Part shown: piece by piece, positions 1 through 64,000 of the stretch
Layout of the letters: the number at the start of each line of letters is the position of its first letter
How positions within the stretch are numbered: position 1 is the first letter of the stretch
Virus record (IMG/VR): IMGVR_UViG_2671180984_000014
DNA from: a virus
Lineage: Duplodnaviria > Heunggongvirae > Uroviricota > Caudoviricetes
DNA length: 64,000 nucleotides
Strand: one strand, 5' to 3'
Notes under the pieces: model-generated
Database searches by the model: none
What the model was told of the DNA's origin: nothing
What the model saw: only the letters and a program-made list of their open reading frames with translations
Position numbers and translations under genes: made by a program

Positions 1-2285
1 CCAGACGGAACGGTATCTGATGGCCACGGGATTGGTGCGCCGACTGGGTAGCTTTCTGGTGGAAGATTTTTCGAGGTATAAACTTCTGCCCAGTCTTCCT
101 CAAAACCATAACCGTCTCTTGAAGAACGGTAGAACAGACCACCATTTCTGTAATTCGCCTTCATCTGCAAGGTCGGGCAACTTCCGACTCCGGTATAGAA
201 GTTAACCAGAATATAGCTGTCGGCAGAGCGAATGACATTGTAAGCGCCTGATTCGGCATTCCAGGGAACGCCCCCATCCGCATCGGCATACGTATCCGTT
301 GCTCTTCTGGCAAAAGCAGCAACATGCGCAGCGGTTAAAGTGATATCAGTAGAACCATCAAACGAGACGCCATTGATAGTACATGCTGTCTGCAACTTGG
401 TCGCTGTAGCCGCATTACCAGAGGTGTCCTGATCCCCTTTGGCATTGACGCCGGGAATTGAATCTTTTGACGTATAGACCTGCGCCCATTCAGACCAGTT
501 GGCAGAATCAGTATCACGCCGCGAACGGATATGTACGGGCGCATGGTCACCGCTCGTGCCACTCCAGCCAATGAATAACTCACCTTCGCCAGCAGCGGTG
601 GCACCTTTAAGGTGAAGCACATTGCCATAGGTGGAAGGGTAGCCATTGTTGTATGCCTCATACAGCTGAATCCCGGATGTTCCCTGTGCATTCGCCTCTA
701 GGGCCGTTACGCGACCGCGAGATACCAGAGTATTGATATTAATGTCAGCCGAACCATCGAACCTGACGCCATTAATGTTTATGGCTGTTTTTAATTTCGT
801 CGCGGTGTCGGCGTTCCCTGTCAGCGCCCCGGTGATCCCGCCGTTGAAACTCTGGCGCGCACTCCATGTGTTAGCCGTGCTCAACAGGGGGATCTTTTCA
901 CCGCTGGTACCGAGTTCTCTTAAACCAAGGTATTGGATAACGGCCTGTGTGCTTGTTTTAGCCAGAATATCGCGACCGACTGACGTTAAATCAGTCTGAG
1001 CTACCGTATCCTTACCAGTGAAATAAGGCAGTTTGTTTGCACCAGTCGCAAGGGCAGCGAGAGCGGTTAAAGTTGCATCCAGAGGCTGTTTGCCTGCCAG
1101 CGCATTTGTCATTGTTGTCGCAAAGTTCGGGTCATTGCCAAGTGCTGCGGCAAGCTCATTCAGGGTATCAAGAGCTTCTGGTGATGAACCAACCAATGCG
1201 GATATGGCAGCTCTTACATAAGCGGTCGTAGCAATCTGCGTGTTATTCGTACCCTGTGCAGCGGTAGGCGCAGTAGGTATTCCCGTTAATGCAGGACTTG
1301 CTAAAGGAGCTTTAAGAGCCAGAGCATTGTTGATAGTTGTGCTGAAATTCGGGTCGTTATTGATCGCAGCAGCTATTTCTTTAAGCGTATCCAGTGTGCC
1401 AGGTGCACCGTTGATAAGTGCCGTTATAGCTGCCTTAACAAAGGCTGTATTTGCGATCTGCGTGCTATTTGTACCTTGCGCTGCCGTCGGCGCGGTTGGC
1501 GTTCCTGTCAGACTCGGGCTTTCTATTGGCGCTTTGGTATCAGCAAGATCTTTTACAGACTTAACGGCTTTAGGGGTAGCCGCCATTGTTTCGCTGTCGC
1601 TGTTAGTTTCGCTACTGAGCTGAACTAATCCCTTTTGCGTTGTGCTTGCATCCTGCGCCGTATACTTACTGTTCGCCAGATCGTAGGCTTTTTTAACTGC
1701 CAGCGAACTTGCAGCAACATCACTTCTGCTACTGGTTACAGAGTCTGAAATATCAATGCCGATCGTGCGGTTAATACGCTCGGATGTATCAATCATCTCC
1801 TGGGTAATGGCTGATACTCCAGCAGGGATATTCACCGTACAAACAAGCAGCTCCCCATCTCCTAACTGATATGAATCGGTATAGGTTCTGGTAACAAATT
1901 CAGCCGCATGAATATGTGACGCGGTATTAACCTGATAGGTATCCTCTCCAAGGAGGTATCTTCCCTTCAGCACAATTGCATATTTCTTGCCTGCACTAAG
2001 TGCAAGAGGAATATCCGTACATTGCTGAATAGTTACCTGGTAGAATTCACCAATATCCACCGACGCCGCGCCTGCGGTTTTATCTCCATCCACTGAGGTG
2101 ATTAACAGGTTCATCCCACCGCCAGGCTTAGGTAAGAAACCGGCATAAAATCCCGGGTCAACAATCCCCCTGAATTTTCGGTTTAGCGCGGCTGACAGAT
2201 ATGGTTCGTGGTATTGCACATCAGCAACCAGAGCCAACGACTCGGGTGATGGGTAAGTAACCGATGTAACAACTGTAACGTCATT
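1..2285 (-). CDS. tail fiber protein, N-terminal ~760 codons; gene runs off the window start
   Basis: Minus-strand frame open from ATG at 2285 to the window edge (absent from ORF track because no in-window stop). Reverse-complement translation of 1441-1640 reads QKGLVQLSSETNSDSETMAATPKAVKSVKDLADTKAPIESPSLTGTPTAPTAAQGTNSTQIANTAFV, the tandem tail-fibre repeat; last codons in window read PESYPVGAPIPWPSD. Confidence 0.8.
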
Positions 2286-2299
2286 CATCAAGCATATCC

Positions 2300-2734
2300 T
2301 TATGCTGTAGTCGTGTTTATGGCCATAACTGCGGTATATGTTTTGCCCACATACAGCGAGTCTTCCTGGACACAAATAATGGCGATTGGCTTGTTCTCGT
2401 TATCCAGAACAACCAGAGTGTTGAATGGGTAGTTTTTCCCTTCCTGCAACTGGCTTTGATCAAGGTCCATTCGGACAGTAATTATCCCACCTGAGTAGGT
2501 TGGCACGAGGTTGATGGTACAAAATTGGCTGGTCAGTTCTGCCAGATCGAAAGCCTTTGGCAGTTCTCCAATCTCATAAGTGCCATCTCCTTTCTTAGTA
2601 ACCAGAGAACTGGTACCGAAAACGGCCTTGCTGATTAAAAATCGAGAGCCTTTGTTAATGGACGATTCAGCGCGCCGCTGATAGTAATAGTCCAACAACT
2701 GACTCTTATAGAGGTTTGTTGAGACGTCAGACAT
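2300..2734 (-). CDS. small tail-fiber-associated protein (144 aa)
   Basis: ORF immediately upstream of the tail-fiber gene on the same strand; call by synteny only. Confidence 0.4.
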   Translation of the reverse strand: MSDVSTNLYKSQLLDYYYQRRAESSINKGSRFLISKAVFGTSSLVTKKGDGTYEIGELPKAFDLAELTSQFCTINLVPTYSGGIITVRMDLDQSQLQEGKNYPFNTLVVLDNENKPIAIICVQEDSLYVGKTYTAVMAINTTTA

Positions 2735-2812
2735 GATTTTCCCTAATCACTGTTGTGAAGCCTCATTGTAAGAGAAGTAACTTGTCACCCCGCCCTGCGG
2801 ACGGGGTGATTG

Positions 2813-3652
2813 TCAGGCGTCGCTATCCAGCAACAAATCATCTGCGCGGGTGCGATCAAACGTAGGTGTCGCTTTCACAATAGTGCCACCAGGCGTTGCG
2901 GTGATCGGGGCGCTAATCGACGTAACTCCAGTAAGCGAAGTTGTATCCGAAGTTTCAAACCAGCAGAATGCTTTTTCGGTATCAGAAATCTCGTTCAAAG
3001 TGATCATGTCGGCCTGTTCATTTACAACAACCGACAAATAGAGCGTAAGCCCATCAAACACTATATGCAGTGGCAGTAGAGGCTTTACGAACTGATTAAA
3101 CTTTCTGAGAATTTCTTCTGTAATTGCGGACTGATCTATCGTGCCAGTAATACCCATTGTCCGGGCCAGGTCGTTTATGGGAATACTGATCATCCCTCTG
3201 GAAGTCAGAAACATCTCGCCGAATGTGCCGCCGGTAGTCTCCAATGTGCTTTCTGGTATTAGAACTGTGCCATAGGGATGACGCTCAAGGTCCACCGGTG
3301 CATATATCGGATCCCATAAAACAGAAATACCGTTAAATTCGCGGTAAATTGTCTGGTTTATAGGACGTTCAGTTCCCTTAAAGTGGATCTCATCAAGCCG
3401 CTGTTGTAACAACATCGGAACGGAAGATGAGTCCGAGGTTCTGATAGTAAAGAACTGGCCAAGTTCATTTGTCCTGGTCTCCAGATCCTCCTTGCTCATG
3501 GAGAAAATAGACTTCCGGTTGGTAATTCGCTCCAACCATGGGTCAACAAAGGTGTCCATCATTGACTGAACCAAATCAGCCAATGATTTATAGAGCAATG
3601 ACTTTTGCTTAGCTGATGTAAGCCGGTTATTAAACCAGGAACGCTGCATCAC
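2813..3652 (-). CDS. baseplate/tail assembly protein (279 aa)
   Basis: ORF in tail operon; start overlaps stop of upstream gene by 4 bp (translational coupling). Confidence 0.4.
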   Translation of the reverse strand: MMQRSWFNNRLTSAKQKSLLYKSLADLVQSMMDTFVDPWLERITNRKSIFSMSKEDLETRTNELGQFFTIRTSDSSSVPMLLQQRLDEIHFKGTERPINQTIYREFNGISVLWDPIYAPVDLERHPYGTVLIPESTLETTGGTFGEMFLTSRGMISIPINDLARTMGITGTIDQSAITEEILRKFNQFVKPLLPLHIVFDGLTLYLSVVVNEQADMITLNEISDTEKAFCWFETSDTTSLTGVTSISAPITATPGGTIVKATPTFDRTRADDLLLDSDA

Positions 3653-5082
3653 TCCTCCTCATACGAAATATTAAAGGTGGAGTTTTCTGTATCCAGATAA
3701 ACGAAATCGTAAAAGCCGTTGGACTCATTCCACTCGACAAATTCCAGATAAAAGTCGCGGAAATAACCCAGCGTTTCGATAAACGCCCAAACGTCTTTTT
3801 TCTTAATCAGGATGTACTTCCCGACGCGGTTCGGATCAAAGAAAGTTGAGTCGCGCCCAAATTTTGTTTCCAGTGCCGACTTCAGCTCATCGGTCACATT
3901 CTCAATGGTCAGGCTTGCCGATATCCGTCCGGTGATGGTTATCTTAAATGGTAGTTTTCTGACCTCTTTATACGAGAATTTCTTGTTCAACTCATTCGGC
4001 ACCTTCTTAAAGGCAGCCAGGATCATTTCTTCAAGCTCTGACTGGCTTTTATTTGGATGCCACCCTGAAATAAATATCTTATTGATATTCCGAACATTAT
4101 AAGCACCATCTAATTTCTCTTGCTGGCCTTCGCCCCATGCCTTTACCCATGACAGTCCCGGGATGTTACGCACCAGAAAATACGTATAGTCCCCGCCCCA
4201 TACGACCTGATCATCATAGGCAAGGTAATATTGTGCACGATTACGTGTGATCTCCGTTGTTTCGGCATCGGTACCTGCGGTTATGGGTGTCGTTGTCTTA
4301 ACTGAAATCAAATTAGCTAAATTAGCCGCAGAATCGACAGGCGTCAGATTTTGGCCAGCAACCAAGGTTATATCTCCGTTGGTGCACCATACCTTAAGTG
4401 TAATGGTCGAGCCTTCTGGCGGTATTTGCCCAATTAGCCCATCACCGAATCGAACCCCCAACTGCTCGGATGGTTTATAAAACTCAACGTAGACTTGGCT
4501 TTTACTACCGGCTAACCGGAACATAGTGCTGGAAGACCACTGCGTGGTCTTACCATCGGTCGTCACGAATACTTCCAGCTTATAGCAGACAGCAGTGAGA
4601 GCCTTTGATAACACGACTTCCAGAAATTCTTTGGCTGCCGTAACGGTATATGTCACCTCCTGGATTTCCAACTGTGCCACTTCTACCGTACCGGTGCCGT
4701 CAACCAACCTGCATACATCCATAGTCATGTAAGGGTACTGGTCGTCAGATATTAAAGGCATGTTTTTGGGGATTACCGCTGGGGCATCTTCACTTGTGGC
4801 GGTGATCTCAATCATCCCCGATGACGGTGTTGGCTTGGTACCAACATAATTGTTCGTTTCTGCCGCAGCCAGGATAGAGGAACGCCGCGTCGCGGTCGAT
4901 ATAAAGCCTTCAGCCAGCGCCGCATCGGCATATTGAAAACACCTGTACACAATCTGGGTAATAAACAATATCAGCATCGAGACAAATTGAGAGCCGACAA
5001 ACTTCGACCAGAATGAATCTTTCTCGACAAGCTCTTCAAACTCTGCACGAATACTGTCTTTAGTCGGTGTTGTTTTACTCAT
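3649..5082 (-). CDS. baseplate-associated structural protein (477 aa)
   Basis: ORF in tail operon, overlapping stop/start with neighbours. Confidence 0.4.
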   Translation of the reverse strand: MSKTTPTKDSIRAEFEELVEKDSFWSKFVGSQFVSMLILFITQIVYRCFQYADAALAEGFISTATRRSSILAAAETNNYVGTKPTPSSGMIEITATSEDAPAVIPKNMPLISDDQYPYMTMDVCRLVDGTGTVEVAQLEIQEVTYTVTAAKEFLEVVLSKALTAVCYKLEVFVTTDGKTTQWSSSTMFRLAGSKSQVYVEFYKPSEQLGVRFGDGLIGQIPPEGSTITLKVWCTNGDITLVAGQNLTPVDSAANLANLISVKTTTPITAGTDAETTEITRNRAQYYLAYDDQVVWGGDYTYFLVRNIPGLSWVKAWGEGQQEKLDGAYNVRNINKIFISGWHPNKSQSELEEMILAAFKKVPNELNKKFSYKEVRKLPFKITITGRISASLTIENVTDELKSALETKFGRDSTFFDPNRVGKYILIKKKDVWAFIETLGYFRDFYLEFVEWNESNGFYDFVYLDTENSTFNISYEEE

Positions 5083-5438
5083 AGCACCACGTCCTGTGTG
5101 ATAGTTATATCCCTGATACGAATGGATATTTTCAACTTATCAAAAGCATCTCCCTCGGCTACTGACAAGCCAGAAATCGGTATGTCGGGTAAATCTACCG
5201 TCAGTTTTTGCAAAAGCATTGCCTCAACCGCAATTTGAACATGCGACAAGTTGGTCGGTTCGTGTTTAAACTGCGGTAAAACATTGCCCCATGACGGATC
5301 TCCGTATACCTCACCCTGATAAGTGTTTAGCCACTCATATAAACGAGCGCCCCAGGCCTCCTCCTGGGACTCATACGTTTTTACGCCGGATAACTCCAGC
5401 GTCAGTAAAGGATCAATTTCGTTATTGTTGGCCATCAA
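5079..5438 (-). CDS. small virion morphogenesis protein (119 aa)
   Basis: ORF coupled to the transglycosylase gene (4-bp overlap). Confidence 0.35.
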   Translation of the reverse strand: MMANNNEIDPLLTLELSGVKTYESQEEAWGARLYEWLNTYQGEVYGDPSWGNVLPQFKHEPTNLSHVQIAVEAMLLQKLTVDLPDIPISGLSVAEGDAFDKLKISIRIRDITITQDVVL

Positions 5439-8400
5439 TCAACTCTCGCGTAGTCATTCATCAACGGATCATCAATTGACAGTGGCACCGTGCGCATAAC
5501 GCCCGGTTGAGGCGTGCTGACCTTTACGACAGTTCCCTGGCCTTTCGCCGAGTCTTTGGTGTGCTCTTCAATCCTGGCAAGCAATGAGGTCATCTGCGCA
5601 AACAGCCGCTTCGTTTCACCATCAAGTGAAACGGTATTATCAGCCAACTGCATTGTCGGCTTGGCACCAGAACCGCCAAGGTCACTAATAACCTGCCCGT
5701 CTATCTGCATACGACCGGTTGGTTGCTGCAAATCGTTGGCGGCAGTCGTCACCTGGGGCGTGGAGTCTGGTTGAGGAGAATTATTTGAGCGCATTCCCCG
5801 GGCATTAATGAGTTTGTCATACAGTCCATCAATCCCCATTTGTGCGCCGAGCTGGTCAAAGTAACTTGAGTTGTTGGCCACCGGACGTGCCTCTTCAACT
5901 GGCATAGGTGTATCAACATACACATTGCCAGCTGCCGTTGCGGTTCCCCTTCCTCGTGCACGTTCTTCGAGGGTTCCCTGGACGACTTCCCGACGCATCC
6001 CCCGGCCATTCATGAATTTGTTGACCAGATCGTTAACGCCAACAGCATTGCCGATTTTGTCTACCAGACCGCCTTTCTCAAACGGGCTATCACCAGGGGT
6101 AAACGCCAGACCAGTAGACTGATCGATAACGGCGTTATCAGGCAGTGGTCCCCTCACTCCAAATTGCGCCCCACCCTGTGCTCCTGCCCCAGGTGTATAG
6201 ATTTCACCACCTAAATAGCGAGCACGATGAGTATTGACCTTGATCGCGTACTCACGGTTTTCTTTCGATAAGTCACCTGTGCCTTTTTTCCACTTATTAA
6301 TAGTGCCAAACCCAGCGTTATATGCAGTGATGGCCTCGTTTAAGTCTCCATTGGCTTGCTTCAGATACTTGCTCATGAGAAGAGCCGCAGCTTCTGCCGA
6401 TTTTTCCGGATTAAAAGAATCTTCCCGGGATAATCCAGTTTCCTCACGAGCAACGCTCGTAAACTGGAACATTCCGAGAGCGCCACCACTTAGCTTTCCA
6501 TTTGGTGATCTTGTAAGCGTAGATTTTGCGTTAGGATCACCACCAGATTCAGTTGCAGCGATCGCGTAAAGAGTACCTTCAGGAAGGCTATATTTATTCT
6601 CTAGTTCAGCAAAATACGGAGCCAACTTATCGAGATTTGCCTTACCTTCAGCGCCAAGACTTCCGACTTTTACATCCAAGTTGCCATTGTTGTAGGTATC
6701 CGCAGCTTTCTGAATGTCATTCCTAGTGCCAGTGGTATTAAGCGACGATGATGACGAGCTATTTTGACCAATAGCTTTATCAATTTTCTGCAACGCGCTA
6801 TTGCCCGTTTCTACGGCATTTGCATTGATAATCTGATTAGCAGTTTCTTTAACTGTTTTATTGCTATCTTTCGCCGTGTCCAGTGCCGCATTTATCACGC
6901 GGGTAACAATATTAGTCTGTTTGGCATCGGATTCAGTTTTAGAATCAGATGTCTCCTGGTGGCTATTAACCGGAGCTTTTAACTCTGGAGTGATTTCTTT
7001 CGCATTAGCCTCGCCGATCGGATTGGGTATTTTTGATACAATCATTGCCGCAGGGGTATTTTTAACGGCATCAACCGCTGCATCTAATGCTTTACCGGGT
7101 AAATTTTTAACCCCATCCCAAATATTACCAGCCGCCTCTTTAATGTGTTTCCCTGGGTTCTTAATGAAATCAATTGCACTATCAATTGCATCACTGAAAA
7201 CCTGTTTCAGGTTATCGACAGTAAAGAAGTCTTTGATGGCATCCAGCTTTTCAAGCAGCTTATTAGATGTATCGCTAAACCATGCTGAAACAGCATCACC
7301 AATCTTTGCTGTGTAATCATCGAACTTGGTAGAAATGGTGTCGCCAAGGTTAGAAATATATGTTTCTAAGTTGGTAATCCCACTATCAATGGCCTGGGCA
7401 ATACTTTCCGTCGAAAATGATTGCAACATATTGCCGATATCCTCAAATCCAAGTGATTTGAGAACCTCACCAATGGCGCTGCTAATACCAGATACCAGTC
7501 CCCCCATATCAAGAACATTAGCTAACGTATAAGCGGCTTTTTGCTGGAATGATGGATCTTGTCCTGATTTAAGCCCAAACGCTCGACGTTGCGCTTCTGT
7601 ATCATTCCAACCGGTTACCGCACCATAAATACCTCCAGCCACTGTGCCGACTAGGGGAATTGCGCGTAACGCCCCTTTACCAACTGCCTTTAATCCAAGT
7701 TTACCTGCTGCCCGGGCAGCCAAATCTCCGCCTTCATGAGCGAGAGTCTTCTTGCCACCACCGCGTAGCATTCCTACAAGTTTCTTTGCCCCCAGAGCGC
7801 CAAAAGCGAGTGCTCCAGCTTTTTTCAGCATGCCACGCCCCATTAACAACGACGCGACGCCACCGGCCCCCTTCCCTAACAGGCTAAATAGTTTGGACAG
7901 CAAGCCGCCCTTCTTTTTACCGGTGTTTTTGGCTATCTGATCAAGGGCACGGAGAATCTTGTCATTGCCCTCTTTAATTTCGCTGGTCTGCTCCTGAAGT
8001 TCCTGAACCGTCCGTTTTTGGGTGTTAACCTGAACGACATCGGCACTATTTTGCGATTTACGCCTAAAAAAACCTTTTCTACGGCTGTTATCGTCATTGC
8101 CACGAATCACATCGGCAATAGACTTTCTGGCACCATTAAGCGATCCACCAACTTCTTTTGATATCCCGCCAAGCTCCTTCCCTGCTGCCCACAATGGACC
8201 AGCAACGGCGTAACCTAACGCATCGACGGCACGAGTCTCTGAAGGGTTACCTATGCCTTCAGCTACTTTTGACAGTTTTTTTAATAAACCTGATTCAGCA
8301 TTTAGACGCTCATCATCCTCTTTTCGCCTGGCCTTTTCTGCTCGTTCAGCACGGGCATCTTCCGCTGCGGCCTTACTCCCTGACTTTCCAATAAAACGAC

Positions 8401-8857
8401 CACGCGCATCGCGTTGGTTTTGGCTTTTTTGCGCACCGCCTTTTTGACCGAACATTTCGCGAGCGTGTTCGGCTGCTTCGGTCCGTTGTGCCTTTACATC
8501 CTCTGGTATAGCCTTCCTGCGTCGTTTTTTACCCTTTTGTGTGGTTGATTTGGCCCGCTGTTCCTGTTGAGCAACATCTTCCTGAACTACACGAGAAACG
8601 TCCCCTAAATTAAGCCGTTTCATTGCGTCAACAATAGGGTCTACGGATGGCGCTTTGGCCACAAAGTCAGGCCGGGAATTTTCGATTGTGCGATTTAATG
8701 CCGACACGCTGCGAGAGACAGGATCAACAGTAGCAACTCGCCCCCCTTTCAAATCTTCAACAGCTTCCCGAATACCTGCAAGCTCTTCCAGCTCTTTTGC
8801 GCTGGCGGTTTCAACCGTCCTTATCACATCGTCAATGTTGGCGTTTTTTCTTTCCAT
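5435..8857 (-). CDS. sit: virion injection transglycosylase, 1140 aa, with soluble lytic transglycosylase domain
   Basis: SLT signature LPEGTLYAIAATESGGDPNAKS...GALGMFQF in the C-terminal third; N-terminal half Lys/Gly/Ala-rich low complexity; size and position match P1 Sit. Confidence 0.8.
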   Translation of the reverse strand: MERKNANIDDVIRTVETASAKELEELAGIREAVEDLKGGRVATVDPVSRSVSALNRTIENSRPDFVAKAPSVDPIVDAMKRLNLGDVSRVVQEDVAQQEQRAKSTTQKGKKRRRKAIPEDVKAQRTEAAEHAREMFGQKGGAQKSQNQRDARGRFIGKSGSKAAAEDARAERAEKARRKEDDERLNAESGLLKKLSKVAEGIGNPSETRAVDALGYAVAGPLWAAGKELGGISKEVGGSLNGARKSIADVIRGNDDNSRRKGFFRRKSQNSADVVQVNTQKRTVQELQEQTSEIKEGNDKILRALDQIAKNTGKKKGGLLSKLFSLLGKGAGGVASLLMGRGMLKKAGALAFGALGAKKLVGMLRGGGKKTLAHEGGDLAARAAGKLGLKAVGKGALRAIPLVGTVAGGIYGAVTGWNDTEAQRRAFGLKSGQDPSFQQKAAYTLANVLDMGGLVSGISSAIGEVLKSLGFEDIGNMLQSFSTESIAQAIDSGITNLETYISNLGDTISTKFDDYTAKIGDAVSAWFSDTSNKLLEKLDAIKDFFTVDNLKQVFSDAIDSAIDFIKNPGKHIKEAAGNIWDGVKNLPGKALDAAVDAVKNTPAAMIVSKIPNPIGEANAKEITPELKAPVNSHQETSDSKTESDAKQTNIVTRVINAALDTAKDSNKTVKETANQIINANAVETGNSALQKIDKAIGQNSSSSSSLNTTGTRNDIQKAADTYNNGNLDVKVGSLGAEGKANLDKLAPYFAELENKYSLPEGTLYAIAATESGGDPNAKSTLTRSPNGKLSGGALGMFQFTSVAREETGLSREDSFNPEKSAEAAALLMSKYLKQANGDLNEAITAYNAGFGTINKWKKGTGDLSKENREYAIKVNTHRARYLGGEIYTPGAGAQGGAQFGVRGPLPDNAVIDQSTGLAFTPGDSPFEKGGLVDKIGNAVGVNDLVNKFMNGRGMRREVVQGTLEERARGRGTATAAGNVYVDTPMPVEEARPVANNSSYFDQLGAQMGIDGLYDKLINARGMRSNNSPQPDSTPQVTTAANDLQQPTGRMQIDGQVISDLGGSGAKPTMQLADNTVSLDGETKRLFAQMTSLLARIEEHTKDSAKGQGTVVKVSTPQPGVMRTVPLSIDDPLMNDYARVD

Positions 8858-8938
8858 GATCTTATCGCCTACCGCTTCGGTTTAAGTTTTTCTTCCAGTT
8901 TCTCCAACAGGAAAAACGCATAGGATTCAGTGAGCCTT

Positions 8939-9820
8939 TCAGCGTCCTGAATCGGTATACCCCCATACAAAACCAGGTTGGACACTAAGGTCTGATAGCT
9001 TTTCAATCCCCACCTGTGGAATGAAGTCGGTAGCCCGAAAGGGCACCCACAGACGGGTATACGCACCCTCTGTGGACTCCTTTTTATCCTGGTTTGGGCA
9101 TTTGTGCGGCGGGAGACGAAGACGCATTTCGCCTTTATCGATGTAGCACGGTAAACCATGTTCGAGCTTTTCATGAGCCAGTCGGATGTGTGCCGCCAGC
9201 TTCATAAATTCAGTATCAATGGCCATCCGTTTGATCGTTTCATAACGACGCTCAGCCTGCTCTTCACGAGTACCGCTAACATCGTTATAAAGTTCACACT
9301 GATAAGCGAATTCCCAAAAACGCAAATCAACGATCGCTTCTTTGAATTCCGCGTCGTCTTCAGGTGGCAATGCTGCACGGCGCATCTCCAGCATTTCCAT
9401 TGCCCAACCATCAAGCGGCACGATACGCCATTGATAAGGCACGCCCTCTACAGACACCTCAATATCGTCAATGAACGGTTCCACTTCCAGGACCTGGATA
9501 TCTTCAGCCAGAGCATTCATATCGCAATCGTAATAATGCTCTTTACCGCAATGTTTACAGGTGTAGGTGAATGTCTCGACCGGTGTTTCACGGGAGCCAG
9601 TAAATATCCACCATAACGCGGTAATCCGGTCCTGCGCCGTCCATGTCAGGGGATCATATTTCGCGGGTTCAGCCAGCAAGGCTTTTAAATACGCCGTTGT
9701 CTGTTGTTCTTGTTCCTCCGGTGTTATCGAGTTGAAACGCATCGCATCAGCAATATTTGGCTGACGGAACTGGATCAATTCAGTTGGCCGCGATGGTAGC
9801 GGGAAAAGAGGTAAAAGCAT
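8939..9820 (-). CDS. virion morphogenesis protein (293 aa) with CxxC pair
   Basis: ORF upstream of sit in same operon; CKHCGK motif. Confidence 0.35.
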   Translation of the reverse strand: MLLPLFPLPSRPTELIQFRQPNIADAMRFNSITPEEQEQQTTAYLKALLAEPAKYDPLTWTAQDRITALWWIFTGSRETPVETFTYTCKHCGKEHYYDCDMNALAEDIQVLEVEPFIDDIEVSVEGVPYQWRIVPLDGWAMEMLEMRRAALPPEDDAEFKEAIVDLRFWEFAYQCELYNDVSGTREEQAERRYETIKRMAIDTEFMKLAAHIRLAHEKLEHGLPCYIDKGEMRLRLPPHKCPNQDKKESTEGAYTRLWVPFRATDFIPQVGIEKLSDLSVQPGFVWGYTDSGR

Positions 9821-9834
9821 CCTTGCTCCTTAAT

Positions 9835-10446
9835 TCAAAGAGAAAAACTAAAGCCCAGAAGGGAAGCTAAAGAACTTGAGGATTGGTTAAACGTGCTGTG
9901 CAATGCGAAGGTCATTGGGAATGACTTAAATTCCGTAACCTGATCCCGCGCATAGGTGACATCGCCGGTAGTGACCGGGAATACCGTCATCTCATTTTCC
10001 AGTTTGGTTAAACCGGAGGACAGCAACCGATAAATACGCACATTGAGCAAATATTTAGACGGTATATTCCCGGTACCGTCCGGATTGATCACCCGACCTT
10101 TTGCCGTCTTAAACCAGTCCAAAACGAGGCCATCAACGGTATCCCTGACCATCATTGTTATCTGCCCAGGCGAACGCTCCGTTGGCTGAAGGATATTCCC
10201 TCCGCCTATTTTAATCGTTTCATATTCGATGCTGTAATCGTGGTAGGTAATGTCTTTGGCAAAGAAGTCTGCCCCCTCCAGACCATCAACTTCGACAGAG
10301 AACTGCCATCCTTGCGCGAACAGCATTTTGTTCATGATGATTGACGTCAGCTTACCAACTTCCCGCTCACCAACGCCGGAGCCAAATAATGTCGTCGTTA
10401 ATGCCGAAGATACATAAGACTTTACTGAAGCAACATTAAGCCCCAT
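9835..10446 (-). CDS. putative tail tube-like structural protein (203 aa)
   Basis: Size and position in tail operon; no motif-level proof. Confidence 0.3.
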   Translation of the reverse strand: MGLNVASVKSYVSSALTTTLFGSGVGEREVGKLTSIIMNKMLFAQGWQFSVEVDGLEGADFFAKDITYHDYSIEYETIKIGGGNILQPTERSPGQITMMVRDTVDGLVLDWFKTAKGRVINPDGTGNIPSKYLLNVRIYRLLSSGLTKLENEMTVFPVTTGDVTYARDQVTEFKSFPMTFALHSTFNQSSSSLASLLGFSFSL

Positions 10447-10456
10447 ATCAGCCCCC

Positions 10457-11080
<624 letters not shown>

Positions 11081-11232
11081 GAGTAGGAATGTTGTTGTCT
11101 GGGGGGTAATCAGTGTAGGTGGAATGAGGAATATGATATGGTTATCACATAATCAGATTGTTTTGAGTAAAACAATAAAACGCCCTTTAATGGGCGTTTT
11201 GTTAAAACTTAAATTGACTATCATTTCAAATA

Positions 11233-12045
11233 CTATTTTAATTCTATGTAATTTTTAAATTCCCTCTCATATTTATACATGATGTTATCAAATCCTTCCA
11301 TTACATCAACGAATTGTTGTGAACATTCCGGCTTCCAAGGCGTACACTTACGAACCATATCCATTTTATTCTTATCCTTCGTTGTATCGACTAAGGATAG
11401 GTACCCTATAAAATTCATCATCTGAACAGGATCTTGATTTGTGAATATATATTTGACGTTTTGCTTAGTAGGTGAAAAAGAATCAAAAGCAGGGAACATA
11501 TATTCACCAGAAAAAGAGAGTGCAGCATCAATGACGTCAGTTGCTGGAGTGCAGTTGCTCAGAATTGGCACTAAACTAAAATTAGCACCGGAGCACACTG
11601 CATATATATCATCCCCTTTTTTTAGTTTTAACAGAGAGTTTTGTTTTGAATCCAACACTTTCAATTTGATATAATTTAGTGGCGTTGCATTTTCCCCTGG
11701 AGTAAATAACTCTACAATTGGTTCATTATTCACCATTCTTATGGATTTTATTTCACCATATACAATTGAAATTTTATTCCATTTTTCCTGAGCGGCAAAT
11801 TCATTATCTTTAAAATCATTAACCAACTCAGATGGAAAATGATAACCAAATTGATTATTCATTGCTTTCGAGGCAAATCCAGACAAATAGAACACCCTTA
11901 CTAAATCATAATCTTTTTTTGAAGTAGAAAGCCAATCTGGCAATTTATTATCAGCTATCGCGCTTCCAGCAAAAATAGCACAACAAAATGTTATTACATT
12001 AAATAATTTCATTTTCCATTCACTCATTAATCGGTTTAAACTCAC
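11233..12045 (-). CDS. secreted protein, sim-like superinfection-exclusion candidate (signal peptide MKLFNVITFCCAIFAGSAIA)
   Basis: N-terminal signal peptide; AT-rich island; position between tail operon and immI, where P1 carries sim genes. True start probably the internal Met near 12012. Confidence 0.4.
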   Translation of the reverse strand: MSLNRLMSEWKMKLFNVITFCCAIFAGSAIADNKLPDWLSTSKKDYDLVRVFYLSGFASKAMNNQFGYHFPSELVNDFKDNEFAAQEKWNKISIVYGEIKSIRMVNNEPIVELFTPGENATPLNYIKLKVLDSKQNSLLKLKKGDDIYAVCSGANFSLVPILSNCTPATDVIDAALSFSGEYMFPAFDSFSPTKQNVKYIFTNQDPVQMMNFIGYLSLVDTTKDKNKMDMVRKCTPWKPECSQQFVDVMEGFDNIMYKYEREFKNYIELK

Positions 12046-12355
12046 TAATCAATTCACCAAGACTATTTGGGTATGCTTTATAAATAACATACTCCGAAGA
12101 GCCATCTGAATATTGGTAAACCCCATAACAAACCAGTTTATTTATTCCTTTCTGAATAGTTTTTTGATTATAAGAATCAACCACTGTTATTCCATATGAC
12201 GATAATATTTCGTTATATTCTTCAATAAGAGCTTTTCTTGTTTCCACTGAATTGCAATCTACCTTCGAAAAGTCAACTTCATCAGCAAAAACATTAAATG
12301 TTAAAAAGGAAAGCACTAAAAACAAACGAATCAGCATAAATCCACTCCTACGCAT
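12020..12355 (-). CDS. small secreted protein (signal peptide MLIRLFLVLSFLTFNVFA)
   Basis: Signal peptide; same AT-rich island. Confidence 0.4.
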   Translation of the reverse strand: MRRSGFMLIRLFLVLSFLTFNVFADEVDFSKVDCNSVETRKALIEEYNEILSSYGITVVDSYNQKTIQKGINKLVCYGVYQYSDGSSEYVIYKAYPNSLGELISEFKPINE

Positions 12356-12358
12356 GGA

Positions 12359-12490
12359 TTAATAGTCATTGATCGCAAAGGCGTAAACGTGCCCAAGGTA
12401 TTTCGTATAATCGGTACAAATCTCCTTCACGCTTGATGCTGCATTAACAGTCCCGGCCATAAATAATAACGGTAGTAATAGTTTTCTCAT
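12359..12490 (-). CDS. 43-aa secreted peptide (MRKLLLPLLFMAGTVNAASS...)
   Basis: Below the 60-aa track cutoff; ATG with GGTGAGG SD upstream; signal-peptide-like N-terminus. Confidence 0.35.
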   Translation of the reverse strand: MRKLLLPLLFMAGTVNAASSVKEICTDYTKYLGHVYAFAINDY

Positions 12491-12586
12491 TATAACCTCA
12501 CCTGCCTTATAACTCATTTAGGGTACATATTTTCGCCTTTAAAAAAAAGAGGTTATTAGATCCAATTGTGCATTTATTAAACAAGC

Positions 12587-12603
12587 AATGCTCTAATAAA
12601 TTT
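12587..12603 (+). promoter_or_regulatory. C1-type operator (AATGCTCTAATAAATTT) at the immI promoter
   Basis: 16/17 match to ATTGCTCTAATAAATTT upstream of c4-icd-ant. Confidence 0.7.
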
Positions 12604-12739
12604 GTATTTTTAAGTCGCGAATGCTATCTTTTCGCATCATATTGACCTTTTAATCGTTCAGGCTTATAGTTCCGCCGTCGTAGCAAATTCTGCGACCGGG
12701 TTTAGCAGCCTGAATACTTACGCGGACAACCGCAGATTT

Positions 12740-12840
12740 CCGATATTGCGGTATTTTTGTGTCCGTAAACCACGTTACGCCCGAATTATGGTGGGGCGTG
12801 ATGGGGAGGCTTCGGCCTGCTGGTTTCGTAAGTGCCAGTC
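12740..12840 (+). ncRNA. c4: c4-type antisense immunity RNA (approximate bounds)
   Basis: Non-coding stretch between operator and icd containing block TTATGGTGGGGCGTGATGGGGAGGCTTCGGCCTGCTGGTTTCG, conserved in a second copy at 63759-63802; upstream hairpin plus T-run at 12730-12757. Confidence 0.35.
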
Positions 12841-12915
12841 TGCTAACCCCGTCACGTCCTGCCACCTGTTTAGCAGCGGGTCGCAGGTTGTTTATCAACT
12901 TACGAGGCCGTAACT

Positions 12916-13137
12916 ATGGTTAATGCCAATCCTTGCGCACGCCAAGAATTCATCTGGCGTTTCTATTCCTGTAAAAAACACCACTATCACTTCGTTATCG
13001 CTGCAACAGAAGACGAAGCACGCTCTCAATTGCCTGATGGCCCCTGCATTTTTACTGCCCGTTTTTCAACTAACTCGCGCAATTCACTTAGTTACTGGAG
13101 CCTCCCCTTCTCTGCCGACGTTCAGGGGGGTTTATGA
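12916..13137 (+). CDS. icd: Icd, 73-aa cell-division inhibitor of the immI operon
   Basis: 73 aa; stop overlaps ant start (ATGA); motif EFIWRFYSCKKHHYHFVIAATEDE. Confidence 0.75.
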   Translation: MVNANPCARQEFIWRFYSCKKHHYHFVIAATEDEARSQLPDGPCIFTARFSTNSRNSLSYWSLPFSADVQGGL

Positions 13138-14180
13138 AAAAACCTCTCGTCACCCGTAATGACATAGCCGAAGCGATCGCCCTGCATACTGCCTGTATGC
13201 CGACACGGGAGATCCCCGGCGCAATTGCTAACTATTTCATGATAACCAGGCGTTTTTATACCCGAACAGATAAGGCTGTGATCAACAGGCTACTGATAGC
13301 CGAGATCAGGGATTATTTGATTGAACAAGGACGTCTACGTTACGCAACAGTGGCAGCAGAAATGAGAAAGGAGGCACATAGAATGACCGGTAATAATTTG
13401 AATGTTGAAAAACCAGCACCTGTTACGTCAGCTACGCCAGCACCAGCCGTGAATATTATCCCCAACACCGGAGACACAATCGACAGCCTGACACTGTTAA
13501 AGATGGTCAATGAGGCACGGAAATTATGTAGCGAAAAACCAGTTCGCAACAATGATTTCATTGCCAGAGTTAAGGATGAGCTTGATGGGGAGGGTTACGA
13601 AATCTTCGTAACCCCTATGGATAAGAAAAAAGGTGGAGCGGATCAGGTAGTTATAGTAATGACATACAAACAAGCCCTGCGCGTTGCTGCTCGCGAATCG
13701 AAAGCGGTCCGCCGTTCGCTGATCGACAAACTGGAAGAATTGCAGCAGGCAAACTCCCCTACCCCATCGATCCCCCAAACATTACCAGAAGCTCTACGCC
13801 TGGCTGCCGAGTTGGCAGAACAGAAAATGCAGTTGGAACAACAGCTGGTGGCCGCAGCCCCTAAAGTCGATTTTGCCGACCGGGTATCAGCGGCTAATGG
13901 AATCCTGATCGGGAACTTTGCAAAGGTCGTTGGACTTAAGCAAAACGCCCTTTTCTCATGGTTGCGCCAGAACGGCATTCTCATGGCTTTTGGTGCGCGC
14001 AAAAACGTACCGCGCCAGCAGTACATTAACGCCGGGTATTTCACGGTGAAAGAAGTGGTGCTGGATGATGAAAATGGCTACCAGATACGGCTGACGCCCC
14101 AATTAACGGGTAAAGGCCAGCAGTGGTTAACTCGCAAGCTACTTGATGCTGGTTTGTTAAAACCAGTAGCAATAGGTTAA
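13134..14180 (+). CDS. ant1: antirepressor Ant1 (348 aa)
   Basis: C-terminal Ant/KilA-C domain (LPEALRLAAELAEQK...GKGQQWL) paralogous to the KilA C-terminus; coupled to icd. Confidence 0.75.
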   Translation: MKKPLVTRNDIAEAIALHTACMPTREIPGAIANYFMITRRFYTRTDKAVINRLLIAEIRDYLIEQGRLRYATVAAEMRKEAHRMTGNNLNVEKPAPVTSATPAPAVNIIPNTGDTIDSLTLLKMVNEARKLCSEKPVRNNDFIARVKDELDGEGYEIFVTPMDKKKGGADQVVIVMTYKQALRVAARESKAVRRSLIDKLEELQQANSPTPSIPQTLPEALRLAAELAEQKMQLEQQLVAAAPKVDFADRVSAANGILIGNFAKVVGLKQNALFSWLRQNGILMAFGARKNVPRQQYINAGYFTVKEVVLDDENGYQIRLTPQLTGKGQQWLTRKLLDAGLLKPVAIG

Positions 14181-14193
14181 CAAAAGAAAAAAA

Positions 14194-14218
14194 CCTGCCA
14201 GCAAACTGGCAGGTTTCT
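14194..14218 (+). terminator. rho-independent terminator after ant
   Basis: Hairpin CCTGCCAGCAAACTGGCAGG followed by TTTCT. Confidence 0.55.
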
Positions 14219-14257
14219 GAGCAGATCGTCCAACCCGATCTGGATCGAGTCAGAAAA

Positions 14258-14275
14258 ATTTGCTCTAATAAATTT
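14258..14275 (+). promoter_or_regulatory. C1-type operator upstream of kilA-repL
   Basis: TTTGCTCTAATAAATTT. Confidence 0.7.
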
Positions 14276-14344
14276 CGTTTTCTAAGTGCAAAGAATCACC
14301 ATTTCGAGCTGGTGATTGAAGGTTGATGCAAATTTGGAGAAAAA

Positions 14345-15145
14345 ATGCAACAAACATTCAATGCGGATATGAATATATCAAACCTTCATCAAAATGTCGA
14401 TCCTTCAACCACTCTGCCCGTTATTTGTGGTGTTGAAATTACGACCGACCGCGCTGGCCGTTACAACCTTAATGCTCTACACAGAGCGAGCGGACTCGGT
14501 GCCCATAAAGCGCCAGCTCAATGGCTAAGAACGCTGTCAGCTAAACAGCTCATCGAAGAGCTTGAAAAAGAAACTATGCAGAATTGCATAGTTTCGTTCG
14601 AAGGCCGTGGCGGCGGCACTTTTGCCCATGAATTGCTCGCAGTGGAGTACGCTGGTTGGATTTCTCCTGCGTTTCGGCTGAAGGTAAACCAGACATTTAT
14701 CGACTATCGAGCTGGAAGATTACAACCTGCTATTCCGCAGAGTCTCCCAGAAGCTCTCCGTTTGGCTGCCGACCTGGCAGAGCAAAAGCAACGGCTGGAG
14801 CAAAAAATGCTGATGGATGCACCTAAAGTCGAATTCGCCGAACGCGTTGCTACCGCCAGCGGGGTTCTAATCGGCAACTATGCCAAAGTGCTCGGCCTGG
14901 GCCAAAACTATCTCTTCACCTGGTTGCGTGATAACGGAATTCTGATCGCAACCGGTGAACGCAGGAACGTCCCCAAACAAGAATACATATCCCGTGGGTA
15001 TTTCACCCTTAAAGAAACCGTGATCGATACAAGCAATGGAAGCAGGATTTCTTTCACGACTCGTATAACCGGCAAAGGTCAGCAGTGGCTGATGAAGCGA
15101 TTGCTTGATGCTGGTGTGCTGGTACCTGTCGCGGCAGCGCGCTAA
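14345..15145 (+). CDS. kilA: KilA (266 aa; KilA-N plus Ant-type C-terminal domain)
   Basis: N-terminal KilA-N-like region; C-terminus paralogous to Ant1; size matches P1 KilA. Confidence 0.75.
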   Translation: MQQTFNADMNISNLHQNVDPSTTLPVICGVEITTDRAGRYNLNALHRASGLGAHKAPAQWLRTLSAKQLIEELEKETMQNCIVSFEGRGGGTFAHELLAVEYAGWISPAFRLKVNQTFIDYRAGRLQPAIPQSLPEALRLAADLAEQKQRLEQKMLMDAPKVEFAERVATASGVLIGNYAKVLGLGQNYLFTWLRDNGILIATGERRNVPKQEYISRGYFTLKETVIDTSNGSRISFTTRITGKGQQWLMKRLLDAGVLVPVAAAR

Positions 15146-15174
15146 CAGACGTAGTAAGAACCACCAGCATTGTA

Positions 15175-16020
15175 ATGCTGGCTAAAGTCACTTTCCTGAG
15201 CTGTATAACGATGAGCGATTTTACTTTTTCTGGCTATGAATTGGCCTGCTTTGTAACACACTCCGGTCTATCCCGTAGCGCCGGGCATATCCTGTCGCAA
15301 TGTGCAAATCTCGCGGCAACAACCAGTGAATACTTCATTCACAAGCCTCACCGCCTGATCGCGGCAGAAACTGGTTATAGCCAATCAACCGTCGTTCGTG
15401 CATTCCGTGAAGCTGTAAACAAAGGAATCCTGTCAGTAGAGATTGTTATCGGCGATCACCGTGAACGTCGCGCTAACCTGTACCGGTTTACACCATCCTT
15501 TTTGGCCTTCGCACAACAAGCAAAAAATGCGCTGATTGAAAGCAAATTAAAGATCTCTTCAGCGGCAACCAAGGTTAAAGCTGTTCTCGCTAAGACATTG
15601 GCTTTATTTAATTTTTTATCCACACCCCCATGTCAAAATGATACCCCCTCCCCCTGTCAGGATGACGTGGCAATAAAGAATAAGAAGTCACAATTTAAAA
15701 AAACAAAAAGATCAGTTTCCGGCGCTGCCGGAACGACCAAACTCAAAAAATTGACTTCATGGATCGCTGAGGCAAAAGCAAAGGCTGACAATCTGCGGTT
15801 ATCCAAAAAACGCGCTCAAAAACATGAGTTCAAGCAGAAAGTAGAGGCGGCAGCGCGGAAATATGCTTACCTGAAGAACAAGCGTTCTCCTGATATTGGC
15901 GGGGTATCAAACTTCGATAATCTGCCGCATTGCATGACGGTAAACGAAGCTCTTAATGCGGTTTTAGCCAAAAATAAAGATAACGAACAATGGGGTATAC
16001 CGGCAGGATTCAGAGGGTGA
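15175..16020 (+). CDS. repL: RepL lytic-replicon initiator (281 aa)
   Basis: Position directly after kilA, basic C-terminal half, size as P1 RepL. Confidence 0.65.
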   Translation: MLAKVTFLSCITMSDFTFSGYELACFVTHSGLSRSAGHILSQCANLAATTSEYFIHKPHRLIAAETGYSQSTVVRAFREAVNKGILSVEIVIGDHRERRANLYRFTPSFLAFAQQAKNALIESKLKISSAATKVKAVLAKTLALFNFLSTPPCQNDTPSPCQDDVAIKNKKSQFKKTKRSVSGAAGTTKLKKLTSWIAEAKAKADNLRLSKKRAQKHEFKQKVEAAARKYAYLKNKRSPDIGGVSNFDNLPHCMTVNEALNAVLAKNKDNEQWGIPAGFRG

Positions 16021-16023
16021 TAG

Positions 16024-16040
16024 ATTGCTCTAATCTGGAG
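16024..16040 (+). promoter_or_regulatory. partial C1-operator-like site (ATTGCTCTAATCTGG)
   Basis: 11-nt match to the operator left half, just after repL. Confidence 0.3.
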
Positions 16041-16070
16041 TCACCTGGCGTTTTCAGTTTGAGGTCGGAG

Positions 16071-16316
16071 ATGCAATCTGATTTTTTACAGTTAGCGATC
16101 GCTTTTGCAGGATATGTTTGTATTGGCTTCTGTGTATACATGATCAGCCGAAAAATGCTTGTCGATATCGACCGCAAAGAACAAGCAGAGGAGATCTTAG
16201 TATGGATTTTCTTTGGCGCGGTCTGGCCATTAGGGATCATGTTTGCTGCAACATTTCTTCTGATGTGGATATTCACCCTTCCAGGTGATTTCTATAGAAA
16301 AAAAGCCAGACATTGA
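16071..16316 (+). CDS. small two-helix membrane protein (81 aa)
   Basis: Internal ATG of track ORF 15990-16316; two hydrophobic helices. Confidence 0.35.
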   Translation: MQSDFLQLAIAFAGYVCIGFCVYMISRKMLVDIDRKEQAEEILVWIFFGAVWPLGIMFAATFLLMWIFTLPGDFYRKKARH

Positions 16317-16439
16317 TACAATCGTTGCGGGTGCTTGAGGCTATCTGCTTCAGGCATTACCCGAAAAGCAGATAGAAGAAAGCCCCAGATAACATTACGC
16401 GTCCTGCAAGACGCTTAACATTAATCTGAGGCCACATCT

Positions 16440-16646
16440 ATGCTTAGCATACGTAGATTAGCCTCTTACCGACCAAAAGGTCAAGGAGAAGCAGGCTATG
16501 AAGCAGCAAAAAGCGATGTTAATCGCTCTGATCGTCATCTGTTTAACCGTCATTGTGACGGCACTGGTAACGAGGAAAGACCTCTGCGAGGTACGAATCC
16601 GAACCGGCCAGACGGAGGTCACTGTCTTCACAGCCTACGAATCTGA
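16440..16646 (+). CDS. mok: mok-like overlapping reading frame of the hok locus
   Basis: 68-codon frame starting upstream of hok and overlapping it in another frame, the classical mok arrangement. Confidence 0.45.
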   Translation: MLSIRRLASYRPKGQGEAGYEAAKSDVNRSDRHLFNRHCDGTGNEERPLRGTNPNRPDGGHCLHSLRI

Positions 16647-16653
16647 AAGGTAA
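16498..16653 (+). CDS. hok: Hok/Gef-family type I toxin (51 aa)
   Basis: MKQQKAMLIALIVICLTVIVTALVTRKDLCEVRIRTGQTEVTVFTAYESER aligns with Hok ([26 protein letters not shown]); AAGGAG SD; below track size cutoff. Confidence 0.8.
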   Translation: MKQQKAMLIALIVICLTVIVTALVTRKDLCEVRIRTGQTEVTVFTAYESER

Positions 16654-16721
16654 GAGACCTGGCGGGGAGAGATCCCCGCCACTCTTCGTGTGTCAGGTAT
16701 CCTCAATGCACCCTTTCCTCT

Positions 16722-16748
16722 CCAAATAAAAAAGCTCCCGAAGGAGCT
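16722..16748 (-). terminator. rho-independent terminator ending the minus-strand head/tail operon
   Basis: Hairpin AGCTCCCGAAGGAGCT with T-run on the minus strand; may also end the hok transcript. Confidence 0.6.
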
Positions 16749-16769
16749 TTAAAATACAAGGGATTACTA

Positions 16770-17279
16770 TTAATCCCACTCAATCCAGTTGTAGACGATA
16801 CGAAGTGACGGGCGCACAGCGGCAGTCACATCTTCGGTACTAAAGTCGATTGCATCACTGTAGATTTTGCAGTCCAACATTTCAATTGTTGTAGCAGCTT
16901 TTGTCACAGCGTTAACCCCGGAAGATTTGGATTCAGGGGTAGCAGCCATCGTGATATCAACATAGTCCTTCGCCGCAATGCGATCCTTGATGAACTGAAG
17001 AATATCGCCTTCGATAGTCTCCACGCACTGGACCTGGATTTCCCCAGAGTTTCGAATTGGTCCGTGCTGGTTGAACTTCACACCATTCGGACCATAGTCC
17101 TCCACATCCTCGCGGGTCATTTCAGGAATTTGCGACGTGCGAACCAGTACGCTGATATCTTCATGGCCTGCAACAGTGAGCTGGAATTCAGAAGATACCA
17201 GTCGTTCGCCTTTGGCCGCGTTGGCAGTATAGCGGCCCTTAATAAATTTACGGTTTCCCTTAGTGTTATTGTGCCCCAT
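16770..17279 (-). CDS. virion structural protein (169 aa), possibly tail tube-like
   Basis: Last gene of the sheath-containing operon. Confidence 0.35.
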   Translation of the reverse strand: MGHNNTKGNRKFIKGRYTANAAKGERLVSSEFQLTVAGHEDISVLVRTSQIPEMTREDVEDYGPNGVKFNQHGPIRNSGEIQVQCVETIEGDILQFIKDRIAAKDYVDITMAATPESKSSGVNAVTKAATTIEMLDCKIYSDAIDFSTEDVTAAVRPSLRIVYNWIEWD

Positions 17280-17290
17280 ATAAAATCCTT

Positions 17291-17872
17291 TTACTGGAAC
17301 GCCCGAACAATATCGGAGCTGTTATATATCGAAGAACCGGTCAACTGGAGGTTGACGGTGTTTTTCAGGAAATGCCCATTGCTGTCCCTGGGCGCATCGA
17401 GATCGAAACTTATGTCCTGGATAGCGACATCAATGATGTTGATCTGGCGACCAATGTTTAGCGTCACACGCTCCGGGATTCGACCACCAATACTGGCATC
17501 TTTAAGTTCCGGGCTAATCATCGCTGACAATGCGGCGATAGCTCCTGAAACCTCCGTGAATGGATCAAACAAAGCGATGAAAGTTACTGGCAGCGTGAAA
17601 GTTGGCGGTGTTCCCCCCTCCCAAACCATTAAGCTGTTCCAACGGGCCACCGACGTTGTTTCAGTACCAACCTGCGCAAAACCACTGAAGGCACCAGCAA
17701 CAGACCCCATGGACATACCGGTAAACGGCGCTTCCCAATTCTGGGCCATGTTCATTGCTGCCCCCTGGCTGATATATCCGGTAACCTGGTACTGAGAGTT
17801 CGTTAAAGTAACTTTCAGAAATGGCGATACACCGTCAGCCTGGCTGTAAACCCCATAAGGTATAGGTGCCAT
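17291..17872 (-). CDS. virion structural/baseplate protein (193 aa)
   Basis: ORF in same operon. Confidence 0.35.
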   Translation of the reverse strand: MAPIPYGVYSQADGVSPFLKVTLTNSQYQVTGYISQGAAMNMAQNWEAPFTGMSMGSVAGAFSGFAQVGTETTSVARWNSLMVWEGGTPPTFTLPVTFIALFDPFTEVSGAIAALSAMISPELKDASIGGRIPERVTLNIGRQINIIDVAIQDISFDLDAPRDSNGHFLKNTVNLQLTGSSIYNSSDIVRAFQ

Positions 17873-17907
17873 TCAAGTTAAAGGCCGGAGTTCTCCGGCC
17901 TCCTCCT

Positions 17908-18723
17908 TTAGCCAAGGCGCTTACGGCGCAGTTTCATTGACTTTTTGCGGGCAAGTTTTGCCGCACCCGTCTGGGCTTTTCGACGCGCTTTTTTCAGCGC
18001 CGATTTTTGAGCCGCAGTCAGACGTTTTTTACGCAGGCGTTTACGGATGAGTTTGATCTCACCGTTACGAACAACCTTCTTAAATGCTTCAGTCAGCATT
18101 TCATCAGAAGTGCCAGCAACAACAAACGCCGCTTCCAGTTCGTCACGGTCGTCGCTATCTAAACCAGCGATAGAGGCACCAACATCAGCAGCTGCGTCGT
18201 CGTCTTCATCGTCAGCCAGTGCTTCGATCAGGTCATCATCTACACCGCATGCTGCGAGGAAGTCAGCAACATTTGCCCATGCTTCGTTATAGGCATCGTC
18301 CTGTTCTTCTGTAACTTCGGAGTCGTCGTCATCAGAGATACCAGCGATAGCCTGAACGAAACCATCAAGGGAGTCGAAAGTCAGATCACCGCTATCAGCC
18401 CAGGCGAAAACGGCGTCGGCCGCATCACTCAACGCATTCTGCATAGCACTTCTATTTGCAGCTTCCAGAATCATCTGGTGCGCCTGTTCGACGGTCCATT
18501 CTTTACCGTCTTTCCCTTCCAGGATTTGCTCAGGAGCCGGGGCAGATGGAACGTTATCGTTAGTCTGTGCCGCCGGTTCCGGATTATTATTAATAACCGG
18601 ATCTGTTGGCTGTTCGGCGCTTGCTCGGGCAGACTCCATCAGCTGCACAGGATCAGAGTTCAAAGCGAAACGAGACAGTCCATTCCCCAAAAATGCCCCG
18701 GATTGAAAAAAGTTTTTGCTCAT
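17908..18723 (-). CDS. acidic-then-basic virion protein (271 aa)
   Basis: Asp/Glu-rich core followed by Lys/Arg-rich C-terminus. Confidence 0.35.
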   Translation of the reverse strand: MSKNFFQSGAFLGNGLSRFALNSDPVQLMESARASAEQPTDPVINNNPEPAAQTNDNVPSAPAPEQILEGKDGKEWTVEQAHQMILEAANRSAMQNALSDAADAVFAWADSGDLTFDSLDGFVQAIAGISDDDDSEVTEEQDDAYNEAWANVADFLAACGVDDDLIEALADDEDDDAAADVGASIAGLDSDDRDELEAAFVVAGTSDEMLTEAFKKVVRNGEIKLIRKRLRKKRLTAAQKSALKKARRKAQTGAAKLARKKSMKLRRKRLG

Positions 18724-18732
18724 TGTATTCCC

Positions 18733-20322
18733 TTACTTAATAAGCAGCGGTACGCCCTGGATACGACGGGCTACGCCAGTCGGGCAGCAGGCCCAGACTA
18801 CTTCCCATTTATCGAATTCCGCCTGCGTAACTTTCAGCACATACGGTTCTGTACCGTCAGCATCAGGATCACGAGGAGCCACCAGAGCGCCGGAGGCGAC
18901 AAAGCGATCTAAAAGTTTGGTCATCCCTTTAGTCAGGCCAGCCGCAGTAATACCGTCCGGGCTATGCTTCATCTGTCGGGCTAACTGGACAAAGAAACGG
19001 CTGATTGCATTCATCAGGGATGGGACGTGCTGGAAGTGCAGATAGTTATCCTGCGTGCAGCAAGTTAAAGCATCGTCGATGATCATCTGGCCAGAGGTGC
19101 CAACAGATACTTTATTGAGACGGCCCTTGACCATTGCTTCTTCGTCCGGGGTATCTTCCGGATACAGCGGTTGAATTGACGCACGAGCAATGACGGCACG
19201 TTCTTCACCAGCCGGTGAGTAATGCCAACCGCCGACATCAGAGTTTTTCTTGACGCCACGAGCTTTCGCCGCATACGCCACGCCAGACAGACCAAAGACC
19301 ACACGGGATTGGGTCCATTTGTCTTTGCAGGAGAACGGGTAGTGATAGACAGCACAGCTTACATAATCGGTACCAAGTAAACCGGTATCTTCAACAGCAG
19401 AGAGCGCTTCCGTATACGTCAATGTCGGTTTGACATCAAAGAAGCCATCAATCAGGCGATCAGAACAGATATTACCTAACGCGGTGATCGCCGCATTGTC
19501 ATAGCAACCCAGGCCGAGAACAGCGGTGTACATGTACGGCGCATTGTTCAGCACCTTAACCGCACGCAGGTACGCAGCGGTTGAGATTTTCGACTGATCA
19601 CCGTTGGTACCACCAGTGAACGCCAGCGATTTTTTATTTGTTACTTTCGCCGTCGAAATCAGCTCTTCATTAACAACCGCGCGCAGATATTTAGAACGGG
19701 CTTCCAGAGCCGTAGGCAGATAACACAAGCGGCCCATGTCATCTTTCGCTTCTTCCGCCAAAGACACAGTGTGTGTCTCCAGGGTCGTTACCACGCCGAG
19801 CGAAGTCGTCTGGGTCAGTTTTAAGAGGAAGCGTTCATTACCCGCGCTGTCCGCTGTTGCCGTTTCGATGGTTAACTCACGGGTAGGTGAAATACACGGA
19901 TCACCATCATCAACGTAGATAGCAAAGGCTTCGCCACTATCAAGTTCAATTTCAGAACCGTATGGCAACGCACTGTAAGCCGGTTCGCCTGATTCATCGA
20001 ACATAATAATCGGGAACTTCGCATCATCCGGAACAGCACGAACAACATAACCTGACGTTTGCTGAATAGCTTCGTATACATGGCGAATTGGTTCGAACTG
20101 TGAGCCGGAAGACGGCTTCAGCGGTTCGCCGAGAACATCTTTGTAATTGGACTCAGTAACCGCAAGAACAGTAAACGGCTTGCCACGCGCAAATACGCCA
20201 ATACCAGCCCACAAGCTGCTATTTAATGCAACACCGGTAGATAACGTCGCATCGGCATTGATCGGGCTAACCGCGACGCCGGATGCATTACCTAATGACT
20301 GTTGAATTGAATATTGAGACAT
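18733..20322 (-). CDS. putative contractile tail sheath protein (529 aa)
   Basis: Size and position next to the capsid gene; assignment by synteny (P1 gene 22 position). Confidence 0.4.
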   Translation of the reverse strand: MSQYSIQQSLGNASGVAVSPINADATLSTGVALNSSLWAGIGVFARGKPFTVLAVTESNYKDVLGEPLKPSSGSQFEPIRHVYEAIQQTSGYVVRAVPDDAKFPIIMFDESGEPAYSALPYGSEIELDSGEAFAIYVDDGDPCISPTRELTIETATADSAGNERFLLKLTQTTSLGVVTTLETHTVSLAEEAKDDMGRLCYLPTALEARSKYLRAVVNEELISTAKVTNKKSLAFTGGTNGDQSKISTAAYLRAVKVLNNAPYMYTAVLGLGCYDNAAITALGNICSDRLIDGFFDVKPTLTYTEALSAVEDTGLLGTDYVSCAVYHYPFSCKDKWTQSRVVFGLSGVAYAAKARGVKKNSDVGGWHYSPAGEERAVIARASIQPLYPEDTPDEEAMVKGRLNKVSVGTSGQMIIDDALTCCTQDNYLHFQHVPSLMNAISRFFVQLARQMKHSPDGITAAGLTKGMTKLLDRFVASGALVAPRDPDADGTEPYVLKVTQAEFDKWEVVWACCPTGVARRIQGVPLLIK

Positions 20323-20382
20323 AACTTTCCCTGTTATGCGCCCCGCACGGGGGCGCTATGTTAAACGGAGAACTTCCCCTGA

Positions 20383-22089
20383 TTACTCAGAGTCACCGGC
20401 ATCAATCGTGTCGCCGCTTATGAAGTTAAGCCCGCCTTTTTTGGCCATTGTCAGCGTTACACGAGTGAAGTAATCAGCGCCGTTGCGTGGGTGCATATCG
20501 TTGATAGCCGAACCCCACAGTGTGGTACGGTTGACCAGCGCCGGAGTGGTCGGATGCTGGAACGGGATAGCCGGGACAGCATCACCAGTCACGAAGCCTG
20601 CTTTACCCGGATTTTCATCACGGACGTAGCACAGCACATCCATCGAGCTGAACTGAATGTTCTCTGTCGTTAAGTTCTTACAAATACCAGCAGGTACTTC
20701 GTACACTTTCACGTTACCGAACAGGGTACCGATGTAGTGAACATACGGAGTCTGGATATAGTCTTCGGCTGGCTGGAAGAAATCCTTCGGCAACTGTTTG
20801 AAGAAAGATGCTGCATCAGCACCAGCAAACATCCCCATCGCACCAGAAGATTTAACGCGCTCAATAATGTCGCGATATACAGTCTGGAATTTGCCACGAA
20901 TGATGGTTGCCCATACATTAAAGGACTGGTTAACCGGCAGAGCGATGTCAAAGGTGTCGGTCGCAAGAGTACGCCAGATCATGATGCGAAGACGCAGCAT
21001 ATCCTGTTCATGAGACAGGTATTCCTTCAGGGTGCGGAACTGTAGGGAACCCAGGTCCAGACCAAATTCACGCTGTGCTTCATACGCCGCCTGTACCGTG
21101 TGCTCAGCCGCGATAACGAACTGACTTGGGAACAGGGTGTATTTCTTCATTTCGTGGTTGATCAGCGGGATCAGCTCAGGTGCGGCTTCAATATTGATTT
21201 CCGTCTCAATTGCGATCTCAGTGCCTTTATCCGGCGCTTTGGAGAACGACAGGGCAATCTGACCAATGTTGTAGTTCAGAGAGCAGGTAACAGTGATTTG
21301 CTCACCAGCAGCATTAGTAAACGAGTGAAGTAGGCTGCCGGAACCGTTATCAACAACAGACTTAATACGGTTAACGTAGATGTTAGTGCGACCTTTTCGG
21401 ATTGGTACATTCTGGCCTTCGAAGTCTTCCATCTTGAAGGTTGCGGTTTTGCTGGTGCCATCGGAGCTTGCCACCAGCACATAGCGGCGACGTAACTGGC
21501 TGTACACACCAACGGATTGCATGTCCAGAACATCACCAGCAGCATAAGAACCAAAAGAGGAACCTGCCACGTTAAAGACTTCATAGATGTCGGACTGGTC
21601 ACGCGTAACCGGAATGAAGGTACACGCATCAGCGGTAGCTGCCCCCAACTGAACAGGCAGGATCATCGCGAGGAATAAAGGCAGACGCATAACACCGTCA
21701 GAAACGCTCATCATCTCTGCTGCGACGGATTCCAGCATCGCTTTATTAGTGGCATCCATGCTATTGCGGGTGGACTCAATCAGGCAGTTTTCCAGCGTCT
21801 GGTGGCAGGAGGCCAGAATTTCCGGACGCGGCATAGATTTATGTGCTGCGGCGTAGTCAGCCAGTGCACTTGCCCACGCTGTAGCGATTTGAGCGGTGGC
21901 ATTATCAGAGATACCCGCAAAAACCGGGTCTTTACGTGCAGCTTCAAGGATAGATGCGGCACGCGCGGCATCATCTTTAATGAATTGGTTATCAGTACCG
22001 AACTGCGCAGTGCTTGCCCAGCCAAGCACAGCTTTAGAGCGTTTTGCGATATCTGCAATACGATTCTGGTATTCGCGTAAGTTACTCAA
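20383..22089 (-). CDS. putative major capsid protein precursor
   Basis: Helical N-terminal region then a large beta-rich body; no ATG near the 5' end; preferred start is TTG at 22089 behind SD AAGGAAG (track start at 22110 is also TTG). Confidence 0.4.
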   Translation of the reverse strand: MSNLREYQNRIADIAKRSKAVLGWASTAQFGTDNQFIKDDAARAASILEAARKDPVFAGISDNATAQIATAWASALADYAAAHKSMPRPEILASCHQTLENCLIESTRNSMDATNKAMLESVAAEMMSVSDGVMRLPLFLAMILPVQLGAATADACTFIPVTRDQSDIYEVFNVAGSSFGSYAAGDVLDMQSVGVYSQLRRRYVLVASSDGTSKTATFKMEDFEGQNVPIRKGRTNIYVNRIKSVVDNGSGSLLHSFTNAAGEQITVTCSLNYNIGQIALSFSKAPDKGTEIAIETEINIEAAPELIPLINHEMKKYTLFPSQFVIAAEHTVQAAYEAQREFGLDLGSLQFRTLKEYLSHEQDMLRLRIMIWRTLATDTFDIALPVNQSFNVWATIIRGKFQTVYRDIIERVKSSGAMGMFAGADAASFFKQLPKDFFQPAEDYIQTPYVHYIGTLFGNVKVYEVPAGICKNLTTENIQFSSMDVLCYVRDENPGKAGFVTGDAVPAIPFQHPTTPALVNRTTLWGSAINDMHPRNGADYFTRVTLTMAKKGGLNFISGDTIDAGDSE

Positions 22090-22104
22090 TTTACTCTTCC
22101 TTAA

Positions 22105-22169
22105 ACACAAGGCACTTGTGTGAATCCCTTTTCGGAAGAGATTTTATTGAAAGTCACTTGTTGACTTTC
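22105..22169 (-). promoter_or_regulatory. putative late promoter/leader: two perfect inverted repeats
   Basis: ACACAAGGCACTTGTGT (22105-22121) and GAAAGTCACTTGTTGACTTTC (22149-22169); the latter shares its core with 11065-11077, 43911-43925 and 60824-60839. Confidence 0.35.
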
Positions 22170-22225
22170 TCGTGACAAGCAATTTTTTTATTTTTTCGGG
22201 AGTAGGGGAGGAAGGTAAAATCCAA

Positions 22226-22313
22226 GGTGAAATCGTGGCGATTTCACCTTGAAATTTTAGATGGATTTACTTTAAAAACAGTAGGTTAATAGTGAAATTT
22301 GAATGGCGAAAGT
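22226..22313. promoter_or_regulatory. parS: parS partition site (centromere)
   Basis: Immediately after parB stop; reverse complement reads AAACTTTCGCCATTCAAATTTCACTATTAACC...TTTCAAGGTGAAATCGCCACGATTTCACC with ATTTCAC and TCGCCA motifs around an AT-rich core, as in P1 parS. Confidence 0.8.
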
Positions 22314-23315
22314 TTAAGGCTTCGGCTTTTTATCGAGGCTCTTTCTAAGGATATGCCCAATCATCCTGTCGAGTTCTTCCTGTAGCTCTTTTGAAAGTCG
22401 ATTAAACTCATAAGAAAATGCACGGCCTTTCACGCGCTTCCTTGCAAAGCGATCCTTGTCCTCAAATTTCCATAATTCAGTAACTACGGACTTATCTTTA
22501 GAACCTTTATCCGTGAGTAGTGAGGCTTCCTTTGTTATCAAGCGCAGGATTTTATTTTTAACTTCATCTTCGGCCATTTCTTCAATGGATAAGATGTCGT
22601 TTATTTCCGGGGATATGTTTTGAATAAGCTGATCAAACTCTAAATTCTTGTTCCCCATTTCGTCGCCAACAGCACAAAGCGTTTTGTAGTCCGAAAAGGT
22701 TAATTCCGACTGCACAGGGAAAAGGGCGACTAATTCTTCCGGAGCACTCGCTGCCTGGAGAGCACGCGTGACCTTCGCCTGAGACAGCCCTTCTTTGGCT
22801 GCAATATCCTTCTGACTCATCCCATCATTTTTCATTCGCATCAAACGCAGACCTATTTCTCGAATGCTGTGCTGCAATGCTGTCTGAACGTCTTTCGCTA
22901 AATTTTGCGCTTCCTGAACGCTGATCTCCTGGTCCGTGACTAAAACCCGCAACCCTACGTTCTCTAAGATGGCAGAAGCTCGACGCCGGGAACCATCCAA
23001 AATTTCAATTTTCCCTGTAGCCCGTCTAACACCTATTGCAGGGTAAAATTGCTGATGCTTAATAGTGCTTCGGATACTTTTTAATGATTTTGGCGTAAGA
23101 GATGCCTGGTCACGCCCGTTGTTATGCTGATCAACAAAGGTATCGCTTTCTACCTGGTTCGGAGGTATTACCTCTTCAATAAATGTGGCCTGGCGACCAG
23201 TTGATAACTTGAATACCTGCTCGACTCGATCGCCAGAGGCTGAAGAACTATCAAATCCGCTTAATATTGAAGGATTAAGGGTTCGCCCAATTGTTGGTCT
23301 GTTTTTCTTTGACAT
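22314..23315 (-). CDS. parB: ParB partition protein (333 aa)
   Basis: ParB-type HTH region (MSQKDIAAKEGLSQAKVTRAL); follows parA; followed by parS. Confidence 0.85.
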   Translation of the reverse strand: MSKKNRPTIGRTLNPSILSGFDSSSASGDRVEQVFKLSTGRQATFIEEVIPPNQVESDTFVDQHNNGRDQASLTPKSLKSIRSTIKHQQFYPAIGVRRATGKIEILDGSRRRASAILENVGLRVLVTDQEISVQEAQNLAKDVQTALQHSIREIGLRLMRMKNDGMSQKDIAAKEGLSQAKVTRALQAASAPEELVALFPVQSELTFSDYKTLCAVGDEMGNKNLEFDQLIQNISPEINDILSIEEMAEDEVKNKILRLITKEASLLTDKGSKDKSVVTELWKFEDKDRFARKRVKGRAFSYEFNRLSKELQEELDRMIGHILRKSLDKKPKP

Positions 23316-23331
23316 GGGGGTTTCTTACTCC

Positions 23332-24528
23332 TCAGTTAGATCTGATAAATTCAATACGGTCAAAAACTGCTTTAGCAAAATCTTCCGCGGCAATTCGCGC
23401 GTTCTTCAATGCATCAGCACTACCAACATACGTTGCAGGGTTAGCTGAAATAACAGTGTCAAAAGACTCGCCGCAGCGTTCAAAACCGTCAAGGCGAGGG
23501 AGGACGACATCAAGCATATCCCCACCGAACACTTCTTTAGCCAGGCTATGGCAATACTTATGGTCTGCCTTGTTACTCAACTTGGACATAAAACCAATGT
23601 TAGTCGCAAGCTGGCACTCGCAGCCTTCATCCGAAATGAGTTTCACCAACTCAGGAAGGCGGGCAACGTATTTAAGCGATGAGTGGAAATCAACCGTTGC
23701 AGGCGGCAGAGGTGTAAACAGTATATTGGCCGAGGCCAAAGCATTTTTCAGGAAGGCGTCAAGGTGAGGACCACTATCAACGAGGATAAAGTCATAATCG
23801 CTCTTCAGCTTATCAATCACATTTTCTTTCAGGACAGCATGGATGTTCTGACCCGGTAGATGCTCATTGCACAGCTCTCTCCAATCGGATGCAATAAAGG
23901 CATCGTCAATCGACGCAGGCATAACGTCAACCCCAGGTACAACAGAAGGAACAATAAACTCCTCTAACAGCTCTTCACGGCTTACATTCTGCAACATAGC
24001 CTGTGCAGATGTTGCGTTTACGATACCAATAGAGTGTTTATGGCTTAAAAACATCGTTGCTGAAGATTGCGGATCAAGGTCAATAACCAGAATCCTTAAA
24101 TCTTCCATCAGAAGATGAGGGTGAGCACGCATTGCATGCGCCAGAGAAACCGTCGATACAGTTTTTGACACACCGCCTTTAAGATTGGAGATGAAAATCA
24201 CATACGCTTCGCTGTAGCGATCCCGGTATTTTGGCACTCCGCGATGTTCATATATGTCAATGATGTTCTGAATTGACATCGCATATTTCATTGAAGAGCC
24301 AGCAGGGCGTTTATCGAAAACATAACCCTTTTCTTCCATTTCACTTACGGCATAGTCAACGTTCGCTCGAGTCAGTAGAGGCAATTTTGCCAGTGCCGCT
24401 TTCGCATAGACCTGGTAAAACTCGTTCGCGTGTAGCTCATCCTTTTGCAACTGTACTTGTTCAGTCAGAACATTGAGCATTCTGTTTGCTCTTTGAGCAA
24501 CCTTGTGAAGCTGGCTGGAATCACTCAT
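23332..24528 (-). CDS. parA: ParA partition ATPase, type Ia (398 aa)
   Basis: Deviant Walker A NLKGGVSKTVSTVSLA, Walker B-like LVIDLDPQ, ~100-aa N-terminal extension. Confidence 0.85.
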   Translation of the reverse strand: MSDSSQLHKVAQRANRMLNVLTEQVQLQKDELHANEFYQVYAKAALAKLPLLTRANVDYAVSEMEEKGYVFDKRPAGSSMKYAMSIQNIIDIYEHRGVPKYRDRYSEAYVIFISNLKGGVSKTVSTVSLAHAMRAHPHLLMEDLRILVIDLDPQSSATMFLSHKHSIGIVNATSAQAMLQNVSREELLEEFIVPSVVPGVDVMPASIDDAFIASDWRELCNEHLPGQNIHAVLKENVIDKLKSDYDFILVDSGPHLDAFLKNALASANILFTPLPPATVDFHSSLKYVARLPELVKLISDEGCECQLATNIGFMSKLSNKADHKYCHSLAKEVFGGDMLDVVLPRLDGFERCGESFDTVISANPATYVGSADALKNARIAAEDFAKAVFDRIEFIRSN

Positions 24529-24665
24529 CGAAAGTCATCCTTTATGCTGTATTTTTGAATTTAATTAAAAATGCTGCATAAAATAATAATGTATGCGTAG
24601 ATGCTTGTACATGGCATTCTCTGCATGTTTTGTTCATTTTGCACGATTGAGAGTTACAAGAAAGG

Positions 24666-24689
24666 CACAAAAAAGCCCCGTTCAGGGGC
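24666..24689 (-). terminator. rho-independent terminator closing the two-gene cassette
   Basis: Minus-strand hairpin GCCCCTGAACGGGGC followed by TTTTTT. Confidence 0.6.
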
Positions 24690-24696
24690 ATCAGTG

Positions 24697-25101
24697 TTAT
24701 TTGCTAAGAGCAGCGAATAATCGTTCGAAATCGATAGTATCTATAGCACGCGTAAGCGCCGGAAGTTCAGCCTCAAAGTACCCGTGTCGATCGTAAAAGA
24801 AGGGACCGAAGAGCGAGGCATGTTGGATTCTACTTCGCCCCAGCCCGGACACACAGTTAAGCCCATTACCGGCTAAAAGGCTAAAAAACTTCTCTGGATT
24901 ATCGTGGTAAAGCTGAGAATCAATGGTGGCGGTTAACTCTTCCATAGGGAAGCACACCCGCCCTGTCTCCCAGGGATATTTAGTCCGAAGCATAAACATT
25001 GCTTTCAGCAATTCACATTGAGCGCGGATCGCGTCCGGTTCATAGCCAGATATGGAGACATAAGCCACGTCCCTCATTCCTGCGTCATCTTTGAAAGTCA
25101 C
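24697..25101 (-). CDS. hypothetical protein (134 aa) of the incA-par cassette
   Basis: ORF with no recognisable motif. Confidence 0.4.
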   Translation of the reverse strand: MTFKDDAGMRDVAYVSISGYEPDAIRAQCELLKAMFMLRTKYPWETGRVCFPMEELTATIDSQLYHDNPEKFFSLLAGNGLNCVSGLGRSRIQHASLFGPFFYDRHGYFEAELPALTRAIDTIDFERLFAALSK

Positions 25102-25170
25102 GATAGAAGTAACATCCAGTTCTTTTTCGAAAGAGCGAGCAGCATCTACTGGACGCTGAAGTAAATCATT

Positions 25171-25506
25171 CTACTTAATGCGCTCGAGAATCCCTCCCCA
25201 CATATCATTTAGATATTCGATATGAGCCAAAACCTTATCAAGACACTCTCGTGTAAACCATTCAGTATGCCCGCCACCGGCGCTTTTCTCCCACGGCGCA
25301 TTCCAGGGGAAAAAGGTTGCGTGTAAAGCCCGCTCAAGATTAACCATTGCCAAACGCGTACCACGATAGACCCGTGAAAGCGCAAAATCGGGACTCACTT
25401 GTAGCCCTTTAAACCGTGCCAATGGACCACATGAAATGCCGATTTTAAAAGTATCTCCGTTCTCCGGCACCAGAACGTAGAGGTAGTGTTGTTTCTCTTC
25501 TTGCAT
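25171..25506 (-). CDS. T5orf172 / GIY-YIG-like domain protein (111 aa)
   Basis: YLYVLVPENGDTFKIGIS ... GGHTEWF resembles the T5orf172 signature. Confidence 0.45.
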   Translation of the reverse strand: MQEEKQHYLYVLVPENGDTFKIGISCGPLARFKGLQVSPDFALSRVYRGTRLAMVNLERALHATFFPWNAPWEKSAGGGHTEWFTRECLDKVLAHIEYLNDMWGGILERIK

Positions 25507-25540
25507 ATCAATACCACTGCTTGATGAGAACCGCGCAAAT

Positions 25541-25767
25541 GTTGACTATGCGCGATGTGACTACAGTCAAAAGTTGACTGTAGTCGATTTAACTCCACCA
25601 AAGATCGACTATGTAAGATATTGTCGGGAGAAACGTTGACTATACGCGATGAAATGACCCTAAAAGCCATCTCAATAGCGACTTGCAGAATATTGACGCC
25701 AGCAAAAATCCACCAGCGTCAACGAATGTCGCCTATAGTCAACTTCTCGCTATCGCATATAGTCAAT
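25541..25767. repeat. incA-like iteron cluster downstream of repA
   Basis: At least seven copies of the core (A)TCGCGYATAGTCAAC in both orientations. Confidence 0.65.
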
Positions 25768-25768
25768 A

Positions 25769-26710
25769 TTATGGATTGCGCTTATGGATCTGAAAGCCGA
25801 TTTTCCTGCCGTTTTTTATCTCTGAAAATTTAAGATATTCAATAGCTTCCAAATCTTTCATGGCTTTTCTGATAACGCTATTTTGCACGCTAACGGATGA
25901 TTTGAGATTAAGCCTTGCTCTAAGGCGCTCAATGCTGACAGGTGCCGGGTTGGCGGGTAGAGCCTCAAAGAATGTATACAGTACCTTGGCCGTCTCTTTG
26001 CGCCCGAGCTTATCCAGCATCTTCAGCTTCAGGATTCGCTTATAGTCAACATAGTAAAGTTCAGATAGCTGTTTCTGCGGCTGGATCTCGATAACATCAA
26101 GCTCGGTATTCAGGCTGCTATATGCCAACAAGTTGACGTTAATGTTATTGAGATGACCTTTTGCCGCCGGGAAGCGGAATTTGACAACTGTCTGCTGAAT
26201 GCGTGTCAGAGAGTCATCAATACTTTTACGGAACGCCTTTGAAAGGCGCTTACGTGGATAGCCGCATCGATCGGCAAACTCGGAGAATGGCAGGGTGATT
26301 ATGCCGTCATCATCAGGTGCGTAGTCAAACAACGCGGAGGTTATGCCCACCCACACCTTAAAATCAGTATCCATATCCAGGCGTGGACCATGAATTTCAA
26401 TTCCCTCATAGCCTTCCTGCTCAACAATTTTGAGGCTTGATAGTTCTTCGGTTGCGTTCGTTGTGTTTGTAGTAACTGACGATCCGCGACGTAGTGCCAC
26501 ATTGGTAGATTTTAAGGTTGGCACAAACACACCTAAGCGCAACAAAGCAATGGGTTGTATAGTGCTATTGTTATTGGGTTTCAGGCTGTGGATTTCTCCT
26601 GTATTTCCTGCAACTTCTTCAACGCTAAGGAAGCCTTTATTTTCTTCCAGCATCGTGGTTTCTCCATATGTGGCGCGGCCTGGCGTCATCTGGATTGCAG
26701 TTATCAACAA
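25769..26710 (-). CDS. repA: iteron-binding replication initiator RepA
   Basis: Rep-family initiator (LRLGVFVP, GPRLDMDTDFKVWVGI) flanked by iterons; start may be an internal Met. Confidence 0.8.
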   Translation of the reverse strand: MLITAIQMTPGRATYGETTMLEENKGFLSVEEVAGNTGEIHSLKPNNNSTIQPIALLRLGVFVPTLKSTNVALRRGSSVTTNTTNATEELSSLKIVEQEGYEGIEIHGPRLDMDTDFKVWVGITSALFDYAPDDDGIITLPFSEFADRCGYPRKRLSKAFRKSIDDSLTRIQQTVVKFRFPAAKGHLNNINVNLLAYSSLNTELDVIEIQPQKQLSELYYVDYKRILKLKMLDKLGRKETAKVLYTFFEALPANPAPVSIERLRARLNLKSSVSVQNSVIRKAMKDLEAIEYLKFSEIKNGRKIGFQIHKRNP

Positions 26711-26730
26711 CTGTGAATAGTCAGGCTCTA

Positions 26731-26834
26731 AAATCGCGTACAGTCAATGTTTCTGTCGCATATAGTCAACAATAAATCGCGTGCAGTCAACAATAAATCG
26801 TGCACAGTCAACATAAAATCGCGTATAGTCAATG
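26731..26834. repeat. origin iterons (incC-like), five ~21-bp direct repeats
   Basis: AAATCGCGTRYAGTCAACAAT x5; DnaA-box-like TTATCAACA at 26701-26709. Confidence 0.7.
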
Positions 26835-26986
26835 TTGATCCCATTTCAGGCCAGAAATGGCGCGGCTTACAGCGATCCGGGATCTTCTTTGGATCTTCCT
26901 GGGTTCTCTTTAGGATCTGTTTATTGGATCTATGCTGTGGATAAGTTGAATAAACCGGCCAACATAGCCGGTTGGAAGGAAGGGTA

Positions 26987-27379
26987 TTATTCTACGCTTT
27001 CGATAAGAAGACCATGTTCATAACATTTAAGCTCATCGCCTTCGTACAGGAATTGGTATCCAATACCACCATTTTCATGGACATTAGGGAATAACTCATA
27101 ACTCACTGAAGAGCAAATCACACCAATGCAGCGATCAACGCCTTCTCGTTCTTCAGTGCTGAAAAAATCCTCTTCGGTAAGAACATGAGTACATTGCTCA
27201 TCAGCATAGGTCGGAAATACATGCTCGATGCAATCCGGGTGTTTTAAACCAAGCTGATCGGCAAGCTCGAAAGCATGACGGTATTGTTCAGATCCTGGCT
27301 TGCCAACAGTGATGTGCTCAATTTTGTAAATTGAAGTCGCTTTGTTGATAGTTTGCTTTACTGTTACTTTATCAGACAT
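26987..27379 (-). CDS. hypothetical protein (130 aa)
   Basis: ORF. Confidence 0.35.
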   Translation of the reverse strand: MSDKVTVKQTINKATSIYKIEHITVGKPGSEQYRHAFELADQLGLKHPDCIEHVFPTYADEQCTHVLTEEDFFSTEEREGVDRCIGVICSSVSYELFPNVHENGGIGYQFLYEGDELKCYEHGLLIESVE

Positions 27380-27390
27380 AAAAATCCCTT

Positions 27391-27642
27391 TTAGTTACCG
27401 CTGATAGCGCGGTTGTAATCATTAACGTTGCGATTCTTCCTGTTAATCCCCATCAGCATCGTTTCTGTATCGAGGATATACGCTGGCAGATCATCAAAAT
27501 ATTCACTGCTAAACTCTGGCATCCTGCACATAAACGCACTTTTGGGGGCAGGGTGGTTAACCTTTGTCGGCGTCGGCGTTAAATTCGCTGATCGACTCCC
27601 GGAGCAACCGCTGAGTGTCAGCAGGAATGCGCTGGCGAACAT
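27391..27642 (-). CDS. outer-membrane lipoprotein, o-spanin (Rz1)-like
   Basis: Lipobox LTLSGC, Pro-rich mature part (TPTPTKVNHPAPK); start overlaps 3' end of 27557-28006 in another frame. Confidence 0.45.
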   Translation of the reverse strand: MFASAFLLTLSGCSGSRSANLTPTPTKVNHPAPKSAFMCRMPEFSSEYFDDLPAYILDTETMLMGINRKNRNVNDYNRAISGN

Positions 27643-28006
27643 TACCCGCCGCAACCAGTTGTTTCTGAACTTCAGCTTTTCGTTCCATTTGCCTGTCAGC
27701 ATATTTGGCTTGTTCTGATTCATTTTTCACTTCCTGGCTGTGAAAATGTTGCTCTGCTTTGTTCATCGTCTCAATGGTCTGGTTAAGATCCATTATTGAC
27801 TTATCACGTTCCTTAACAGCCTGATCAAGACTGCCAATTTTCTCCATGGCTTGCTTTAGCTGATGACGTTCCCATGCAAACCCAGCACCAACAAGTGCGC
27901 AAATCAGAACAAGAACACCAGTAGCAGCAAGTTTCTCCTTCAAAGACAAAGCTGTTTTTAACGTAGAAAAGAATGACATGTCTTCCTCCTGAAGAAAAAT
28001 TATCAA
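27557..28006 (-). CDS. i-spanin (Rz)-like: N-terminal TM helix plus coiled coil
   Basis: TM segment ATGVLVLICALVGAGFAW then charged coiled-coil region. Confidence 0.4.
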   Translation of the reverse strand: MIIFLQEEDMSFFSTLKTALSLKEKLAATGVLVLICALVGAGFAWERHQLKQAMEKIGSLDQAVKERDKSIMDLNQTIETMNKAEQHFHSQEVKNESEQAKYADRQMERKAEVQKQLVAAGNVRQRIPADTQRLLRESISEFNADADKG

Positions 28007-28018
28007 TGAAGTCCTTTG

Positions 28019-28807
28019 TTACCGTGCCGCTTTGTTTAATTCATCAAGAACAGAATCAGGAACCAAAGCGGCGACTGCGCTGGCTGTGCTGGCCTTATTT
28101 GCTGATGCTTCCGCAAGCGCGGTACCGATAGCATGGTTATAAGCAGTTATGGCTACGTTGGCGCTTTCATTCGCTCGTTCATACTGCTGTTGTAACGCAG
28201 TTGTGGGTGCTGTTGTCTGGTTGAAAACAACCCCAAACTGTTCAGTTGCTACTTTCAGAGATTCAATTTGCTCTTCTGTTAGTGCTGGTGGGGGAGTGGC
28301 AGTGCCGCCGCCTGAACCAGAGCCTGACGAGCTTTCTGAGCCAGTGTTAAGGGCCTGGTTAATCTCCCCCATTGCAGCGACTAAACTTGATGTATTAAGC
28401 GCGTTAACAGCGTCCTCAAGCGATTTAGTAATATTCACATCACCAATGGCAATAGAGATCGGCAGTTCTGAAACTTCTCGCTCATTAGCACGGCAGTAAA
28501 CATCCCAACCAATATCGAGTTGAAGCAGCATTGACAGATCTGCATAACCAGCCAACAGGTCCGCGTGCTTAGTTGCCAGTTCTCCAATGTTCGTTAAGCC
28601 GGTTGTGGTTGTTCTGATCGTTGAAACATAGCTGGTAATAGTGTCGGGATAGACAATTGTATCCAGAATTAATCCGGTCAATTCTTCTGCAAGCAGTTTT
28701 GCTGTGTTAGCACTGTTTCGTGCCGATGTTATGGCACCAGGTGTTTTCATCCCACCGGCGGCGGCCAATTTTTTATATGCGGATAACTGGTAGTCTTTTT
28801 CCAACAT
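28019..28807 (-). CDS. hypothetical protein (~262 aa)
   Basis: Track ORF 28019-28864 trimmed to internal Met (MLEKDYQ...) to avoid overlap with upstream gene. Confidence 0.3.
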   Translation of the reverse strand: MLEKDYQLSAYKKLAAAGGMKTPGAITSARNSANTAKLLAEELTGLILDTIVYPDTITSYVSTIRTTTTGLTNIGELATKHADLLAGYADLSMLLQLDIGWDVYCRANEREVSELPISIAIGDVNITKSLEDAVNALNTSSLVAAMGEINQALNTGSESSSGSGSGGGTATPPPALTEEQIESLKVATEQFGVVFNQTTAPTTALQQQYERANESANVAITAYNHAIGTALAEASANKASTASAVAALVPDSVLDELNKAAR

Positions 28808-28815
28808 GATATCTC

Positions 28816-29100
28816 CTAACTTACCTGAACCAGGCCGTCTCCGGACGCTACGGTAGATCCGCATGAAACAGGGTCACCAACGCATACGATCCCTTTACCA
28901 TTGACGGTAAACCATGCCCTGGTTGATATAGCTTGCCCACCGTGCGTACTGTTTCCATCGGTATGCTGTGCATATTGCTTACCATCAACTAACACTTCGA
29001 CTCCGTTGACTTTAAGTAGTGGTTCACTCTCTACAGGAGGCCTGGATGGGAATCCTCCGTGCCCCGAACAAATGCTGTCTTTTGTTGCAATGCTTGCCAC
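28816..29100 (-). CDS. PAAR-like small spike-tip protein (94 aa)
   Basis: Motifs SGHGG, THGG and VCVGDPVSCGS typical of PAAR-repeat proteins. Confidence 0.4.
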   Translation of the reverse strand: MASIATKDSICSGHGGFPSRPPVESEPLLKVNGVEVLVDGKQYAQHTDGNSTHGGQAISTRAWFTVNGKGIVCVGDPVSCGSTVASGDGLVQVS

Positions 29101-29181
29101 GCCATCACCAATTATTTGCTCTGATTTTCGTTATTTTAACTTAGGTTATTTGTGGTCTGTATGGCGTTTACTTATCGCAAA

Positions 29182-29198
29182 ATTGCTCTAATAAATAT
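29182..29198 (+). promoter_or_regulatory. C1-type operator (ATTGCTCTAATAAATAT) in divergent promoter region
   Basis: 15/17 match; precedes the hrdC-dmt operon. Confidence 0.65.
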
Positions 29199-29269
29199 TG
29201 TTTTTTATGTCGTATTTTCGGTACCATTCAGCCATCGCCCTTCAATGGGCATTTGTTTGGAGTCGTCAG

Positions 29270-29554
29270 ATGCAGATGGAGCTAATAAGCCGCAAAGAGT
29301 TCGATAGCCGTGTAACCAGCGGTGAACTCGACAACTTGCAGGCTATCAAGGTGAAAGAAGGCTTTTGCCTCATTGGGAATCAGAGCGGAATAAATCGCGT
29401 TTTTATGCTTCGCCGTACGGATTTGAAGCCATTTGTCTGGAAGAACGAAATTGGTCCCAGCTCATACGCTCAAACGAGGGGGTGCCACAACCTGGCCTTT
29501 TTCTACAAAGACGAGCTTTCTGTGGTTGATATTCAAGGGTTACAACATGTTTAA
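29270..29554 (+). CDS. small protein upstream of the rdgC homolog (~94 aa)
   Basis: Internal Met of track ORF 29198-29554; start uncertain. Confidence 0.3.
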
Positions 29555-30452
29555 GCACTGGAAAAACATTACTATTTATAAACTTTCTCGTGAGGCGGAT
29601 CTGACCGACTTAGAAGATAAAAAGAAAATGATCCTTTTCACGCCATGCGGTAGTCAGGATATGGCCAAGTTCGGTTTTGTATCGCCATTTGGTGATAATT
29701 CTGAAGTTATCGCTATGCATGGAAATGGTTTTATCCTTGTTGAAGCAAAGCGCGAAACAAAAATTCTTCCCCCGCCGGTTATCCAGCGAGCTATTCAAGA
29801 AAAAATTGAAAAACTTGAGCAAGAACAAGCGCGTAAACTGAAGAAAACAGAGAAGGACTCCCTGAAAGACGAAGTTCTGCATTCTCTTCTGCCACGGGCT
29901 TTTTCAAAGTTTTCTGTTATCCAGGCGATCTACGACGGTTCAACTAAACGTATCTATATCAATGCCAGCGCGCGGCAGGCAGAGGATATGCTCGCGCTTA
30001 TGCGTAAGTCTCTGGGTTCTCTTCCTGCTGTTTCCCTGAGTGTTGAAAATCCCATTGAATTAACGCTGACCGACTGGGTACGTGATGGTAGTGCTCCACA
30101 GGGATTTCAAATGGGGGATGCGGCAGAACTTAAGGCAGTGCTTGAGGATGGCGGTATTGCCCGAGTGAAAAAGCAGGATTTGGGAAGCGATGAAATTTCC
30201 ACACACCTGGAAGCTGGCAAGCTCGTCACTAAGTTGGCACTCGACTGGCAGAACCGCATTAAATTTACACTGGACCATAACTTCAGCCTTACCAGCGTCA
30301 AATTTGCGGATGAATTGCTTGAGCAGAACTCTGATATTGATAGTGAAGATGTTGCGCAGCGACTGGACGCAGATTTCTTCCTGTTGACCAGTGAAATTTC
30401 GTGCCTGGTTGATGCTCTGGTAAATGCCCTTGGCGGAGAGGCTAAGCAGTGA
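29547..30452 (+). CDS. hrdC: RdgC homolog (recombination-associated protein)
   Basis: [16 protein letters not shown]...[15 protein letters not shown]...[30 protein letters not shown] aligns along full length with E. coli RdgC; start set at internal ATG 29547. Confidence 0.8.
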
Positions 30453-33400
30453 AAGAGCTGTGCTATGGATCTGTTTGCAGTGGAATTGAAGCCGCGAGTA
30501 TTGCCTGGGAACCGTTGGGTATGCGTCCGGCGTGGTTTGCTGAAATCGAGCCTTTTCCATCGGCCGTTCTTGCGCTCCGCTGGCCCCATGTTGCCAACCT
30601 TGGCGACATGAAAAAACTTGCCAAAAAAGTCTTGGCTGGGGAAATCGAATCCCCTGACGTGCTCGTCGGGGGAACACCATGTTTTACCGCGGGGCATATG
30701 GTTCTTTGTAAAAATGGCTATAAACCAATAGAAAATGTTTGCCCTGGTGATTACGTAGTCAGTCATCTCGGGCGGTTACAACAAGTAAAAAGAGTTGGTT
30801 CAAAAATAGCTAATACGGGGTTACTTAATGCCGTTGGGCAGCCTTTAGGTATAAGAACAACCAATGACCATCCCTTCCTGGCTGTTCGGTGGAAAGCCCA
30901 AAACACCCGGAAAAATGGCACATATTTTAAGAGAGAGTTGTTGTCTGAACCGGAATGGCGAGCAGCATGTGATATGCCGGGATATCAATGGTGCGCTCTA
31001 ACTAATTTCAATATTGCATTTCCAGATATTTGTTCTCGGTTCTTGTCTGAAGAACAGGCTATGTATCTTGCGGGCGCTTATGTTGGCGATGGATATATTA
31101 GGAGATGGAGAGGTAAATCTAAGAAGGCGGTTGTTTTTGGCATAAATTGCCAGAAATTGAGAAAGTTTCATTGCCGCATACCAGAAAACATATTTTCCGT
31201 GGCAAGCGAAATCCGAGGGAGCATCAAAGTAACCTTGAATGATACGTGTTATGCCAATTGGCTTAATGAACATTTTGGCGAGTTAAGCCATGCTAAGCGT
31301 ATCCCTGCATGGGTGATGTCGCATCCATTGCGTCATGTGTTTTTACAAGGCTATCTTGATACTGATGGGACACCAAGTGGTAAAGCGGGATTTAGAATTA
31401 ATAGTGTTAGTTCTGCGCTTGCTTGGGGCGTTGCGGGGTTGTCACAGACTTGTGGTTATGTTTCTTCGGTCAGCTTTATTGAAGTTGAGCCCAAAAAAGT
31501 GATCGAGGATCGCGTGGTAAATCAACGGAATTATTATCAGGTAACAATCTGCCCGCAGAAATTGTCACGTAAATCAAGATTGGCTCATGGAATGCTTTTA
31601 CGAACAGTCAAAGAGTTTAAATCGGTAGGCCTAGATACTGTATACAACATAGAAGTCGAAGGTGATCATTCCTATATCCTCAATGGTGCGGTGGTCCATA
31701 ACTGTCAGGCATTCAGTATCGCGGGATTACGTGGTGGGCTTGATGATGAGCGTGGCGCGCTAACTTTAAAGTATGTGGAGCTTGCAAATGCAATTGACGA
31801 CAAACGGGCTGAGTCATTTCTCAAACCAGCCGTTATCGTCTGGGAAAATGTCCCAGGAGTCTTGTCATCGGCAGATAACGCCTTCGGATGTTTCCTTGCC
31901 GGATTGGCTGGAGAAGATGTGCCATTTGAACCAGGTGATCGACCTGAATCAGGAAAAAGCAACGCGTTCTGGCGGTGGGATGGCAAAACCGGTTGCCATG
32001 TTCCAAAGTGGCCGCAGTGTGGTTGTATTTATGGACCGCAGCGAAAAGTGGCCTGGAGAATCCTTGATGCCCAATACTTCGGAGTGGCACAACGACGCCG
32101 ACGCGTGTTTGTTGTCGCAAGTGCTCGAACAGATCTCGATCCCGCAACGGTACTTTTTGAGTTCGAAGGCGTGCGCCGGAATATTGCGCCGAGCAGAGGC
32201 GAGGGGAAGGAAACTACCAGATATACTTCAAACATCGCTATCAGAACTTGCGATGATACAAACATAATTGCCATGGCACATGGGCAAGGAGGGGCTGAGA
32301 TAAAAACCGATAATTCGGCACCAACTTTGACATGTAACCATGAAGCACCAATTGTATTGCTCGGCGACGGTAGAATGCGCCGTCTTACCCCTGTCGAATG
32401 TGAAAGGCTGCAAGGTTTTCCTGATTGGCATACGTTGATCCCTACGGAAAAGCGTAAAAAAGTTAATTCAGATGAACTGGCATATCTGCACAATCACTAT
32501 CCAGATTTAAGCGAAGAAGAGGCCGCAATGCTTGCAGCTGACGGACCGCGTTACAAAGCGATCGGCAATAGTATGGCAATACCAGTAATGCGCTGGATTG
32601 GCGATCGGATTACTAAGGCCGTATGTCGGCAGAAAGAAGGAAGTGAAACAAAAGAGCGAAAAGTTAAACCAGCGGCAGAATTCGAACGGTCCATATTCAA
32701 ATGGGCTGGTGGAAAATTTGGTGTTCTGGAACAAATCTTTCGCTATTTGCCAGAAGGGAAGCGCCTGATTGAACCTTTCGTTGGTGGCGGAGCTGTCTTC
32801 ATGAATGCCGGATACCAGGAAAATCTGCTAAATGATGTGAATGCTGACCTGATTAACTTTTACAAGACTCTGCAACGCGAGGCGCATTCACTTATCACTC
32901 TGGCACATCGTTTCTTCCAGGACTACAACACACAGGAAGGATACCTGGCAGTACGGAATGCGTTTAACAAACAAGTCTATGATGATTTACATCGCGCAGC
33001 GGCGTTTTTGTTCCTGAACCGACATTGTTTTAACGGATTGACGCGTTACAACCAGGCCGGTGAGTTCAATGTCGGTTATGGGAAGTATAAAACTCCGTAT
33101 TTCCCATTACAGGAGATGGAAGCCTTCCTCGGTGCGGAAGGGCGGTCTGAGTTTGTATGCGGTGATTTTGCAGCGGTGATTGAAGCTGCCGGAGAAGGAG
33201 ATGTCATCTTTTGCGATCCGCCGTATGAACCGCTTCCAAATACAGAGGGATTCACGAACTATTCCGGTCATGACTTTAAGTTTGAAGAGCAAAAACGCCT
33301 GGTGTCTCTGTTGACGGATGCTCATCGTCGAGGTGCAAAGGTTCTCATTACTAACAGTGGCGCGCCAAACATCAGAGAGCTTTATCATGACAGTGGCTTC

Positions 33401-33490
33401 AGAGTGGAACCTCTTTTTGCCAGACGTTCTGTGTCTTGTAAGGGGGACACTCGAGGTGTAGCTCATGACGTTTTGGGTATATTGCTCTAA
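30449..33490 (+). CDS. dmt: bifunctional DNA methyltransferase: N-terminal C5-cytosine MTase (intein-interrupted) fused to C-terminal Dam-like N6-adenine MTase
   Basis: GTG start overlapping hrdC stop; C5 motifs GGTP|[22 protein letters not shown]; Dam motifs KWAGGK and DPPY. Confidence 0.8.
30680..31702 (+). other. intein (341 aa) with LAGLIDADG homing-endonuclease core inside dmt
   Basis: Begins Cys ([20 protein letters not shown]), block [19 protein letters not shown] and [10 protein letters not shown], ends [21 protein letters not shown] followed by Cys+1. Confidence 0.8.
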
Positions 33491-33497
33491 TAAATTT
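33481..33497 (+). promoter_or_regulatory. C1-type operator, exact consensus ATTGCTCTAATAAATTT
   Basis: 17/17; precedes the tRNA/ban operon. Confidence 0.75.
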
Positions 33498-34162
33498 ATT
33501 AGTGTAATATTACCTCAATGAATCGTGATTTATAGAGCGATTTAGCTGTTAGCCGCGACAGGCGCGGCGGTAAGCATGGCTGGGCCTAGTCCTCCCAGAC
33601 AAACCACCGAGTTGCCAGGTTGACCATGCGCCTAAGTGGCAACGCCGAAGTGCGTTACGAGCGTCCAGTTTGCCCATCTTCGGGTGGGCGTTTTTTTCAG
33701 GGTTTTCGTCATGGTTAGCGACTTTGCGGCGGTTTAGAAACTGACCATTAAAGTAAATGCAAACGATGATCTGATGATGGTAGCGGCCTAAGAAGCCAGA
33801 TGCCATGGGGTATGAGTCGTCCCCCGTCAAAAAATCGACCGCAGAGTGTCCCCGTCTGTGTATTAGGGAACGGGGAGGCACAACAGGTAAGGGCGCTGGT
33901 GTGATTAACCAGATGAACGAGAAGGGGCCATCTGTTGGTCAGCGTCCTTTCCTGTTGCGTTTTCTTTTCAGCGTAACAGCGGTGCTTAACAGCACTTTGG
34001 GTACAGTTCCACGAATTTACGGGTATATCCCGTCATGCTGAAGGCGCTAATCACGCTGGAAGCCAGGGTTATGCATCCCCTGTTACCGAATTGCAGCCAG
34101 GGCGCGGTGCGCCGAAAAGCATACGGAGGTGGAAGCCCTCGCCGGAGACGTACCCGGCAAGT

Positions 34163-34237
34163 GATGGTGTAGCTCAGCGGTAGAGCAGTTGGCTGTTAAC
34201 CAACTGGTCGGTAGTTCGAATCCACCCACCATCGCCA
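34163..34237 (+). tRNA. tRNA-Asn (anticodon GTT)
   Basis: Acceptor GATGGTG/CACCATC, anticodon loop CTGTTAA, T-loop TTCGAAT, 3' GCCA. Confidence 0.8.
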
Positions 34238-34242
34238 CTTTA

Positions 34243-34328
34243 GGGGAGTTAGTCCGTAGGGGTAGCGGGGTAGACTGTAAATCTACTGTCATTGCGACTC
34301 GGGTGGTTCGACTCCATCACTCCCCACC
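34243..34328 (+). tRNA. tRNA-like element, anticodon loop CTGTAAA (GUA, Tyr-like) with long variable arm and irregular D-arm
   Basis: Acceptor GGGGAGT/ACTCCCC, perfect anticodon stem GTAGA/TCTAC, T-arm GGTGGTTCGACTCCATC, ACCA end; D-arm does not fold canonically. Confidence 0.4.
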
Positions 34329-34333
34329 ACATT

Positions 34334-34409
34334 GCCGATTTAGCTCAGTTGGTAGAGCAGTCGCTTTGTAAGCGAATGGTCAGCGGTTCGATCCCGTTAA
34401 TCGGCACCA
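34334..34409 (+). tRNA. tRNA-Thr (anticodon TGT)
   Basis: Acceptor GCCGATT/AATCGGC, D-arm GCTCAGTTGGTAGAGC, anticodon loop TTTGTAA, T-loop TTCGATC, CCA. Confidence 0.8.
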
Positions 34410-35282
34410 ACATAACAGGTAAGAGCATTCTCCCTTATGGGGCCTGGCTTAAATGCATCGAGTGCTCTTACCGTTGTGATGAAGTGCAGATCTTAGAAGC
34501 AACCAGAAGATAAGCATCTGGCTTCACAACATAAACCGCAGGAACGACCAATAAACGGTAGTCCGTATGGAGAACACCCCGTTGAGGAAGAGGCCTGGCC
34601 GGAACCGTAACCGGCGACTGGTAATGTGTGTAAATGGAGCGAAATATGTGGGCGTTTAACGGGATACGGGTTGTAACAGCGATTATTAACGGCGAACTTA
34701 AGTATTCACGTTTCGAGACAAATGAACGTGATGGGAAATGTATTGGTGTGCGGTTAGTAAGAGAATACGCATAACAACTACAACGTTGAGAACACTGGCG
34801 TAACGGGGTCATATCCCAATCTACGAATAAATGTTGCGTTGCCGCGTGACAACCAGTGTTCTCAACATTGTGGTGAATGCACAGGCTGATGTGCCGCAAC
34901 TACAGTAGTGCGCGCTTTGCGGGGCTTGCTACAACCCTGTGTCGGAGTTCAGCACCGACCATCACAGTTTGATTCTCTGGCATGAGCATAACGCTGAAAT
35001 AAGTCCAGTCTGGTGCGGTCTGATCACCCGCCGTTAGCTCCACGAAACGGAGCACGTAACAGGTAAGAGCATTCTCCTGTAACGGGTTCATATCCCAATC
35101 TACAGGTCCACCAAGAATGCTCTTTCCGTTGCGGTGAATGCGGCTAAGCGCACGCGGGGAAATGGTTATATCTGTCCATTATTTCTCCTTGTTTCCACGT
35201 CCACGGTGGATAACCAGCCAAAGGACACCGGGAGGAACCCGGCACCGCAGCTTTTTTATTCGTTAAATAATGGAGTGAGAGG

Positions 35283-35519
35283 ATGCAGAACAATCCGAAC
35301 AAATGTCGAACGCTATGGGTGCGGTTATATATTTATGCCGTCCTCTGTTTGATTGTGTCACTGGTTCTGTATGTTTGGCTTTTGCCAAATATGATCTCAT
35401 CTAACAGCACAATACTTGTATTGTTGGGAGTCCTTCTCGCGCTCATTTACCCGGCTTTCGCAGTAGTCTTTTTTCGTGAAAAAACCAGGAAATTAATTAA
35501 TGAAAAAAACGTTGATTAG
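35283..35519 (+). CDS. small membrane protein (78 aa)
   Basis: Two hydrophobic helices; coupled to downstream lipoprotein gene. Confidence 0.4.
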   Translation: MQNNPNKCRTLWVRLYIYAVLCLIVSLVLYVWLLPNMISSNSTILVLLGVLLALIYPAFAVVFFREKTRKLINEKNVD

Positions 35520-36327
35520 TGCAGCGATTATTTTGGGTTCTTTATGTCTGACCGGATGCGATCGGGTAGAGCCAGGTAACGTAGGGATCAAAGTAAATAA
35601 GCTGGGGGATGATAAAGGTATCGGTGAAGTAGTTGGCGTTGGTCGCTACTGGACAGGCTTGAATACTGAAGTTTATATCTTCCCGACCTTTAAGCAAATG
35701 AAGACATACGATGAGCCGTTCAGCTTCCAGATGAGCGACGGAACAACCATTGGTTACCACATCGGCGTAGCCTACAAGGTTGATCCAGCAAAAGTCACAA
35801 CGGTATTTCAGACCTATCGCAAAGGTGTAGATGATATTACTGATACCGATCTACGCCAGAAGGTTGCAGATGCTCTGAACCGATTAGCCAGCAAAATGAC
35901 CACCGACAAATTTATCGACGGTGGCAAATCTGAATTGCTTGATGCAGCCCTTAAAGACATTCAGGAAGAAATGACGCCAATCGGCATTCAGGTGATGAGC
36001 CTCTCTTATGTAGGTAAGCCAGAATACCCGCCAACAGTTATTGACAGTATTAACGCCAAAGTCACGGCAAACCAAAAAACCCTGCAACGCGAGCAAGAGG
36101 TCAAACAACGTGAAGCAGAGGCCAACATGCTGCGCGCGGAAGCTGCCGGACAGGCTGATGCTATTCGCACAAAAGCCCAGGCCGAAGCTGATGCCATTCG
36201 TTTACGTGGTGAAGCTCTGCGCCAGAACCCCGGTGTTATGGACTTGGAAGCGATCAACAAATGGAACGGTACATTACCGCAGTATATGACCAGTAATACC
36301 GCTGTTCCGTTTGTTCCGGTGAAATAA
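35500..36327 (+). CDS. SPFH/band-7 domain lipoprotein (275 aa)
   Basis: Lipobox LCLTGC; prohibitin/HflC-like core and Ala/Glu/Arg-rich coiled-coil tail. Confidence 0.6.
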   Translation: MKKTLISAAIILGSLCLTGCDRVEPGNVGIKVNKLGDDKGIGEVVGVGRYWTGLNTEVYIFPTFKQMKTYDEPFSFQMSDGTTIGYHIGVAYKVDPAKVTTVFQTYRKGVDDITDTDLRQKVADALNRLASKMTTDKFIDGGKSELLDAALKDIQEEMTPIGIQVMSLSYVGKPEYPPTVIDSINAKVTANQKTLQREQEVKQREAEANMLRAEAAGQADAIRTKAQAEADAIRLRGEALRQNPGVMDLEAINKWNGTLPQYMTSNTAVPFVPVK

Positions 36328-36354
36328 AAGCGTAAGCAAAATTGGCAGTAATCC

Positions 36355-36430
36355 GGCCCTTTAGCTCAGTGGTTAGAGCTGGCGACTCATAATCGCACGG
36401 TCACCGGTTCAAGTCCGGTAGGGGCCACCA
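36355..36430 (+). tRNA. tRNA-Ile2 type (anticodon CAT; could be read as Met without lysidine)
   Basis: Near-identical in architecture to E. coli ileX: acceptor GGCCCTT/AGGGGCC, anticodon loop CTCATAA, T-loop TTCAAGT, CCA. Confidence 0.8.
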
Positions 36431-36710
36431 TATTTGGTTGTAACACGGCGTCTGGCACATGCGTCGTTAGCGGTCTGGTGACGTTAAAGGGGTAACCTTT
36501 CCCCTAGCTCAGGCAACAAACCAGGTAGCCGGAATGTGCAAGCCCCGTTCATAGCGTCGGACTGCGGATTCACCATCCTGGCGATTCGGTGTGACAGCCG
36601 GGAAGAGTCCGGCGCATTAATCCTGATTTTCTGGTGATGACTCATATCGTTAGGAGTGATTTGAGTATGCCGATTATATCTGACATTCAGCACGCCTGGG
36701 TGGAGTGCTA

Positions 36711-38075
36711 ATGTCTGCATCCCCTCTTGAATCCATGCCAAATTCCCTTAGTGCAGAACAAGCTGTACTTGGTGGCTTAATGCTTGATAACTGCCGCTGG
36801 GATGAAGTTGCAGATCGTATAGTTGCTGATGATTTTTATACCAGTGCTCATCGTGAAATTTTCAGTGAGATGGAGAGGTTATTAAGTCATGGCAAACCGA
36901 TTGATTTGATAACACTTGCTGAAGCACTTGAACAGAACGGTAAATTAGAACGCGCCGGTGGTTTTGCGTACCTTGCGGAGATGTCAAAGAACACGCCCAG
37001 CGCGGCAAATATTTGTGCTTATGCGGATATCGTTCGTGAACGCGCGGTTGTTCGTGAAATGATTTCCGTCGCAAATGAAATAGCTGAAGCTGGATATGCG
37101 CAGGATGGCAGGGGCAGCAATGAATTGCTGGATATGGCCGAGCGCCGCGTTTTTGAAATAGCTGAAAAACGACAAAAGAGCGGTAGTGGTCCAAAAGATA
37201 TCGCCAGCATTCTCGATGCAACGGTATCTCGCATAGAAGAGTTGTTTCAGCGACCGCATGATGGTGTAACGGGGCTTGATACCGGATTTACCGATCTCAA
37301 TAAGAAGACGGCAGGACTTCAGGCGTCCGATCTCATTATTGTCGCCGCCCGCCCATCGATGGGGAAGACTACGTTTGCGATGAATCTCGTCGAAAATGCC
37401 GCAGTCCGTAACGATAAGCCCGTATTGGTTTTTAGCCTTGAGATGCCGAGCCACCAACTGATGATGCGCTCACTGGCTTCTCTTGCACGCGTTGATCAGA
37501 CTCGTATTCGAACAGGGCAACTTAACGACGAGGATTGGGCGCGGGTTTCTGGCGCAATGGGGATTCTGTTGGACAAGCAGAATATTTTTATTGATGACTC
37601 AAGCGCCCTAACACCTACAGAGCTTCGTTCCCGCGCTCGTCGTGTTTATAAAGAAAATGGTGGTTTGAGCATGATTATGATCGACTACCTGCAACTTATG
37701 CGCGTCCCCGAGCTGCAAGATAACCGAACGCTGGAAATTGCCGAGATTTCTCGCTCACTGAAGGCTTTGGCGAAGGAATTACAAGTACCGGTGGTGGCAT
37801 TGTCACAACTTAATCGATCGCTTGAACAGCGTGCGGACAAACGACCGGTAAATTCAGATTTACGTGAATCAGGAGCAATTGAGCAGGACGCAGACCTGAT
37901 CATGTTTCTGTATCGCGACGAAGTTTATCACCCGGATAGCGAAATGAAGGGCATTGCCGAGGTAATTATCGGAAAGCAACGAAATGGCCCAATTGGCACG
38001 GTGAGATTGGCTTTTAACGGCCAATACTCACGGTTTGATAACTATGCTGGTGCTGACTGGCAAGAGGATTATTAA
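36711..38075 (+). CDS. ban: DnaB-family replicative helicase (Ban)
   Basis: DnaB N-terminal domain, Walker A RPSMGKTTFAMN, RecA-like core; ATG 36711 preferred over GTG 36705. Confidence 0.85.
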   Translation: MSASPLESMPNSLSAEQAVLGGLMLDNCRWDEVADRIVADDFYTSAHREIFSEMERLLSHGKPIDLITLAEALEQNGKLERAGGFAYLAEMSKNTPSAANICAYADIVRERAVVREMISVANEIAEAGYAQDGRGSNELLDMAERRVFEIAEKRQKSGSGPKDIASILDATVSRIEELFQRPHDGVTGLDTGFTDLNKKTAGLQASDLIIVAARPSMGKTTFAMNLVENAAVRNDKPVLVFSLEMPSHQLMMRSLASLARVDQTRIRTGQLNDEDWARVSGAMGILLDKQNIFIDDSSALTPTELRSRARRVYKENGGLSMIMIDYLQLMRVPELQDNRTLEIAEISRSLKALAKELQVPVVALSQLNRSLEQRADKRPVNSDLRESGAIEQDADLIMFLYRDEVYHPDSEMKGIAEVIIGKQRNGPIGTVRLAFNGQYSRFDNYAGADWQEDY

Positions 38076-39073
38076 TGCAATGGAATGAGGAAAAGCCGAT
38101 GAACATCCTGATCATTGGGCGAAAATTTGAAGCTATCAGTGATGTGAAAACATATACGGAAATGTGGGCTTACAACCTGGCCTGCGCCTTTAGTGAGGCA
38201 GGGGTAACATTGCAATTCCATCGTCCATATTCCCCCGGCGTCGAAAGCCCGGAGGATTATGTTGAAGCTGTGTTGACCGCTGCGACCTCGTGTTCTGCGA
38301 AAGCCATTTTAGCGCCAGGATTGCGGTATTTTACTACGGTGCCCAGGGAAATAGGCGTGCAACTGCGTCGTCGATTCACTGGATGGGTAGCCCAGGTATA
38401 CGACGGTTCTATGCTGGATTCGGCACCAGTCGATATTACTTTTACTGTCCGCGATGATACCTGGCGGTACCTGGATAATCCCGGCAGGTTAGAGCGTCAT
38501 AATCGCTTTAACAAACATGTTGGATGGGCAGCGAATCAGGATCTGTTCCATCTGGAAACCAAAACAGACGATGTTCTGCGTATTTTTGTAGACCACGCTG
38601 CATTTGATGTTAGTGGGTTTGATCACTCCTTAAGTATCCTTATGAACCTTCAGCGTCTGACCGTTCCGTATGAGGCCAGAACGTTGACCGATGACGGATT
38701 GATTACCATTGATCCGGGGAATATATCGGTAACCCCATACAGACGGACGCCGGTACCAGCAACCGAATTTGCAGCTGAATTGCGTAAGAGTGACGTGTTT
38801 ATCGTTACGCATCCCGAAAGCCTTGGATTAACTGTACTTGAGGCGGCAATGTGCGGGGCGTTGGTATTAACGCCTCCCGATTGCCTTCCGCCAGATCGCC
38901 TGGCTTTGGTGAACCATATGGTTATCAAGTCGCGGATTGATTGGGATGAGGTTATTGCTCGCGTTGATCGCGTGAAAAATGCTGAAAAGGTCCAGTGTCA
39001 CACCTGGTCGGCAATTGCGGAAAAGATGCTTGAGACGTTTATCACGCAGAAACCGTCGCGCGGTAACGGATAA
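38075..39073 (+). CDS. GT1-like glycosyltransferase-fold protein (332 aa)
   Basis: Start overlaps ban stop (TAATG); C-terminal SLGLTVLEAAMCGALVL motif. Confidence 0.45.
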   Translation: MQWNEEKPMNILIIGRKFEAISDVKTYTEMWAYNLACAFSEAGVTLQFHRPYSPGVESPEDYVEAVLTAATSCSAKAILAPGLRYFTTVPREIGVQLRRRFTGWVAQVYDGSMLDSAPVDITFTVRDDTWRYLDNPGRLERHNRFNKHVGWAANQDLFHLETKTDDVLRIFVDHAAFDVSGFDHSLSILMNLQRLTVPYEARTLTDDGLITIDPGNISVTPYRRTPVPATEFAAELRKSDVFIVTHPESLGLTVLEAAMCGALVLTPPDCLPPDRLALVNHMVIKSRIDWDEVIARVDRVKNAEKVQCHTWSAIAEKMLETFITQKPSRGNG

Positions 39074-39096
39074 AAAATTGAACCCGTCATAACAGA

Positions 39097-39119
39097 AAAG
39101 CCCGAACGCCGGGCTTTTC

Positions 39120-39120
<1 letters not shown>
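39097..39120. terminator. bidirectional rho-independent terminator between convergent operons
   Basis: Hairpin AGCCCGAACGCCGGGCT with T-runs on both strands. Confidence 0.6.
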
Positions 39121-42266
<3,146 letters not shown>

Positions 42267-52299: not shown

Positions 52300-52586
52300 A
52301 TATCGACACGACAATAACGATCGATACGCTCCTAAATACCGGTCTGGCACTTCTCGGTTGGCTTTTCATCATGTCCCGTACATGGCGATGGCTGGGTTCC
52401 ATTTTCCTAAAACAGTGGAAAAAACGGCGCAAACAGGAACTACGCCAGAAGGCATTAGAAGCGTTCTATGACGCATTTGAGCTTAGCCGCATTGAACCAG
52501 GTACAACAGCTAGGATAGCGACAAAAGGCGACCTGATGATAGTGATGTTCCGACAGGAGAGAGCAGAGAAAGGGGAATCAGCATGA
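52296..52586 (+). CDS. small membrane protein (~97 aa, GTG start)
   Basis: GTG overlapping upstream TGA, SD AAGGAAG; one TM helix. Confidence 0.35.
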   Translation: MNIDTTITIDTLLNTGLALLGWLFIMSRTWRWLGSIFLKQWKKRRKQELRQKALEAFYDAFELSRIEPGTTARIATKGDLMIVMFRQERAEKGESA

Positions 52587-53287
52587 AATTTTCCAAATTT
52601 TCTGAGTTGGTGAATCGTATTTTGTTCAACAACCACAGCCATCGTCGCGATATGGATGTAACAATCGTTGTTCATTCGCCTGGCAGCATTGGTTCAACAC
52701 CCTCAGTTGAGGTTCAGTCAATTCACGCTGGTTTTGATTGGGATTCCGGGACAGTGCTGATTTTCCCAGCACAGCCACTGACCACGCTAACACCAGAACA
52801 GATTACTGATATTACTGATAGTGTGCGCAAAGGTCAGTCCTGGCACGCATATCAGGAATACAAGAAGCATAAAGAGCAGTTGGAAAAATTATCGATTGAA
52901 CTTGATGCCGCAAAACAGCGCATTGCAGAGCTGGAGGGTAATTGCGCGGCGCTGGCGGCGGAGAATGCGGCAATGCATGAAACTATTGAAGCCGTTCGGG
53001 GTGTTGCGGATAACTCCAGTGGAATTGCCGGATGGCATTTGAATGGCGATATCGCTACATGGGAAGAGATTCTTCCTGAAATTAACGATATCGAAACCCC
53101 AGCCACCGATGCTTTTCTGGCTGAAGTACGTGCGCAGGGCGTGGAGATGCTGGCAAAAAATCATCAGAGTATCGTCAATGCACTTAAGGGAGATTCTTTA
53201 TTTTCTGATGGTGAATACCGACATGCAGCTATTGTTTCCGCAGCTGTATATTTCGCTGCAGAGCTTCGCAAAGGAGGCAACCAGTGA
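52583..53287 (+). CDS. Ead/Ea22-like protein, paralog B
   Basis: Shares ETPATDAFLAEVRAQG and the LEGNCAALAAENAAM block with paralog A. Confidence 0.45.
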   Translation: MKFSKFSELVNRILFNNHSHRRDMDVTIVVHSPGSIGSTPSVEVQSIHAGFDWDSGTVLIFPAQPLTTLTPEQITDITDSVRKGQSWHAYQEYKKHKEQLEKLSIELDAAKQRIAELEGNCAALAAENAAMHETIEAVRGVADNSSGIAGWHLNGDIATWEEILPEINDIETPATDAFLAEVRAQGVEMLAKNHQSIVNALKGDSLFSDGEYRHAAIVSAAVYFAAELRKGGNQ

Positions 53288-53940
53288 GCGAAATTAATTA
53301 CCAGGCACTGCGTGAGGCGGCAGAACGTGCAACTCCAGCAATGGAACGCCTGTTAATGTTGCCAGTTGATGATGATTTGTTAAGTGAACAGGAACTTAAA
53401 GATTACGGTGTGGATATTGATGCGCTCAACGCCTTCAAATTTCTGACCGGACCAGAAACCGTGCTGGCACTACTGGATGAACGGGAAAGAAACCAGCAAT
53501 ACATCAAATCACGCGACCAGGAGAACGAGGAGATTGCGCTTACGGAAGGGAAGCTGCTAATCGAAAACGGCCGGCTTGTTGCCGATACGCTACGCCACTT
53601 AGCTGATAACGAAATCGACTCTGATTATTTTGCTATCACCTCAACGAATGAGAACGGTACTGAAATTGATCATGAGATGGCTATTACCGATTACGCACTG
53701 CAAGCTGCCGGAACTGTAGACGAATTGGTTGCGGCGTTGGAATCCGCAGAGAATCGCATTGCAGAACTGGAAGCACGGGAAATATCGCTCCCAGAACGTA
53801 GCAGCATGCTTCATCGAACAGATTTTCACGATGATTACCAAACGGTAATGGCATACAAAGTTTCTGAAGTCATCGCTGCAATCCGCGCCGCTGGCATTCG
53901 CATCAAAGGAGAGGAGCATGGAAATAAAACCAGAAGATGA
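53284..53940 (+). CDS. Ead/Ea22-like protein, paralog C
   Basis: INYQALREAAE...TVLALLDERERNQQ...AENRIAELEARE. Confidence 0.45.
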   Translation: MSEINYQALREAAERATPAMERLLMLPVDDDLLSEQELKDYGVDIDALNAFKFLTGPETVLALLDERERNQQYIKSRDQENEEIALTEGKLLIENGRLVADTLRHLADNEIDSDYFAITSTNENGTEIDHEMAITDYALQAAGTVDELVAALESAENRIAELEAREISLPERSSMLHRTDFHDDYQTVMAYKVSEVIAAIRAAGIRIKGEEHGNKTRR

Positions 53941-54274
53941 GTTAAGCAATATCGTTTTATTTCCGGTAAAAGAGGATGACCCACGTAATCAGGTTAATTT
54001 TCTCTATGAGCCATCGGAAAGACCATATTGCCATCACGCCTCTGTCCGGGTTGACGAAAAAGAGCGTCAGGTCCGCTGTAAAATCTGCGGTGCAGTTGTG
54101 GAGCCATTTGACTGGATGCTCTCTGTGGCGAAAAGAGAAACCAGACTGGCAGATGATGTAAGGATCTTGCGCCAGGAGGAACGGGAAAGGCGGAGAAATA
54201 TAGAAAAGCTAATTCAGATTGAGCGTAACGTGAAAGCGCGGATACGCAGGGTGACAAAATCCAGAACTGAATAA
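53918..54274 (+). CDS. small zinc-ribbon protein (118 aa)
   Basis: CHHASVRVDEKERQVRCKICG. Confidence 0.35.
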   Translation: MEIKPEDELSNIVLFPVKEDDPRNQVNFLYEPSERPYCHHASVRVDEKERQVRCKICGAVVEPFDWMLSVAKRETRLADDVRILRQEERERRRNIEKLIQIERNVKARIRRVTKSRTE

Positions 54275-54322
54275 TTAAATTTAGCTCTGTTAAAAATTTA
54301 ATCCTTAACCGGAGGTATATCA

Positions 54323-54535
54323 ATGTCAAACGCACAGAAAGTTATTAACGCTGAAAAATATAACGAGTGGGTGAAAAAGTTCTCAGAGCAGATTTTTAAA
54401 ATTACTGGCGACGAGAATGCGGCAAAAAATGAATTAGAGCCGTGGACACCTGAAGGTGTCGACCCAAATTATTGCTGGTGGGATGTTGATCCAGTTGATG
54501 CTGCAAATGAAGCTATGAGTTATCACAACGATTAA
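54323..54535 (+). CDS. small hypothetical protein (70 aa)
   Basis: SD GGAGG. Confidence 0.35.
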   Translation: MSNAQKVINAEKYNEWVKKFSEQIFKITGDENAAKNELEPWTPEGVDPNYCWWDVDPVDAANEAMSYHND

Positions 54536-54735
54536 TGTCAGGAGGCCGCCCGAAAGGGCGGTAATGAAAAGTGACTGAATTAACCAAAGAGAAATTAATC
54601 GAAGAAGCCAAATTAAAAATAGCGATTGCGAAATGCTACCCCAATTCAGGGATGGCACGGGTATAGGGCGAGTTATTCAAAATTGCACTGGCATAGCTGG
54701 AAGCAGATCCAGTTAAACGAGTTAACTCAGATCAG

Positions 54736-55434
54736 ATGCACCGAGTCTGCTTAGAAGCTAATCGCTATTTAGATAAATATGACGCGATGGCGAAAGAGGT
54801 AAATAAGTTGCTTGGACGCATCGCCCCGCCAGCGCCAGTATTTAACGGCGAATACGGTGACGCATATCAGGGCGCTCGTGAAGACCTGTCCATCTGGAAA
54901 CGGCGAGCGCTTGAAGCTGATGAGCACGTTCGGCGACTGGAGCAAATCAATGACCACATGGTGAAAGAGGCGCAGGGAGAATCACGCATGGGCGAGCCTG
55001 TAATACGTGAGCCAGCACCGGTAGTGCCTGAAGAAGCAACTCCGGAAAACGTAGAAATGCTCTCTGGCTATGTTTCAACGTACAAATTAACCGATAGCGA
55101 GCGCGATATTGCTGCCGAAATATGGAACGCCTGCCGCGCCGCCATGCTTCAGGCTGGAAACTTTCGGGAAAATAAGGGTTCGTCAACCAATAATTTTCGG
55201 GAAATCTCGGAAACGTCAACCAACTATCCGGTAACTCCGGATGGTTGGATAAGCTGTAGTGAGCGAATGCCCGCTCAAGATGATTGGATTTTAATTTATT
55301 CAAAGCACGGTGAGTATATGGCAGGACAGGTGCAAGGGGAATACGTGGAGTTGAGCGACGGCACTTTATCGTGGTTAGGGAACGCCTTGTTCTGGATGCT
55401 GCTACCAGAACCTCCCCAGGAGGCAGGTCAATGA
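54736..55434 (+). CDS. hypothetical protein (232 aa)
   Basis: ORF. Confidence 0.35.
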   Translation: MHRVCLEANRYLDKYDAMAKEVNKLLGRIAPPAPVFNGEYGDAYQGAREDLSIWKRRALEADEHVRRLEQINDHMVKEAQGESRMGEPVIREPAPVVPEEATPENVEMLSGYVSTYKLTDSERDIAAEIWNACRAAMLQAGNFRENKGSSTNNFREISETSTNYPVTPDGWISCSERMPAQDDWILIYSKHGEYMAGQVQGEYVELSDGTLSWLGNALFWMLLPEPPQEAGQ

Positions 55435-55514
55435 GCTGGCCTGAAGCATTCGCAACGGTAGGAATTGTGATGGCGGCAGCACTGGGTTTGTATTCAATTT
55501 GTCGCTGGTGGTAA
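55431..55514 (+). CDS. 27-aa hydrophobic peptide (MSWPEAFATVGIVMAAALGLYSICRWW)
   Basis: ATG overlapping upstream stop; SD AGGAGG. Confidence 0.35.
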   Translation: MSWPEAFATVGIVMAAALGLYSICRWW

Positions 55515-55750
55515 CGATGGGGAAATTAACTTTTGTAGTCGAATTTGAGGATGGTAAAGAGCCACCTGTTAGCGCCAATCTTGATGTTGCTGGTGGCAGG
55601 CTTGTTTCGGTTCTATTTGGTGACTACCGAGATGATTTCTTCCAACCAGAAGAAGTTGATGTGGTGCGAGAGGCATTAAACGAGTTAAGTGTTGATAACG
55701 ATGATGCTCATGCGGAAATCATCCAAAAAATGGAACTGCTAACTCACTAA
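55499..55750 (+). CDS. small acidic protein (83 aa)
   Basis: ORF. Confidence 0.3.
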   Translation: MSLVVTMGKLTFVVEFEDGKEPPVSANLDVAGGRLVSVLFGDYRDDFFQPEEVDVVREALNELSVDNDDAHAEIIQKMELLTH

Positions 55751-55798
55751 ATTATCAATTATGGTGCTATCACCTACGACACCGAGAGAAAATTTATA

Positions 55799-55921
55799 AT
55801 GTCAAAAGTAAATGTTTTGATTTTTTCAGCAATTGTTGGCTTTGGTTTTACTGCCGGAGTGCAGATTTATATTGCGTGGGAAAAAATCATCAACTACGCA
55901 TGGAGTTGTTTTATTAAGTGA
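55799..55921 (+). CDS. 40-aa hydrophobic peptide (MSKVNVLIFSAIVGFGFTAGVQIYIAWEKIINYAWSCFIK)
   Basis: Short ORF with one TM helix; stop abuts next gene's SD. Confidence 0.3.
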   Translation: MSKVNVLIFSAIVGFGFTAGVQIYIAWEKIINYAWSCFIK

Positions 55922-55928
55922 GGTAAGT

Positions 55929-56222
55929 ATGTGGAGAGGTAATAGTCATGGCAAAAGCCAGATGATACTTACCGAATATAAGCTAGACCACAAAACCAAT
56001 AAATCACGTTCAGTATATTTGCTTCGCCACAATAGCCGCGTAAGGAATACCGTACTGGAGCAAAATCTGACCGTTGAAATGGATAATTACGGGGGCTTCA
56101 AGCCAACAATATCGCTTGATGATTTTCCTCGTGGTTTAAGCGAAAGAGAAGCAATGCTGAAATTAGCAGAATGGCTACAAAGATTAAGCATTGCTATTGA
56201 AGATAACTGGTCTGAACCTTAA
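55929..56222 (+). CDS. small hypothetical protein (97 aa)
   Basis: Internal ATG of track ORF 55833-56222 behind SD GAGGTAAG. Confidence 0.35.
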   Translation: MWRGNSHGKSQMILTEYKLDHKTNKSRSVYLLRHNSRVRNTVLEQNLTVEMDNYGGFKPTISLDDFPRGLSEREAMLKLAEWLQRLSIAIEDNWSEP

Positions 56223-56228
56223 ATTTAT

Positions 56229-56603
56229 ATGATGACACTAAAACATTTTCTTGACCGCCCATTATGGGCGGCAGCCGCAGGCTATGACTTTAATTATATG
56301 GATTGCATGTCTTATACTGCCAATGCATACGACCATTCGTTCAGCCTGCTGTTTAATTCTTTAAGAATATTGCCGCAAACAGAAGTTGGAGAGCTTCATT
56401 TATGGCTATTGGGCTTTATCGCGGCTGGAGTTGGTATTGCTGTATGGCCTTTTATTTTCTGGCTGGTGGCTGTTGTAGTGTGGTTTAAGTGCAAGACGTA
56501 CCGGAAAAAGTATTTCTTAGGTGATGGAATGACTGATATTGCCAAAATGAACATTGAAAAATGGACTAAGGAATGTGAAAAGAAATGGCGCAAAAAGAAA
56601 TGA
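56229..56603 (+). CDS. membrane protein (124 aa)
   Basis: Two adjacent TM helices. Confidence 0.35.
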   Translation: MMTLKHFLDRPLWAAAAGYDFNYMDCMSYTANAYDHSFSLLFNSLRILPQTEVGELHLWLLGFIAAGVGIAVWPFIFWLVAVVVWFKCKTYRKKYFLGDGMTDIAKMNIEKWTKECEKKWRKKK

Positions 56604-57265
56604 CTACTCTAACGACAGCATACTTACAGCAATTGGTATTTTTTGCAGGCGAGGCTACTTGTCATCCTGACGCAAACTATTTATTGGAATTTGAGAGGTT
56701 AGCGTCACCCGGTATCGTTCTGGAACTGGCCCAACAGGTGCTGGCCTTAAGACAAAAAGAGCAACATGAAAGTAATACGTGTAGATTGAATTTTGAGCAG
56801 TGGCTGGAACAGCAACGCGGAAAAATCGATGTGGACTGTGGTTGTGTGTCTACTGAAACATTCATGCACTGGCTGCGGGTAGCTTACGAGGCTGGCAACT
56901 ATCCGGATATTCCGGATAGTTCGGTGCCAGCGCCAGGAAAGGGCGTCACCGGTGAACGTATCCGCATTAAGCCGCATGTTTATCGCGAACTGGTTAACCG
57001 TCTCCACGATACAGCGATCAAGTGTGCAGGCACCCGGCAATTACGAGAAAAAATTAGCCGTGTTTTGGGCGACGTTATTACGCCAGATCATCATAAACAA
57101 GCCGAGAAAAGTGGCCTGGAAAGGTGTCACCTTGAGGCGGCATTAAACATTAAGCCGGGGCATACGCTTGGCATTATTGATGCACTATTGGTTCATAAGA
57201 TGGCCAGGGCTTTATTGCCGCTGGTGGCTGATAAGCATGAGGCGGGCCATGCCAACGAAAGCTGA
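56585..57265 (+). CDS. hypothetical protein (226 aa)
   Basis: ORF. Confidence 0.35.
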   Translation: MAQKEMTTLTTAYLQQLVFFAGEATCHPDANYLLEFERLASPGIVLELAQQVLALRQKEQHESNTCRLNFEQWLEQQRGKIDVDCGCVSTETFMHWLRVAYEAGNYPDIPDSSVPAPGKGVTGERIRIKPHVYRELVNRLHDTAIKCAGTRQLREKISRVLGDVITPDHHKQAEKSGLERCHLEAALNIKPGHTLGIIDALLVHKMARALLPLVADKHEAGHANES

Positions 57266-57533
57266 GTTACAGGCGCGCATAGAGATTCTTGAAAAAGAGA
57301 ATGCGAGTCTAAAAGGAATGCTGGCGCGGGCGGAAAGGGAATTATCAGGCAAATTATTGCCAGAAGAACTGCCACCAGCAGATATACCAGATCGAGTGTC
57401 CCGGTGGATGAAGTCTTTTGGTTTACCGTGGGAGGCTTTTTGGTGCTACGAGCATCGCAGATGGTGTGATGAACTTGATAGCAGTTTCCCCTACTTTGCG
57501 GAAGGGAACACCTGCCCTGAGTGTAGGAGGTAG
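57249..57533 (+). CDS. small coiled-coil / Cys-pair protein (94 aa)
   Basis: Internal ATG of track ORF 57168-57533; C-terminal CxxC. Confidence 0.3.
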   Translation: MPTKAELQARIEILEKENASLKGMLARAERELSGKLLPEELPPADIPDRVSRWMKSFGLPWEAFWCYEHRRWCDELDSSFPYFAEGNTCPECRR

Positions 57534-57537
57534 CGCG

Positions 57538-57816
57538 ATGTTTCGTCCTCGTCCAATACCGCCGAAAATAACTAATGGCTATCAGCCGAATACTCCAGAA
57601 ATACAAGGGAGCGAGGGGCTTAAACCACCACCAGCACCACGTATTCCGCCTGTAGCAAGGAACGTATCATTACGACGAGAGTTAATATTAGCCTTGTCGC
57701 CCGTTCTGGCTGCCCGCCAGGATTGGGTAAGTAATGATGACCTGGCAGAAAAAATCACATCGCTGGTGGATAAAATTCTGCAGATTGGCAATGAGATTAC
57801 GCTGATCCATTGGTGA
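57538..57816 (+). CDS. Pro-rich small protein (92 aa)
   Basis: Internal ATG behind SD GTAGGAGG. Confidence 0.3.
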   Translation: MFRPRPIPPKITNGYQPNTPEIQGSEGLKPPPAPRIPPVARNVSLRRELILALSPVLAARQDWVSNDDLAEKITSLVDKILQIGNEITLIHW

Positions 57817-57900
57817 TGAATAGTAGCAAAGCGCACAAAATCATCTGCGGTGGTTGGTGTACATAACGAGTTTGCACCAAAGGTGTCTCTTTAATGTATA

Positions 57901-57916
57901 CTGTATAAATGAACAG
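57901..57916 (+). promoter_or_regulatory. LexA (SOS) box CTGTATAAATGAACAG
   Basis: CTGT-N8-ACAG palindrome 22 bp upstream of humD. Confidence 0.7.
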
Positions 57917-57937
57917 TATTATTGAGGTGAAAACGCT

Positions 57938-58327
57938 ATGGGCTTCCCTTCTCCTGCGGCGGATTATGTTGAAAGCAGAATTTCTCTTGATCAGCAACTA
58001 ATCAGGCATCCATCAGCGACCTACTTCATGCGGGCGGCAGACAGCCATCACCGTGAGGGAATATTGCAGGGTGCTTTGCTGGTGGTTGATTCCTCGCTTA
58101 CTCCGGTTGATGGTTCGCTGCTTGTCTGCGCTATGGAGGGTGAATATCGCATAAAGAGATACCGAAAGTATCCGCGCCAGCACCTGGAGGATTTAAGCAC
58201 CGGGAAGAAAGAGGCGTTACCAGTAGATGACGATGGATACACGGGCAGTAATGCTGTTTTTGGTGTGATCACTCATGTCATCAATGATGCCCGAAGTGGG
58301 GAGTTTGATGATTGTCCGGTTATTTAA
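57938..58327 (+). CDS. humD: UmuD-like S24 peptidase-domain protein
   Basis: LexA/UmuD C-terminal-domain fold (GDSMEP-type region replaced by VVDSSLTPVDGSLLVCAMEGEYRIKRY). Confidence 0.8.
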   Translation: MGFPSPAADYVESRISLDQQLIRHPSATYFMRAADSHHREGILQGALLVVDSSLTPVDGSLLVCAMEGEYRIKRYRKYPRQHLEDLSTGKKEALPVDDDGYTGSNAVFGVITHVINDARSGEFDDCPVI

Positions 58328-58393
58328 GCTGCAAAGGGCTGGTGCTTTATGCCTGTTAGGTTTATAATTGTGTACACATAACGAGTACACGAG

Positions 58394-58621
58394 GTGTTTA
58401 TGCAATCCATTAACTTCCGTACCGCGCGCGGCAACCTTTCTGAAGTGCTCAACAATGTTGAAGCCGGGGAAGAGGTTGAAATCACCCGCAGAGGCCGTGA
58501 GCCAGCAGTAATTGTCAGCAAGGCTACTTTCGAAGCCTACAAAAAAGCGGCGCTGGATGCTGAATTTGCATCCCTGTTTGACACCCTGGACTCCACCAAC
58601 AAGGAACTGGTTAACCGATAA
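58394..58621 (+). CDS. phd: Phd antitoxin (73 aa)
   Basis: [73 protein letters not shown]. Confidence 0.9.
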
Positions 58622-59001
58622 TGAGGCATATATCACCGGAAGAACTTATTGCGCTTCATGATGCGAATATAAGCCGCTACGGCGGCCTGCCTGGCATGTC
58701 AGATCCGGGCAGGGCAGAGGCCATTATCGGGAGAGTTCAGGCCAGAGTTGCCTACGAAGAGATCACCGACCTTTTCGAAGTCTCCGCCACCTACCTGGTG
58801 GCTACAGCGAGAGGGCATATATTCAATGATGCCAATAAGCGTACCGCGCTAAACAGCGCGCTGCTATTTCTACGCCGTAACGGGGTGCAGGTATTTGATT
58901 CACCTGAACTGGCAGACCTTACTGTAGGCGCTGCGACTGGCGAGATATCTGTATCTTCTGTCGCCGACACGTTACGTAGATTGTATGGTTCCGCGGAGTA
59001 G
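58621..59001 (+). CDS. doc: Doc toxin (Fic-fold kinase, 126 aa)
   Basis: Start overlaps phd stop (TAATG); [10 protein letters not shown] Fic-like motif. Confidence 0.9.
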
Positions 59002-59185
59002 ATTAATGGCACGTAAATACAACAAATTGTCCCGTGAAGCGTTAAAGATGCTTCTTGATGGCGTGAGTCGCCGCGAGGTAAAGCAATACCTGGTTGGTAA
59101 GCAAATTGGTGCCAGGACCGCTATTGCTGTGTTATGCCGTCAGGAAATGGTTGTGCTTAAACAGAGAATGCCGGGCAGCAGATAA
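58985..59185 (+). CDS. small protein downstream of doc (66 aa)
   Basis: ORF. Confidence 0.35.
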
Positions 59186-59212
59186 AGCCCAATCAGTGAT
59201 GAAAGGTGTGAT

Positions 59213-60256
59213 GTGAAAGCCGTAATTACTCCCTTTGTACAAAAAGAGCTTGGCGTCGCCACATTCAAAGTGGATCAGGAAGTCAGAAAGCTGGTGGAGG
59301 CTGGCCGTAAATTTATTATGGAGCCGGTGCCGCGTGAGTTAATCGAGCACATGGACGACGGCCTCGTTGTTTCCGAGCAAACTATGGCAACAAATGAGGC
59401 GTTGCAGCCGTTTTTTAACAGCGATGAACTGTTTCGCCGTATTGGTGGAATTGACGCGCTGGTGGCGTGGTTGCGCAGGAAAGAGGGGCAATGCCAGGCC
59501 GCAGATCGTAGCTGGTGTGACAACCATATTGTCCACGCAGAACGAGACAATAGCGCGGTGTTGTTGTGCTGGCATCACGATAACCATTACCGGATGCGTG
59601 GTTTTAATGAGCTGAAAGAAACGCTGCATAATAATCGCGTTAACTGGATACTGGATGTCGCCCGTCAGGAAATGGGGCTTTCAGATGGCCATGATTTAAG
59701 TATTCAGGAACTGTGCTGGTGGGCTTTCATGCGCAACATGATGCACCTGATGCCGGAAGAAGTTTGCCGTATATCAATAAATAAGATGAAAGCCGCAACG
59801 CAGGATAGCGGACCTCTGAAAGAGGCGGATATTCGCCCGTATGACGATCGCGCTACAGCATATGTTCAGATGATGGAAGAACGCGCCGCGCCGATGCGTG
59901 CAAAAGTATGCCCTGTGGATGTTGACTCCGACCCTGGCATGGCGCATTTCAAAATACCAAAACTGCAATCGCTAAAATTACCTGAGTACATGGACTTTGT
60001 TGCTTCCCGTCCATGCTGTGGGTGTGGAGCGGCGGGAGCTGGCGCTCACATTACGCCTTATATCGTTCGTCATAGTCGATTATGCGCGCATGACATTTAC
60101 GCAATTCCTCTGTGCCAGTCATGCCAGCGTGATATTGAGCGTGACCGCGATAATTGGGAGAAGACGCACGGTAGGCTGGCGATGCATCAACGATTGTTCT
60201 TTGATTACGCGCTTGGAGTCGGCGCTATCACAAGTCACTCGTCGAGCGTTAGATAA
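59213..60256 (+). CDS. hypothetical protein (347 aa), Cys-rich C-terminus
   Basis: ORF; CCGCG...CQSCQ motifs. Confidence 0.4.
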
Positions 60257-60257
60257 A

Positions 60258-60274
60258 ATTGCTCTAATGTATTG
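60258..60274 (+). promoter_or_regulatory. C1-operator-like site (ATTGCTCTAATGTATTG) before lpa
   Basis: 11-nt left-half match; placement fits C1 control of the late activator. Confidence 0.5.
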
Positions 60275-60344
60275 CGATTTCTTTAATCGAGGGTATTATA
60301 TTCCACGTTGATTAGTTGACATGGGCTAATCAGTAGGTGACAGG

Positions 60345-60797
60345 ATGTTACTTAACTGGCAGGGACGCCACTTCATGGAAATAAATCACTCACGAATAAC
60401 ATCGTACGAGATTGCGGATTACATGATCCGCACTAAATCTCTTCTATCAGCGAAAGAACTCGCAGCAATTCTTGAAAAGGAATACCCGCATCTGGATGTC
60501 GATAAGCGCGATGTTTATCTGCGCTTAAAGGCTATCGCTGTGTCTAAGTATTCGTCTGTTTTGATTGATGACAGTACACGCCCACGTAGATTTCAGATCC
60601 ACTCTCTGAATCCTGAATTCTTTCGCCGTAGCCGCGCTCCGCGCCGGTTTGATGAAAAACTCCAGAACGAACTCTATATGACGCAGGACGAAAAGGAACG
60701 CCGGGAGCACCAGCCTTGGGTAATGGCGCGTCAACTTTTCAATAAGGTGGCCCGTCAGCACCGTCATTACGGTAATGCCACATCCGCACGTATCTGA
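60345..60797 (+). CDS. lpa: late promoter activator (150 aa)
   Basis: Position between operator and pacA; call by synteny. Confidence 0.55.
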   Translation: MLLNWQGRHFMEINHSRITSYEIADYMIRTKSLLSAKELAAILEKEYPHLDVDKRDVYLRLKAIAVSKYSSVLIDDSTRPRRFQIHSLNPEFFRRSRAPRRFDEKLQNELYMTQDEKERREHQPWVMARQLFNKVARQHRHYGNATSARI

Positions 60798-60823
60798 TTG
60801 ATTGCTTGCCCGTTCCGGGCCTT

Positions 60824-60839
60824 TTGACATGTGACTTTC
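60824..60839 (+). promoter_or_regulatory. putative late-promoter element TTGACATGTGACTTTC before pacA
   Basis: Shares the GTGACTTTC core with the inverted repeat upstream of the capsid gene. Confidence 0.35.
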
Positions 60840-60882
60840 GTTACCCTCGCGTCAAAAAGAGTTTTTACGAAAGGAAGCATAA

Positions 60883-62076
60883 GTGACCTGGGACGATCAC
60901 AAGAAGAATTTTGCTCGCCTGGCGCGAGATGGTGGTTACACCATCGCACAGTATGCCGCCGAGTTTAATCTTAACCCTAATACTGCACGTCGTTATCTCC
61001 GTGCCTTCAAAGAAGACACCAGGACAGCGGACAGCCGCAAGCCAAATAAGCCAGTCAGGAAGCCACTAAAAAGCATGATCATTGATCACTCTAATGATCA
61101 ACATGCAGGTAATCACATTGCGGCTGAAATAGCGGAAAAACAAAGGGTTAATGCCGTTGTCAGTGCCGCAGTCGAGAATGCGAAGCGCCAAAATAAGCGC
61201 ATAAATGATCGTTCTGATGATCATGACGTGATCACCCGCGCCCACCGGACCTTACGTGATCGCCTGGAACGCGACACCCTGGATGATGATGGTGAACGCT
61301 TTGAATTCGAAGCTGGCGATTACCTGATAGATAACGTTGAAGCGCGGAAGGCCGCGCGCGCTATGTTGCGTCGGTCCGGGGCCGATGTTCTGGAAACCAC
61401 TCTTCTGGAAAAGTCTCTTTCTCATCTCCTTATGCTGGAGAACGCCAGGGATACGTGTATTCGTCTGGTGCAGGAAATGCGCGATCAGCAAAAAGACGAT
61501 GATGAAGGGACTCCGCCTGAATATCGTATCGCGAGCATGCTAAACAGCTGTTCCGCGCAGATAAGCAGCCTGATCAACACCATTTACAGCATCCGGAATA
61601 ACTATCGAAAAGAAAGCCGGGAGGCGGAAAAGCACGCTTTATCTATGGGGCAAGCTGGCATTGTTAAGCTGGCATACGAACGAAAGCGTGAAAATAACTG
61701 GTCAGTGCTGGAAGCAGCTGAATTCATCGAGGCGCATGGCGGGAAAGTGCCGCCCCTGATGCTGGAGCAAATCAAAGCCGATCTGCGTGCTCCTAAGACC
61801 AATACCGATGATGAGGAAAGGCAAACAGCCGTCGGTGGCCCTTCTCTTGAAGATCTGGACAAAGTTGCGCGAGAACGGGCCGCCAACCGCCGCGCGGATG
61901 CCGCATTGTGGATTGAGCAGCGTAGGGAAGAAATCGCCGATATCGTTGATACAGGCGGTTATGGAGATGTTGATACTGAAGGTGCATCAAACGACCCATG
62001 GCTGGAACAAGACCTGGACGAAGACGAGGAGGAAGACGAAGAAGTTACCCGCAAGCTATACGGGGATGATGATTAA
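60883..62076 (+). CDS. pacA: terminase small subunit PacA (pac recognition)
   Basis: GTG start behind SD AAGGAAG; contains the pac hexamer clusters; acidic C-terminus. Confidence 0.8.
61076..61262. other. pac: pac packaging site: seven TGATC(A/G) hexamers in two clusters
   Basis: Hexamers at 61076, 61083, 61095 and 61206, 61218, 61229, 61257 inside pacA. Confidence 0.75.
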
Positions 62077-63560
62077 TGGCCAGAAGTTGCGTAACGGATC
62101 CACGTTGGCGCGAGCTGGTGGCGCTATATCGTTATGACTGGATTGCGGCCGCTGATGTTTTGTTCGGCAAAACACCTACCTGGCAGCAGGATCTGATTAT
62201 TGAGTCTGTGCAGGAACAGGGTAGCAAGACATCTGTTTCGTCTGGTCACGGTACCGGGAAATCAGACATGACTTCTATCATGATCATGTTGTTCATAATC
62301 ATGTATCCCGGTGCCCGAGCCATTATCGTTGCGAACAAAATTCAGCAGGTAATGACCGGTATATTCAAGTACATCAAGATAAACTGGGCTACTGCCACCA
62401 GCCGTTTCCCATGGCTTGCTGATTATTTTGTTCTGACAGAAACCGCTTTCTATGAGGTTACTGGTAAAGGTGTATGGACTGTAGTACCGAAGGGCTTTCG
62501 TCTGGGAAGTGAAGAAGCTCTCGCCGGTGAACACGCAGATCATCTTCTGTATATTATCGATGAAGCCTCCGGTGTCAGTGATAGAGCTTTCGGTATCATC
62601 ACCGGTGCTCTTACCGGACAGGATAACCGCATCTTATTACTGTCACAGCCTACACGCCCAAGCGGCTATTTCTACGATACTCACCATAAACTGGCCAAGC
62701 GTCCTGGTAACCCTGATGGCGTTTATACGGCGATCACGCTTAACAGTGAGGAATCACCGCTGGTAACGCCAGCATTTATCAAAATGAAGCTGGCGGAGTA
62801 CGGCGGGCGCGATAACCCTATGTACATGATTAAGGTACGCGGCCTATTCCCTAAATCACAGGATGGCTTCCTTCTTGGACGTGATGAGGTTGAACGTGCA
62901 ACGCGGCGGAAAGTCAAGATTGCAAAAGGATGGGGCTGGCTTGCATGTGTGGACGTTGCTGGTGGTACGGGACGGGATAAGTCCGTTATCAATATCATGA
63001 TGGTGTCCGGCCAGCGAAATAAACGCCGTGTAATCAACTATCGAATGCTGGAATACACAGACGTTACAGAAACGCAGCTTGCCGCCAAAATTTTCGCAGA
63101 ATGTAATCCTGAGCGATTCCCAAATATCACCATAGCGATAGACGGCGATGGCCTGGGTAAAGCAACGGCGGATCTGATGTACGAGTATTATGGTATTACC
63201 GTACAGCGTATACGCTGGGGTAAAAAGATGCATAGCCGTGAAGATAAGAGCCTGTACTTTGATAAACGTGCTTATGCCAACGTTCAAGCCGCAGAGGCCG
63301 TAAAATCTGGTCGTATGAGACTGGATAAGGGTAATGAAACTATTGAGGAAGCGTCGAAAATCCCTGTAGGGATTAACTCCGCAGGTCAATGGAAAGTGAT
63401 GAGTAAGGAGGATATGAAGAAAAAACTCAACCTGCACTCACCAGACCATTGGGATACATATTGTTTCGCTATGCTGGCTGATTATGTTCCCCAGGATGAA
63501 GTGCTTAGCGTCGAAGACGAAGCGCAGGTTGATGAAGCTCTGGCATGGCTTAATGAATGA
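62076..63560 (+). CDS. pacB: terminase large subunit PacB
   Basis: Start overlaps pacA stop (TAATG); ATPase/nuclease terminase layout. Confidence 0.8.
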
Positions 63561-63563
63561 ATA

Positions 63564-63580
63564 TTTGCTCTAATAAATTG
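63564..63580 (+). promoter_or_regulatory. C1-type operator (TTTGCTCTAATAAATTG) after pacB
   Basis: 15/17 match. Confidence 0.65.
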
Positions 63581-63699
63581 TGTTTTTTAGCTACCGATGT
63601 TACATTGAACCTGACCTCTTGCGCCTTGAGGCATTTTCGGTTTATGCTTATCAGGCACCTCATTAAAACGGGTGCCGGGATTGGCCTCCCGCTTAAGTC

Positions 63700-63815
63700 T
63701 AAGGCGATACAGACGCCGCTCGCGTCTTTTTTTGTATCGGCGTACACGCACACCTCTACAATGGTGGGCTGTATGGGGCTACCTTCGGGTAGGCTGGTTA
63801 CCTTGGACGCCAGTA
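63700..63815 (+). ncRNA. second c4-like antisense RNA (approximate bounds)
   Basis: Hairpin plus T-run at 63706-63731, then block CAATGGTGGGCTGTATGGGGCTACCTTCGGGTAGGCTGGTTACC homologous to 12786-12828. Confidence 0.35.
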
Positions 63816-63898
63816 AGGCCAACTCCGTACAGTCCACCGCCAGCAAGATTGGTCTCTTCTGCGGTGGTTACATACCAACGTCTAAGGAGGCTGCCAAT

Positions 63899-64000
63899 AT
63901 GGCTACTATCCCTACCCCAACTCATCCTGAATTTATCTGGCGCTTTTACTCCTGCCAAAAACGTCACTATCACTTCGTTATTGCACCAACAGAAGATGAG
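63899..64000 (+). CDS. icd-like gene, 5' part (runs off window end)
   Basis: ATG behind SD TAAGGAGG; MATIPTPTHPEFIWRFYSCQKRHYHFVIAPTEDE parallels Icd. Confidence 0.6.
   Translation, partial: MATIPTPTHPEFIWRFYSCQKRHYHFVIAPTEDE

What the first reader, a model, noticed from the sequence alone, without database searches (positions are those of the whole stretch)
11233..12490. AT-rich island encoding three consecutive secreted proteins (sim-like)
Between the tail operon and immI the sequence becomes strongly AT-rich and encodes three minus-strand proteins (about 259, about 105 and 43 aa after trimming to the first hydrophobic Met), each with an N-terminal signal peptide. The position matches where P1 carries its superimmunity (sim) genes, and the base composition suggests horizontal acquisition. 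These are candidates for periplasmic superinfection-exclusion factors.
Basis: partly seen in the sequence, partly recalled or inferred. Interest (0 to 1): 0.35.

Follow-up and report, generated by a model that had tools for sequence, protein, structure and literature searches.

The report
Phage P1 sim superinfection-exclusion locus
This AT-rich stretch is the already described sim (superimmunity) gene cluster of a P1-type phage-plasmid of E. coli, which exports proteins to the cell envelope to keep a second P1 phage from getting its DNA in; it is ordinary and known, with small added details about its origin.

Summary
Window 11000-12700 is 97.6% identical to phage P1 (NC_005856 46553-48252), where the three minus-strand ORFs are annotated simC, simB and simA, between pmgC/LPsit and the C1 operator Oc4/c4. 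SimB and SimA are 100% identical in protein to P1; SimC has 9 substitutions. GC is 0.33 against 0.475 for the window, the lowest stretch in 64 kb. All three proteins start with a Sec-type signal peptide, which only one other of 85 long ORFs has. Added here:
- SimC has a central OB fold of the tRNA_anti-like type and belongs to a tiny family: 14 cluster representatives among 1.84 billion.
- simB-simC is a conserved, tightly spaced two-gene module under purifying selection. It is found in at least three arrangements in this slot.
- simA is the 41-codon 5' remnant of a 180-215 aa exported protein that is intact in other P1-like elements.
- The slot is polymorphic, with sim-type, P7-type and Ro157-type cassettes in 127, 162 and 79 complete E. 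coli genomes; all encode exported proteins.
Novelty: already known. Interest: low.

The parts
11233..12012 (-). simC coding sequence (259 aa from ATG 12012). P1 annotates the ATG at 12027 (264 aa); the longest ORF starts at GTG 12045. This is the superimmunity / superinfection-exclusion protein.
   Evidence: 96.5% protein identity to P1 SimC, 9 substitutions. P1 annotation 'simC, superimmunity'. dN/dS 0.15-0.39 against three homologues. phrog_14355 E = 2e-184.
11953..12012 (-). Predicted Sec signal peptide of SimC (MKLFNVITFCCAIFAGSAIA, cleavage after AIA).
   Evidence: n/h/c-region rule. The title of Maillou & Dreiseikelmann 1990 speaks of 'the processed protein'. The exact cleavage site was not verified here.
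11551..11829 (-). OB-fold (tRNA_anti-like) domain of SimC, residues about 62-154 of the 259-aa protein.
   Evidence: Pfam PF12869 at 23.1 bits, E = 5.9e-5, just under the 23.5 cut-off. Homologues P0013 and P0014 carry PF12869. AF2 model pLDDT 71.8. Foldseek hits to PDB 3f1z, a putative nucleic-acid-binding lipoprotein (TM 0.71 on target, rmsd 2.7 A), and to LysRS, MCM10 and Stn1 OB folds. Viral tRNA_anti-like proteins also hit.
12020..12337 (-). simB coding sequence (105 aa from ATG 12337; P1 annotates ATG 12355, 111 aa). A small exported protein with a conserved Cys pair.
   Evidence: 100% protein identity to P1 SimB. AGGAG Shine-Dalgarno sequence before 12337. 59% homologue next to a SimC homologue in L007. 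dN/dS 0.16-0.18.
12284..12337 (-). Predicted Sec signal peptide of SimB (MLIRLFLVLSFLTFNVFA, cleavage before DEV).
12359..12490 (-). simA (43 aa from ATG 12490; P1 annotates ATG 12517, 52 aa): a signal peptide plus 26 residues. It is the 5' remnant of a 180-215 aa exported protein that is intact in other P1-like elements.
   Evidence: 100% identical to P1 SimA. 93% identical over 41 aa to the N-terminus of Ro157c2YLVW gp35 (215 aa) and 62% to JK004 gp14 (189 aa). The TAA stop aligns with GAA of the intact genes and homology ends about 10 nt further on. phrog_3933 positions 1-41 of 213.
11177..11200 (-). Intrinsic terminator immediately after simC (AAAACGCCC-loop-GGGCGTTTT followed by a T-rich tail).
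   Evidence: Terminator scan. RNA fold -17.1 kcal/mol, z = -3.4.
11076..12588 (.). Variable, AT-rich cassette slot. Homology to P7 and Ro157c2YLVW stops at 11075 on the left. It resumes at 12589 (P7) or about 12351 (Ro157c2YLVW) on the right.
   Evidence: blastn break-points; GC 0.33.
12555..12581 (-). Position of the sigma-70 promoter PsimA predicted in the P1 record (P1 48108-48134, constant offset 35553).
   Evidence: P1 annotation, transferred through the gap-free alignment. Predicted only; my consensus scan did not list it.
12587..12603 (+). C1 repressor operator Oc4 (AATGCTCTAATAAATTT), directly next to the sim promoter region and controlling the divergent c4-icd-ant operon.
   Evidence: 1 mismatch to the C1 operator consensus; 8 such sites in the window against 0.03 expected. 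P1 annotation.
11055..11073 (-). Late promoter LPsit of the downstream pmgC-tub-pmgB-sit tail operon. It marks the conserved left flank of the slot.
   Evidence: P1 annotation 46608-46626, transferred by the constant offset. The flank is conserved in P7, Ro157c2YLVW and L009.

Best explanation
The region is the sim (superimmunity) operon of a P1-type phage-plasmid. It is an AT-rich accessory cassette transcribed leftward from the immI control region and ended by its own terminator.

SimC is made with a Sec signal peptide, exported and processed. In the periplasm it stops a superinfecting P1 after adsorption and before its DNA reaches the cytoplasm; this is published work that I did not re-test. 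SimC consists of an N-terminal helical part, a central OB fold of the tRNA_anti-like type that is probably disulfide-bonded, and a helical C-terminal domain with a second conserved Cys pair.

My inferred mechanism is that the OB-fold protein binds a component of the entering phage in the periplasm. Candidates are the tip of the tail tube with the Sit tape-measure/transglycosylase, or the DNA itself. Binding would block the step that opens the inner membrane.

SimB is a small exported partner. It is translationally coupled to simC and inherited with it as a two-gene module. SimA is the vestigial 5' end of a larger exported protein. It mainly supplies the promoter-proximal start of the operon.
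For: Shown here:
- Identity with P1 sim and its synteny.
- AT-rich island, lowest GC in the window.
- Signal-peptide-like N-termini on all three ORFs, against 1 of the other 83 long ORFs.
- Terminator after simC.
- Purifying selection on simB and simC, dN/dS 0.15-0.39.
- simB-simC pair conserved with a 7-nt gap in L007 (47% and 60% protein identity) and L009 (84% and 92%).
- OB fold.
- Conserved Cys pairs in SimC and SimB homologues.
- simA is a truncated gene.

From the literature:
- sim causes superinfection exclusion and the Sim protein is processed: titles of Kliem & Dreiseikelmann 1989 and Maillou & Dreiseikelmann 1990, cited.
- simA, simB and simC are non-essential for lytic growth in a CRISPRi screen (PMC10695390).
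- simABC is a low-GC variable region (PMC9603915).

Against: - No experiment here shows export or exclusion for this allele.
- The 9 SimC substitutions relative to P1 are untested.
- The target of SimC is unknown. An OB fold does not say whether the ligand is DNA, protein or sugar.
- The Pfam score is just below the curated cut-off (23.1 against 23.5).
- The AF2 model is only moderately confident (pLDDT 71.8, one of five models).
- The roles of SimB and SimA have never been shown; the P1 record calls them only 'putative accessory'.
- To my recollection a single-copy prophage gives little visible sim phenotype. The natural target may therefore not be P1 itself.
Confidence: 0.9

Rival explanations
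1. The cassette is the P1 sim locus, but its natural role is not exclusion of P1 itself. It would be an envelope-modifying accessory cassette ('moron') that protects the lysogen against other phages, colicins or stresses. On this view the P1 exclusion seen with multicopy clones is an over-expression effect.
For: The same slot holds unrelated cassettes that also encode exported or lipoproteins: P7 Upf50.5/Upf50.0, Ro157c2YLVW gp35/gp34. The three sim genes are dispensable for lytic growth. From my recollection, superimmunity was defined with multicopy sim.
Against: The published phenotype is specific exclusion of P1 at the DNA-entry step (papers cited). The cassette is found only on P1-like elements, as expected for self-exclusion. 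No hit to any PADLOC defence model.
Confidence: 0.15
2. Mechanistic rival: SimC or SimB acts like T4 Sp. It would inhibit the peptidoglycan-cleaving SLT domain of the incoming phage's Sit protein, rather than binding DNA or blocking a membrane channel.
For: Sit carries an SLT transglycosylase domain and must act in the periplasm, where Sim proteins reside. Small periplasmic inhibitors of lysozymes and transglycosylases are a known class (established knowledge, from memory: Ivy, MliC/PliC, T4 Sp).
Against: No sequence or fold similarity of SimC to known lysozyme inhibitors was found. The SimB model is too poor to compare (pLDDT 57). There is no co-variation evidence between sim type and sit alleles.
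Confidence: 0.15
3. The ORFs are chance open frames in AT-rich non-coding or decaying DNA and make no functional protein.
For: AT-rich DNA has few GC-rich codons and can hold spurious ORFs. RefSeq plasmids label the products 'hypothetical protein'. simC is frameshifted in phage 813R1. simA is indeed a remnant.
Against: simB and simC keep their reading frames at 47-60% protein identity in L007 and have dN/dS 0.15-0.39. They have ribosome-binding sites, conserved Cys pairs and a recognisable OB fold. A processed Sim protein was purified (Maillou & Dreiseikelmann 1990, cited).
Confidence: 0.02

Closest known systems
Bacteriophage P1 sim locus (simC, simB, simA; NC_005856 46786-48070)
   Same: Same genes, order, strand and neighbours. 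97.6% nucleotide identity. SimB and SimA proteins identical, SimC 96.5% identical. Same terminator, LPsit flank and Oc4 operator.
   Different: 9 amino-acid substitutions in SimC. Seven lie between residues 45 and 130 of the P1 numbering, in and around the OB fold. The closest relatives are E. coli plasmids at 99.9%.
Ltp of Streptococcus thermophilus phage TP-J34 (a secreted lipoprotein that blocks DNA injection by acting on the tape-measure protein)
   Same: Prophage-encoded and exported to the outer face of the cytoplasmic membrane. It acts after adsorption and before DNA entry (established knowledge, from memory). A viral protein described as 'Host cell surface-exposed lipoprotein' shares the OB-fold part with the SimC model (rank 3, poor rmsd).
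   Different: No sequence similarity. SimC is a soluble-type Sec substrate without a lipobox. Ltp has helix-turn-helix-like repeat domains, not an OB fold. Not a family member.
T4 Imm and Sp; P22 SieA; HK97 gp15; T5 Llp (classical superinfection-exclusion proteins)
   Same: Phage-encoded and narrow-spectrum. They block entry of DNA of the same or related phages at the envelope (PMC13128918; papers cited).
   Different: These are mostly inner-membrane proteins or lipoproteins with no sequence relation to the Sim proteins. There were no Pfam, NCBIfam or PADLOC hits linking them.
tRNA_anti-like OB-fold proteins (Pfam PF12869; PDB 3f1z, putative nucleic-acid-binding lipoprotein of Klebsiella pneumoniae)
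   Same: The central domain of SimC matches in sequence (E = 5.9e-5) and in predicted fold (TM 0.71 on target, rmsd 2.7 A). The family consists of exported proteins or lipoproteins, and the Cys pair at the end of the domain is shared.
   Different: SimC adds an N-terminal helical segment and a helical C-terminal domain of about 100 aa with a second Cys pair. That combination is found in only a handful of proteins. No function is established for PF12869 proteins.
HXS system effector HxsA (a periplasmic DNA-binding peptide that retards phage genome entry)
   Same: A periplasmic factor acting at the DNA-entry step. It shows that periplasmic DNA binding can block entry (PMC13128918).
   Different: Bacterial, broad-spectrum, matured by an rSAM enzyme, and unrelated in sequence. 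P1 escapes HXS.

Membership tests
P1 sim (superimmunity) locus | Sequence homology of the three ORFs to P1 SimC, SimB and SimA | tested here: met
   96.5%, 100% and 100% protein identity; 97.6% nucleotide identity over 1700 nt
P1 sim (superimmunity) locus | Position between the pmgC/LPsit tail operon and the Oc4-c4-icd-ant immI operon, transcribed divergently from c4 | tested here: met
   Neighbouring ORFs and the P1 annotation match one-to-one. Oc4 operator at 12587-12603.
P1 sim (superimmunity) locus | SimC is made as a precursor with a cleavable N-terminal signal peptide | tested here: inconclusive
   The sequence has a canonical n/h/c region with AIA|D. Cleavage itself cannot be tested here, and no dedicated predictor such as SignalP was available. 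Processing is reported in the literature.
P1 sim (superimmunity) locus | Expression excludes superinfecting P1 after adsorption | not testable with these tools
   Needs plating, transduction and DNA-entry assays
tRNA_anti-like OB fold (PF12869) | Score at or above Pfam's gathering threshold | tested here: not met
   23.1 bits against a cut-off of 23.5, E = 5.9e-5, covering 52-144 of 146 profile positions. The homologues P0013 and P0014 do carry PF12869.
tRNA_anti-like OB fold (PF12869) | Five-stranded OB barrel superposable on a solved family member | tested here: met
   The AF2 model (pLDDT 71.8) matches 3f1z with TM 0.67-0.71 on target and rmsd 2.7-3.5 A over about 110 columns. It also matches LysRS, MCM10 and Stn1 OB folds. 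Model confidence is moderate.
Known anti-phage defence or superinfection-exclusion protein families (PADLOC models; Imm, Sp, SieA, Ltp) | Sequence match to a family model | tested here: not met
   No PADLOC hit at E <= 0.1 for any of the three proteins. No relevant Pfam or NCBIfam hit.

The most novel reading that the evidence does not exclude
The slot between LPsit and Oc4 of P1-like phage-plasmids may be an exchange site for alternative exported-protein cassettes (sim, P7 Upf50.5/50.0, gp35/gp34), each giving a different exclusion specificity. Within it, simB-simC would be a mobile two-gene module whose effector, SimC, uses a periplasmic OB fold to capture the incoming phage's DNA or its tape-measure/Sit protein. 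P1's simA would be only the scar of the gene that the module displaced. If so, cassette type would define 'exclusion groups' among P1-like plasmids, in the way incompatibility and immunity groups are defined.
Probability: 0.3. Interest if true: 0.4.

Novelty: already known. Interest (0 to 1): 0.15.

Why it matters
The locus is a textbook accessory function of phage P1, so finding it adds nothing new about the genome's organisation. Its molecular mechanism has nevertheless never been solved. The details collected here give concrete handles for testing how a periplasmic protein stops a contractile-tailed phage from delivering DNA, and whether cassette type governs which P1-like plasmids can superinfect each other:
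- an OB-fold core in SimC;
- simB-simC as a co-inherited module;
- simA as a gene remnant;
- three common alternative cassettes in the same slot.
This is relevant because these plasmids spread resistance genes such as mcr-1 and blaCTX-M-55 (PMC5786510, PMC9603915).

Tried and rejected
- Pfam, NCBIfam and PADLOC scans of SimB and SimA gave only noise: TcpS 13 bits, Ecm33 12 bits, eut_hyp 18 bits. All were rejected.
- The AF2 model of mature SimB was too uncertain (pLDDT 57, pTM 0.41). I did not run a fold search on it.
- Word-indexed homologue searches found only 4 clusters for SimC and 12 for SimB, nearly all close relatives or fragments. The profile search added little. The exhaustive HMMER search found 14 representatives for SimC.
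- The C-terminal helical domain of SimC had no convincing structural match. The high-rmsd LysRS hits beyond the OB fold were ignored.
- A literature search for 'tRNA_anti-like' together with 'superinfection exclusion' found nothing.
- Lobocka et al. 2004 (PMC523184) could not be read. The three original sim papers are not in the library, so their content is cited from titles, from citing papers or from memory.
- My promoter consensus scan was no better than shuffles (8 found, 7.9 expected). Promoter positions are therefore taken from the P1 record as predictions only.
- The idea that the SimC substitutions indicate positive selection was not supported. dN/dS is 0.15 against P1 and 0.39 against L009: higher than the neighbours (about 0.1) but well below 1.

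Full report
**1. What is there**

ORF listing shows three consecutive minus-strand ORFs at 11233-12045, 12020-12355 and 12359-12517. Downstream lies a tail-gene operon and upstream, divergently oriented, ant/kilA-like genes. GC falls from about 0.47-0.50 to 0.30-0.36 between about 11000 and 12650. In 1285-nt windows this is the minimum of the whole 64 kb (0.325; mean 0.474, sd 0.029). It is the only such island in 1-kb steps.

Each ORF has an inner ATG preceded by a Shine-Dalgarno sequence:
- simA: ATG 12490, GGTGAGG.
- simB: ATG 12337, AGGAG.
- simC: ATG 12012, GGA.

From these starts, all three proteins have a positively charged n-region, an uncharged hydrophobic h-region and a small-x-small cleavage motif. 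A crude rule of my own finds such an N-terminus in only one other of 85 long ORFs in the window, a lipoprotein-like ORF at 35500. No dedicated signal-peptide predictor was available.

**2. What it is**

Megablast of 11000-12700 against phage records gives phage P1 at 97.6% identity over the full length. The features under the match are annotated simC, simB and simA. The P1 record places them between pmgC and the late promoter LPsit on one side. On the other side lie the C1 operator Oc4, c4 RNA, icd and ant1/2.

The alignment with P1 has no gaps, so P1 coordinates transfer with a constant offset of 35553. SimB and SimA are identical in protein to P1. SimC differs at 9 residues, 7 of them between positions 45 and 130 of the P1 numbering.

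The Oc4 operator is present at 12587-12603 with one mismatch to the consensus. There are 8 operator-like sites in the window against 0.03 expected. A strong hairpin plus T-tract terminator follows simC at 11177-11200.

The best matches overall are E. coli plasmids at 99.9%. The window is therefore a P1-like phage-plasmid.

**3. What is known**

P1 sim was defined as 'superimmunity' (Devlin et al. 1982). It was shown to cause superinfection exclusion (Kliem & Dreiseikelmann 1989). It was sequenced and the processed protein purified (Maillou & Dreiseikelmann 1990). These papers are not held in the library, so I cite them through the papers that quote them.
- A CRISPRi screen scored simA, simB and simC as non-essential.
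- PMC9603915 lists simC-simB-simA as variable region 4 of P1-like phage-plasmids and links such regions to low G+C.

My recollection, unverified here, is that exclusion needs multicopy sim, adsorption is normal, transfection by P1 DNA is unaffected, and processing needs SecA.

**4. Anatomy beyond the annotation**

*(a) SimC.* Pfam gives tRNA_anti-like (PF12869) at 23.1 bits, just under the 23.5 cut-off. The family is very small:
- 4 clusters in the word-indexed search of 5.8 billion proteins;
- 14 representatives at E <= 0.001 among 1.84 billion in the exhaustive HMMER search;
- one full-length relative at 40% identity (P0005);
- a few short OB-fold proteins that do carry PF12869.

An AF2 model of the mature protein has pLDDT 71.8 and pTM 0.59. 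It shows N-terminal helices, a beta-barrel and a helical C-terminal domain. Foldseek matches only the barrel. The hits are PDB 3f1z, a putative nucleic-acid-binding lipoprotein (TM on target 0.71, rmsd 2.7 A), other OB folds (LysRS, MCM10, Stn1) and viral tRNA_anti-like proteins. Two Cys pairs are conserved across the homologues, as expected for a periplasmic protein: AVC...SNC in the barrel and KCTPW..EC in the C-terminal domain.

*(b) SimB.* This family is also tiny. A 59% homologue (P0027) lies directly upstream of a SimC homologue (47% identity) in a divergent P1-like contig, L007, in the same slot. The gap between the simB stop and the simC start is 7 nt in the window, in L007 and in L009. 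This suggests translational coupling and supports ATG 12012 as the simC start. Phage D6 has a SimB-like domain at residues 52-137 of a 298-aa protein. The AF2 model of SimB was unusable (pLDDT 57).

*(c) Selection.* dN/dS for simC is 0.15, 0.39 and 0.22 against P1, L009 and L007. For simB it is 0, 0.16 and 0.18. The neighbours pmgC and tub are about 0.05-0.13. Both are real genes under purifying selection, and simC is somewhat relaxed or faster-evolving.

*(d) SimA.* Its 43 residues are 93% identical to the first 41 residues of a 215-aa protein, gp35 of phage vB_EcoM-Ro157c2YLVW. They are 62% identical to the start of a 189-aa protein of Cronobacter phage JK004. PHROG 3933 aligns SimA to positions 1-41 of 213.

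At the DNA level the window and P1 follow the gp35 gene almost base for base, then differ in a few codons. The simA TAA stop aligns with a GAA codon of the intact genes. All homology ends about 10 nt later, just before the simB ribosome-binding site. The 'MRRSGF' extension of the annotated 111-aa SimB is the continuation of the old gp35 frame (ESMRK...).

In L007 an intact 179-aa gp35-like gene sits where simA sits in P1, followed by simB-like and simC-like genes. simA is therefore best read as the remnant of a larger exported-protein gene. It retains the promoter, ribosome-binding site and signal peptide.

**5. The slot is polymorphic**

Homology with P7 and Ro157c2YLVW ends at window 11075 on the left, just past LPsit. 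It resumes at 12589 (P7) or about 12351 (Ro157c2YLVW). The arrangements seen in this slot are:
- P7: Upf50.5, annotated as an outer-membrane lipoprotein, and Upf50.0, annotated as a membrane protein with a signal peptide and called DUF5384 in RefSeq.
- Ro157c2YLVW: gp35 and gp34, both with signal-peptide-like N-termini.
- L009: a 107-aa membrane-like protein, simB and simC lie upstream of intact gp35 and gp34.

Among 5426 complete E. coli genomes, 127 carry the sim cassette, 162 the P7 type and 79 the Ro157 type, each at 80% or more of cassette length. They are nearly always on plasmids.

Cassette GC is 0.33 (sim), 0.40 (P7 type) and 0.42 (Ro157 type), against about 0.48-0.49 for the flanks. 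Against L009, synonymous divergence is 0.217 in simC but 0.022 in the adjacent pmgC. The cassette therefore has a history separate from its flanks.

**6. Mechanism**

Shown by sequence: an autonomous leftward operon (promoter region next to Oc4, three ORFs, terminator) encodes exported proteins.

Shown in the literature: sim blocks superinfecting P1 at the DNA-entry stage, and Sim is processed.

Inferred here: SimC is the effector and a periplasmic OB-fold protein. SimB is a co-inherited, probably co-translated partner. SimA is vestigial.

The most likely mode of action is binding of a periplasm-exposed component of the injecting phage so that the inner membrane is not breached. Candidates are the tail-tube tip with the Sit tape-measure/transglycosylase, or the DNA. 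Precedents by analogy, not homology, are TP-J34 Ltp (tape measure), T4 Sp (tail lysozyme) and the HXS effector, a periplasmic DNA binder. I cannot discriminate among these targets with the tools at hand.

**7. Comparison and novelty**

This is a member of the P1 sim locus by direct sequence identity and synteny. It works like other superinfection-exclusion systems but is not homologous to them; there were no PADLOC, Pfam or NCBIfam links. The finding is already known.

The small additions are the OB-fold assignment, simA as a remnant, simBC as a module and the cassette census. They are plausible but modest. I could not check whether Lobocka et al. 2004 or later P1-like genome papers already state them.

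**8. Verdict**

Novelty: already known. Interest: low (0.15).

Noticed in passing
window 11076-12588; L003 2625-4000; L004 2641-3682: The slot between LPsit and Oc4 holds at least three alternative cassettes in P1-like plasmids: sim, P7 Upf50.5/Upf50.0, and Ro157c2YLVW gp35/gp34. They are found in 127, 162 and 79 complete E. coli genomes. All encode proteins with signal peptides or a lipobox.
   Followed up: partly
L009 1-3160 (Logan SRR14689322 contig): Composite arrangement: a 107-aa membrane-like protein, simB and simC lie upstream of intact gp35 (215 aa) and gp34 (158 aa, faint/YfjT Pfam mark). Both cassette types can therefore coexist. simC here is 84% identical to the window's, while the adjacent pmgC is 99.5% identical.
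   Followed up: partly
L007 2108-5147 (GCA_053108235.1 contig, 92 kb): A divergent P1-like element with an intact gp35-like gene (179 aa), a SimB-like gene (114 aa) and a SimC-like gene (264 aa) in the same slot. An IS605-family TnpB/OrfB gene is inserted between icd and the cassette.
   Followed up: partly
window + strand, ORF starting at 35500 (275 aa): This is the only other long ORF in the window with an export signal. It has a lipoprotein-type N-terminus, MKKTLISAAIILGSLCLTG|C. It may correspond to the P1 mlp/ppfA region, but it was not identified.
   Followed up: no
L002 2734-3512 (phage vB_EcoM-813R1): simC of this close relative carries a 1-nt deletion and is annotated as two SimC fragments. 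The cassette can therefore decay in nature.
   Followed up: no
L005 2848-3744 (phage D6 orf79): A 298-aa protein has a SimB-like domain (52% identity, residues 52-137) followed by an unrelated C-terminal half of about 160 aa. It lies at a different genomic position, next to mat. SimB-like domains thus occur fused to other modules.
   Followed up: no
window 12587-12603, 14259-14275, 29182-29198, 33481-33508, 43944-43960, 49709-49725, 63564-63580: Eight matches to the 17-nt C1 repressor operator consensus (0.03 expected), including an overlapping inverted pair at 33481-33508. This is the dispersed C1 regulon typical of P1.
   Followed up: no
window 11233-12027 (simC) and about 12353 (simA/simB junction): A published scan predicted ArgR boxes inside P1 simC (two adjacent, near P1 nt 47270) and at the simA/simB junction (P1 nt 47906). 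They have not been tested (PMC2409434) and I did not examine them in this window.
   Followed up: no
GenBank M34382 (original 1990 sim sequence): The original record differs from the P1 genome by 11 gaps, and its ORF1 is only 85% identical to SimB. These are probably early sequencing errors, so old SimB/SimC protein sequences should not be used as references.
   Followed up: no

Follow-up and report, generated by a model that had tools for sequence, protein, structure and literature searches.

What kind of locus lies between repL and bplB in this P1-like phage-plasmid, and what would it do for the element that carries it? The window (the whole stretch of DNA that was analyzed, 64,000 nucleotides in length) is a segment of a P1-like phage-plasmid, and an initial annotation had placed in it a hok/mok-type type I toxin locus at 16380-16660, which would add post-segregational killing to an element already equipped with phd-doc. 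In our analysis, the locus is very probably an intact hok/mok/sok type I toxin-antitoxin module of the HokD/HokW (lambdoid-prophage) subfamily, carried on a cargo cassette of 693 bp that occupies the variable region between repL and bplB. The assignment to the Hok/mok/Sok family is supported by Pfam and Rfam matches above curated cutoffs, by 87.8% nucleotide identity to the hokW/mokW/sokW locus of 933W/Sp5, by the pairing of the predicted RNA structure in 66 homologues, and by the presence of phd-doc elsewhere in the window. The span given initially is too narrow, as the functional unit extends from the hok promoter at about 16295 to the fbi element ending at 16713 (Table 1). The locus is already known, since it is annotated in RefSeq and GenBank, and it is an ordinary element of its kind.

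Table 1. Features of the hok/mok/sok locus, its cassette, and other parts of the window (positions are those of the window).
Feature	Position	Strand	Description
C4 antisense RNA and a1/b1 targets	12664-12869		
kilA	14345-15145		
repL	15175-16020		
Cargo cassette	16035-16727		693 bp; 81-aa membrane ORF and hok/sok; ends are BLAST breakpoints versus NC_005856
81-aa ORF	16071-16316	+	Directly upstream of hok in the same cassette; two predicted transmembrane segments
Putative hok mRNA promoter	16295-16322	+	TAGAAA, 16-nt spacer, TG-extended TACAAT
tac element	16329-16340	+	5′ end of hok mRNA, GGGTGCTTGAGG
First leader hairpin of hok mRNA	16341-16375	+	Helix 1 of RF01794; arms CTATCTGCTT (16341-16350) and AAGCAGATAG (16366-16375)
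Putative Sok-like antisense RNA	16448->16378	−	About 71 nt; position transferred from the annotated sokW misc_RNA of AF125520 (phage 933W)
mok frame	16440-16646	+	68 codons, ATG start, out of frame with hok, stops 7 nt before the hok stop
Putative Sok promoter	16455-16484	−	−35 TTGACC (16484-16479), 18-nt spacer, −10 TAATCT (16460-16455)
hok toxin gene	16498-16653	+	51 aa, MKQQKAMLIALIVICLTVIVTALVTRKDLCEVRIRTGQTEVTVFTAYESER; single transmembrane helix, then periplasmic tail
3′-UTR hairpin	16661-16682	+	GGCGGGGAG/CTCCCCGCC
fbi (fold-back inhibition) element	16701-16713	+	CCTCAATGCACCC, complementary to tac
Four tRNA genes	34163-36427		
phd-doc	58400-58998		
isrK and C4 antisense RNA	63655-63844		

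The 51-amino-acid Hok/Gef ORF of the initial annotation is present, and alignment to Hok family profiles, which that annotation had proposed as a check, yielded a match to the full profile of Pfam PF01848 (HOK_GEF; 42 of 42 positions, E = 2.4e−22, 78.7 bits against a cutoff of 22). The protein also matches PHROG 251, “MokW-like host killing” (E = 4.9e−32). As read from the sequence, it has a hydrophobic stretch at residues 7 to 24, Cys30, and Tyr47, and thus the layout by which Hok/Gef proteins are recognized: an N-terminal transmembrane helix, a periplasmic tail, a conserved Cys, and, near the C terminus, either a second Cys or a Tyr open to editing. Forty-seven of the 51 residues are identical to those of HokW, the same number to those of Rac HokD, and 23 (~45%) to those of R1 Hok. 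The identical gene is named hokD in RefSeq (“type I toxin-antitoxin system toxin HokD”), a name without HMM equivalog support here because the protein scores below the cutoff of the NCBIfam Hok HMMs (49.5 bits versus 73), while one GenBank record for “Punavirus P1” calls the gene MokW. A search by sequence for a solved structure of Hok found none.

The codon for Tyr47 is TAC followed by G (16636-16639), inside the motif CUACGAA, and the predicted fold around it is weak (−2.9 kcal/mol). In HokC, HokD, and HokE, the residue at the Tyr47 position has been reported to be changed from Tyr to Cys by TadA A-to-I mRNA editing (PMC12214031), and the toxicity of the Hok protein encoded here may depend in part on such editing.

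Upstream of the toxin gene, a consensus scan identified a candidate promoter for the hok mRNA (9 of 12 consensus matches plus the TG extension), with a predicted transcription start near 16329. Its −10 box ends 6 nt upstream of the first base of the Rfam model RF01794 (“sok”), which aligns over its full length (model positions 1 to 157) with 16329-16503 on the plus strand (114.8 bits against a gathering score of 59; E = 2.2e−25 over the whole 64-kb window). Because the model ends on the hok AUG, the match represents the leader of the hok mRNA in sense orientation, and, since the model describes this hok-strand leader, the match is not direct evidence of a Sok transcript. A minus-strand “sok” match (16238-16386, 21 bits, E = 0.054) was set aside as noise, the strong match to this leader model being on the hok-sense strand, and other weak Rfam matches (ceN48, CRISPR-DR46, and sbrA) all fell below the gathering score. 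Neither the Rfam scan of the whole window nor a tblastn search with two Hok queries detected a second hok locus in the 64 kb.

The leader model also accounts for the 10-bp inverted repeat that had been placed upstream of the locus, at 16338-16372. The repeat is indeed perfect, but its arms lie about 3 nt away from those positions (Table 1), and, instead of being an upstream element, it is located within the hok transcript. A role as an upstream operator or terminator was ruled out, as the repeat forms the first helix of the hok leader in the Rfam model and has undergone compensatory changes: the helix (helix 2 in our count) is 97.7% paired among the homologues, and two of its pairs are compensated, one from A-U to G-C in 8 sequences and the other from C-G to U-A in 12. 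The latter change marks the P1-type lineage.

At the scale of the entire transcript, the full-length hok RNA (16329-16720) has a minimum-energy fold of −157.7 kcal/mol (z = −8.3 versus shuffles), in which a 12-bp helix with one bulge joins tac to fbi. Trimming of the 3′ end to 16686 removes fbi, and the 5′ end of the shortened RNA is predicted, on thermodynamic grounds only, to refold onto 16348-16362. This is the same kind of switch as that described for R1 hok mRNA. From the modeled structure, the active, processed hok mRNA likely has its stable 3′ end at the 3′-UTR hairpin. Between fbi and 16780 (16714-16780), we found no convincing intrinsic terminator on the plus strand, and hok transcripts may therefore run antisense into bplB. 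Two hairpins in this area, at 16731-16750 (shared with bplB) and at 16760-16777, resemble terminators of bplB on the minus strand; the first is without a downstream T-run on the plus strand.

To evaluate the predicted structure across relatives, pairs were counted in homologues against the structure of the window. A scan of viral contigs gave 80 loci, and, with duplicates removed, 67 sequences were aligned, 66 of which are distinct (alignment A3). Across the 66 distinct homologues, standard pairs occupy 92.9% of structure cells, compared with 36 to 43% in a slid control, in which the 3′ partners were moved by 1 to 3 columns, and 10 pairs are changed on both sides. The tac-fbi helix is paired in 98.5% of cases, and the only failures come from the rows L013 (identical to L016) and L022, which have foreign DNA in place of the 3′ end. 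The 3′-UTR hairpin (helix 16) is 90.4% paired, and in 11 sequences both sides of one of its pairs have changed. Entropy is low in the hok coding sequence (0.06) and in the hok Shine-Dalgarno (SD) region (0.03); tac is invariant (0) in the 66 distinct homologues, and fbi is nearly so. Within the subfamily, the tac-fbi helix does not vary on both sides, and no covariation was detected between its strands. At the sequence level, the support for the proposed tac-fbi pairing comes from conservation and from a single compensatory pair relative to R1 (U-A here versus C-G in R1).

In the three P1-like relatives L013, L016, and L022 (locus ~880-923, A3 columns ~377-428), the hok 3′ hairpin is interrupted by the start of unrelated DNA (…CATAAGCGCTAACTTAAGGGT…), which stands in the place of fbi. 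These insertions recall the IS-disrupted chromosomal hok loci of K-12.

The 68-codon frame that the initial annotation had assigned to the mok position was borne out as well. It overlaps hok out of frame, its start is located inside the Sok target, its ATG is conserved in 65 of the 66 homologues, and its frame and length equal those of the annotated mok of Rac (MN652886). As a conserved protein in its own right, mok was rejected: it has no Pfam match, and its sole match, PHROG 37205, is merely a collection of this overlapping frame. As in R1, it is the translation of mok, not its product, that is thought to matter.

On the opposite strand, the pair of hexamers proposed earlier, TTGACC and TAATCT, is present, but the spacer between them counts 18 nt and not the 17 nt first given. 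A generic promoter scan missed this pair, whose −10 hexamer matches the consensus at 3 of 6 positions. The putative Sok promoter aligns with the sokW promoter of 933W (TTGCCT, 17 nt, TAACCT), and it is this homology, rather than consensus strength, that supports its designation as a candidate promoter. Both hexamers are kept among the homologues (majority frequency of 0.95 to 0.96). The Sok-like RNA is predicted to consist of a single-stranded 5′ tail of about 16 nt (16448-16433), which covers the mok start, followed by a long hairpin and then by GGGGCUUU (fold of −29.3 kcal/mol, z = −4.6).

The segment that comprises the Sok 5′ tail and the mok start (16432-16448, 17 nt) is the most variable part of the locus, with an entropy of 0.78 and 19 variants among the 66 distinct HokD/HokW-type loci. 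One possible reason is that co-resident hok/sok modules have diverged in antisense specificity.

Copies of the locus that are 100% identical to that of the window occur in phage vB_EcoM-Ro157c2YLVW and in many P1-like plasmids, such as pO111_2 (NC_013370), and more than 100 plasmids carry the identical locus. Outside P1-like elements, the best matches are found in lambdoid prophages, namely, Rac hokD (91.5% nucleotide identity) and the 933W/Sp5 locus mentioned above. The homology to lambdoid prophages covers window positions 16317-16713, and its limits coincide exactly with the hok −10 box and the end of fbi. The hokW-mokW-sokW locus of the Stx2 phages 933W/Sakai prophage 5 (AF125520) has the same leader hairpins, Sok hairpin, tac, fbi, and placement of the putative Sok promoter as the window. 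The two nevertheless differ at about 6 of the 17 positions of the Sok 5′ recognition tail, as well as in the host element, which is a plasmid-prophage in the window and an integrated lambdoid prophage in 933W. They also differ in the mok frame: mokW is in frame with hokW and encodes a 70-amino-acid, N-terminally extended Hok (1616-1828 in L001), whereas mok is out of frame in the window, R1, and Rac. The in-frame arrangement in 933W is due to a 1-nt deletion (AAAGG-CAAGG versus AAAGGTCAAGG in the window), and this deleted form is present in 50 of the 66 aligned loci. With the extra T, which the window shares with Rac, mok is again out of frame, and the same base gives rise to the TTGACC −35 hexamer of the putative Sok promoter.

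The hokD locus of Rac (relF; intact version in MN652886) shares with the window the 68-amino-acid mok frame, the TTGACC −35 hexamer, and the TAATCT −10 hexamer; it differs at 1 of 17 positions of the Sok tail and at 4 of 51 residues of Hok. Unlike the window, Rac has its own intrinsic terminator directly after fbi, and its upstream neighbor gene and genomic context are also different. R1 hok/sok (parB), the prototype of the family, shares the tac-fbi lock, the RF01794 leader, an out-of-frame overlapping mok, a Sok promoter (putative in the window) on the opposite strand inside the leader, and a 3′ hairpin, but its leader hairpins are unlike those of the window in length and sequence, and it resides on an IncF conjugative plasmid.

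Among these relatives, hokW-sokW is the closest that has been tested experimentally (Takada et al. 2021; PMC8621323). HokW, whose sequence is 92% identical to that of the toxin here, is toxic and inserts into the inner membrane. It is neutralized by sokW in a manner that requires the sokW promoter, as a mutation of the −10 box abolished antitoxin activity, and that depends partly on RNase III and partly on Hfq. After mitomycin C treatment, sokW is lost, and HokW is seen about 1 h before endolysin. Deletion of the locus halves the release of Sp5 phage, and hokW-sokW was shown to aid lysis and release upon induction (PMC8621323).

The borders of the cassette that carries the module can be placed by comparison with reference P1 (NC_005856), to which homology ends at window position 16034 and returns at 16728; the 693-bp cassette stands in place of the 1826-bp rlfA-rlfB-pmgF segment. 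The site has been described as “variable region 5” of P1-like phage-plasmids (PMC9603915), and RCS47 carries a gene for an IS605-family transposase there. The cassette is absent from reference P1 and P7, and about half of P1-like plasmids have other cargo at the site. It is nonetheless common, given that, among 644 plasmid records retrieved with a left-junction probe, 301 cover the junction. We consider the cassette a clean example of how a lambdoid-prophage toxin-antitoxin module, with its limits exactly at the promoter and fbi, came to lie in a site known as a variable hotspot in P1-like genomes. A weak terminator-like site (16273-16288) lies between kilA-repL and hok/sok. The left junction (16034/16035) falls inside the P1 C1 operator Orlf (Op55; 16024-16040), of which the first 11 bases are kept (ATTGCTCTAAT|CTGGAG in the window versus ATTGCTCTAAT|TATAAC in P1).

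The 81-amino-acid ORF of the cassette matches PHROG 3772, a family of unknown function, over its full length (E = 7.9e−54) and has no match in Pfam or NCBIfam. A 108-amino-acid reading from 15990, which overlaps the end of repL, probably does not represent its real start. Farther away in the window, phd-doc was found as the initial annotation had stated, and it is 99 to 100% identical to what we take to be the Phd and Doc sequences of P1. The two C4 loci and the tRNA genes fit a P1-like genome with two immunity-type regions.

The mechanism of the hok/sok family was worked out decades ago. Our proposal for this locus follows the canonical R1 hok/sok model, every element of which has a counterpart here, and the resulting scheme, as we reconstruct it, involves no departure from the canonical one. 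The weak hok promoter would give rise to a stable hok mRNA starting at about 16329. In the full-length RNA, fbi would pair with tac, and the RNA would neither be translated nor bind Sok. Slow 3′ trimming to the 3′-UTR hairpin would then remove fbi, and the ensuing refolding of the 5′ end would expose the mok start and the Sok target. Meanwhile, the stronger promoter on the minus strand would supply the short, unstable Sok RNA, which would pair with the mok initiation region, block translation of mok and the coupled translation of hok, and mark the duplex for RNase III. Once the supply of Sok ended, whether through loss of the plasmid-prophage or through shut-off at induction, the processed hok mRNA would be translated, and the 51-amino-acid Hok would enter the inner membrane and collapse the membrane potential.

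On this analysis, the most likely role of the module is that of a second addiction system beside phd-doc, and it may additionally help lysis upon induction, as described for hokW-sokW. That the locus adds post-segregational killing, as first suggested, is plausible. Chromosomal hok loci of this kind reportedly fail at post-segregational killing, according to work cited in a large survey (10.1101/2025.08.07.668861), and hokW-sokW, the nearest relative with experimental data, serves phage release and not maintenance (PMC8621323). The element probably carries two independent addiction-type modules, the type I hok/sok and the type II phd-doc, which are relevant to the persistence of P1-like elements, often with resistance genes, in Escherichia coli and Salmonella.

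Addiction, assistance with lysis, and phage exclusion share one molecular mechanism, and the latter two roles are live alternatives to the first. The module could have been selected primarily to aid host lysis and phage release when a P1-like prophage is induced, in which case Sok would be lost and Hok would damage the inner membrane before holin and endolysin act. The closest tested homologue behaves in this way (PMC8621323), the HokD/HokW subfamily is typical of prophages, and the cassette is located directly 3′ of the C1-controlled lytic replicon kilA-repL, with the weak terminator-like site alone between them. However, P1-like elements are low-copy plasmids with an obvious benefit from addiction, the effect in Sp5 is only about 2-fold, and read-through from repL or transcriptional interference is hypothetical here. 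We regard this role as possible but somewhat unlikely to be the selected one, and it is not mutually exclusive with addiction. It is quite unlikely that the module serves mainly as an abortive-infection or phage-exclusion device, which would be triggered when a lytic phage shuts off host transcription and Sok is depleted. On a high-copy plasmid, R1 hok/sok lowered the plating efficiency of T4 by 42% and its plaque size by about 85%, as cited in PMC8621323, and the variable regions of phage-plasmids often hold defense cargo. Yet a high copy number was needed for the R1 effect, and P1-like plasmids exist at close to one copy; hok genes were not enriched beside defense systems in a large survey (10.1101/2025.08.07.668861); and nothing in the window bears directly on exclusion.

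It is also conceivable, though very improbable, that the locus is an inert or decaying hitchhiker with no current function, comparable to the hok loci on the E. coli K-12 chromosome, most of which have been inactivated by insertion sequences or rearrangements. In favor of this reading, foreign DNA breaks the 3′ hairpin and removes fbi in the P1-like relatives L013, L016, and L022, and about half of P1-like plasmids have other cargo at the site. In the window, by contrast, all regulatory elements are intact, with preservation of the putative Sok promoter, the mok frame, and the hok ORF. Moreover, among the homologues, the noncoding tac is invariant and fbi nearly so, and helices stay paired via compensatory changes. 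These observations argue against an inert locus.

Beyond addiction, we conjecture, although we consider it unlikely, that two features of the locus have further roles: the Sok 5′ tail and its mok-start target would be a fast-diversifying determinant of specificity, and the placement of the cassette would couple the release of Hok to the P1 lytic switch. If so, the diversity of Sok tails could keep the module of a P1-like plasmid orthogonal to modules of the hokW type that Stx and other lambdoid prophages carry in the same EHEC cell. The cassette, which directly follows the C1-controlled lytic operon kilA-repL and has its left junction in Orlf, could make the module an induction-timed lysis aid, instead of or beside an addiction module.

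Beyond its correct annotation, the locus itself is of little interest. Our literature search turned up no study devoted to hok/sok in P1-like elements. A recent preprint on STEC plasmids mentions type I and type II toxin-antitoxin modules on a P1-like plasmid (PMC13596339), and, according to a large survey (10.1101/2025.08.07.668861), prophages and large plasmids are enriched in hok.

Follow-up and report, generated by a model that had tools for sequence, protein, structure and literature searches.

I-TevI and the Seg proteins of T4 (about 250 aa) consist of an N-terminal catalytic domain of the GIY-YIG type, a linker and a C-terminal DNA-binding domain, and are encoded by free-standing genes that lie between essential genes and promote the co-conversion of flanking markers. 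The T5orf172 genes of ICP1, of T5-like phages and of Vibrio phages act as free-standing homing endonuclease genes; they adjoin essential genes and are found where exchanged DNA begins or ends (PMC10448857). The ICP1 protein Odn (Gp88) combines a T5orf172 domain with a DNA-binding domain derived from an initiator, and cuts the origin of its rival at the iterons (PMC8263062). Two replicon types, IncY and p0111, are found among P1-like elements and are often switched; on a tree of 193 Salmonella elements, 17 such changes were inferred (PMC11165635). In JL22, repA (p0111) and a gene of unknown function, gp57, are found in place of repA (IncY) (PMC9603915). The replicon swap and the unnamed extra gene are already published, and the databases label the protein as a GIY-YIG nuclease. 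With respect to the literature searched, what appears to be new is the recognition that a nonsense allele of one gene underlies the split ORFs of pO111_2-type elements, the position of this gene as the boundary element of the cassette, its evolutionary profile and the Odn-like reading of its product.

The locus considered here lies in a window of 64,000 nucleotides (the whole stretch of DNA that was analysed) belonging to a P1-like phage-plasmid, which is 99.8% identical to pO111_2 across the region. An earlier note on this DNA had described a two-gene cassette, possibly a toxin-antitoxin pair, and two ORFs are indeed present on the minus strand, at 25171-25506 (111 aa) and 24697-25101 (134 aa). 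They are, however, the halves of one 269-aa gene that was inactivated in this lineage by a change of Ser112 to an amber codon. In fact, the minus-strand translation of 24694-25506 is a single frame whose sole internal stop is at codon 112, and phrog_2876 (269 positions) spans both halves, ORF111 matching its positions 1-111 and ORF134 its positions 136-269. The intact orthologues in RCS47, under accession YP_009624912, and in pRHB41-C23_2 are 269 aa long, and in these two, as in most other relatives, a single 810-bp gene is annotated as "GIY-YIG nuclease family protein". A four-way alignment of the window, pO111_2, RCS47 and pRHB41-C23_2 traces the split to a lone substitution at codon 112, which is TAG in the window and in pO111_2 and TCG (Ser112) in RCS47, in pRHB41-C23_2 and in about 95% of the relatives. 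Moreover, reading the sequence by eye gave no convincing Shine-Dalgarno motif at the start of ORF134. The only product that could presumably be made from the window is the 111-aa nuclease domain devoid of its targeting domain, so that the function of the gene has most likely been lost there, and in the annotation of the window the "two-gene cassette" should be entered as a pseudogene.

The frequency of the amber allele was estimated with a probe of 57 nt centred on the base concerned in codon 112, where an exact match denotes the amber allele and the remaining sequences differ by one base. Exact matches were obtained in 12 of 400 plasmids and in 28 of 411 E. coli genomes, and in a set of 44 IMG/VR loci the amber alleles, which are 0-2 nt apart, group into one clade; the allele is a recent minority clade. 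In the same 44 loci the gene was broken by three nonsense mutations, independent of one another, and once by an IS200/605 insertion. Broken copies make up about 18% of the sampled loci, which indicates that the gene is dispensable, while about 82% of the loci, and about 95% of the copies in the collections of plasmids and genomes, are intact over the 269 codons.

As regards its genomic context, the intact nuclease gene is the terminal element of a swapped "p0111" replicon cassette (Table 1). Alignment with P1 by blastn covers window positions 19001-24630 at 99.0% and 26850-29349 at 94.7%, while homology to P1 is absent across 24631-26849 both by blastn and in the breakpoint alignments, in which it ends at 24627-24630 and resumes at about 26850. 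The cassette replaces the IncY incC-repA-incA block of P1, with Ppar and the DnaA-box/GATC part of oriR retained, and comprises, in this order, the origin iterons, a Rep3/RepFIB-like repA ("p0111"), the control iterons, the nuclease gene and a terminator. Its left breakpoint lies about 16 bp upstream of the -35 box of Ppar and about 70 bp from the nuclease gene. The right breakpoint falls just outside the outermost origin iteron, and the DnaA box and GATC repeats of oriR therefore stay P1-type. The product of repA matches Rep3_C (E=5e-6) and Rep3_N (E=2.8e-4) of Pfam as well as phrog_775 (E=4e-134); its identity to other plasmid Rep proteins and RepFIB-type proteins does not exceed 49%, and its gene is unrelated to that of P1 RepA, save for a weak match of 59 nt.

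The comparison with P1 bears out several elements of the earlier description. The incA-like iterons downstream of repA are present, between the repA stop and the ORF start, with the core TTGACTATACGCGAT and in an array that is one 30-bp unit short of that of the relatives. Canonical P1 has no gene between incA and Ppar, only about 190 bp of non-coding DNA, and the repA-parA junction of P1 holds no counterpart of the ORFs. The idea of a module inserted into the P1 arrangement did not stand: since repA and all the iterons are also non-P1 and the homology is gone throughout, the gene is the end of a swapped cassette and not an insert, and a simple insertion into P1 is ruled out by the blastn and breakpoint alignments. 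The inserted two-gene module, as first framed, is largely an artefact of a point mutation. Like the IncY replicon of P1, that of the window has five origin iterons, an initiator gene and a downstream array of control iterons, and shares with it the DnaA-box/GATC part of oriR and the same flanks, upfA and Ppar-parAB; unlike in P1, where neither a gene nor a terminator lies between incA and Ppar, both are found here, and the initiator and iteron sequences of the two replicons are unrelated.

Table 1. Features of the replicon cassette and of its flanks (window coordinates).
Feature	Position	Strand	Basis
Swapped replicon cassette, about 2.2 kb, in place of P1 61316-62806 (1491 bp: incA, repA, incC iterons)	24628-26849		blastn and breakpoint alignments
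Five direct origin iterons, 21-22 bp spacing, analogue of P1 incC	26733-26832	-	
repA, "p0111" type, Rep3/RepFIB-like initiator, 294 aa from ATG; the open frame reaches a TTG at 26710	25769-26653	-	Pfam, phrog_775
Control iteron array, analogue of incA; five clear copies (plus strand: 25542, 25574, 25636; minus strand: 25728, 25752)	25542-25766		
T5orf172-family putative endonuclease gene, 269 codons, 810 bp including the stop; pseudogene here	24697-25506	-	frame, orthologues, phrog_2876
N-terminal T5orf172 (GIY-YIG superfamily) nuclease domain, putative, residues 1-111	25174-25506	-	Pfam PF10544, phrog_681
Amber codon TAG for TCG (Ser112), single C-to-A on the coding strand	25171-25173	-	alignment A1, column 390
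Linker and C-terminal domain, residues 113-269; sequence orphan, model WH1-like	24700-25170	-	
Intrinsic terminator, GCCCC-TGAAC-GGGGC followed by T6	24669-24689	-	hairpin fold
Ppar, promoter of parA-parB, P1-type, unchanged	24583-24611	-	
parA	23332-24528	-	
parB	22314-23315	-	
Host-factor part of oriR, common with P1, outside the cassette: DnaA box TTATCCACA (26936-26944), five GATC sites (26874-26927)	26850-26960	-	comparison with P1, P1 annotation

The clean rho-independent terminator that had been proposed to close the unit was found on the minus strand as a GC hairpin at 24675-24689 followed by a T-run (-11.9 kcal/mol, z=-2.1). It lies 8 nt past the stop codon of the gene and closes the cassette 48 bp short of the P1 homology (Ppar); it probably shields Ppar from read-through. 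The same terminator is kept in pO111_2, RCS47 and pRHB41-C23_2, and its place is taken by another hairpin in L005, a diverged P1-like contig of about 72% nucleotide identity in which the order repA, nuclease gene, parA is kept. A consensus scan between repA and the nuclease gene returned neither a sigma-70-like promoter (sought also by eye) nor a terminator. The nuclease gene is probably co-transcribed with repA, as it has no recognisable promoter of its own and no terminator separates the two. As for non-coding RNAs, Rfam gave no match in the region at E up to 1.

From the point of view of its domains, the full-length protein would carry a nuclease at residues 1-105, a low-confidence linker and a C-terminal domain with predicted DNA binding, in a gene followed by its own terminator. 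ORF111 matches T5orf172 of Pfam (PF10544, GIY-YIG clan) above threshold (E=6e-7, 30.3 bits against a cut-off of 20, residues 8-86), in agreement with the family assigned to it in the earlier note, and the N-terminal domain also matches phrog_681, "endonuclease" (E=6.7e-10), and gives weak tblastn matches to "endonuclease" genes of Vibrio, Salmonella and Klebsiella phages. When the domain of the window was aligned with three of these phage "endonuclease" domains and with P0004, the relative encoded in L005, Y8, Y10, K21, G23, P28, R31, E58, H62, G79 and E82 (the last within TEWF) proved invariant among the five diverse T5orf172 domains. These residues correspond to the GIY/YIG strands and, in the case of the catalytic Arg and Glu, to the pair on which ICP1 Odn relies (PMC8263062), and on this alignment every motif residue of the putative nuclease domain is intact.

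The 134-aa ORF, as previously supposed, belongs to no family represented in Pfam, NCBIfam or PADLOC, and searches of the PDB sequences with both halves gave no match. The full-length AlphaFold2 model is poor (pLDDT 52) and was put to no use, the fold searches being performed with the C-terminal half modelled alone, for which the best of five models, built on effectively two sequences, has a pLDDT of 73 and a pTM of 0.75 (pLDDT 53-59 for the other four). In three fold searches its best matches were Rep3-type initiators, all of them weak: in the PDB, the leading Foldseek matches were RepE54, WH1 domains, Pi and RctB (no E below 0.3, TM 0.3-0.4), and in BFVD the top match was a COG5527 plasmid-replication-initiation protein (E=0.2). 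At the sequence level, BLASTP of the C-terminal domain against the RepA proteins of the window and of P1 gave only E above 2, and hhalign against a seven-member Rep alignment a probability below 1%. The model is consistent, albeit weakly, with a winged helix similar to WH1 of the initiators of iteron plasmids.

With ICP1 Odn the protein would share a T5orf172 nuclease in which the catalytic Arg and Glu are kept, a second domain tied to the DNA-binding domain of an initiator (related to it in Odn, structurally similar by prediction here), the encoding by a phage and a setting of conflict between related replicons. The domain order is nevertheless reversed, the nuclease being N-terminal here, and while the binding domain of Odn is 42% identical to RepA_N of PLE (PMC8263062), that of the present protein has no detectable sequence similarity to Rep and a weak fold match to WH1 of the Rep3 type. 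Furthermore, Odn is encoded outside any replicon, whereas the gene described here, for a putative nuclease, lies beside its own repA and iterons. The resemblance to the free-standing T5orf172 homing genes of ICP1, T5-like and Vibrio phages concerns the identity to phage "endonuclease" genes (31-38%), the combination of a nuclease with a separate, here putative, targeting region, the location beside essential genes at the boundary of an exchanged segment and the frequent decay. In those genes, however, CapR, DUF723 or DUF4397 zinc-finger repeats usually precede the nuclease (PMC10448857), while a non-zinc orphan domain follows it here, and no version of the locus devoid of the nuclease was found. 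Size and layout (N-terminal nuclease, linker, C-terminal domain with predicted DNA binding) are similar to those of I-TevI and the T4 Seg proteins, from which the protein differs in belonging to the T5orf172 subfamily and in having no sequence similarity to their DNA-binding domains; its homing activity is putative.

The distribution of the gene follows that of the replicon almost one to one, about 400 PLSDB records carrying the nuclease gene and about 395 this RepA at 95% identity or more. The gene was found in 411 of 5,426 complete E. coli genomes. It is always accompanied by the whole cassette; the plasmid searches gave no p0111 element simply devoid of it, and the four other RepFIB-like replicons inspected all lack it. 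IncY and p0111 are about equally common, the p0111 cassette being present in roughly half of the P1-like phage-plasmids. Beyond near-identical copies, P0004 (44% identity) is the sole relative among 5.8 billion proteins; a phmmer search with the C-terminal 157 residues revealed no further relative among 1.84 billion representatives, and a scan of one genome per species (185,579 species) returned one Escherichia contig.

The constraint acting on the gene was estimated as pN/pS from segregating sites at the same 41-45 loci. The value is 0.33 for the nuclease gene, with both halves alike, compared to 0.15 for upfA, 0.07 for parB, 0.02 for repA and 0.01 for parA. Between the window and L005, protein identity is 89% for ParA, 83% for RepA, 80% for gp23, 67% for ParB, 60% for the nuclease domain and 32% for the C-terminal domain, while the core of the iterons is kept in both lineages. 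On these figures the gene is constrained yet dispensable, and its putative targeting domain is the fastest-evolving segment of the neighbourhood. The conservation of RepA and of the iterons, while the C-terminal domain diverges, argues against the replicon's own iterons as the target.

These observations lead us to favour, tentatively and with slightly less than even confidence in the mechanism as a whole, the reading that the gene encodes a sequence-directed nuclease acting against rival P1-like replicons that lack the cassette. The protein would cut DNA in a sequence-directed manner, as an endonuclease of the "origin-directed" or the free-standing homing type whose C-terminal domain, a predicted winged helix like WH1 of Rep, would recognise the DNA of a rival P1-like element without the cassette and not its own iterons. 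The rival, once cut, would either be eliminated or be repaired from flanking homology, with the cassette copied in; the repair flanks would be the par operon on one side and the DnaA/GATC part of oriR together with upfA on the other. This reading is suggested by the family, the two-domain design, the position at the edge of the cassette, the weak constraint accompanied by decay and a possibly initiator-like domain. A high pN/pS, repeated null alleles and a fast C-terminal domain are the pattern expected of a selfish or arms-race gene, and all three are seen. On the other hand, the WH1-like fold is that of one AlphaFold2 model and has no sequence-level support, the presence/absence signature of classic homing is missing since no cassette without the gene was found, linkage decay around any non-homologous cassette could give the same picture, the similar frequencies of IncY and p0111 do not point to a strong drive, and the broken state of about 18% of the sampled copies makes the gene dispensable. 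A more specific version is unlikely: the intact 269-aa protein would be an initiator-mimicking nuclease residing within a replicon, whose Rep-WH1-like domain would steer the T5orf172 nuclease onto a competing P1-type replicon, either at its origin or control iterons or, through heterodimerisation, at its RepA, with a break that would destroy the rival or, if repaired from the par and oriR flanks, drive the switch from IncY to p0111.

Among the alternatives, a domesticated accessory of replication or copy number, which would bind its own iterons or pair with RepA through the WH1-like domain and act as a regulator or a nickase of the p0111 replicon, has a rather low probability. Such a role would fit the location of the gene, which directly follows the control iterons and is probably part of the repA transcript, its 1:1 linkage to this repA type even in the diverged L005 lineage, the resemblance of the C-terminal model to WH1 of Rep, which is the domain of dimerisation and iteron binding, and the precedent of domesticated T5orf172 relatives such as PLE CapR, a T5orf172-related repressor (PMC10448857). 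However, a partner of RepA (83%) or of the iterons should be as conserved as they are, whereas the C-terminal domain is 32% identical; three nonsense alleles, an IS insertion and a pN/pS of 0.33 versus 0.02 for repA indicate that the replicon works without the gene, and the catalytic residues, fully kept, would be needless for a pure binder. The replication-control role envisaged in the earlier note is possible without being the best supported. It is comparably doubtful that the gene is a decaying remnant without current function, that is, an old homing or cargo gene hitch-hiking with the p0111 cassette. Its repeated and independent inactivation, a constraint much weaker than that on its neighbours and the tiny family, two lineages among 5.8 billion proteins, speak for decay, but pN/pS is still below 1 in both halves, the gene is intact in about 82% of the sampled copies and about 95% of those in plasmid and genome collections, and the ORF with all its motif residues survives at 44% identity in L005.

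A cargo of anti-phage defence or anti-defence, lying by chance in a plasmid-maintenance region, was also put forward in view of the possible roles listed earlier, and we regard it as quite improbable. Defence systems often contain nuclease domains, and the cargo of P1-like elements is variable; nevertheless, this is a single small gene without a sensor or partner, tied to a single replicon type and position and lying outside the movable cargo regions, and neither half matches PADLOC-DB at E up to 0.1 or any NCBIfam model, on which grounds a known defence system was dropped. Far less credible still are two separate genes forming a toxin-antitoxin pair or another two-component cassette in the incA-par junction of P1. 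The annotation of two ORFs in the window and in pO111_2-like plasmids and a weak, sub-threshold Pfam match to Tox-URI2 (E=0.059) are outweighed by the shared frame, by the single TAG that is TCG elsewhere, by the restriction of the split allele to a recent minority clade, by the lack of a convincing ribosome-binding site at the downstream ORF and by the exchange of the entire replicon, well beyond this segment. Since the locus is one gene turned into a pseudogene by an amber codon, with a single ORF in about 95% of the relatives and a split due to one nonsense mutation in one clade, the toxin-antitoxin module is ruled out by frame, alignment and allele counts.

P1-like phage-plasmids are common carriers of resistance genes, and a nuclease gene that always borders one of their replicon cassettes is an obvious candidate for driving or policing the switch between their replicon types. 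If the initiator-mimicking version were true, neither a "homing replicon" nor, outside the ICP1/PLE system, an Odn-like weapon would have been described before; should the targets instead be RepA or the iterons of its own replicon, the protein would count as a new accessory factor of an iteron replicon. The idea is directly testable, because intact, amber and IS-disrupted alleles exist in nature: besides the amber clade, and independently of it, stops are found at codon 68 in locus L043 and at codon 228 in L024 (= SJ46), and an IS200/IS605 insertion follows codon 100 in L046.

The exchange of the P1 IncY block for the p0111 replicon replaced the initiator together with all of the iterons, while the host-factor half of the P1 oriR was retained (window 26850-26960), with its DnaA box and GATC sites listed in the table below. 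The breakpoint of the swap coincides exactly with the outermost iteron and, with the host-factor half kept in place, the junction provides a neat case of a modular origin.

Features of the origin region and of the control iteron array in the window
Feature	Position	Strand	Note
DnaA box TTATCCACA	26936-26944		in the retained P1 oriR half
Five GATC sites	26874-26927		in the retained P1 oriR half
Portion of the control iteron array	25537-25590	minus	around the missing unit

On the other side of repA, one 30-bp unit of the control iteron array, TCGCGCATAGTCAACTATTCACATTAACTT, present in the relatives pO111_2 and RCS47, is absent from the window at 25558/25559; recombination between direct repeats appears to have removed it. 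The spacer from the repA stop codon to the ATG of the nuclease gene measures 262 bp in the window vs 292 bp in the other members of the amber clade, the lineage sharing a TAG at codon 112 of this gene. The short form of the array was matched contiguously in about 19 of 396 plasmids, and the number of control iterons is therefore polymorphic. As for repA itself, its open frame (25769-26710) reaches a TTG at 26710, giving 313 aa; in RefSeq and the phage records the protein begins with the ATG at 26653 and has 294 aa, which is also where the alignment of the diverged RepA of L005 begins. An iteron-like 15-mer, TTGACTATAAGCGAA, with two mismatches to the core, is found within the repA coding sequence (26035-26049, minus strand).

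L005, a 95.7-kb Logan contig (ERR2144811), is a P1-like element with only ~72% nucleotide identity to the window. The gene call of its nuclease homologue P0004 (311 aa) appears to begin 41 codons too early: the extension (L005 8001-8123) corresponds to translated iteron repeats (…AYSQHKHFSFAYSQH…), and the start of the nuclease gene in the window lines up with a conserved ATG in L005.

Broken alleles of the nuclease gene occur in further relatives. In SJ46 (IMGVR_UViG_2974549561_000001) and in L043, nonsense codons at positions 228 and 68, respectively, arose independently of each other, and both are unrelated to the amber-112 clade. Moreover, in L046 (IMGVR_UViG_2645727563_000002, 4300-6000) an IS200/IS605-type element interrupts the gene just past codon 100 or so; it carries ORFs of 389 and 141 aa, judged by sequence inspection alone to be TnpB-like and TnpA-like, respectively.

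Annotation inconsistencies were also observed. A feature overlapping the nuclease gene in phi456 (OR339795.1, 40456-40788) is named 'terminase small subunit'. Furthermore, the replicon is variously called IncHI1B (MOB-suite, in the PLSDB typing of NC_013370 and CP055600), RepFIB (RAST-style records) and p0111 (literature).

Follow-up and report, generated by a model that had tools for sequence, protein, structure and literature searches.

A very probable p0111-type basic replicon beside P1-type partition genes in a P1-like phage-plasmid backbone

P1-like phage-plasmids carry IncY or p0111 as two replicon types (PMC9603915). In phage JL22, which represents the second type, repA'(p0111) and a gene of unknown function stand in place of repA(IncY) (PMC9603915). 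Among Salmonella the p0111 type was counted 132 times versus 94 for IncY, and 17 switches were inferred (PMC11165635). The RepA of phage-plasmid SJ46 was reported as 42% identical to P1 RepA (PMC5241659). The IncY replicons of P1 and P7 begin, at the outer end of the origin, with DnaA boxes (two in tandem in P1), followed by a GATC cluster (five annotated Dam sites in P1) and then by five iterons spaced at 21/22 bp, which in P1 are incC iterons 10-14. Past the stop of P1 repA lie nine incA control iterons, of which iteron 9 abuts the stop; the proximal copies have the orientation of the origin copies and the distal copies are inverted. The genes follow the order parB-parA-repA-upfA. A related arrangement is found in the RepFIB replicons (F, P307 and pO157), with origin iterons upstream of the rep gene, control iterons downstream of it and a DnaA site. 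In FIB the downstream iterons suffice to displace a resident plasmid, and experiment supports control of the handcuffing type (PMC11983097).

The locus described here lies in a 64-kb stretch of viral DNA that was analysed as a whole and is called the window below. An earlier note on this DNA had singled out positions 25541-26834 as an iteron replicon unlike that of P1, combined with a P1-type centromere, and had proposed that the element was a mosaic. The features of the locus are as follows, with the basis for each.
22227-22309, minus strand: parS centromere, P1-type, by alignment to the annotated P1 parS
22227-33, 22241-47, 22249-55 and 22292-98: parS box A, four heptamers, all identical to P1
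22236-41 and 22304-09: parS box B, two hexamers, both identical to P1
22276-88: parS IHF site, by alignment to the NC_005856 annotation
22314-23315, minus strand: parB, 333 aa, P1-type (Pfam ParB PF08775), in a stretch 98.9% identical to P1
23332-24528, minus strand: parA, 398 aa, P1-type (Pfam ParA HTH_54 and AAA_31), in the same stretch
24631-26990, unstranded: block of about 2.4 kb replacing P1 incA-repA-oriR, from blastn against NC_005856, junction alignments and an identity profile
24675-24689, minus strand: terminator-like hairpin and T-run by consensus scan only, just past the T5orf172 gene at the left edge of the block
24697-25506, minus strand: T5orf172 / GIY-YIG-family gene within the swapped block (Pfam T5orf172)
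25541-25767, both orientations: control iteron array (incA-like), five firm copies
25541-25556, 25573-25588 and 25635-25650, minus strand: distal control copies, inverted, by motif search
25728-25743 and 25752-25767, plus strand: control copies proximal to repA, in the orientation of the origin copies
25557-25570, 25605-25618 and 25709-25722, no strand assigned: degenerate control-side candidates, with 2 mismatches in the 9 invariant positions
25769-26653, minus strand: repA, 294 aa, iteron-type initiator of the P1 RepA / RepFIB family, by homology
26035-26050, plus strand: iteron-like site inside the repA coding sequence, the 11th firm copy, by motif search
26729-26836, plus strand: origin iteron array (incC-like), five direct copies with a spacing of 21/22 bp
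26733-26748, 26755-26770, 26776-26791, 26797-26812 and 26818-26833, plus strand: the five origin copies, by motif search
26837, 26874, 26881, 26892, 26914 and 26927 (26837-26930), no strand assigned: six GATC (Dam) sites in the interval from the iterons to the DnaA box
26936-26944, minus strand: perfect DnaA box TTATCCACA at the outer end of the origin, by sequence scan

The element is very probably the basic replicon of a catalogued P1-like phage-plasmid of the p0111 type, lying beside P1-type parABS. From 24400 to 27100 the window is the same as plasmid pO111_2 (NC_013370, from E. coli O111:H- strain 11128), after which the p0111 type is named, except for a 30-bp deletion. The repA DNA has zero differences from the pO111_2 coding sequence WP_000888906.1, the RepA proteins are 100% identical, and the surrounding backbone is P1-like (Punavirus), which is the combination that characterizes the type. 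Typing under the PlasmidFinder label p0111 takes a nucleotide identity of about 95% or more to the repA of pO111_2, and the replicon typing of repA that the earlier note had recommended accordingly gives p0111. The PlasmidFinder reference for p0111, AP010962, is presumably the same plasmid as NC_013370. The record AP010962.1 is cited in PMC11165635. The expectation of a different incompatibility group is likewise borne out as a matter of typing, p0111 versus IncY (PMC9603915, PMC11165635).

The same replicon recurs in described phages. Positions 25400-27000 are 97.7-99.4% identical in SJ46, RCS47, JL22, phi456 and others, and pO111_2 and the named phages have it at the same position between parA and upfA with the same T5orf172 passenger. 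Two differences separate these relatives from the window: the p0111 reference has six control iterons where the window has five firm copies, and the nonsense mutation that the window shares with pO111_2 in the T5orf172 gene sets it apart from SJ46 and from sequence L009. At least 80% of a 1.6-kb query from the replicon was covered in 374 plasmid records, and the p0111 repA segment was present in 415 of 5,426 complete E. coli genomes. Among the best 5,000 plasmid records, RepA was at least 95% identical in 395 and 80-95% identical in 3; none fell at 60-80%, and more than 4,600 lay below 60%. The mosaic is thus already well described, and the replicon is real but ordinary, with nothing new in it as a finding.

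The repA gene begins with an ATG at 26653, and a GGAGA is located upstream at 26660-26664. Aligned over its full length, the RepA protein shares 41% identity with canonical P1 RepA (E 2e-71) and 47% with an E. coli IncFIB RepA (E 2e-85), and the P1 and IncFIB proteins are 48% identical to each other. By these values the p0111, P1 and IncFIB RepA proteins appear as three roughly equidistant branches of one family. In Pfam searches Rep3_C scored 27.0 bits, above its cutoff of 21.1, and Rep3_N scored 21.7 bits, just under its cutoff of 22.4; PF01051 (Pfam Rep_3) is present in close homologues. RepA also matched phrog_775, and NCBIfam gave zero matches for RepA or for the passenger open reading frames. 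A search of PDB sequences with RepA returned nothing meaningful. A structure of RepA was predicted with AF2 (pLDDT 71.6, with about 60 N-terminal residues at low confidence), and the best structural matches to this model were exclusively iteron-binding winged-helix initiators of solved structure, whose likeness to RepA is undetectable by the PDB sequence search, namely domains 2-3 of Vibrio RctB, F RepE, R6K pi and the WH1 domain of pPS10 RepA, with E values from 7e-7 to 1e-3; TrfA was also among the top matches, at 2.5e-2. Global TM-scores against RepE and pi were low, at 0.3-0.4, and single-domain WH1 matches reached about 0.6 when normalised to the target. On this model RepA is predicted to have a tandem winged-helix fold.

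The kinship with the FIB initiators raises the possibility that the replicon is a member of the IncFIB (RepFIB) group, captured recently from an F-type or Klebsiella FIB plasmid. Some records do label the protein 'RepFIB replication protein A', the IncFIB-type initiators are its nearest large group of relatives at 44-49% identity, and FIB shares the organisation in which the rep gene stands between origin and control iterons (PMC11983097). Such an origin is nevertheless very improbable, given that at 47% the protein is no closer to IncFIB RepA than P1 RepA is, and that the best 5,000 plasmid records hold the nearly empty interval between 60% and 95% noted above. The repeats around the IncFIB rep gene of sequence L005, for example CTGACTACAGCTTATAT, also differ from the TCG-N5-AGTCAA core of the window, and together with the 47% identity they place the replicon outside the IncFIB (F/P307) specificity. 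RepFIB RepA is, in addition, longer at its C-terminus (325 aa), and RepFIB replicons reside on conjugative F-type plasmids, not on phage-plasmids. A donor plasmid outside the P1-like or D6-like elements was looked for among the best 5,000 plasmid records and none was found. A replicon of the p0111 type remains the reading preferred here.

The iterons were mapped by motif search of the full window. With up to three mismatches allowed, ATCGCGTATAGTCAAC gave 11 matches, all within 25541-26833, where 0.44 would be expected in the 64 kb, and none of 100 shuffles reached 11. When reduced to its invariant positions, the motif TCGNNNNNAGTCAA returned the identical 11 sites with zero mismatches (0.59 expected in the 64-kb window), although this form was built from the same 11 sites and is no independent test. 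The core TCG-N5-AGTCAA contains the 9 invariant positions; the longer core previously proposed, CGCRYATAGTCAAC, matches exactly at only 3 of the 11 sites and has to be shortened to this invariant part. The flagged span of 25541-26834 is bounded exactly by the outermost copies of the motif. On the origin side all five direct repeats of the earlier description were recovered. On the other side of repA the presence of repeats in both orientations holds, but the count of at least seven does not, as five copies are firm and a higher number is reached only through the degenerate candidates that begin at 25557, 25605 and 25709. These candidates cannot be certified because a search with two mismatches runs at chance level across the window (167 found versus 179 expected). 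A position weight matrix built from the 11 sites found zero copies of intermediate score in the window.

Two further properties of the repeats deserve description. The site inside repA at 26035-26050 coincides with 17 nt over which the window repA and that of L006, a related E. coli sequence described below, match without interruption; this run is the third-longest of its kind between the two genes, which are 75% identical at the nucleotide level overall. At the far end of the control array, the 30-bp deletion relative to pO111_2 and SJ46 is placed at 25540..25541 and takes out one distal control iteron with its spacer (GTTGACTATGCGCGAAAGTTAATGTGAATA). The deleted 30 bp are flanked by two identical direct copies of GTTGACTATGCGCGA, and the short form of the array is also present in NZ_CP087567 and NZ_CP062839. 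The difference between five and six control iterons is therefore a recurrent polymorphism, and by analogy to incA deletions in P1 it might alter copy number. In the p0111 literature no paper was found that joins p0111 with iterons; a map at nucleotide resolution of the iterons, origin and control array of the p0111 type may thus be undescribed, and would constitute routine annotation and no discovery.

Upstream of repA, a consensus scan of the repA strand found no sigma-70-like site in the interval from the iterons to the ATG. By eye, the only -35-like hexamers on the minus strand are TTGACT hexamers, one within each iteron. A repA promoter lying within the iterons, and autoregulation through it, are assumed here by analogy to P1.

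A more distant carrier of the replicon is L006, a 91-kb E. coli contig with a flank like that of phage D6. Its RepA (P0003) is 85% identical to that of the window, and the gene occupies the rep locus of D6, flanked by pmgB-like and tub-like genes. L006 shares with the window the iteron core, the five-copy origin array, the intragenic site, the control array in two orientations and the DnaA/GATC module. The finding of the same replicon type in a D6-like backbone therefore indicates that replicons of this family travel from one phage-plasmid backbone to another as a cassette. The Rep protein of D6 itself was considered as the source of the cassette and was dropped, as it is unrelated to RepA.

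It could be asked whether the repeats serve replication at all. They might instead be bound by the T5orf172 protein or act as a second centromere, or the replicon might be an inactive remnant on an element maintained by another replicon; the unusual copy within repA and the promoter scan that found none would fit such a view. This is extremely improbable. With respect to the DnaA box, the GATC cluster and a homologous RepA, the arrays occupy exactly the positions that incC and incA have in P1, and they are conserved together with RepA in L006, in a different backbone that lacks the T5orf172 gene. The gene for the T5orf172 protein is broken in the window and in pO111_2, and the arrays are still kept in both. 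As for inactivity, repA is intact, and the 395 plasmid records with a protein at least 95% identical (among the best 5,000) argue against a remnant. SJ46, whose sole published plasmid-type rep is the p0111 repA, was stably kept in transformants though untypeable by PCR replicon typing (PMC5241659). A replicon with iterons of the p0111 type is accordingly retained as the interpretation of these arrays.

Compared with P1, the locus has the same order of origin elements, the same number and phasing of origin iterons and the same gene order at the same genomic position. The control array comes within 2 bp of the repA stop, as iteron 9 does in P1, and its proximal and distal copies are oriented as in incA. 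The perfect DnaA box is one of just two in the window; it aligns with the annotated DnaA site of P1 oriR and lies about 100 bp from the first iteron. A density of at least six GATC per 110 bp occurs nowhere else in the 64 kb than at 26837-26930. With a full-length P1 RepA homologue and a layout that follows P1 almost feature for feature, the replicon is, on this comparison, not foreign in kind. The differences are in number and in sequence: one outer DnaA box where P1 has its tandem pair, six GATC sites versus the five annotated Dam sites, and five control iterons (six in the p0111 reference) versus nine. The iteron-like site inside repA and the T5orf172 gene between the control array and Ppar are additional to what P1 has. 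The iteron sequences themselves are unrelated. The P1 19-mer GATGTGTGCTGGAGGGAAA had no match in the window at up to three mismatches, whereas in a positive control run on P1 it recovered 11 of 14 annotated iterons, and conversely no iteron of the TCG-N5-AGTCAA type was found in the P1 region. The earlier statement that this iteron is unlike that of P1 was thus correct.

That the locus is simply an ordinary P1/P7 IncY replicon, with the P1 iteron mistaken in the earlier note, agrees with the gene order parB-parA-repA-upfA and the P1 layout and can for practical purposes be dismissed, since RepA is only 41% identical to its canonical P1 counterpart, P1-type 19-bp iterons are absent where P1 yields 11 of 14, and 24631-26849 is free of P1 nucleotide homology but for a 59-bp patch. 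Alignment clearly shows neither the iterons nor RepA to be essentially identical to those of P1, the outcome named beforehand as the one that would count against a separate replicon. The evidence from sequence is strong that the p0111 replicon has a replication specificity separate from that of P1/IncY.

The boundaries of the replacement were placed by alignment to P1 (NC_005856). From 18000 to 24630, a stretch that includes gp21-gp23, parS, parB, parA and Ppar, the window is 98.9% identical to P1. On the left the transition is abrupt and falls at 24630/24631, some 20 bp upstream of Ppar. Between 24631 and 26849 blastn found no nucleotide homology to P1 except the 59-bp patch, at 76%. To the right, 26850-30682 is 96% identical to P1 with identical gene order; the junction on this side is graded, at about 26954-27000, and P1 identity of at least 92% is back only near 27000. 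A right junction at 26838-26850, which would have kept the P1 DnaA/GATC module, was considered and dropped after the three-way alignment with L006 and the identity profile. Across the GATC/DnaA module at 26843-26953 the identity is 75% with P1 and 85% with L006, the latter being the same level as that of the iteron block, and at informative sites the window agrees with L006 at 19 and with P1 at 8. The module therefore belongs to the incoming replicon. The swapped block is accordingly larger than the flagged span, to which it adds the part of the origin with the GATC sites and the DnaA box as well as the T5orf172 gene. The proposal of a mosaic, in which P1 partition is joined to another replicon, is sustained by the 98.9% identical flank, the 41% identity of RepA and the unrelated iterons.

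The reading frame of the T5orf172 gene carried in the block is cut short by a TAG at codon 112 (25171-25173). The nonsense change is a T at 25172, where L009, L010 and SJ46 have G, and the mutated gene is also present in pO111_2. The intact form in L009 has 269 aa and matches phrog_2876 and, weakly, an endonuclease phrog. The T5orf172 protein may be imagined as a homing-type nuclease that cuts the IncY allele and drives gene conversion of incA-repA-oriR. If this were true, it would explain the repeated switches between IncY and p0111 on near-identical P1 backbones, and would also account for the one sharp and one graded junction. The idea is nonetheless unlikely, and it has against it the broken state of the gene here and in pO111_2 and its absence from L006, the D6-like carrier of the same replicon type. 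Homologous recombination in the P1 flanks accounts for the pattern of switching just as well.

In the partition module on the left of the block, the ParB boxes of parS (four box A heptamers and two box B hexamers) show no difference from those annotated in NC_005856, in agreement with the P1-style layout that had been described. The five substitutions relative to that record all lie between boxes, and two of these affect the annotated IHF site. Judged by its genes and its centromere, the partition system is classed as P1-type ParA-ParB-parS. A different arrangement is seen in OP279344, a record named P1, in which parS is non-P1 and clearly unlike that of the window and the par region is P7-like, with about 65% identity over part of parA only. 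This record joins an IncY RepA to a non-P1 par region, and the rep and par modules therefore reassort independently.

The most likely mode of replication is that of the homologous P1 and RepFIB replicons. RepA, through its predicted tandem winged helices, would bind the five origin iterons, which are phased two helical turns apart. RepA and host DnaA, the latter bound at the adjacent box, would then open the neighbouring GATC-rich segment, leading to theta replication. The control array past the repA stop would also bind RepA and would pair with the origin by handcuffing, and such pairing would result in a low copy number and in replication incompatibility. Binding of RepA to the iterons, dependence on DnaA and Dam, handcuffing and autoregulation are in this scheme all taken over from the analogous systems. 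Specificity would reside in the diverged RepA-iteron pair, and because RepA is 41% identical to P1 RepA and the iterons are unrelated, no cross-reaction with P1/IncY would be expected. Segregation would proceed through the P1-type ParA, ParB and parS.

A separate replication specificity would not by itself make the elements compatible. The P1 record annotates parS as the incB determinant, and the element retains the P1 parS, so partition incompatibility with P1 should remain. Co-occurrence of the two types was estimated among the 5,426 complete E. coli genomes by inclusion-exclusion on three genome searches, uncorrected for population structure. The p0111 repA segment was found in the 415 genomes given above, the IncY repA segment in 359, and a concatenated query of both in 772 genomes and 775 records. 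Both types were therefore present in 2 of the 5,426 genomes, where about 27.5 would be expected under independence, and no record contained both; the Poisson probability of two or fewer such genomes is about 5e-10, again uncorrected for population structure. The scarcity could be due to immunity, to the shared parS or to population structure, and shared immunity together with shared parS is sufficient to explain it. The data show that the difference in replicon does not make the whole elements freely compatible, and the rarity of co-occurrence does not give positive support to compatibility with IncY.

For the biology of these elements, the boundaries of the exchange are now placed, and they indicate an exchange of the basic replicon in its entirety, with the DnaA/GATC module included. 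Although their replicons differ, elements of the IncY and p0111 types hardly ever occur in one host. These additions leave the current understanding unchanged. For typing and surveillance, the window is confirmed as part of a p0111-type P1-like phage-plasmid, a member of a class that makes up roughly half of the P1-like elements and sometimes has ESBL genes aboard.

The replicon block that replaces the P1 incA-repA-oriR region in the window and its flank contain the first three features listed here, and a related replicon was located in another phage-plasmid:

Window 24697-25506: T5orf172/GIY-YIG-family gene, split by a premature TAG at 25171-25173.
Window 26035-26050: iteron-like site within repA.
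Window 30449-33490: dmt methyltransferase ORF of 1013 aa.
Contig DABKFZ010000018 (GCA_013513435.1; hereafter L006) 3700-5130: p0111-type replicon with a RepA 85% identical at the amino acid level and with the iteron core and DnaA/GATC module seen in the window.

The premature stop in the T5orf172 gene carries T at position 25172, where G is found elsewhere, and is common to the window and the reference p0111 plasmid pO111_2 (NC_013370). The gene is unbroken in NZ_CP087567, forming a 269-aa ORF assigned to phrog_2876. A 30-bp deletion at 25540/25541, bracketed by identical direct repeats, removes exactly one iteron and its spacer from the control array beyond the repA stop codon. This deletion was present in the window, NZ_CP087567 and NZ_CP062839 and absent from pO111_2 and SJ46. 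The number of control iterons is therefore polymorphic, and this variation may influence how many plasmid copies are maintained. The iteron-like site inside repA, which has no equivalent in P1 repA, corresponds precisely to a stretch of 17 nt over which the repA genes of the window and L006 match perfectly. Identity across these two genes as a whole is only 75%, a pattern suggestive of selection acting directly at the DNA level.

At the right junction of the block, identity to P1 was graded. The adjoining 3' part of upfA (27000-27149) was 92-94% identical and the sequence further on 96-100% identical, a zone that may mark a recombination tract. Beyond it, the dmt gene contains approximately 1020 bp more than canonical P1 dmt, with the insert at about 30683-31702. 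The insert begins with Cys and ends in HN, followed by Cys; it matched LAGLIDADG_3 above the cutoff, Hint_2 just under the cutoff and Intein_splicing weakly. It resembles an intein that carries a homing endonuclease, placed within the C5-methylase half of Dmt. The same 3042-nt form of the gene was observed in pO111_2 and OP279344.

ParA and ParB of RCS47 and SJ46 have been described as P7-like and distant from P1 (PMC5241659). This statement seems to conflict with the sequences, as SJ46 aligned to window 22000-29000 in one piece at 98.3% identity, spanning parB and parA, and the par region of the window is 98.9% identical to that of P1. The P1-like p0111 plasmids NC_013370, NZ_CP087567 and NZ_CP062839 are typed as 'IncHI1B' by MOB-suite (per PLSDB), which is a misleading replicon label for this family.

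Among 5,426 complete E. coli genomes, only two carried both IncY and p0111 repA (about 27 expected under independence), and none carried both on one record. The backbone around the p0111-type replicon of L006 is that of a D6-like phage-plasmid, and the replicon occupies the position that an unrelated Rep_3 gene takes in D6; this replicon cassette has thus moved between phage-plasmid lineages. OP279344 (2042-4565), labelled phage P1, combines an IncY RepA with a non-P1 par region, which has a parA sharing approximately 65% nucleotide identity with that of the window, different gene lengths and a different parS. This combination indicates that par and rep modules are reassorted independently among P1-like elements.

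Follow-up and report, generated by a model that had tools for sequence, protein, structure and literature searches.

The ppfA/mlp gene pair of a P1-like phage-plasmid, a predicted two-component spanin of the overlapped LysB/LysC type

The ppfA/mlp locus and its transcription unit

The DNA analysed here, a stretch of 64,000 nucleotides referred to as the window, is a P1-like phage-plasmid that is collinear with phage P1 between the tail-fibre gene S and pacB. Between positions 26900 and 28900, its identity to P1, P7, SJ46, RCS47 and other P1-like phages is 95-99.9%. Two genes in this region are the counterparts of ppfA (gp064) and mlp (gp063) of P1, placed between upfB and upfA and beside oriR/repA (Table 1). 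An earlier examination of the letters of this DNA (the sequence-only reading) had described them as an overlapping pair situated beside the replicon rather than in a lysis cassette, and this description was borne out. The overlapping pair is real, with both ORFs on the minus strand, one being the gene of an inner-membrane protein and the other that of a lipoprotein. RepA (25769-26710) and the oriR-equivalent region adjoin the pair with upfA alone between them, and the neighbours of the pair are upfC, upfB, upfA and repA rather than lysis genes.

Table 1. Features of the ppfA/mlp locus, with positions in the window
Feature	Position	Strand	Basis
upfC, PAAR-like, upstream gene of the tightly packed unit	28816-29100	-	
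upfB, upstream gene of the tightly packed unit	28019-28864	-	
ppfA Shine-Dalgarno sequence, AGGAGG	27985..27990	-	Sequence; equivalent in P1 (PMC6139136 Table S1)
ppfA orthologue, i-spanin candidate, 140 aa	27557..27979 (stop codon included)	-	ATG with AGGAGG; identity to P1 PpfA; phrog_89
ppfA codons 17-35, single transmembrane segment (LAATGVLVLICALVGAGFA)	27875..27931	-	Kyte-Doolittle maximum 2.35; inside predicted helix 13-110
mlp Shine-Dalgarno sequence, AGGAAG, inside ppfA codons Q82-E83-V84	27730..27735	-	Sequence; conserved placement
mlp orthologue, lipoprotein precursor and candidate o-spanin, 110 aa when read from the first ATG	27391..27723 (stop codon included)	-	Identity to P1 Mlp; phrog_30284
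Dual-coding overlap, 167 nt: last 55 ppfA codons and first 55 mlp codons, +1 frame	27557..27723	-	
Predicted signal peptide of Mlp (codons 1-39), of unusual length and with a basic n-region	27607..27723	-	
Alternative TTG start of mlp, codon 24	27652-27654	-	
Lipobox L-S-G-C (L37-S38-G39-C40), Cys40 codon at 27604-27606	27604..27615	-	
Cys66 codon, only periplasmic cysteine of the PpfA/Mlp pair	27526..27528	-	Invariant in five lineages
upfA, downstream gene, starting 11 nt past the mlp stop	26987..27379	-	
Terminator-like hairpin followed by a T-run, 3' of upfA	26959..26975	-	Consensus match only

Comparison with the pair of P1 shows the same two genes in the same position, with the same ribosome sites and an overlap of 167 nt in both. 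PpfA is identical to its P1 counterpart at 139 of 140 residues (99%) and Mlp at 108 of 110 (98%), the only three amino acid changes being I45M in PpfA and S7N and V32A in the signal peptide of Mlp. The rep/par module adjoining the pair differs, being of the SJ46/JL22 type and not of the P1 type. The pair was found in 646 of 5426 complete E. coli genomes (~12%), where it is nearly always plasmid-borne.

The outer boundary of the pair had been put at position 28006, the limit of a TTG-extended ORF (27557-28006). This was not upheld: the start of ppfA is likely the ATG at 27979, as AGGAGG lies upstream of it at proper spacing. The starts and ribosome sites given for P1 (PMC6139136 Table S1) are the same as those assigned here. 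For mlp, the ATG of codon 1 is accompanied by a ribosome site in all five lineages in which the gene was compared (see below), while four of these lineages also have, at codon 23 or 24, a start-capable codon lacking such a site. Initiation at codon 23/24 is possible and would result in a canonical signal peptide of 16-17 residues resembling that of LysC of phage P2, the mature Mlp being identical either way. Met28 was also considered as the start of Mlp and rejected, as this residue is not conserved.

The terminator-like hairpin 3' of upfA is the probable end of an upfC-upfB-ppfA-mlp-upfA transcription unit. In one P1-like phage-plasmid carrying resistance genes, an insertion is present in upfA, the gene just 3' of mlp. 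Spanin genes usually, if not obligatorily, accompany holin and endolysin genes, either among them or as direct neighbours. This is not the placement of ppfA/mlp: lyz and lydA/B/C, the lysis genes of P1, are located in other regions of P1 that lie beyond this window, a point counted against a spanin role, as is the fact that the pair is co-oriented and tightly packed with the non-lysis genes upfC and upfB.

Expression signals of the unit were examined using the Lpa late-promoter template (LP23 box, AAGTGACTT-N4-TAAAAT). No Lpa late box with at most one mismatch was found upstream of the unit on the minus (coding) strand of 27380-29440; a two-mismatch Lpa-like site at 29133-29151 is within chance expectation. 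The window does contain canonical Lpa boxes at other places, 22141-22159 and 2765-2783. The promoters given for the unit in the P1 record are predicted sigma-70 promoters only, and these predictions, together with the apparent lack of an Lpa box, also count against the spanin reading. Next to the promoter region of the unit lies the C1 operator belonging to the divergently oriented dmt promoter.

The two proteins and the use of the overlapping frames

PpfA had been described as possessing one N-terminal transmembrane helix and a long coiled coil. The first of these features is confirmed, with residues 17-35 giving a 19-residue Kyte-Doolittle mean of 2.35 and all other windows of the protein scoring 1.6 or less. 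The only cysteine of PpfA sits within this segment, and charged residues make up 35% of the protein outside it. AlphaFold2 modelling (17-sequence alignment; pLDDT 72.5) predicted an unbroken helix at residues 13-110, a break at 111-119 and a further helix at 120-139. The coiled coil is thus supported by half: the long helix is predicted, while the heptad pattern appears in the membrane-proximal half only, with a fixed a/d register over approximately residues 38-82 (a score reached by 29 of 2000 shuffles). A single N-terminal transmembrane segment followed by a largely helical periplasmic part is what is expected of an i-spanin, for which an N-in/C-out orientation can be inferred. The best PHROG match of PpfA is phrog_89, 'Rz-like spanin' (E 1.2e-25). 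A search of PDB sequences with the PpfA profile returned nothing relevant, and Foldseek comparison of the PpfA model with BFVD gave no match with E < 0.25, a long helix being an uninformative type of query.

Mlp matches phrog_30284 over its full length (E 2e-77). It was recognized as a lipoprotein by its lipobox, and this stands: L37-S38-G39-C40 is followed by Ser at position +2 and by a mature part of 71 aa in total. As the +2 residue is Ser, there is no Asp Lol-avoidance signal, and Mlp has the make-up of an o-spanin, being small and bearing a lipobox for signal peptidase II; its sorting to the outer membrane is predicted. Its description as Pro-rich was overstated, as just six of the 71 mature residues are Pro (8.5%), five of them within a 16-residue stretch near the mature N-terminus (TPTPTKVNHPAP). 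From the first ATG the signal peptide is 39 residues long, which is unusual and is counted against the spanin reading. At least one periplasmic Cys is present in 507 of 528 spanin systems (criteria of Summer 2007 and Kongari 2018); in the present pair this residue is Cys66 of Mlp, invariant across five lineages. A crude lipobox scan of the window and of one complete P1 genome identified no other lipoprotein gene on the sense strand, which leaves Mlp, downstream of the membrane-anchored PpfA, as the sole candidate pair.

Four diverged relatives of PpfA were identified: in a Salmonella-type P1-like contig (L006; 59% identity), in Cronobacter (L007; 63%), in a 94-kb Pantoea-type contig (L091; 31%) and in a 1.2-kb contig (L092; 28-29%). 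The ribosome site of ppfA reads GGAGG in L006, L007 and L091 and AAGGAG in L092. All four possess an ORF of 109-111 codons in the +1 frame that begins with ATG, overlaps ppfA by 164-179 nt and has a Shine-Dalgarno-like AGGAGG, AGGAAG or GAGG at the position equivalent to that of mlp. The encoded proteins all contain FLL[TS]Lxx-C and share a C-terminal motif with Mlp (MC-x-x-P-x-F ... DL-x-x-Y ... N-x-KN-x-x-VN-x-YN); L37, C40 and Cys66 of Mlp are invariant in all five lineages. The gene order upfC-upfB-ppfA-mlp is shared by L006, L007 and L091, and in diverged relatives a Gp49-like gene takes the place of upfA.

The PpfA family is narrow. Beyond P1-like elements, searches with a HMMER profile against 1.84 billion representatives, a word-indexed profile and tblastn added only one 1.2-kb contig; the two profile searches returned P1-like elements of Enterobacterales, and the 19 records matched by tblastn, out of 50,697 phage records, are likewise P1-like. 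These searches for relatives inside a lysis cassette supplied no link to one, that link coming only from the PHROG profiles and from the similarity of Mlp to LysC. A scan of viral contigs for P0108 gave no matches. Against Pfam, PpfA had sub-threshold coiled-coil matches only and Mlp had none, no lysis-related model being among them; neither protein had an above-threshold match in NCBIfam, and PADLOC gave no match.

The start of the lipoprotein gene had been said to overlap the 3' end of the first gene in another frame, and this is accurate, the overlap being 167 nt in the +1 frame. The two genes of a spanin adjoin each other in an embedded, overlapped or separated layout, with an o-spanin gene in the +1 frame expected where they overlap; the arrangement seen here is retained in the four diverged lineages. 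Furthermore, 88 matching loci, representing 58 distinct sequences, were collected, and both ORFs are intact in nearly all of the 58. Substitutions were analysed among the 55 of these that are close and ungapped, plus the window, with counts referring to polymorphic sites and not to independent events. Outside of the overlap, mlp has 21 synonymous and 9 non-synonymous substitutions, 19% being expected to be synonymous (p = 2e-9). Among the 21 substitutions of the overlap, 12 leave the PpfA sequence unchanged (p = 6e-4), with change occurring mainly at third positions of ppfA codons; five of the 21 are synonymous in the mlp frame, where no synonymous bias is seen. These changes alter the signal-peptide region of Mlp, with L37-C40 and residues 41-54 unvarying among the 55 close sequences. 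The substitution pattern shows a signature of purifying selection acting on the mlp frame. From this pattern, from the conserved ATG and Shine-Dalgarno-like sequence and from the invariance of the lipobox and Cys66, both frames are judged to be translated. A natural PpfA::Mlp fusion of 195 aa (P0031) also exists; in its predicted structure the Mlp part has a pLDDT below 50.

Comparison with the spanins of P1, P2, lambda and T4

The P1 pair has been catalogued as a two-component spanin of the overlapped ('ovl') class (gp064/gp063; Kongari et al. 2018, PMC6139136 Table S1), where P1 Mlp is flagged 'Too long signal sequence' with LipoP cleavage at position 39, and where the periplasmic Cys counts are zero for the i-spanin and one for the o-spanin. 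By sequence (PHROGs 89 and 30284), PpfA and Mlp of the window are members of this spanin family, entered as 'P1' in the Kongari 2018 table. It has also been described that the spanin genes of P1 overlap partially and form an operon unlinked to other lysis genes, with an assignment from predicted features that is credited to Summer et al. 2007 (Bednarek et al. 2022, PMC9025707); the labels of the i- and o-spanin are swapped in the text of that paper (PMC9025707). In a CRISPRi study of P1, the efficiencies of plating were 0.24 and 0.19 for mlp and 1.3 and 1.2 for ppfA, and both genes were scored as non-essential for plaques, while Rz of lambda was scored as essential in the same study (PMC10695390). 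The non-essential scores count against the spanin reading. In a set of 77 P1-like phage-plasmids, both genes rank among the 21 that are most conserved (PMC9603915).

Outside the P1 family, the pair is most usefully compared with LysB/LysC of phage P2, the prototype for overlapped spanin genes. LysC and Mlp are homologous (BLASTP, 37% identity over 68 aa, E 5e-8; hhalign probability 86%), Mlp being extended at its N-terminus by 23 residues, and LysC matches phrog_456 and, weakly, phrog_30284, the family of Mlp. LysB shares phrog_89 with PpfA (E 5.8e-61 and 1.2e-25, respectively), although the two have no pairwise similarity and PpfA scores 19 bits against the LysB model TIGR03495, which has a cut-off of 92.75, so that it is not a member by that model. 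The proteins are of comparable length (141 and 96 aa for LysB/LysC; 140 and 110 aa for PpfA/Mlp) and the +1 overlap is 146 nt in P2 compared with 167 nt here. The lysB/lysC genes are part of a lysis cassette, directly 3' of holin Y, endolysin K and lysA, whereas ppfA/mlp are unlinked to lysis genes. The pair is best described as a putative distant relative of the LysB/LysC-type spanins that lies outside a lysis cassette and is not an equivalog member.

The sequence-only reading had called the architecture that of the classical Rz/Rz1. This holds insofar as the sequence features of an overlapped two-component spanin are present; by descent the pair is not of the Rz/Rz1 kind, with no significant similarity and no Pfam match. 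BLASTP of lambda Rz against PpfA gave E 0.26, and that of Rz1 against Mlp gave E 0.007 in an alignment limited to the signal peptide and Pro stretch, neither being significant. The lambda proteins belong to PHROGs 13 and 3198 instead of 89 and 30284, and the lambda genes are embedded whereas ppfA/mlp are overlapped. In Rz1 the mature protein has 40 aa, 10 of them Pro, and its secondary structure is undetectable (PMC6139136), while the mature part of Mlp is 71 aa with six Pro and a conserved C-terminal domain; lambda Rz has two periplasmic Cys (PMC6139136) and PpfA has zero. Both systems are predicted to pair a type II inner-membrane protein that has a helical periplasmic domain with a small lipoprotein of the outer membrane whose gene lies in the +1 frame. 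Both offer one or more periplasmic Cys for a homotypic disulfide, and fusion of the inner and outer membranes is the presumed mechanism of both. PseT.3/PseT.2 of phage T4 differ from ppfA/mlp in having a separated (non-overlapping) architecture and in belonging to an unrelated family. The T4 genes are likewise unlinked to those of the holin and endolysin.

Predicted role, alternatives and significance

The explanation favoured here, to which we assign a probability of roughly 85%, is that ppfA/mlp encode the two-component spanin of a P1-like phage-plasmid (Punavirus) and that this spanin belongs to the overlapped LysB/LysC type. If the pair works as lambda Rz/Rz1 do, the N-terminal helix of PpfA would hold the protein in the inner membrane in an N-in/C-out orientation, with its helical domain of approximately 100 residues reaching into the periplasm. 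Translation of Mlp would begin at the internal ribosome site, in the +1 frame; after lipidation at Cys40 and cleavage by signal peptidase II, the Lol system would deliver it to the outer membrane and place it in the inner leaflet. The C-terminal parts of both proteins, which are conserved, would then bind to form a bridge spanning the periplasm, with the complexes kept apart by the meshwork of the cell wall, and Cys66 may serve to dimerise Mlp. Once the P1 endolysin Lyz destroys the wall, the complexes would be expected to collapse and the inner and outer membranes to fuse, removing the last barrier to phage release.

The pair adjoins oriR/repA and the partition genes, and it has sigma-70-type promoters alone predicted upstream in the P1 record, with no Lpa late box found. 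These observations would also suit a function in the envelope of the lysogen, expressed from sigma-70 promoters, such as superinfection exclusion, serum resistance or outer-membrane tethering in the manner of phage lipoproteins of the Bor, Cor or Llp type. Dispensability for plaques under CRISPRi (PMC10695390) points the same way, and carriage by 646 of the 5426 complete E. coli genomes, nearly always on plasmids, makes selection in the lysogenic state conceivable. Such a function is nonetheless unlikely to be the explanation: known exclusion and conversion lipoproteins act alone, whereas Mlp is always paired with an overlapping inner-membrane helical protein; Mlp is homologous to a lysis-cassette protein, LysC of P2, PpfA matches the PHROG family of LysB, and PADLOC was without matches.

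A role at infection or in the virion, in which PpfA and Mlp would help in the assembly of the tail or spike or in envelope penetration and not in cell exit, is suggested by their neighbours. The order upfC-upfB-ppfA-mlp is kept in all diverged P1-like relatives examined, these four genes are tightly packed or overlapping, and upfC is a PAAR-like spike-tip gene. This proposal is less probable still, as a signal peptidase II lipoprotein leaves the cytoplasm to be anchored in the outer membrane of the host and so would be unavailable for virion assembly in the cytoplasm; moreover, the homology of Mlp to P2 LysC stands against it, upfB and upfC are reported to be non-essential (PMC10695390), and PpfA and Mlp match no structural-protein family. 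That the lipoprotein frame is a chance, untranslated open frame, with only ppfA and a short downstream ORF being real, would agree with the NCBI PGAP/RefSeq call of a 46-aa ORF from Met65 only, with the omission of mlp from another P1 record and with the unbiased substitutions in the mlp frame of the overlap (5 of 21 synonymous), yet it is highly improbable given that a frame of 109-111 codons with ATG, Shine-Dalgarno-like sequence and lipobox persists at 28-31% PpfA identity, that 55 close sequences show no variation at L37-C40 or at residues 41-54, and that the similarity to P2 LysC covers the lipobox region and not just the part downstream of Met65.

Beyond late lysis, the pair might serve the envelope in a second way (exclusion, vesicle release or help at entry), with expression at an early stage or in the lysogen, and the conserved basic signal peptide of 39 residues could be regulatory; we consider this improbable. 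It is based on the pair forming a conserved unit with upfB and the PAAR-like spike-tip gene upfC beside the plasmid origin, and on a promoter region that lacks an Lpa late box and borders on the C1 operator of dmt.

Both the gene pair and its interpretation as a spanin, the predicted breaker of the outer membrane at the last step of lysis, were already known. As the pair is present in a curated spanin catalogue, its value as a discovery is low. What is added here is supporting evidence from sequence comparison, namely conservation of the +1 frame in four lineages, the substitution pattern of the mlp frame and the homology of Mlp to P2 LysC. Automated annotation mishandles mlp, with RefSeq giving a 46-residue fragment without a signal peptide and other records omitting the gene, and the copies in E. 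coli are mostly labelled 'hypothetical' or just 'ppfA'. P1 itself serves as a workhorse phage, and resistance genes are spread by P1-like phage-plasmids.

Annotation and naming of the spanin pair

The gene of the candidate o-spanin lipoprotein Mlp is mishandled by public annotation. All that RefSeq's PGAP pipeline calls of mlp is a 46-aa ORF starting at Met65, which possesses neither the signal peptide nor the lipobox (NZ_AP018809.1, 57838-57978); this plasmid is 100% identical to the window across the ppfA/mlp pair. The gene is absent from the annotation of another P1 record, OP279344.1. A search of 5426 complete E. coli genomes identified the pair in 646 of them; among the matches listed, it is usually labelled 'hypothetical protein' or 'ppfA' alone. 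In the literature, the Introduction of PMC9025707 gives the i- and o-spanin labels of the P1 pair opposite to what is read from the sequence, where the lipobox is found in Mlp and the transmembrane anchor in PpfA, the candidate i-spanin.

Fused PpfA::Mlp reading frames

At least eight different ORFs of 193-195 aa in protein databases join PpfA to Mlp. Four of the junctions were traced to DNA, and each is explained by a single-base deletion at a run of A, G or GG, located within the overlap of the two genes or at its start; the remaining junctions agree with this pattern. As most of the fused ORFs derive from read-level assemblies, they may be sequencing errors or genuine inactivating mutations. 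Among the 88 loci fetched, a truncated ppfA was identified in only one (L086).

Neighbouring genes and regions differing from P1

The gene order upfC-upfB-ppfA-mlp is kept in every diverged relative examined, and a note in the P1 record gives UpfC 31% identity to gp5.4 of phage T4. Four tRNA genes were identified in the window, and the P1 comparison record lists three (Asn, Thr and Met), the additional gene being that for tRNA-Tyr. The C4, a1/b1 and isrK elements (12664-12869 and 63655-63844) are the immunity-region RNAs expected for P1-like phages.

Features of the window discussed in the text
Feature	Position	Strand	Remarks
a1/b1 target element	12664-12716	+	Rfam
C4 antisense RNA, two copies	12784-12869; 63757-63844	+	Rfam
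hok/sok toxin-antisense module	16329-16653	+	Rfam sok, 114.8 bits
Hok-like ORF	16498-16653	+	51 aa; part of hok/sok module
parB, parA, repA module	22266-26850		No DNA-level alignment to P1
mlp	27391-27723	-	
Junction region of fusions P0031, P0038, P0044, P0046, P0055, P0066, P0072, P0002	27557-27723	-	ppfA/mlp overlap
upfB	28019-28864	-	No known family; overlapped by upfC
upfC	28816-29100	-	PAAR-like; NCBIfam T6SS_PAAR_dom, E 4.5e-9, under cut-off
tRNA genes (Asn, Tyr, Thr, Met(CAT))	34163-34409; 36355-36430	+	Tyr at 34243-34329
Mosaic region (7.6 kb)	50577-58177		Mostly unalignable to P1 isolate OP279344
isrK	63655-63732	+	Rfam

The stretch around hok/sok (16034-16728) is not alignable to P1, in which rlfA/rlfB occupy its place. 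The mosaic region consists of lambdoid or Stx-phage-like genes, among them two Ead/Ea22-like genes, DUF4752 and DUF551, and corresponds to the pmgT-humD region, known to be hypervariable in P1-like phage-plasmids. The parB-parA-repA module is 99% identical to its counterparts in SJ46, JL22 and vB_EcoM-Ro157c2YLVW, and is a replicon of a type other than that of P1, adjoining the conserved spanin unit.

Follow-up and report, generated by a model that had tools for sequence, protein, structure and literature searches.

UpfC, a PAAR-like protein of a P1-like phage-plasmid, and its place in the genome

The upfC locus

The window analyzed here is the whole 64,000-nucleotide stretch of viral DNA (Caudoviricetes). 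Megablast of positions 26500-31000 returned 99.9% identity to Escherichia phage vB_EcoM-Ro157c2YLVW and 95-98% identity to P1, P7, RCS47, and further P1-like phage-plasmids; P1 and the remainder of the window are collinear, from tail-fibre gene S through pacB. Window DNA shares 96-99.9% identity with P1 and P1-like phages, and the element is nearest to vB_EcoM-Ro157c2YLVW, not to reference P1. An earlier note, made from the sequence alone, had described a 94-aa protein at 28816-29100 as a PAAR-like spike-tip protein encoded away from the baseplate genes. The corresponding open reading frame was confirmed on the minus strand, in the following setting.

29182..29198, no strand assigned: C1 operator Odmt (Op68), ATTGCTCTAATAAATAT, from the annotation of the homologous P1 position
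28816-29100, minus strand: upfC, an ORF of 94 codons running from a GTG start to a TAG stop, encoding MASIATKDSICSGHGGFPSRPP...GDPVSCGSTVASGDGLVQVS
28019..28807, minus strand: upfB, 262 aa from the ATG at 28807 (P1 annotation; phrog_1559)
27557..27979, minus strand: ppfA, an Rz-like inner-membrane spanin (P1 annotation; phrog_89, E 1.5e-25)
27391..27723, minus strand: mlp, an Rz1-like lipoprotein (outer-membrane spanin), the 'membrane lipoprotein precursor' of P1 (phrog_30284, E 2.2e-77)
26987..27379, minus strand: upfA (phrog_1453), the final gene of the leftward string
26959..26975, minus strand: terminator-like hairpin and T run just past upfA, from a consensus scan only

Odmt lies in the divergent upfC/uhr intergenic region and is part of Pdmt, which is on the plus strand. 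The start given for ppfA is that of the P1 annotation (the mechanical ORF reaches 28006), and mlp is partly embedded in ppfA in a different frame. The genes are closely spaced: an AGGAG overlaps the upfC stop codon (TAG, 28816-28818), which is followed at a distance of 8 nt by the upfB ATG at 28807. A longer upfB ORF of 281 aa (28019-28864), which overlaps upfC by 49 nt, is used in the AF234172 annotation. The ATG at 28807 has AGGAG directly upstream, the phrog_1559 match begins at residue 20 of the 281-aa ORF, and the position agrees with the starts of the homologues in three diverged relatives (L007, L010, and L012, see below); it is thus probably the start of upfB, and the 281-aa ORF is probably too long.

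In the reference P1 record the ORF of interest is annotated as upfC, with the function given as 'unknown' and a remark that aa 10-93 are 31 pct identical to aa 10-96 of the T4 ORF5.4 product. P1 upfC has the same length, the same GTG start, and the same location between upfB and the Odmt operator. A sequence search of the PDB identified the protein as UpfC (9vyi_A; 93/94 residues identical, E 1.7e-60), chain A of entry 9VYI, 'Cryo-EM structure of bacteriophage P1 baseplate'. The sole difference is at residue 86, which is alanine in P1 UpfC (AAQ14038; 9VYI chain A) and serine in the window protein. We found 71 UpfC homologues, nearly all of exactly 94 aa.

PAAR fold, metal site, and partner spike

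The reading of UpfC as a PAAR-like spike tip is supported by its sequence, its fold, its metal ligands, and the solved P1 baseplate structure. The motifs reported earlier are all present (SGHGG at aa 12-16, THGG at aa 52-55, and GDPVSCGS at aa 75-82); the tetrapeptide P-A-A-R itself does not occur in UpfC. A profile search, which had been suggested as a check, matched UpfC to PHROG 281 'PAAR motif' over residues 1-93 (E 2e-30). The Pfam PAAR_motif profile covered residues 51-91 only (E 8.5e-6); at 26.4 bits, this match is 0.6 bits under the gathering threshold of 27. A PF05488 match is precomputed for most UpfC homologues. When phmmer was run against the PDB, UpfC matched a baseplate chain of the Klebsiella phage KP1 (9f4b, E 4.8e-10), T4 gp5.4 (5iv5, 4ku0; E 8.6e-8, about 1e-7), and the Vibrio type VI secretion (T6SS) PAAR protein VCA0105 (4jiv, E 3.7e-4).

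Structure prediction, which had likewise been proposed, agreed: the AlphaFold2 model of UpfC is all-beta, with a pLDDT of 96.5, and adopts the PAAR fold. Foldseek searches of the PDB with this model gave TM values of 0.95 for 9VYI, 0.92 for the KP1 tip, 0.88 for VCA0105 (4jiv_D), 0.87 for both T4 gp5.4 (4ku0_D) and the T6SS protein c1882 (4jiw_D), and 0.69 for phiKZ gp163.1. All five matches with E <= 0.001 were PAAR or spike-tip proteins, as was the sixth, and every non-PAAR match had E >= 0.24.

Four residues, H14, H46, H53, and C80, are invariant in 23 aligned UpfC homologues, down to 40% identity, and align with the three histidines and one cysteine of gp5.4 and VCA0105. Together with His46, the SGHGG, THGG, and GDPVSCGS motifs supply the three histidines and one cysteine of the predicted metal site in the PAAR cone. 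In gp5.4 the tetrahedral metal (Fe) site is required for folding and spike binding (PMC12407873), and we infer that UpfC also holds a bound metal.

Several known tips can be compared with UpfC. T4 gp5.4 (4KU0, 5IV5) is likewise a PAAR monomer (~95 aa) with a 3-His + 1-Cys site that sits on a trimeric gp5 beta-helix, and it is likewise dispensable for plaque formation; the two proteins are about 30% identical, and their GH..P, HT, THGG, and DP.SCG segments align. They form the sole T4-P1 tail-protein pair detectable by BLAST (PMC12407873, T4 spike-tip preprint). On the other hand, T4 gp5 carries a lysozyme domain that P1 gp5 lacks (PMC12810830), and no tripod like that attributed to UpfB is reported for T4. 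The best match outside P1 is the tip of KP1 (vB_Kpn_Lilla1; 9F4B chain BA), a protein of 97 aa with about 31% identity that carries the PDB label 'Phospholipase' and comes from a jumbo or T4-like baseplate context. The T6SS proteins VCA0105 (4JIV) and c1882 (4JIW), of family PF05488, also cap a trimeric beta-helical spike and share 14-22% identity with UpfC, the metal-ligand positions of VCA0105 being aligned with those of UpfC. Such T6SS proteins cap bacterial VgrG and often bear effector extensions, whereas UpfC caps a phage spike and bears none. Spikes of the P2 gpV type perform the same task with a pointed, metal-stabilised tip (PMC12407873), but their iron-loaded apex, with three HxH motifs, is fused into the trimeric spike, whereas the tip of P1 is a separate monomer.

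The spike on which UpfC sits and the hub above it are encoded elsewhere in the window.

39120-39752, minus strand: gene 5, trimeric central spike with an OB domain and a beta-helix (annotation gp5; PMC12810830)
39745..40761, minus strand: gene 6, trimeric baseplate hub above the spike (annotation; PMC12810830)

The Pfam Phage_base_V OB domain was detected in gp5 at 22.9 bits, just below the cut-off. The gp5 sequence contains a single histidine (H143) and no HxH, and its C-terminal end consists of beta-helix-like repeats; spikes with a C-terminal HxH apex have been proposed to have no separate tip (PMC12407873).

UpfC as a spike tip is already known: the P1 GenBank record notes the similarity to T4 ORF5.4, the role was predicted in 2022, and cryo-EM showed the protein in the virion in 2025-26. 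Its presence and position in the virion, like its dispensability, are taken here from these publications and not from our computations. Gonzales et al. (2022) used HHpred to equate UpfC with the spike tip gp5.4 of T4, reported that an upfC knockout leaves plaquing unaffected, and did not detect the protein by LC-MS/MS of purified P1 virions (PMC9024508), which the authors ascribed to its small size and single copy per virion. A genome-wide CRISPRi screen classed upfC, upfB, ppfA, and mlp as non-essential (PMC10695390), and upfC is among the 21 extremely conserved genes of 77 P1-like phage-plasmids (PMC9603915). Cryo-EM has since placed a UpfC monomer on the gp5 trimer (bioRxiv 10.1101/2025.07.21.665459; PLoS Pathog 2026, PMC12810830). 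The PLoS Pathog study also reported UpfB as three 'tripods', each a trimer, attached to the spike tip, an assignment made by fitting an AlphaFold3 model into a medium-resolution map (PMC12810830).

Placement of upfC and its linkage to upfB

The tail and baseplate genes of the window fall into four blocks.

2813-11023: block 1, with gp16, bplA, pmgA, sit, pmgB, tub, and pmgC
16770-20322: block 2, with bplB, pmgG, 21, and 22
28019-29100: block 3, with upfB and upfC
39120-43871: block 4, with 5, 6, 24, 7, 25, and 26

The earlier note had set upfC apart from 'the baseplate block' at 39120-43871. That block does encode the spike and the hub (gp5 spike, gp6 hub, gp24 terminator, gp7 stopper, gp25, and the gp26 plug; annotation and PMC12810830), but it is a mixed operon and one of several such blocks rather than the only one. 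The gene had also been placed next to the spanin-like pair; in fact upfB intervenes between upfC and ppfA/mlp (27391-27979). As to the location having been called unusual, this holds against two comparisons: in T4, 5.4 is found in the region of baseplate genes 5 and 6 ('segC-Gp6 intergenic region'), and in a P2-like relative the homologue comes directly after the spike gene, whereas upfC is not adjacent to the spike gene and lies ~10 kb from it. In P1, this is the normal and long-annotated arrangement. The placement is largely explained by the pairing of upfC with upfB, its reported spike-tip partner, and the two form a conserved pair heading a compact leftward string, upfC-upfB-ppfA/mlp-upfA. 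We infer that these genes are co-transcribed, and it is possible that the hairpin at 26959..26975 ends the unit.

The P2-like relative is a myophage contig (L004), in which a PAAR homologue 43% identical to UpfC follows a Phage_base_V spike gene and precedes gpW/gp25, gpJ, and gpI. Resemblance of this spike to P1 gp5 was considered and rejected (E 0.05); the tip protein is conserved much better than the spike between P1 and this phage.

Linkage to upfB was seen in diverged P1-like elements, in which the PAAR protein is 56% (L007/L008), 62% (L010/L011), or 55% (L012/L013) identical to UpfC. Downstream of the PAAR gene these elements encode UpfB homologues of 24-29% identity (E 1e-17 to 1e-24). 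Three of the diverged relatives keep the two genes in tight linkage, and in a fourth they are one gene apart. In L007 and L010/L011 the PAAR stop codon overlaps the start of the UpfB homologue (TAATG and TGATG, respectively), and an Rz-like spanin gene lies downstream of the pair in L007 and L010, whereas in L012 the PAAR gene is separated from the UpfB homologue by a holin-like gene. The regions concerned are 6001-7546 in L007, 5001-6594 in L010, and 5001-6602 in L012. The flanking plasmid-maintenance genes (replication, partition) vary by lineage, and therefore the upfC-upfB pair, plus lysis genes, is a conserved module. This gene-order evidence supports, independently, a functional link between tip and tripod. 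Separately, a 226-aa gene in the Serratia-type L010 (4321-5001) ends exactly at the PAAR start codon and has no Pfam or PHROG match; it was rejected as a displaced spike gene, as it shows neither similarity to gp5 nor a PHROG match.

In order to search for promoters, we used a sigma-70 scan and a weight matrix built on eight late promoters annotated in P1 (consensus AAGTGACTT-N4-TAnAAT). Within the window the matrix recovered LPs, LPsit, the 22159 site upstream of gene 23, and LP26 at 17-22 bits. The top site upstream of upfC (29151..29133, AAATAACCT-aagt-TAAAAT) scored 10.4 bits, which is at chance level, such sites numbering 15 in the window vs 11.3 in shuffles. It falls below threshold in P1 c1-100, and none was found upstream of the PAAR genes of relatives. 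The site was accordingly rejected as evidence for an Lpa-dependent late promoter of upfC. The sigma-70 match at 29139..29111 is at chance level, and neither search yielded a credible promoter upstream of upfC. Elsewhere, the matrix gave sites of 14-15 bits at 42214..42196 (minus), 15193..15175 (minus), and 60829..60847 (plus), which exceed the chance range and lie under the well-established late promoters. A further, weak late-promoter-like site, also conserved in P1, is located between the stop codon of upfB and the start of ppfA (28017..27999, minus; AAAGGACTT-catt-GATAAT). At 10.6 bits it does not exceed chance, and it is only a hint of a possible separate promoter for the spanin genes.

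Beyond Odmt, the Dmt methyltransferase gene (30449-33490, plus strand; 1013 aa) contains an intein-like insertion of 341 aa (aa 78-418, 30680-31702). The insertion begins with Cys and ends with His-Asn, matches Pfam LAGLIDADG_3 and Hint_2 internally, and is followed at +1 by the catalytic Cys of C5-methylase motif IV (GGTP|C...HN|CQAFS). It is exactly absent from Dmt of reference P1 c1-100; the DNA of Ro157c2YLVW, RCS47, and the laboratory P1 isolate OP279344 is collinear with the window across the insertion start, and the insertion therefore appears to be present there. Our literature search returned no description of it. Within well-conserved flanks, a short divergent stretch at ~32198-32353 (Dmt aa 584-635) takes the place of P1 aa 243-376, leaving the spliced protein ~82 aa shorter than P1 Dmt. 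This stretch may represent a swapped target-recognition region in the C5-methylase half.

Alternative explanations and proposed role

We conclude, with a probability of about 0.96, that the ORF at 28816-29100 is upfC of a P1-like phage-plasmid and encodes a PAAR-type tip that caps the gp5 spike. UpfC might instead be a bacterial T6SS component, either a VgrG cap or an effector adaptor, carried as plasmid-prophage cargo and not part of the virion. Some homologues indeed bear the JGI name 'uncharacterized Zn-binding protein involved in type VI secretion', and the fold of UpfC matches the T6SS proteins 4jiv_D and 4jiw_D. Nevertheless, the phage tips of T4 and KP1 are nearer to UpfC than the T6SS proteins are, the 94 aa of UpfC make up a minimal PAAR core lacking an effector extension or toxin domain, and none of the neighbourhoods examined contains T6SS genes, the neighbours in the window being phage and plasmid genes. 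Since upfC is moreover a conserved P1 core gene whose product has been seen on the phage spike (9VYI; PMC12810830), such an origin is extremely improbable.

Other readings would make UpfC a non-structural accessory or a lysis-associated protein, or an enzyme. The first draws on the category of PHROG 281 ('moron, auxiliary metabolic gene and host takeover'), on the non-detection of UpfC in the virion proteome (PMC9024508) and the non-essentiality of its gene (PMC9024508, PMC10695390), and, for lysis, on the holin-like gene inside the L012 pair and the Rz-like genes that come after the pair in L007, in L010, and in the window itself. It is very improbable all the same, given that cryo-EM density at the spike tip has been modelled as UpfC (PMC12810830; 9VYI), that its sequence has neither a signal peptide nor a membrane segment, and that the L004 homologue is located between the spike gene and gpW/J/I. 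The name 'alanine racemase', found in several NCBI records (homologues P0005, P0007, P0009, P0011, P0015, P0028, P0038, and P0042), has nothing behind it but the source names themselves. It can be discarded: UpfC is an all-beta PAAR cone of 94 aa with no match to a racemase family in Pfam or PHROGs. Both this name, which has propagated among records, and the 'moron' filing of PHROG 281 are annotation errors for a virion spike-tip protein.

The mode of action of UpfC as the spike tip is as follows. A single 94-residue chain folds as a small pointed beta-cone, held near its apex by a metal ion predicted to be bound at His14, His46, His53, and Cys80. With its flat base the cone rests on the trimeric beta-helix of gp5, at the blunt end, and sharpens the central spike, which contraction of the tail sheath pushes through the outer membrane. 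In the laboratory, plaques form without the tip (PMC9024508), and by analogy with T4 gp5.4 UpfC probably improves fitness or permits infection of hosts with altered envelopes.

A broader proposal, which we put forward tentatively and consider rather unlikely, is that in P1-like phage-plasmids upfC-upfB and the spanin genes constitute a conserved, separately expressed 'envelope cassette', with tip and tripod acting as a conditional host-range or penetration module. Under this proposal, tip and tripod would, like T4 gp5.4, be required only on hosts with altered LPS or envelope. Their genes would be inherited along with those whose products break down this envelope at lysis, and their expression would depend on a promoter other than the known Lpa late type.

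In summary, the analysis is of value for annotation, given that homologues are still named 'alanine racemase' or filed as 'moron' and that the start of upfB is often placed too early. For the biology of P1-like phage-plasmids, the conserved pairing of upfC with upfB offers independent comparative support for the recently proposed complex of spike tip and tripod.

Follow-up and report, generated by a model that had tools for sequence, protein, structure and literature searches.

A probable intein-containing allele of dmt, the two-in-one DNA methyltransferase gene of the P1 family, in a P1-like phage-plasmid

A P1-type dmt gene

The window analysed here, a stretch of 64,000 nucleotides from the viral record IMGVR_UViG_2671180984_000014, contains one long reading frame that carries motifs of two different DNA methyltransferases, and the question it raises is whether such a protein is new or a known enzyme in an unfamiliar form. 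We consider it very probable that the frame is dmt, whose product is the two-in-one DNA methyltransferase (Dmt) known from the P1 family, here as an intein-containing allele, a judgement made jointly for the expression, translation, splicing, Dam, C5 and homing steps discussed below. The gene is divided as follows.

30449..33490, plus strand: dmt, predicted 1013-aa precursor of a C5-cytosine methyltransferase, an intein and a Dam-type adenine methyltransferase (GTG start, open reading frame, Pfam/TIGR domains, 91-97% protein identity to P1/P7)
30449..30679, plus strand: N-extein (aa 1-77; GC 54.5%), with motif I and the GGTP of motif IV
30680..31702, plus strand: predicted class 1 intein of 341 aa (aa 78-418) with a LAGLIDADG homing endonuclease domain; starts with CFTAGH and ends with VVHN, the +1 residue being Cys419
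31703..32683, plus strand: C5 part of the C-extein (aa 419-745), holding motifs VI, VIII, IX and X behind the catalytic Cys-Gln of motif IV
32684..33487, plus strand: Dam-type N6-adenine methyltransferase domain (aa 746-1013; TIGR00571 249 bits vs 114.85; E=2e-57 to E. coli Dam)

The window is that of a P1-like phage-plasmid, with the same gene order as P1 (operators, operon and pac). Over its full length the dmt DNA is 99.0% identical to dmt of OP279344.1, which has an identical 1013-aa architecture with the intein at the same site, and it is 96-98% identical to P1 and P7 outside indels. At the protein level, identity across both domains is 91% to P1 Dmt (AAQ14041, 754 aa) and 97% to P7 Dam (AAQ07538, 672 aa). 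These two are orthologs that have the operon, the hrdC start overlap, both operators and both methylase domains in common with the window, and P7 Dam also has the same short target-recognition allele; both, however, lack the 341-aa intein, and P1 Dmt differs further in a long target-recognition region and a G74W replacement. In GenBank the P1 gene (AF234172) is labelled "bifunctional DNA methyltransferase", and our statements on P1 Dmt rest on GenBank notes and secondary citations. The structural part of the original prediction, a C5-MTase and a Dam-like MTase in a single polypeptide, holds: the 1013-aa ORF has PF00145 followed by PF02086/TIGR00571, the C5 half had been correctly drawn up to about residue 740 with the intein included (the Dam match begins at aa 746-752), and motifs I, IV, VI, VIII and X of the C5 half as well as KWAGGK and DPPY of the Dam half were all placed. 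P1 dmt and P7 dam have been annotated with this structure, and the fusion itself changes nothing, being already known from P1 as the textbook Dmt. Opposite-strand ORFs inside dmt were taken as chance, being without counterpart in P1, P7 or the other annotations compared.

An operon with a C1 operator at its head

The order Odmt, uhr, hrdC, dmt, Oban and tRNA, as annotated in P1 and P7, is also that of the window, where dmt is the last gene of uhr-hrdC-dmt, lies between Odmt and Oban and is followed by the tRNA cluster.

29182..29198, plus strand: Odmt (former Op68), C1 repressor operator at the head of uhr-hrdC-dmt; one mismatch to the C1 consensus, the same 17-mer being annotated as operator in P1 and P7
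29198..29227, plus strand: promoter Pdmt, -35 TTGTTT at 29198-29203 and -10 TACCAT at 29222-29227, positions carried over from the P1 annotation by alignment
29270..29554, plus strand: uhr, first gene of the operon, 94-aa protein, length and position the same as P1 uhr
29547..30452, plus strand: hrdC, RdgC family (PF04381 RdgC, E=8e-97), 301 aa from the ATG at 29547 that is used in P1; named hrdC in P1 and P7
33481..33508, sites on opposite strands: Oban a/b (former Op72), divalent C1 operator with 0 and 2 mismatches that overlaps the dmt stop codon and controls the next operon; position as annotated in P1 and P7

Odmt, which reads ATTGCTCTAATAAATAT in the window, is a 17-bp match to the C1 operator consensus used (ATTGCTCTAATAAATTT) and overlaps the promoter, and there are 11 operator-like sites in the window vs 0.31 expected. 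P1 and P7 have the same two Pdmt hexamers as the window, and uhr gave no Pfam match. That C1 binds and represses at Odmt is taken from the P1 annotation (GenBank), and the fact that operator and promoter have the sequences annotated in P1 suggests that uhr-hrdC-dmt would be transcribed from Pdmt and repressed by C1 in the lysogen, so that Dmt would be made after induction or infection. The gene had been said to sit behind a C1 operator: the operon does appear to be C1-controlled, but the operator is found 1.25 kb upstream at the operon head and not directly before dmt. The proposed overlap with the rdgC homolog is seen, as the TGA stop of hrdC and the GTG start of dmt share GTGA (30449-30452); translation of dmt would begin at this GTG, and from the start/stop overlap we infer its coupling to hrdC. 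An Rfam scan of 28900-35500 returned three tRNAs only, with the dicF-like region (P1 annotation, downstream of Oban) below threshold.

The Dam half and the pac site

The C-terminal half matches the D12 adenine methylase profile PF02086 over aa 752-984 (E=2e-56, 192 bits, cutoff 22) and contains the Dam motifs KWAGGK (751-756), AdoMet-binding FVGGGA (777-782) and catalytic DPPY (923-926). Residues K9, N120, L122, R124 and Y138 of E. coli Dam, which we take to be its GATC-contact residues, are conserved in the Dmt alignment, and P134 is replaced by Gly. E. coli Dam (PDB 2g1p) aligns end to end with the C-terminal 268 aa at 40% identity, KWAGGK, FxGxG and DPPY included; the Dam part of Dmt differs in being fused behind a C5 methylase, and with the host-type Dam model NF008152 Dmt scores 243.7 bits, under the equivalog cutoff of 441. 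The packaging site is found in the same window.

61076..61262, plus strand: pac, seven TGATCA/G hexamers (3 + 4), at 61076, 61083 and 61095 and at 61206, 61218, 61229 and 61257

In P1, pac cleavage depends on Dam methylation of the hexamers (Sternberg & Coulby 1990 as cited in PMC12707154; also PMC11437467). The expectation that Dam methylation licenses pac packaging is established P1 biology according to the former source, and the window has the seven hexamers. The Dam half would methylate GATC, including that of all seven, and pacase could then cleave pac even where the host has no Dam of its own, a step demonstrated for P1 and, given 97-100% identity in the Dam half, probable for the allele of the window. 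According to PMC12707154, host Dam can replace Dmt, which makes dmt dispensable in dam+ hosts, and a CRISPRi screen scored dmt as non-essential (PMC10695390); given this dispensability in dam+ hosts, the conditions under which the Dam half is selected must be different ones. The broader proposal that the enzyme links immunity, recombination and packaging stands as far as the C1-controlled operon and pac are concerned, and for recombination the one connection is the operon shared with HrdC.

The C5-cytosine methyltransferase half

In full-length numbering the C5 motifs I, IV, VI, VIII, IX and X are present in this order, with a target-recognition region between VIII and IX.

aa 10-14: motif I, CSGIE, a non-canonical form of FxGxG
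aa 74-77 and 419 on: motif IV, GGTP and C419-QAFS, contiguous only after intein removal
aa 466-470: motif VI, ENVPG
aa 547-552: motif VIII, QRRRR
32195..32377, plus strand (aa 583-643): target-recognition region of the C5 half, short allele
aa 644-658: motif IX
aa 706-709: motif X, GNSM

The C5 methylase profile PF00145 (Pfam) matches in four stretches (E=7e-30), because the intein interrupts the domain, and its score rises from 104.9 bits unspliced to 125.8 bits spliced in silico (cutoff 22). With TIGR00675 the unspliced protein reaches 95.5 bits, below the cutoff of 100.65, and 115.5 bits after in silico removal of the intein. The Pfam scores obtained along the frame are well outside what chance would give. 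Since the catalytic cysteine is at the same time the +1 residue of the intein, this N-terminal half, probably an active cytosine methylase, would work only after splicing. Its exchangeable target-recognition region suggests that it may serve to protect phage DNA from host restriction.

The P1 annotation (GenBank) gives C5 activity of Dmt only as "perhaps", and the C5 half could also be an inactive relic or a DNA-binding accessory, with Dmt acting as Dam only and the intein tolerated because nothing depends on splicing. The non-canonical motif I would fit such a relic, as would the P1-like phage D6, which has the Dam part only, and the laboratory P1, whose G74W lies within motif IV and turns it into VWGTP. 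Nevertheless, the catalytic residues are all there (PCQ Cys, ENV Glu, QxRxR and GN), Mannheimia phage 587AP2 and Citrobacter phage Omnitron have homologous C5 methylases with the CSGIEA variant of motif I too, and several exchangeable target-recognition alleles are kept, which would make little sense for a dead domain. Moreover, dN/dS against P7 is 0.14 in the C5 half (33 synonymous and 16 non-synonymous changes, i.e., few substitutions underlie the figure), as low as in the Dam half. We regard a dead C5 half as unlikely.

The intein

Motif IV is interrupted precisely between GGTP and CQAFS, leaving the catalytic cysteine as the +1 residue, and the interrupting segment is missing to the exact codon in P1 and P7, a presence/absence difference of 1023 bp; the intein-free P1/P7 allele reads GTCGGGGGTACGCCT before and TGTCAGGCATTCAGT after the insertion site. 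Pfam matches to Hint_2, LAGLIDADG_3 and Intein_splicing span aa 77-418, TIGR01443 scores 28.9 bits (cutoff 15.6) and profile 14528 gives 34.2 bits on the isolated intein (cutoff 22.5). The class-1 residues are in place (C78, block B T-N-D-H, H417-N418 and C419), and two LAGLIDADG motifs with their acidic residues are present. GC content is 42.7% in the intein vs 48-55% in the exteins, the three codons directly 5' of the insertion are all synonymous variants of those in alleles without the intein (GGA ACA CCA vs GGT ACG CCT), and dS is 0.31 in the N-extein vs 0.09-0.15 elsewhere. Between the window and OP279344 the intein shows 2 synonymous and 3 non-synonymous changes, too few to judge dN/dS. 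A search against solved structures gave weak matches only (Spl DnaX mini-intein, E=0.0015; PI-PkoII, E=0.024), which fit an intein and add no detail.

Judging by its intact splicing residues, the 1013-aa precursor most likely self-splices, with Cys78 starting the reaction, Cys419 accepting the N-extein and Asn418 cyclising, which would set free the 341-aa intein and leave a mature Dmt of 672 aa in which GGTPCQAFS is again continuous. The LAGLIDADG endonuclease of the freed intein probably cleaves dmt genes that lack the insertion, which then receive a copy of it. Were splicing lost, the 1013-aa protein would stay unspliced and act as a Dam methylase alone, in effect a C5 knockout. The Pfam splicing-domain scores are under their cutoffs (Hint_2 28.2 bits, Intein_splicing 18 bits), and a related Mannheimia phage gene with a decayed C-extein indicates that such alleles can degenerate. 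Yet Cys1, TxxH, HN and Cys+1 are intact and invariant across distant relatives: in an alignment of four phage C5-methylase inteins, Cys1, block B T..H, the two LAGLIDADG acidic residues, terminal HN and Cys+1 do not vary. The ORF is also open in all four phage copies aligned (4/4), 152 genomes have intein DNA of 95-100% identity and the endonuclease motifs are intact too. We consider a non-splicing intein quite improbable.

A more far-reaching version of the self-splicing Dmt starts from the identity of the +1 nucleophile with the C5 catalytic cysteine. C5 methylation would be gated by splicing with Dam already working in the precursor, and the intein would be a timer or redox switch at the post-translational level that separates early GATC methylation (pac licensing) from later cytosine methylation in P1 lytic growth, while also actively homing among E. 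coli plasmid prophages; to this combination we give little credence.

That each activity has a protein of its own, with a Dam-only product arising late in infection from a promoter or start within dmt and the fusion not being the working form, is very hard to believe: in the P7 record a late promoter (LPdam2) is predicted inside the gene, upstream of the Dam half, and one P1-like record annotates two genes here, but the predicted -22 element of P7, AAGTTTCTT, reads AAGTTAATT in the window and is not conserved, for which reason the promoter was dropped as a mechanism, the P1 annotation is without it, one unbroken frame is seen in P1-like, Cronobacter and Citrobacter phage versions, and a non-systematic look at the domain boundary noticed no start codon preceded by a clear ribosome-binding site.

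Alleles of dmt in E. coli genomes

Among ca. 480 dmt-carrying complete E. coli genomes, 152 have the intein, i.e., about a third of P1-type dmt genes in these genomes contain an intein that annotation pipelines omit. None of the annotations of intein-carrying dmt genes compared mentions it (the PGAP name is "Dam family" only), the unreported intein drops the C5 domain under the NCBI naming threshold, and in the open-access full-text literature searched no intein was described for dmt of P1 or of P1-like phages. Because resistance genes are often found on P1-like phage-plasmids and P1 itself is in standard use in genetics, the overlooked, probably homing element and the likely, equally overlooked variation in C5 specificity could affect restriction barriers and the interpretation of methylomes, by-products of modest practical value.

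The same intein occupies the same site, with 95-100% identical DNA, in Ro157c2YLVW, RCS47 and >150 E. coli plasmid prophages; unlike in the window, it is joined in Ro157c2YLVW and RCS47 to the long target-recognition allele (1095 aa). The short allele of the window and P7 does not align with the long one of P1 (143 aa), whose target-recognition region is 82 aa longer. Complete E. coli genomes have the short allele in 196 cases and the long one in 243, both with and without the intein. With or without the intein and with a short or a long target-recognition region, the dmt alleles make up a natural 2x2 set, which could show whether cytosine is a substrate of Dmt and in what sequence context.

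Relatives beyond the P1 family

LAGLIDADG inteins at PC/Q are also present in C5 methylases of unrelated phages, namely Mannheimia phage 587AP2 (48% identity), E. coli jumbo phage A4 (29%) and Propionibacterium phage B22 (32%), at the same point (GG.P before the intein, C...VVHN at its ends and CQ after it) and with the same class-1 residues and endonuclease type as the dmt intein. Their hosts are single-domain C5 methylases, whereas the host of the dmt intein is a bifunctional enzyme of an E. coli plasmid prophage. C-5 methylase is listed among the known intein hosts of actinobacteriophages (bioRxiv 10.1101/2025.01.02.630785). Mycobacteriophage "DNA methylase" inteins (ca. 27% identity) were dropped as same-site relatives, being located in N6/N4 methylases (PMC5050341).

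The spliced C5 half is 44-65% identical (aa 4-390) to stand-alone C5 methyltransferases of Bcep22, Vibrio, Pseudomonas and Pectobacterium phages, which are without a Dam domain and have other target-recognition regions, with no intein seen among the matches listed. One-ORF C5-Dam fusions with the same domain order also exist outside Punavirus, in Cronobacter phage JK004 (836 aa, 58% identity) and Citrobacter phage Omnitron (610 aa, 50% identity). Their target-recognition regions differ in length from that of the window, and Omnitron, which has no intein, is a phage of 42 kb, whereas P1-like genomes are more than twice as large.

Dmt and its genomic surroundings

The gene at 30449..33490 (+) is the already known Dmt of P1, its DNA being 96-99.7% identical to that of P1-like phages (Punavirus), with the counterpart called dmt in P1 (AF234172) and dam in P7. 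The AF234172 note on dmt reads "bifunctional DNA methyltransferase", acting on N6 adenine in GATC and "perhaps at C5 cytosine". As both annotations carry the gene, the fusion is published knowledge. The original prediction of a C5-cytosine methyltransferase fused to a Dam-like enzyme was confirmed as an observation and supported in its interpretation, and only two things go beyond the textbook, an intein-bearing allele and an exchangeable target-recognition region, both of known kinds.

The ORF opens with GTG and runs for 1013 codons. Both domains, in an order evident from the sequence, were matched by Pfam and NCBIfam profiles, i.e., C-5 cytosine methylase (PF00145, E=7e-30, split into 4 stretches; TIGR00675 dcm, 95.5 bits for the unspliced protein against a cutoff of 100.65) and D12-class N6-adenine methylase (PF02086, aa 752-984, E=2e-56; TIGR00571 dam, 249 bits). 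Over its whole length, the Dam half can be aligned with that of E. coli (PDB 2g1p, E=2e-57), at 40% identity (104 of 262 aligned positions). All C5 motifs named by the original prediction, as well as KWAGGK and DPPY, could be located.

Motifs of the dmt protein (precursor numbering)
aa 10-14, C5 motif I, CSGIE
aa 74-77 and aa 419-423, C5 motif IV, GGTP and CQAFS
aa 466-470, C5 motif VI, ENVPG
aa 547-552, C5 motif VIII, QRRRR
aa 583-643 (32195-32377), C5 target-recognition region, short form, between motifs VIII and IX
aa 644-658, C5 motif IX
aa 706-709, C5 motif X, GNSM
aa 751-756, Dam half, KWAGGK
aa 777-782, Dam half, FVGGGA
aa 923-926, Dam half, DPPY

The surroundings of dmt follow the P1 layout point for point.

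Features around dmt
29182-29198, Odmt (former Op68), C1 operator, 17-mer identical in P1 and P7
29198-29203 and 29222-29227, Pdmt promoter hexamers
29270-29554, uhr, upstream of hrdC
29547-30452, hrdC, RdgC family (PF04381, E=8e-97)
30449-30452, GTGA, overlap of hrdC stop and dmt start
33481-33508, Oban, divalent C1 operator enclosing the dmt stop
34163-34409, tRNA-Asn (GTT), tRNA-Tyr (GTA) and tRNA-Thr (TGT) cluster, downstream of Oban
36355-36430, tRNA with CAT anticodon, beyond the cluster

The C1 operator expected ahead of dmt is Odmt, placed before uhr and hrdC, and C1 repression at this site is taken from P1 work (AF234172 annotation). The window contains 11 sites resembling C1 operators, where 0.31 would be expected by chance. 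Of the proposed coupling to the rdgC homolog, the GTGA overlap is there to be seen, and translational coupling from hrdC to dmt may be inferred from it. At the other end, dmt terminates within the first half-site of Oban (stop codon at 33488-33490), so that the 3' end of the gene overlaps the regulatory region of the operon that follows. In the downstream tRNA cluster, the P1 and P7 references annotate only Asn and Thr, and Ro157c2YLVW also has Tyr.

An intein in the C5 half

Alignment with the proteins of P1 (754 aa), P7 (672 aa), Ro157c2YLVW (1095 aa) and OP279344 (1013 aa) fixes the boundaries of an exact 341-residue insertion (aa 78-418) between GGTP and CQAFS, within C5 motif IV. Hint, LAGLIDADG and intein-splicing domains (Pfam) match aa 77-418, an intein C-terminus (TIGR01443, NCBIfam) is also matched, and the insertion starts with Cys, carries a block B T-N-D-H and two LAGLIDADG motifs, and finishes with His-Asn. 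Judged by sequence, it has all the parts of a class-1 intein, homing endonuclease included; we infer that the protein splices, and the intein may be capable of homing. The methylase has its catalytic cysteine, Cys419, directly after the intein. Removing the intein in silico leaves 672 aa, the length of P7 Dam, makes the first PF00145 stretch unbroken (profile positions 5-119) and raises the scores of PF00145 (104.9 to 125.8 bits) and TIGR00675 (to 115.5 bits, crossing its cutoff). Such proteins are probably named only "Dam family" in RefSeq because the intein holds TIGR00675 below this cutoff.

With a GC content of 42.7%, the intein is poorer in GC than the exteins on either side (54.5% and 48.5%). 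The codons directly 5' of it (30671-30679) are GGA ACA CCA, versus GGT ACG CCT in the intein-free P1 and P7, all three changes being synonymous, and dS relative to P7 peaks in the N-extein (0.31, against 0.09-0.15 in other parts of dmt). This looks like foreign origin with co-conversion, or like target-site immunity (homing-site protection).

Among 5426 complete E. coli genomes, 152 carry the intein DNA, mostly on plasmids; in PLSDB, 129 plasmids have it. The Dam half occurs in 480 genomes of the same E. coli set, and therefore about one-third of P1-type dmt genes bear the intein. Related inteins occupy the identical position, between GG.P and CQ, in C5 methylases of unrelated phages, namely Mannheimia phage 587AP2 (48% identity, in a decayed host gene), Propionibacterium phage B22 (32%) and E. 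coli jumbo phage A4 (29%), and C-5 methylase is already among the listed intein hosts of actinobacteriophages (bioRxiv 10.1101/2025.01.02.630785). Inteins of this kind are known, and that of dmt adds another case; in the open-access full-text papers searched, no mention of it in the P1 family was found.

In Mannheimia phage vB_MhS_587AP2 (L005 2264-4584), which has the closest intein relative outside P1, the C5 gene is broken just past the intein; what follows CQ is unrelated sequence, and a second ORF then supplies motifs IX and X. Downstream of this locus lies a gene for an HNH homing endonuclease, and upstream is a 301-aa ORF of the same length as hrdC.

Target recognition and probable activity of the C5 half

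C5 methylases owe their sequence specificity to the stretch between motifs VIII and IX. The five aligned Dmt proteins have two mutually unalignable forms of it, a short one of 61 aa (window, P7, OP279344) and a long one of 143 aa, 82 residues more (P1, Ro157c2YLVW), and all four combinations of form and intein presence are seen among them. Therefore, P1-like phages probably differ in the cytosine motif that they methylate. Of the 480 complete E. coli genomes with dmt, 196 have the short form and 243 have the long one; the remainder must have at least one further form or have lost the C5 half. The record OP279344.1, by its label ("Escherichia phage P1 isolate del res del mod") a laboratory derivative of P1, combines intein and short form; in this it departs from the P1 c1-100 reference, whose dmt is another allele.

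Every catalytic residue is present in the C5 half, which differs from P7 by 33 synonymous and 16 non-synonymous changes (dN/dS 0.14, the ratio being equal in the Dam half); small as these counts are, they favour a working enzyme. Its activity would presumably depend on splicing, and it may serve in anti-restriction. In the P1 laboratory sequence (L001 2501-4762), motif IV reads VWGTP, versus VGGTP in the other four aligned alleles (G74W), a change that could weaken the C5 half of that strain.

The fusion in other phages and its link to pac

Matches over at least 80% of the spliced protein were seen in 20 phage records, all but two of them P1-like. C5-Dam fusions that are not P1-like occur as single ORFs in Cronobacter phage JK004 (836 aa) and Citrobacter phage Omnitron (610 aa, 42-kb genome); in the P1-like phage D6 the Dam part stands alone, as does the C5 part in many phages. 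P7 dam has a predicted internal late promoter, LPdam2; its -22 element is altered in the window (32462-32470, AAGTTTCTT to AAGTTAATT), so the P7 prediction is not transferable.

The proposed licensing of packaging by Dam methylation is backed for P1 by passages of PMC12707154 (citing Sternberg & Coulby 1990) and PMC11437467, according to which P1 requires methylation of pac and dmt provides it in Dam- hosts; in an ordinary host dmt was scored non-essential (PMC10695390). That Dmt methylates GATC, and that pac must be methylated to be cleaved, is carried over from this P1 work and AF234172. The window has seven pac hexamers (TGATCA/G).

pac site
61076-61100, three hexamers
61206-61262, four hexamers
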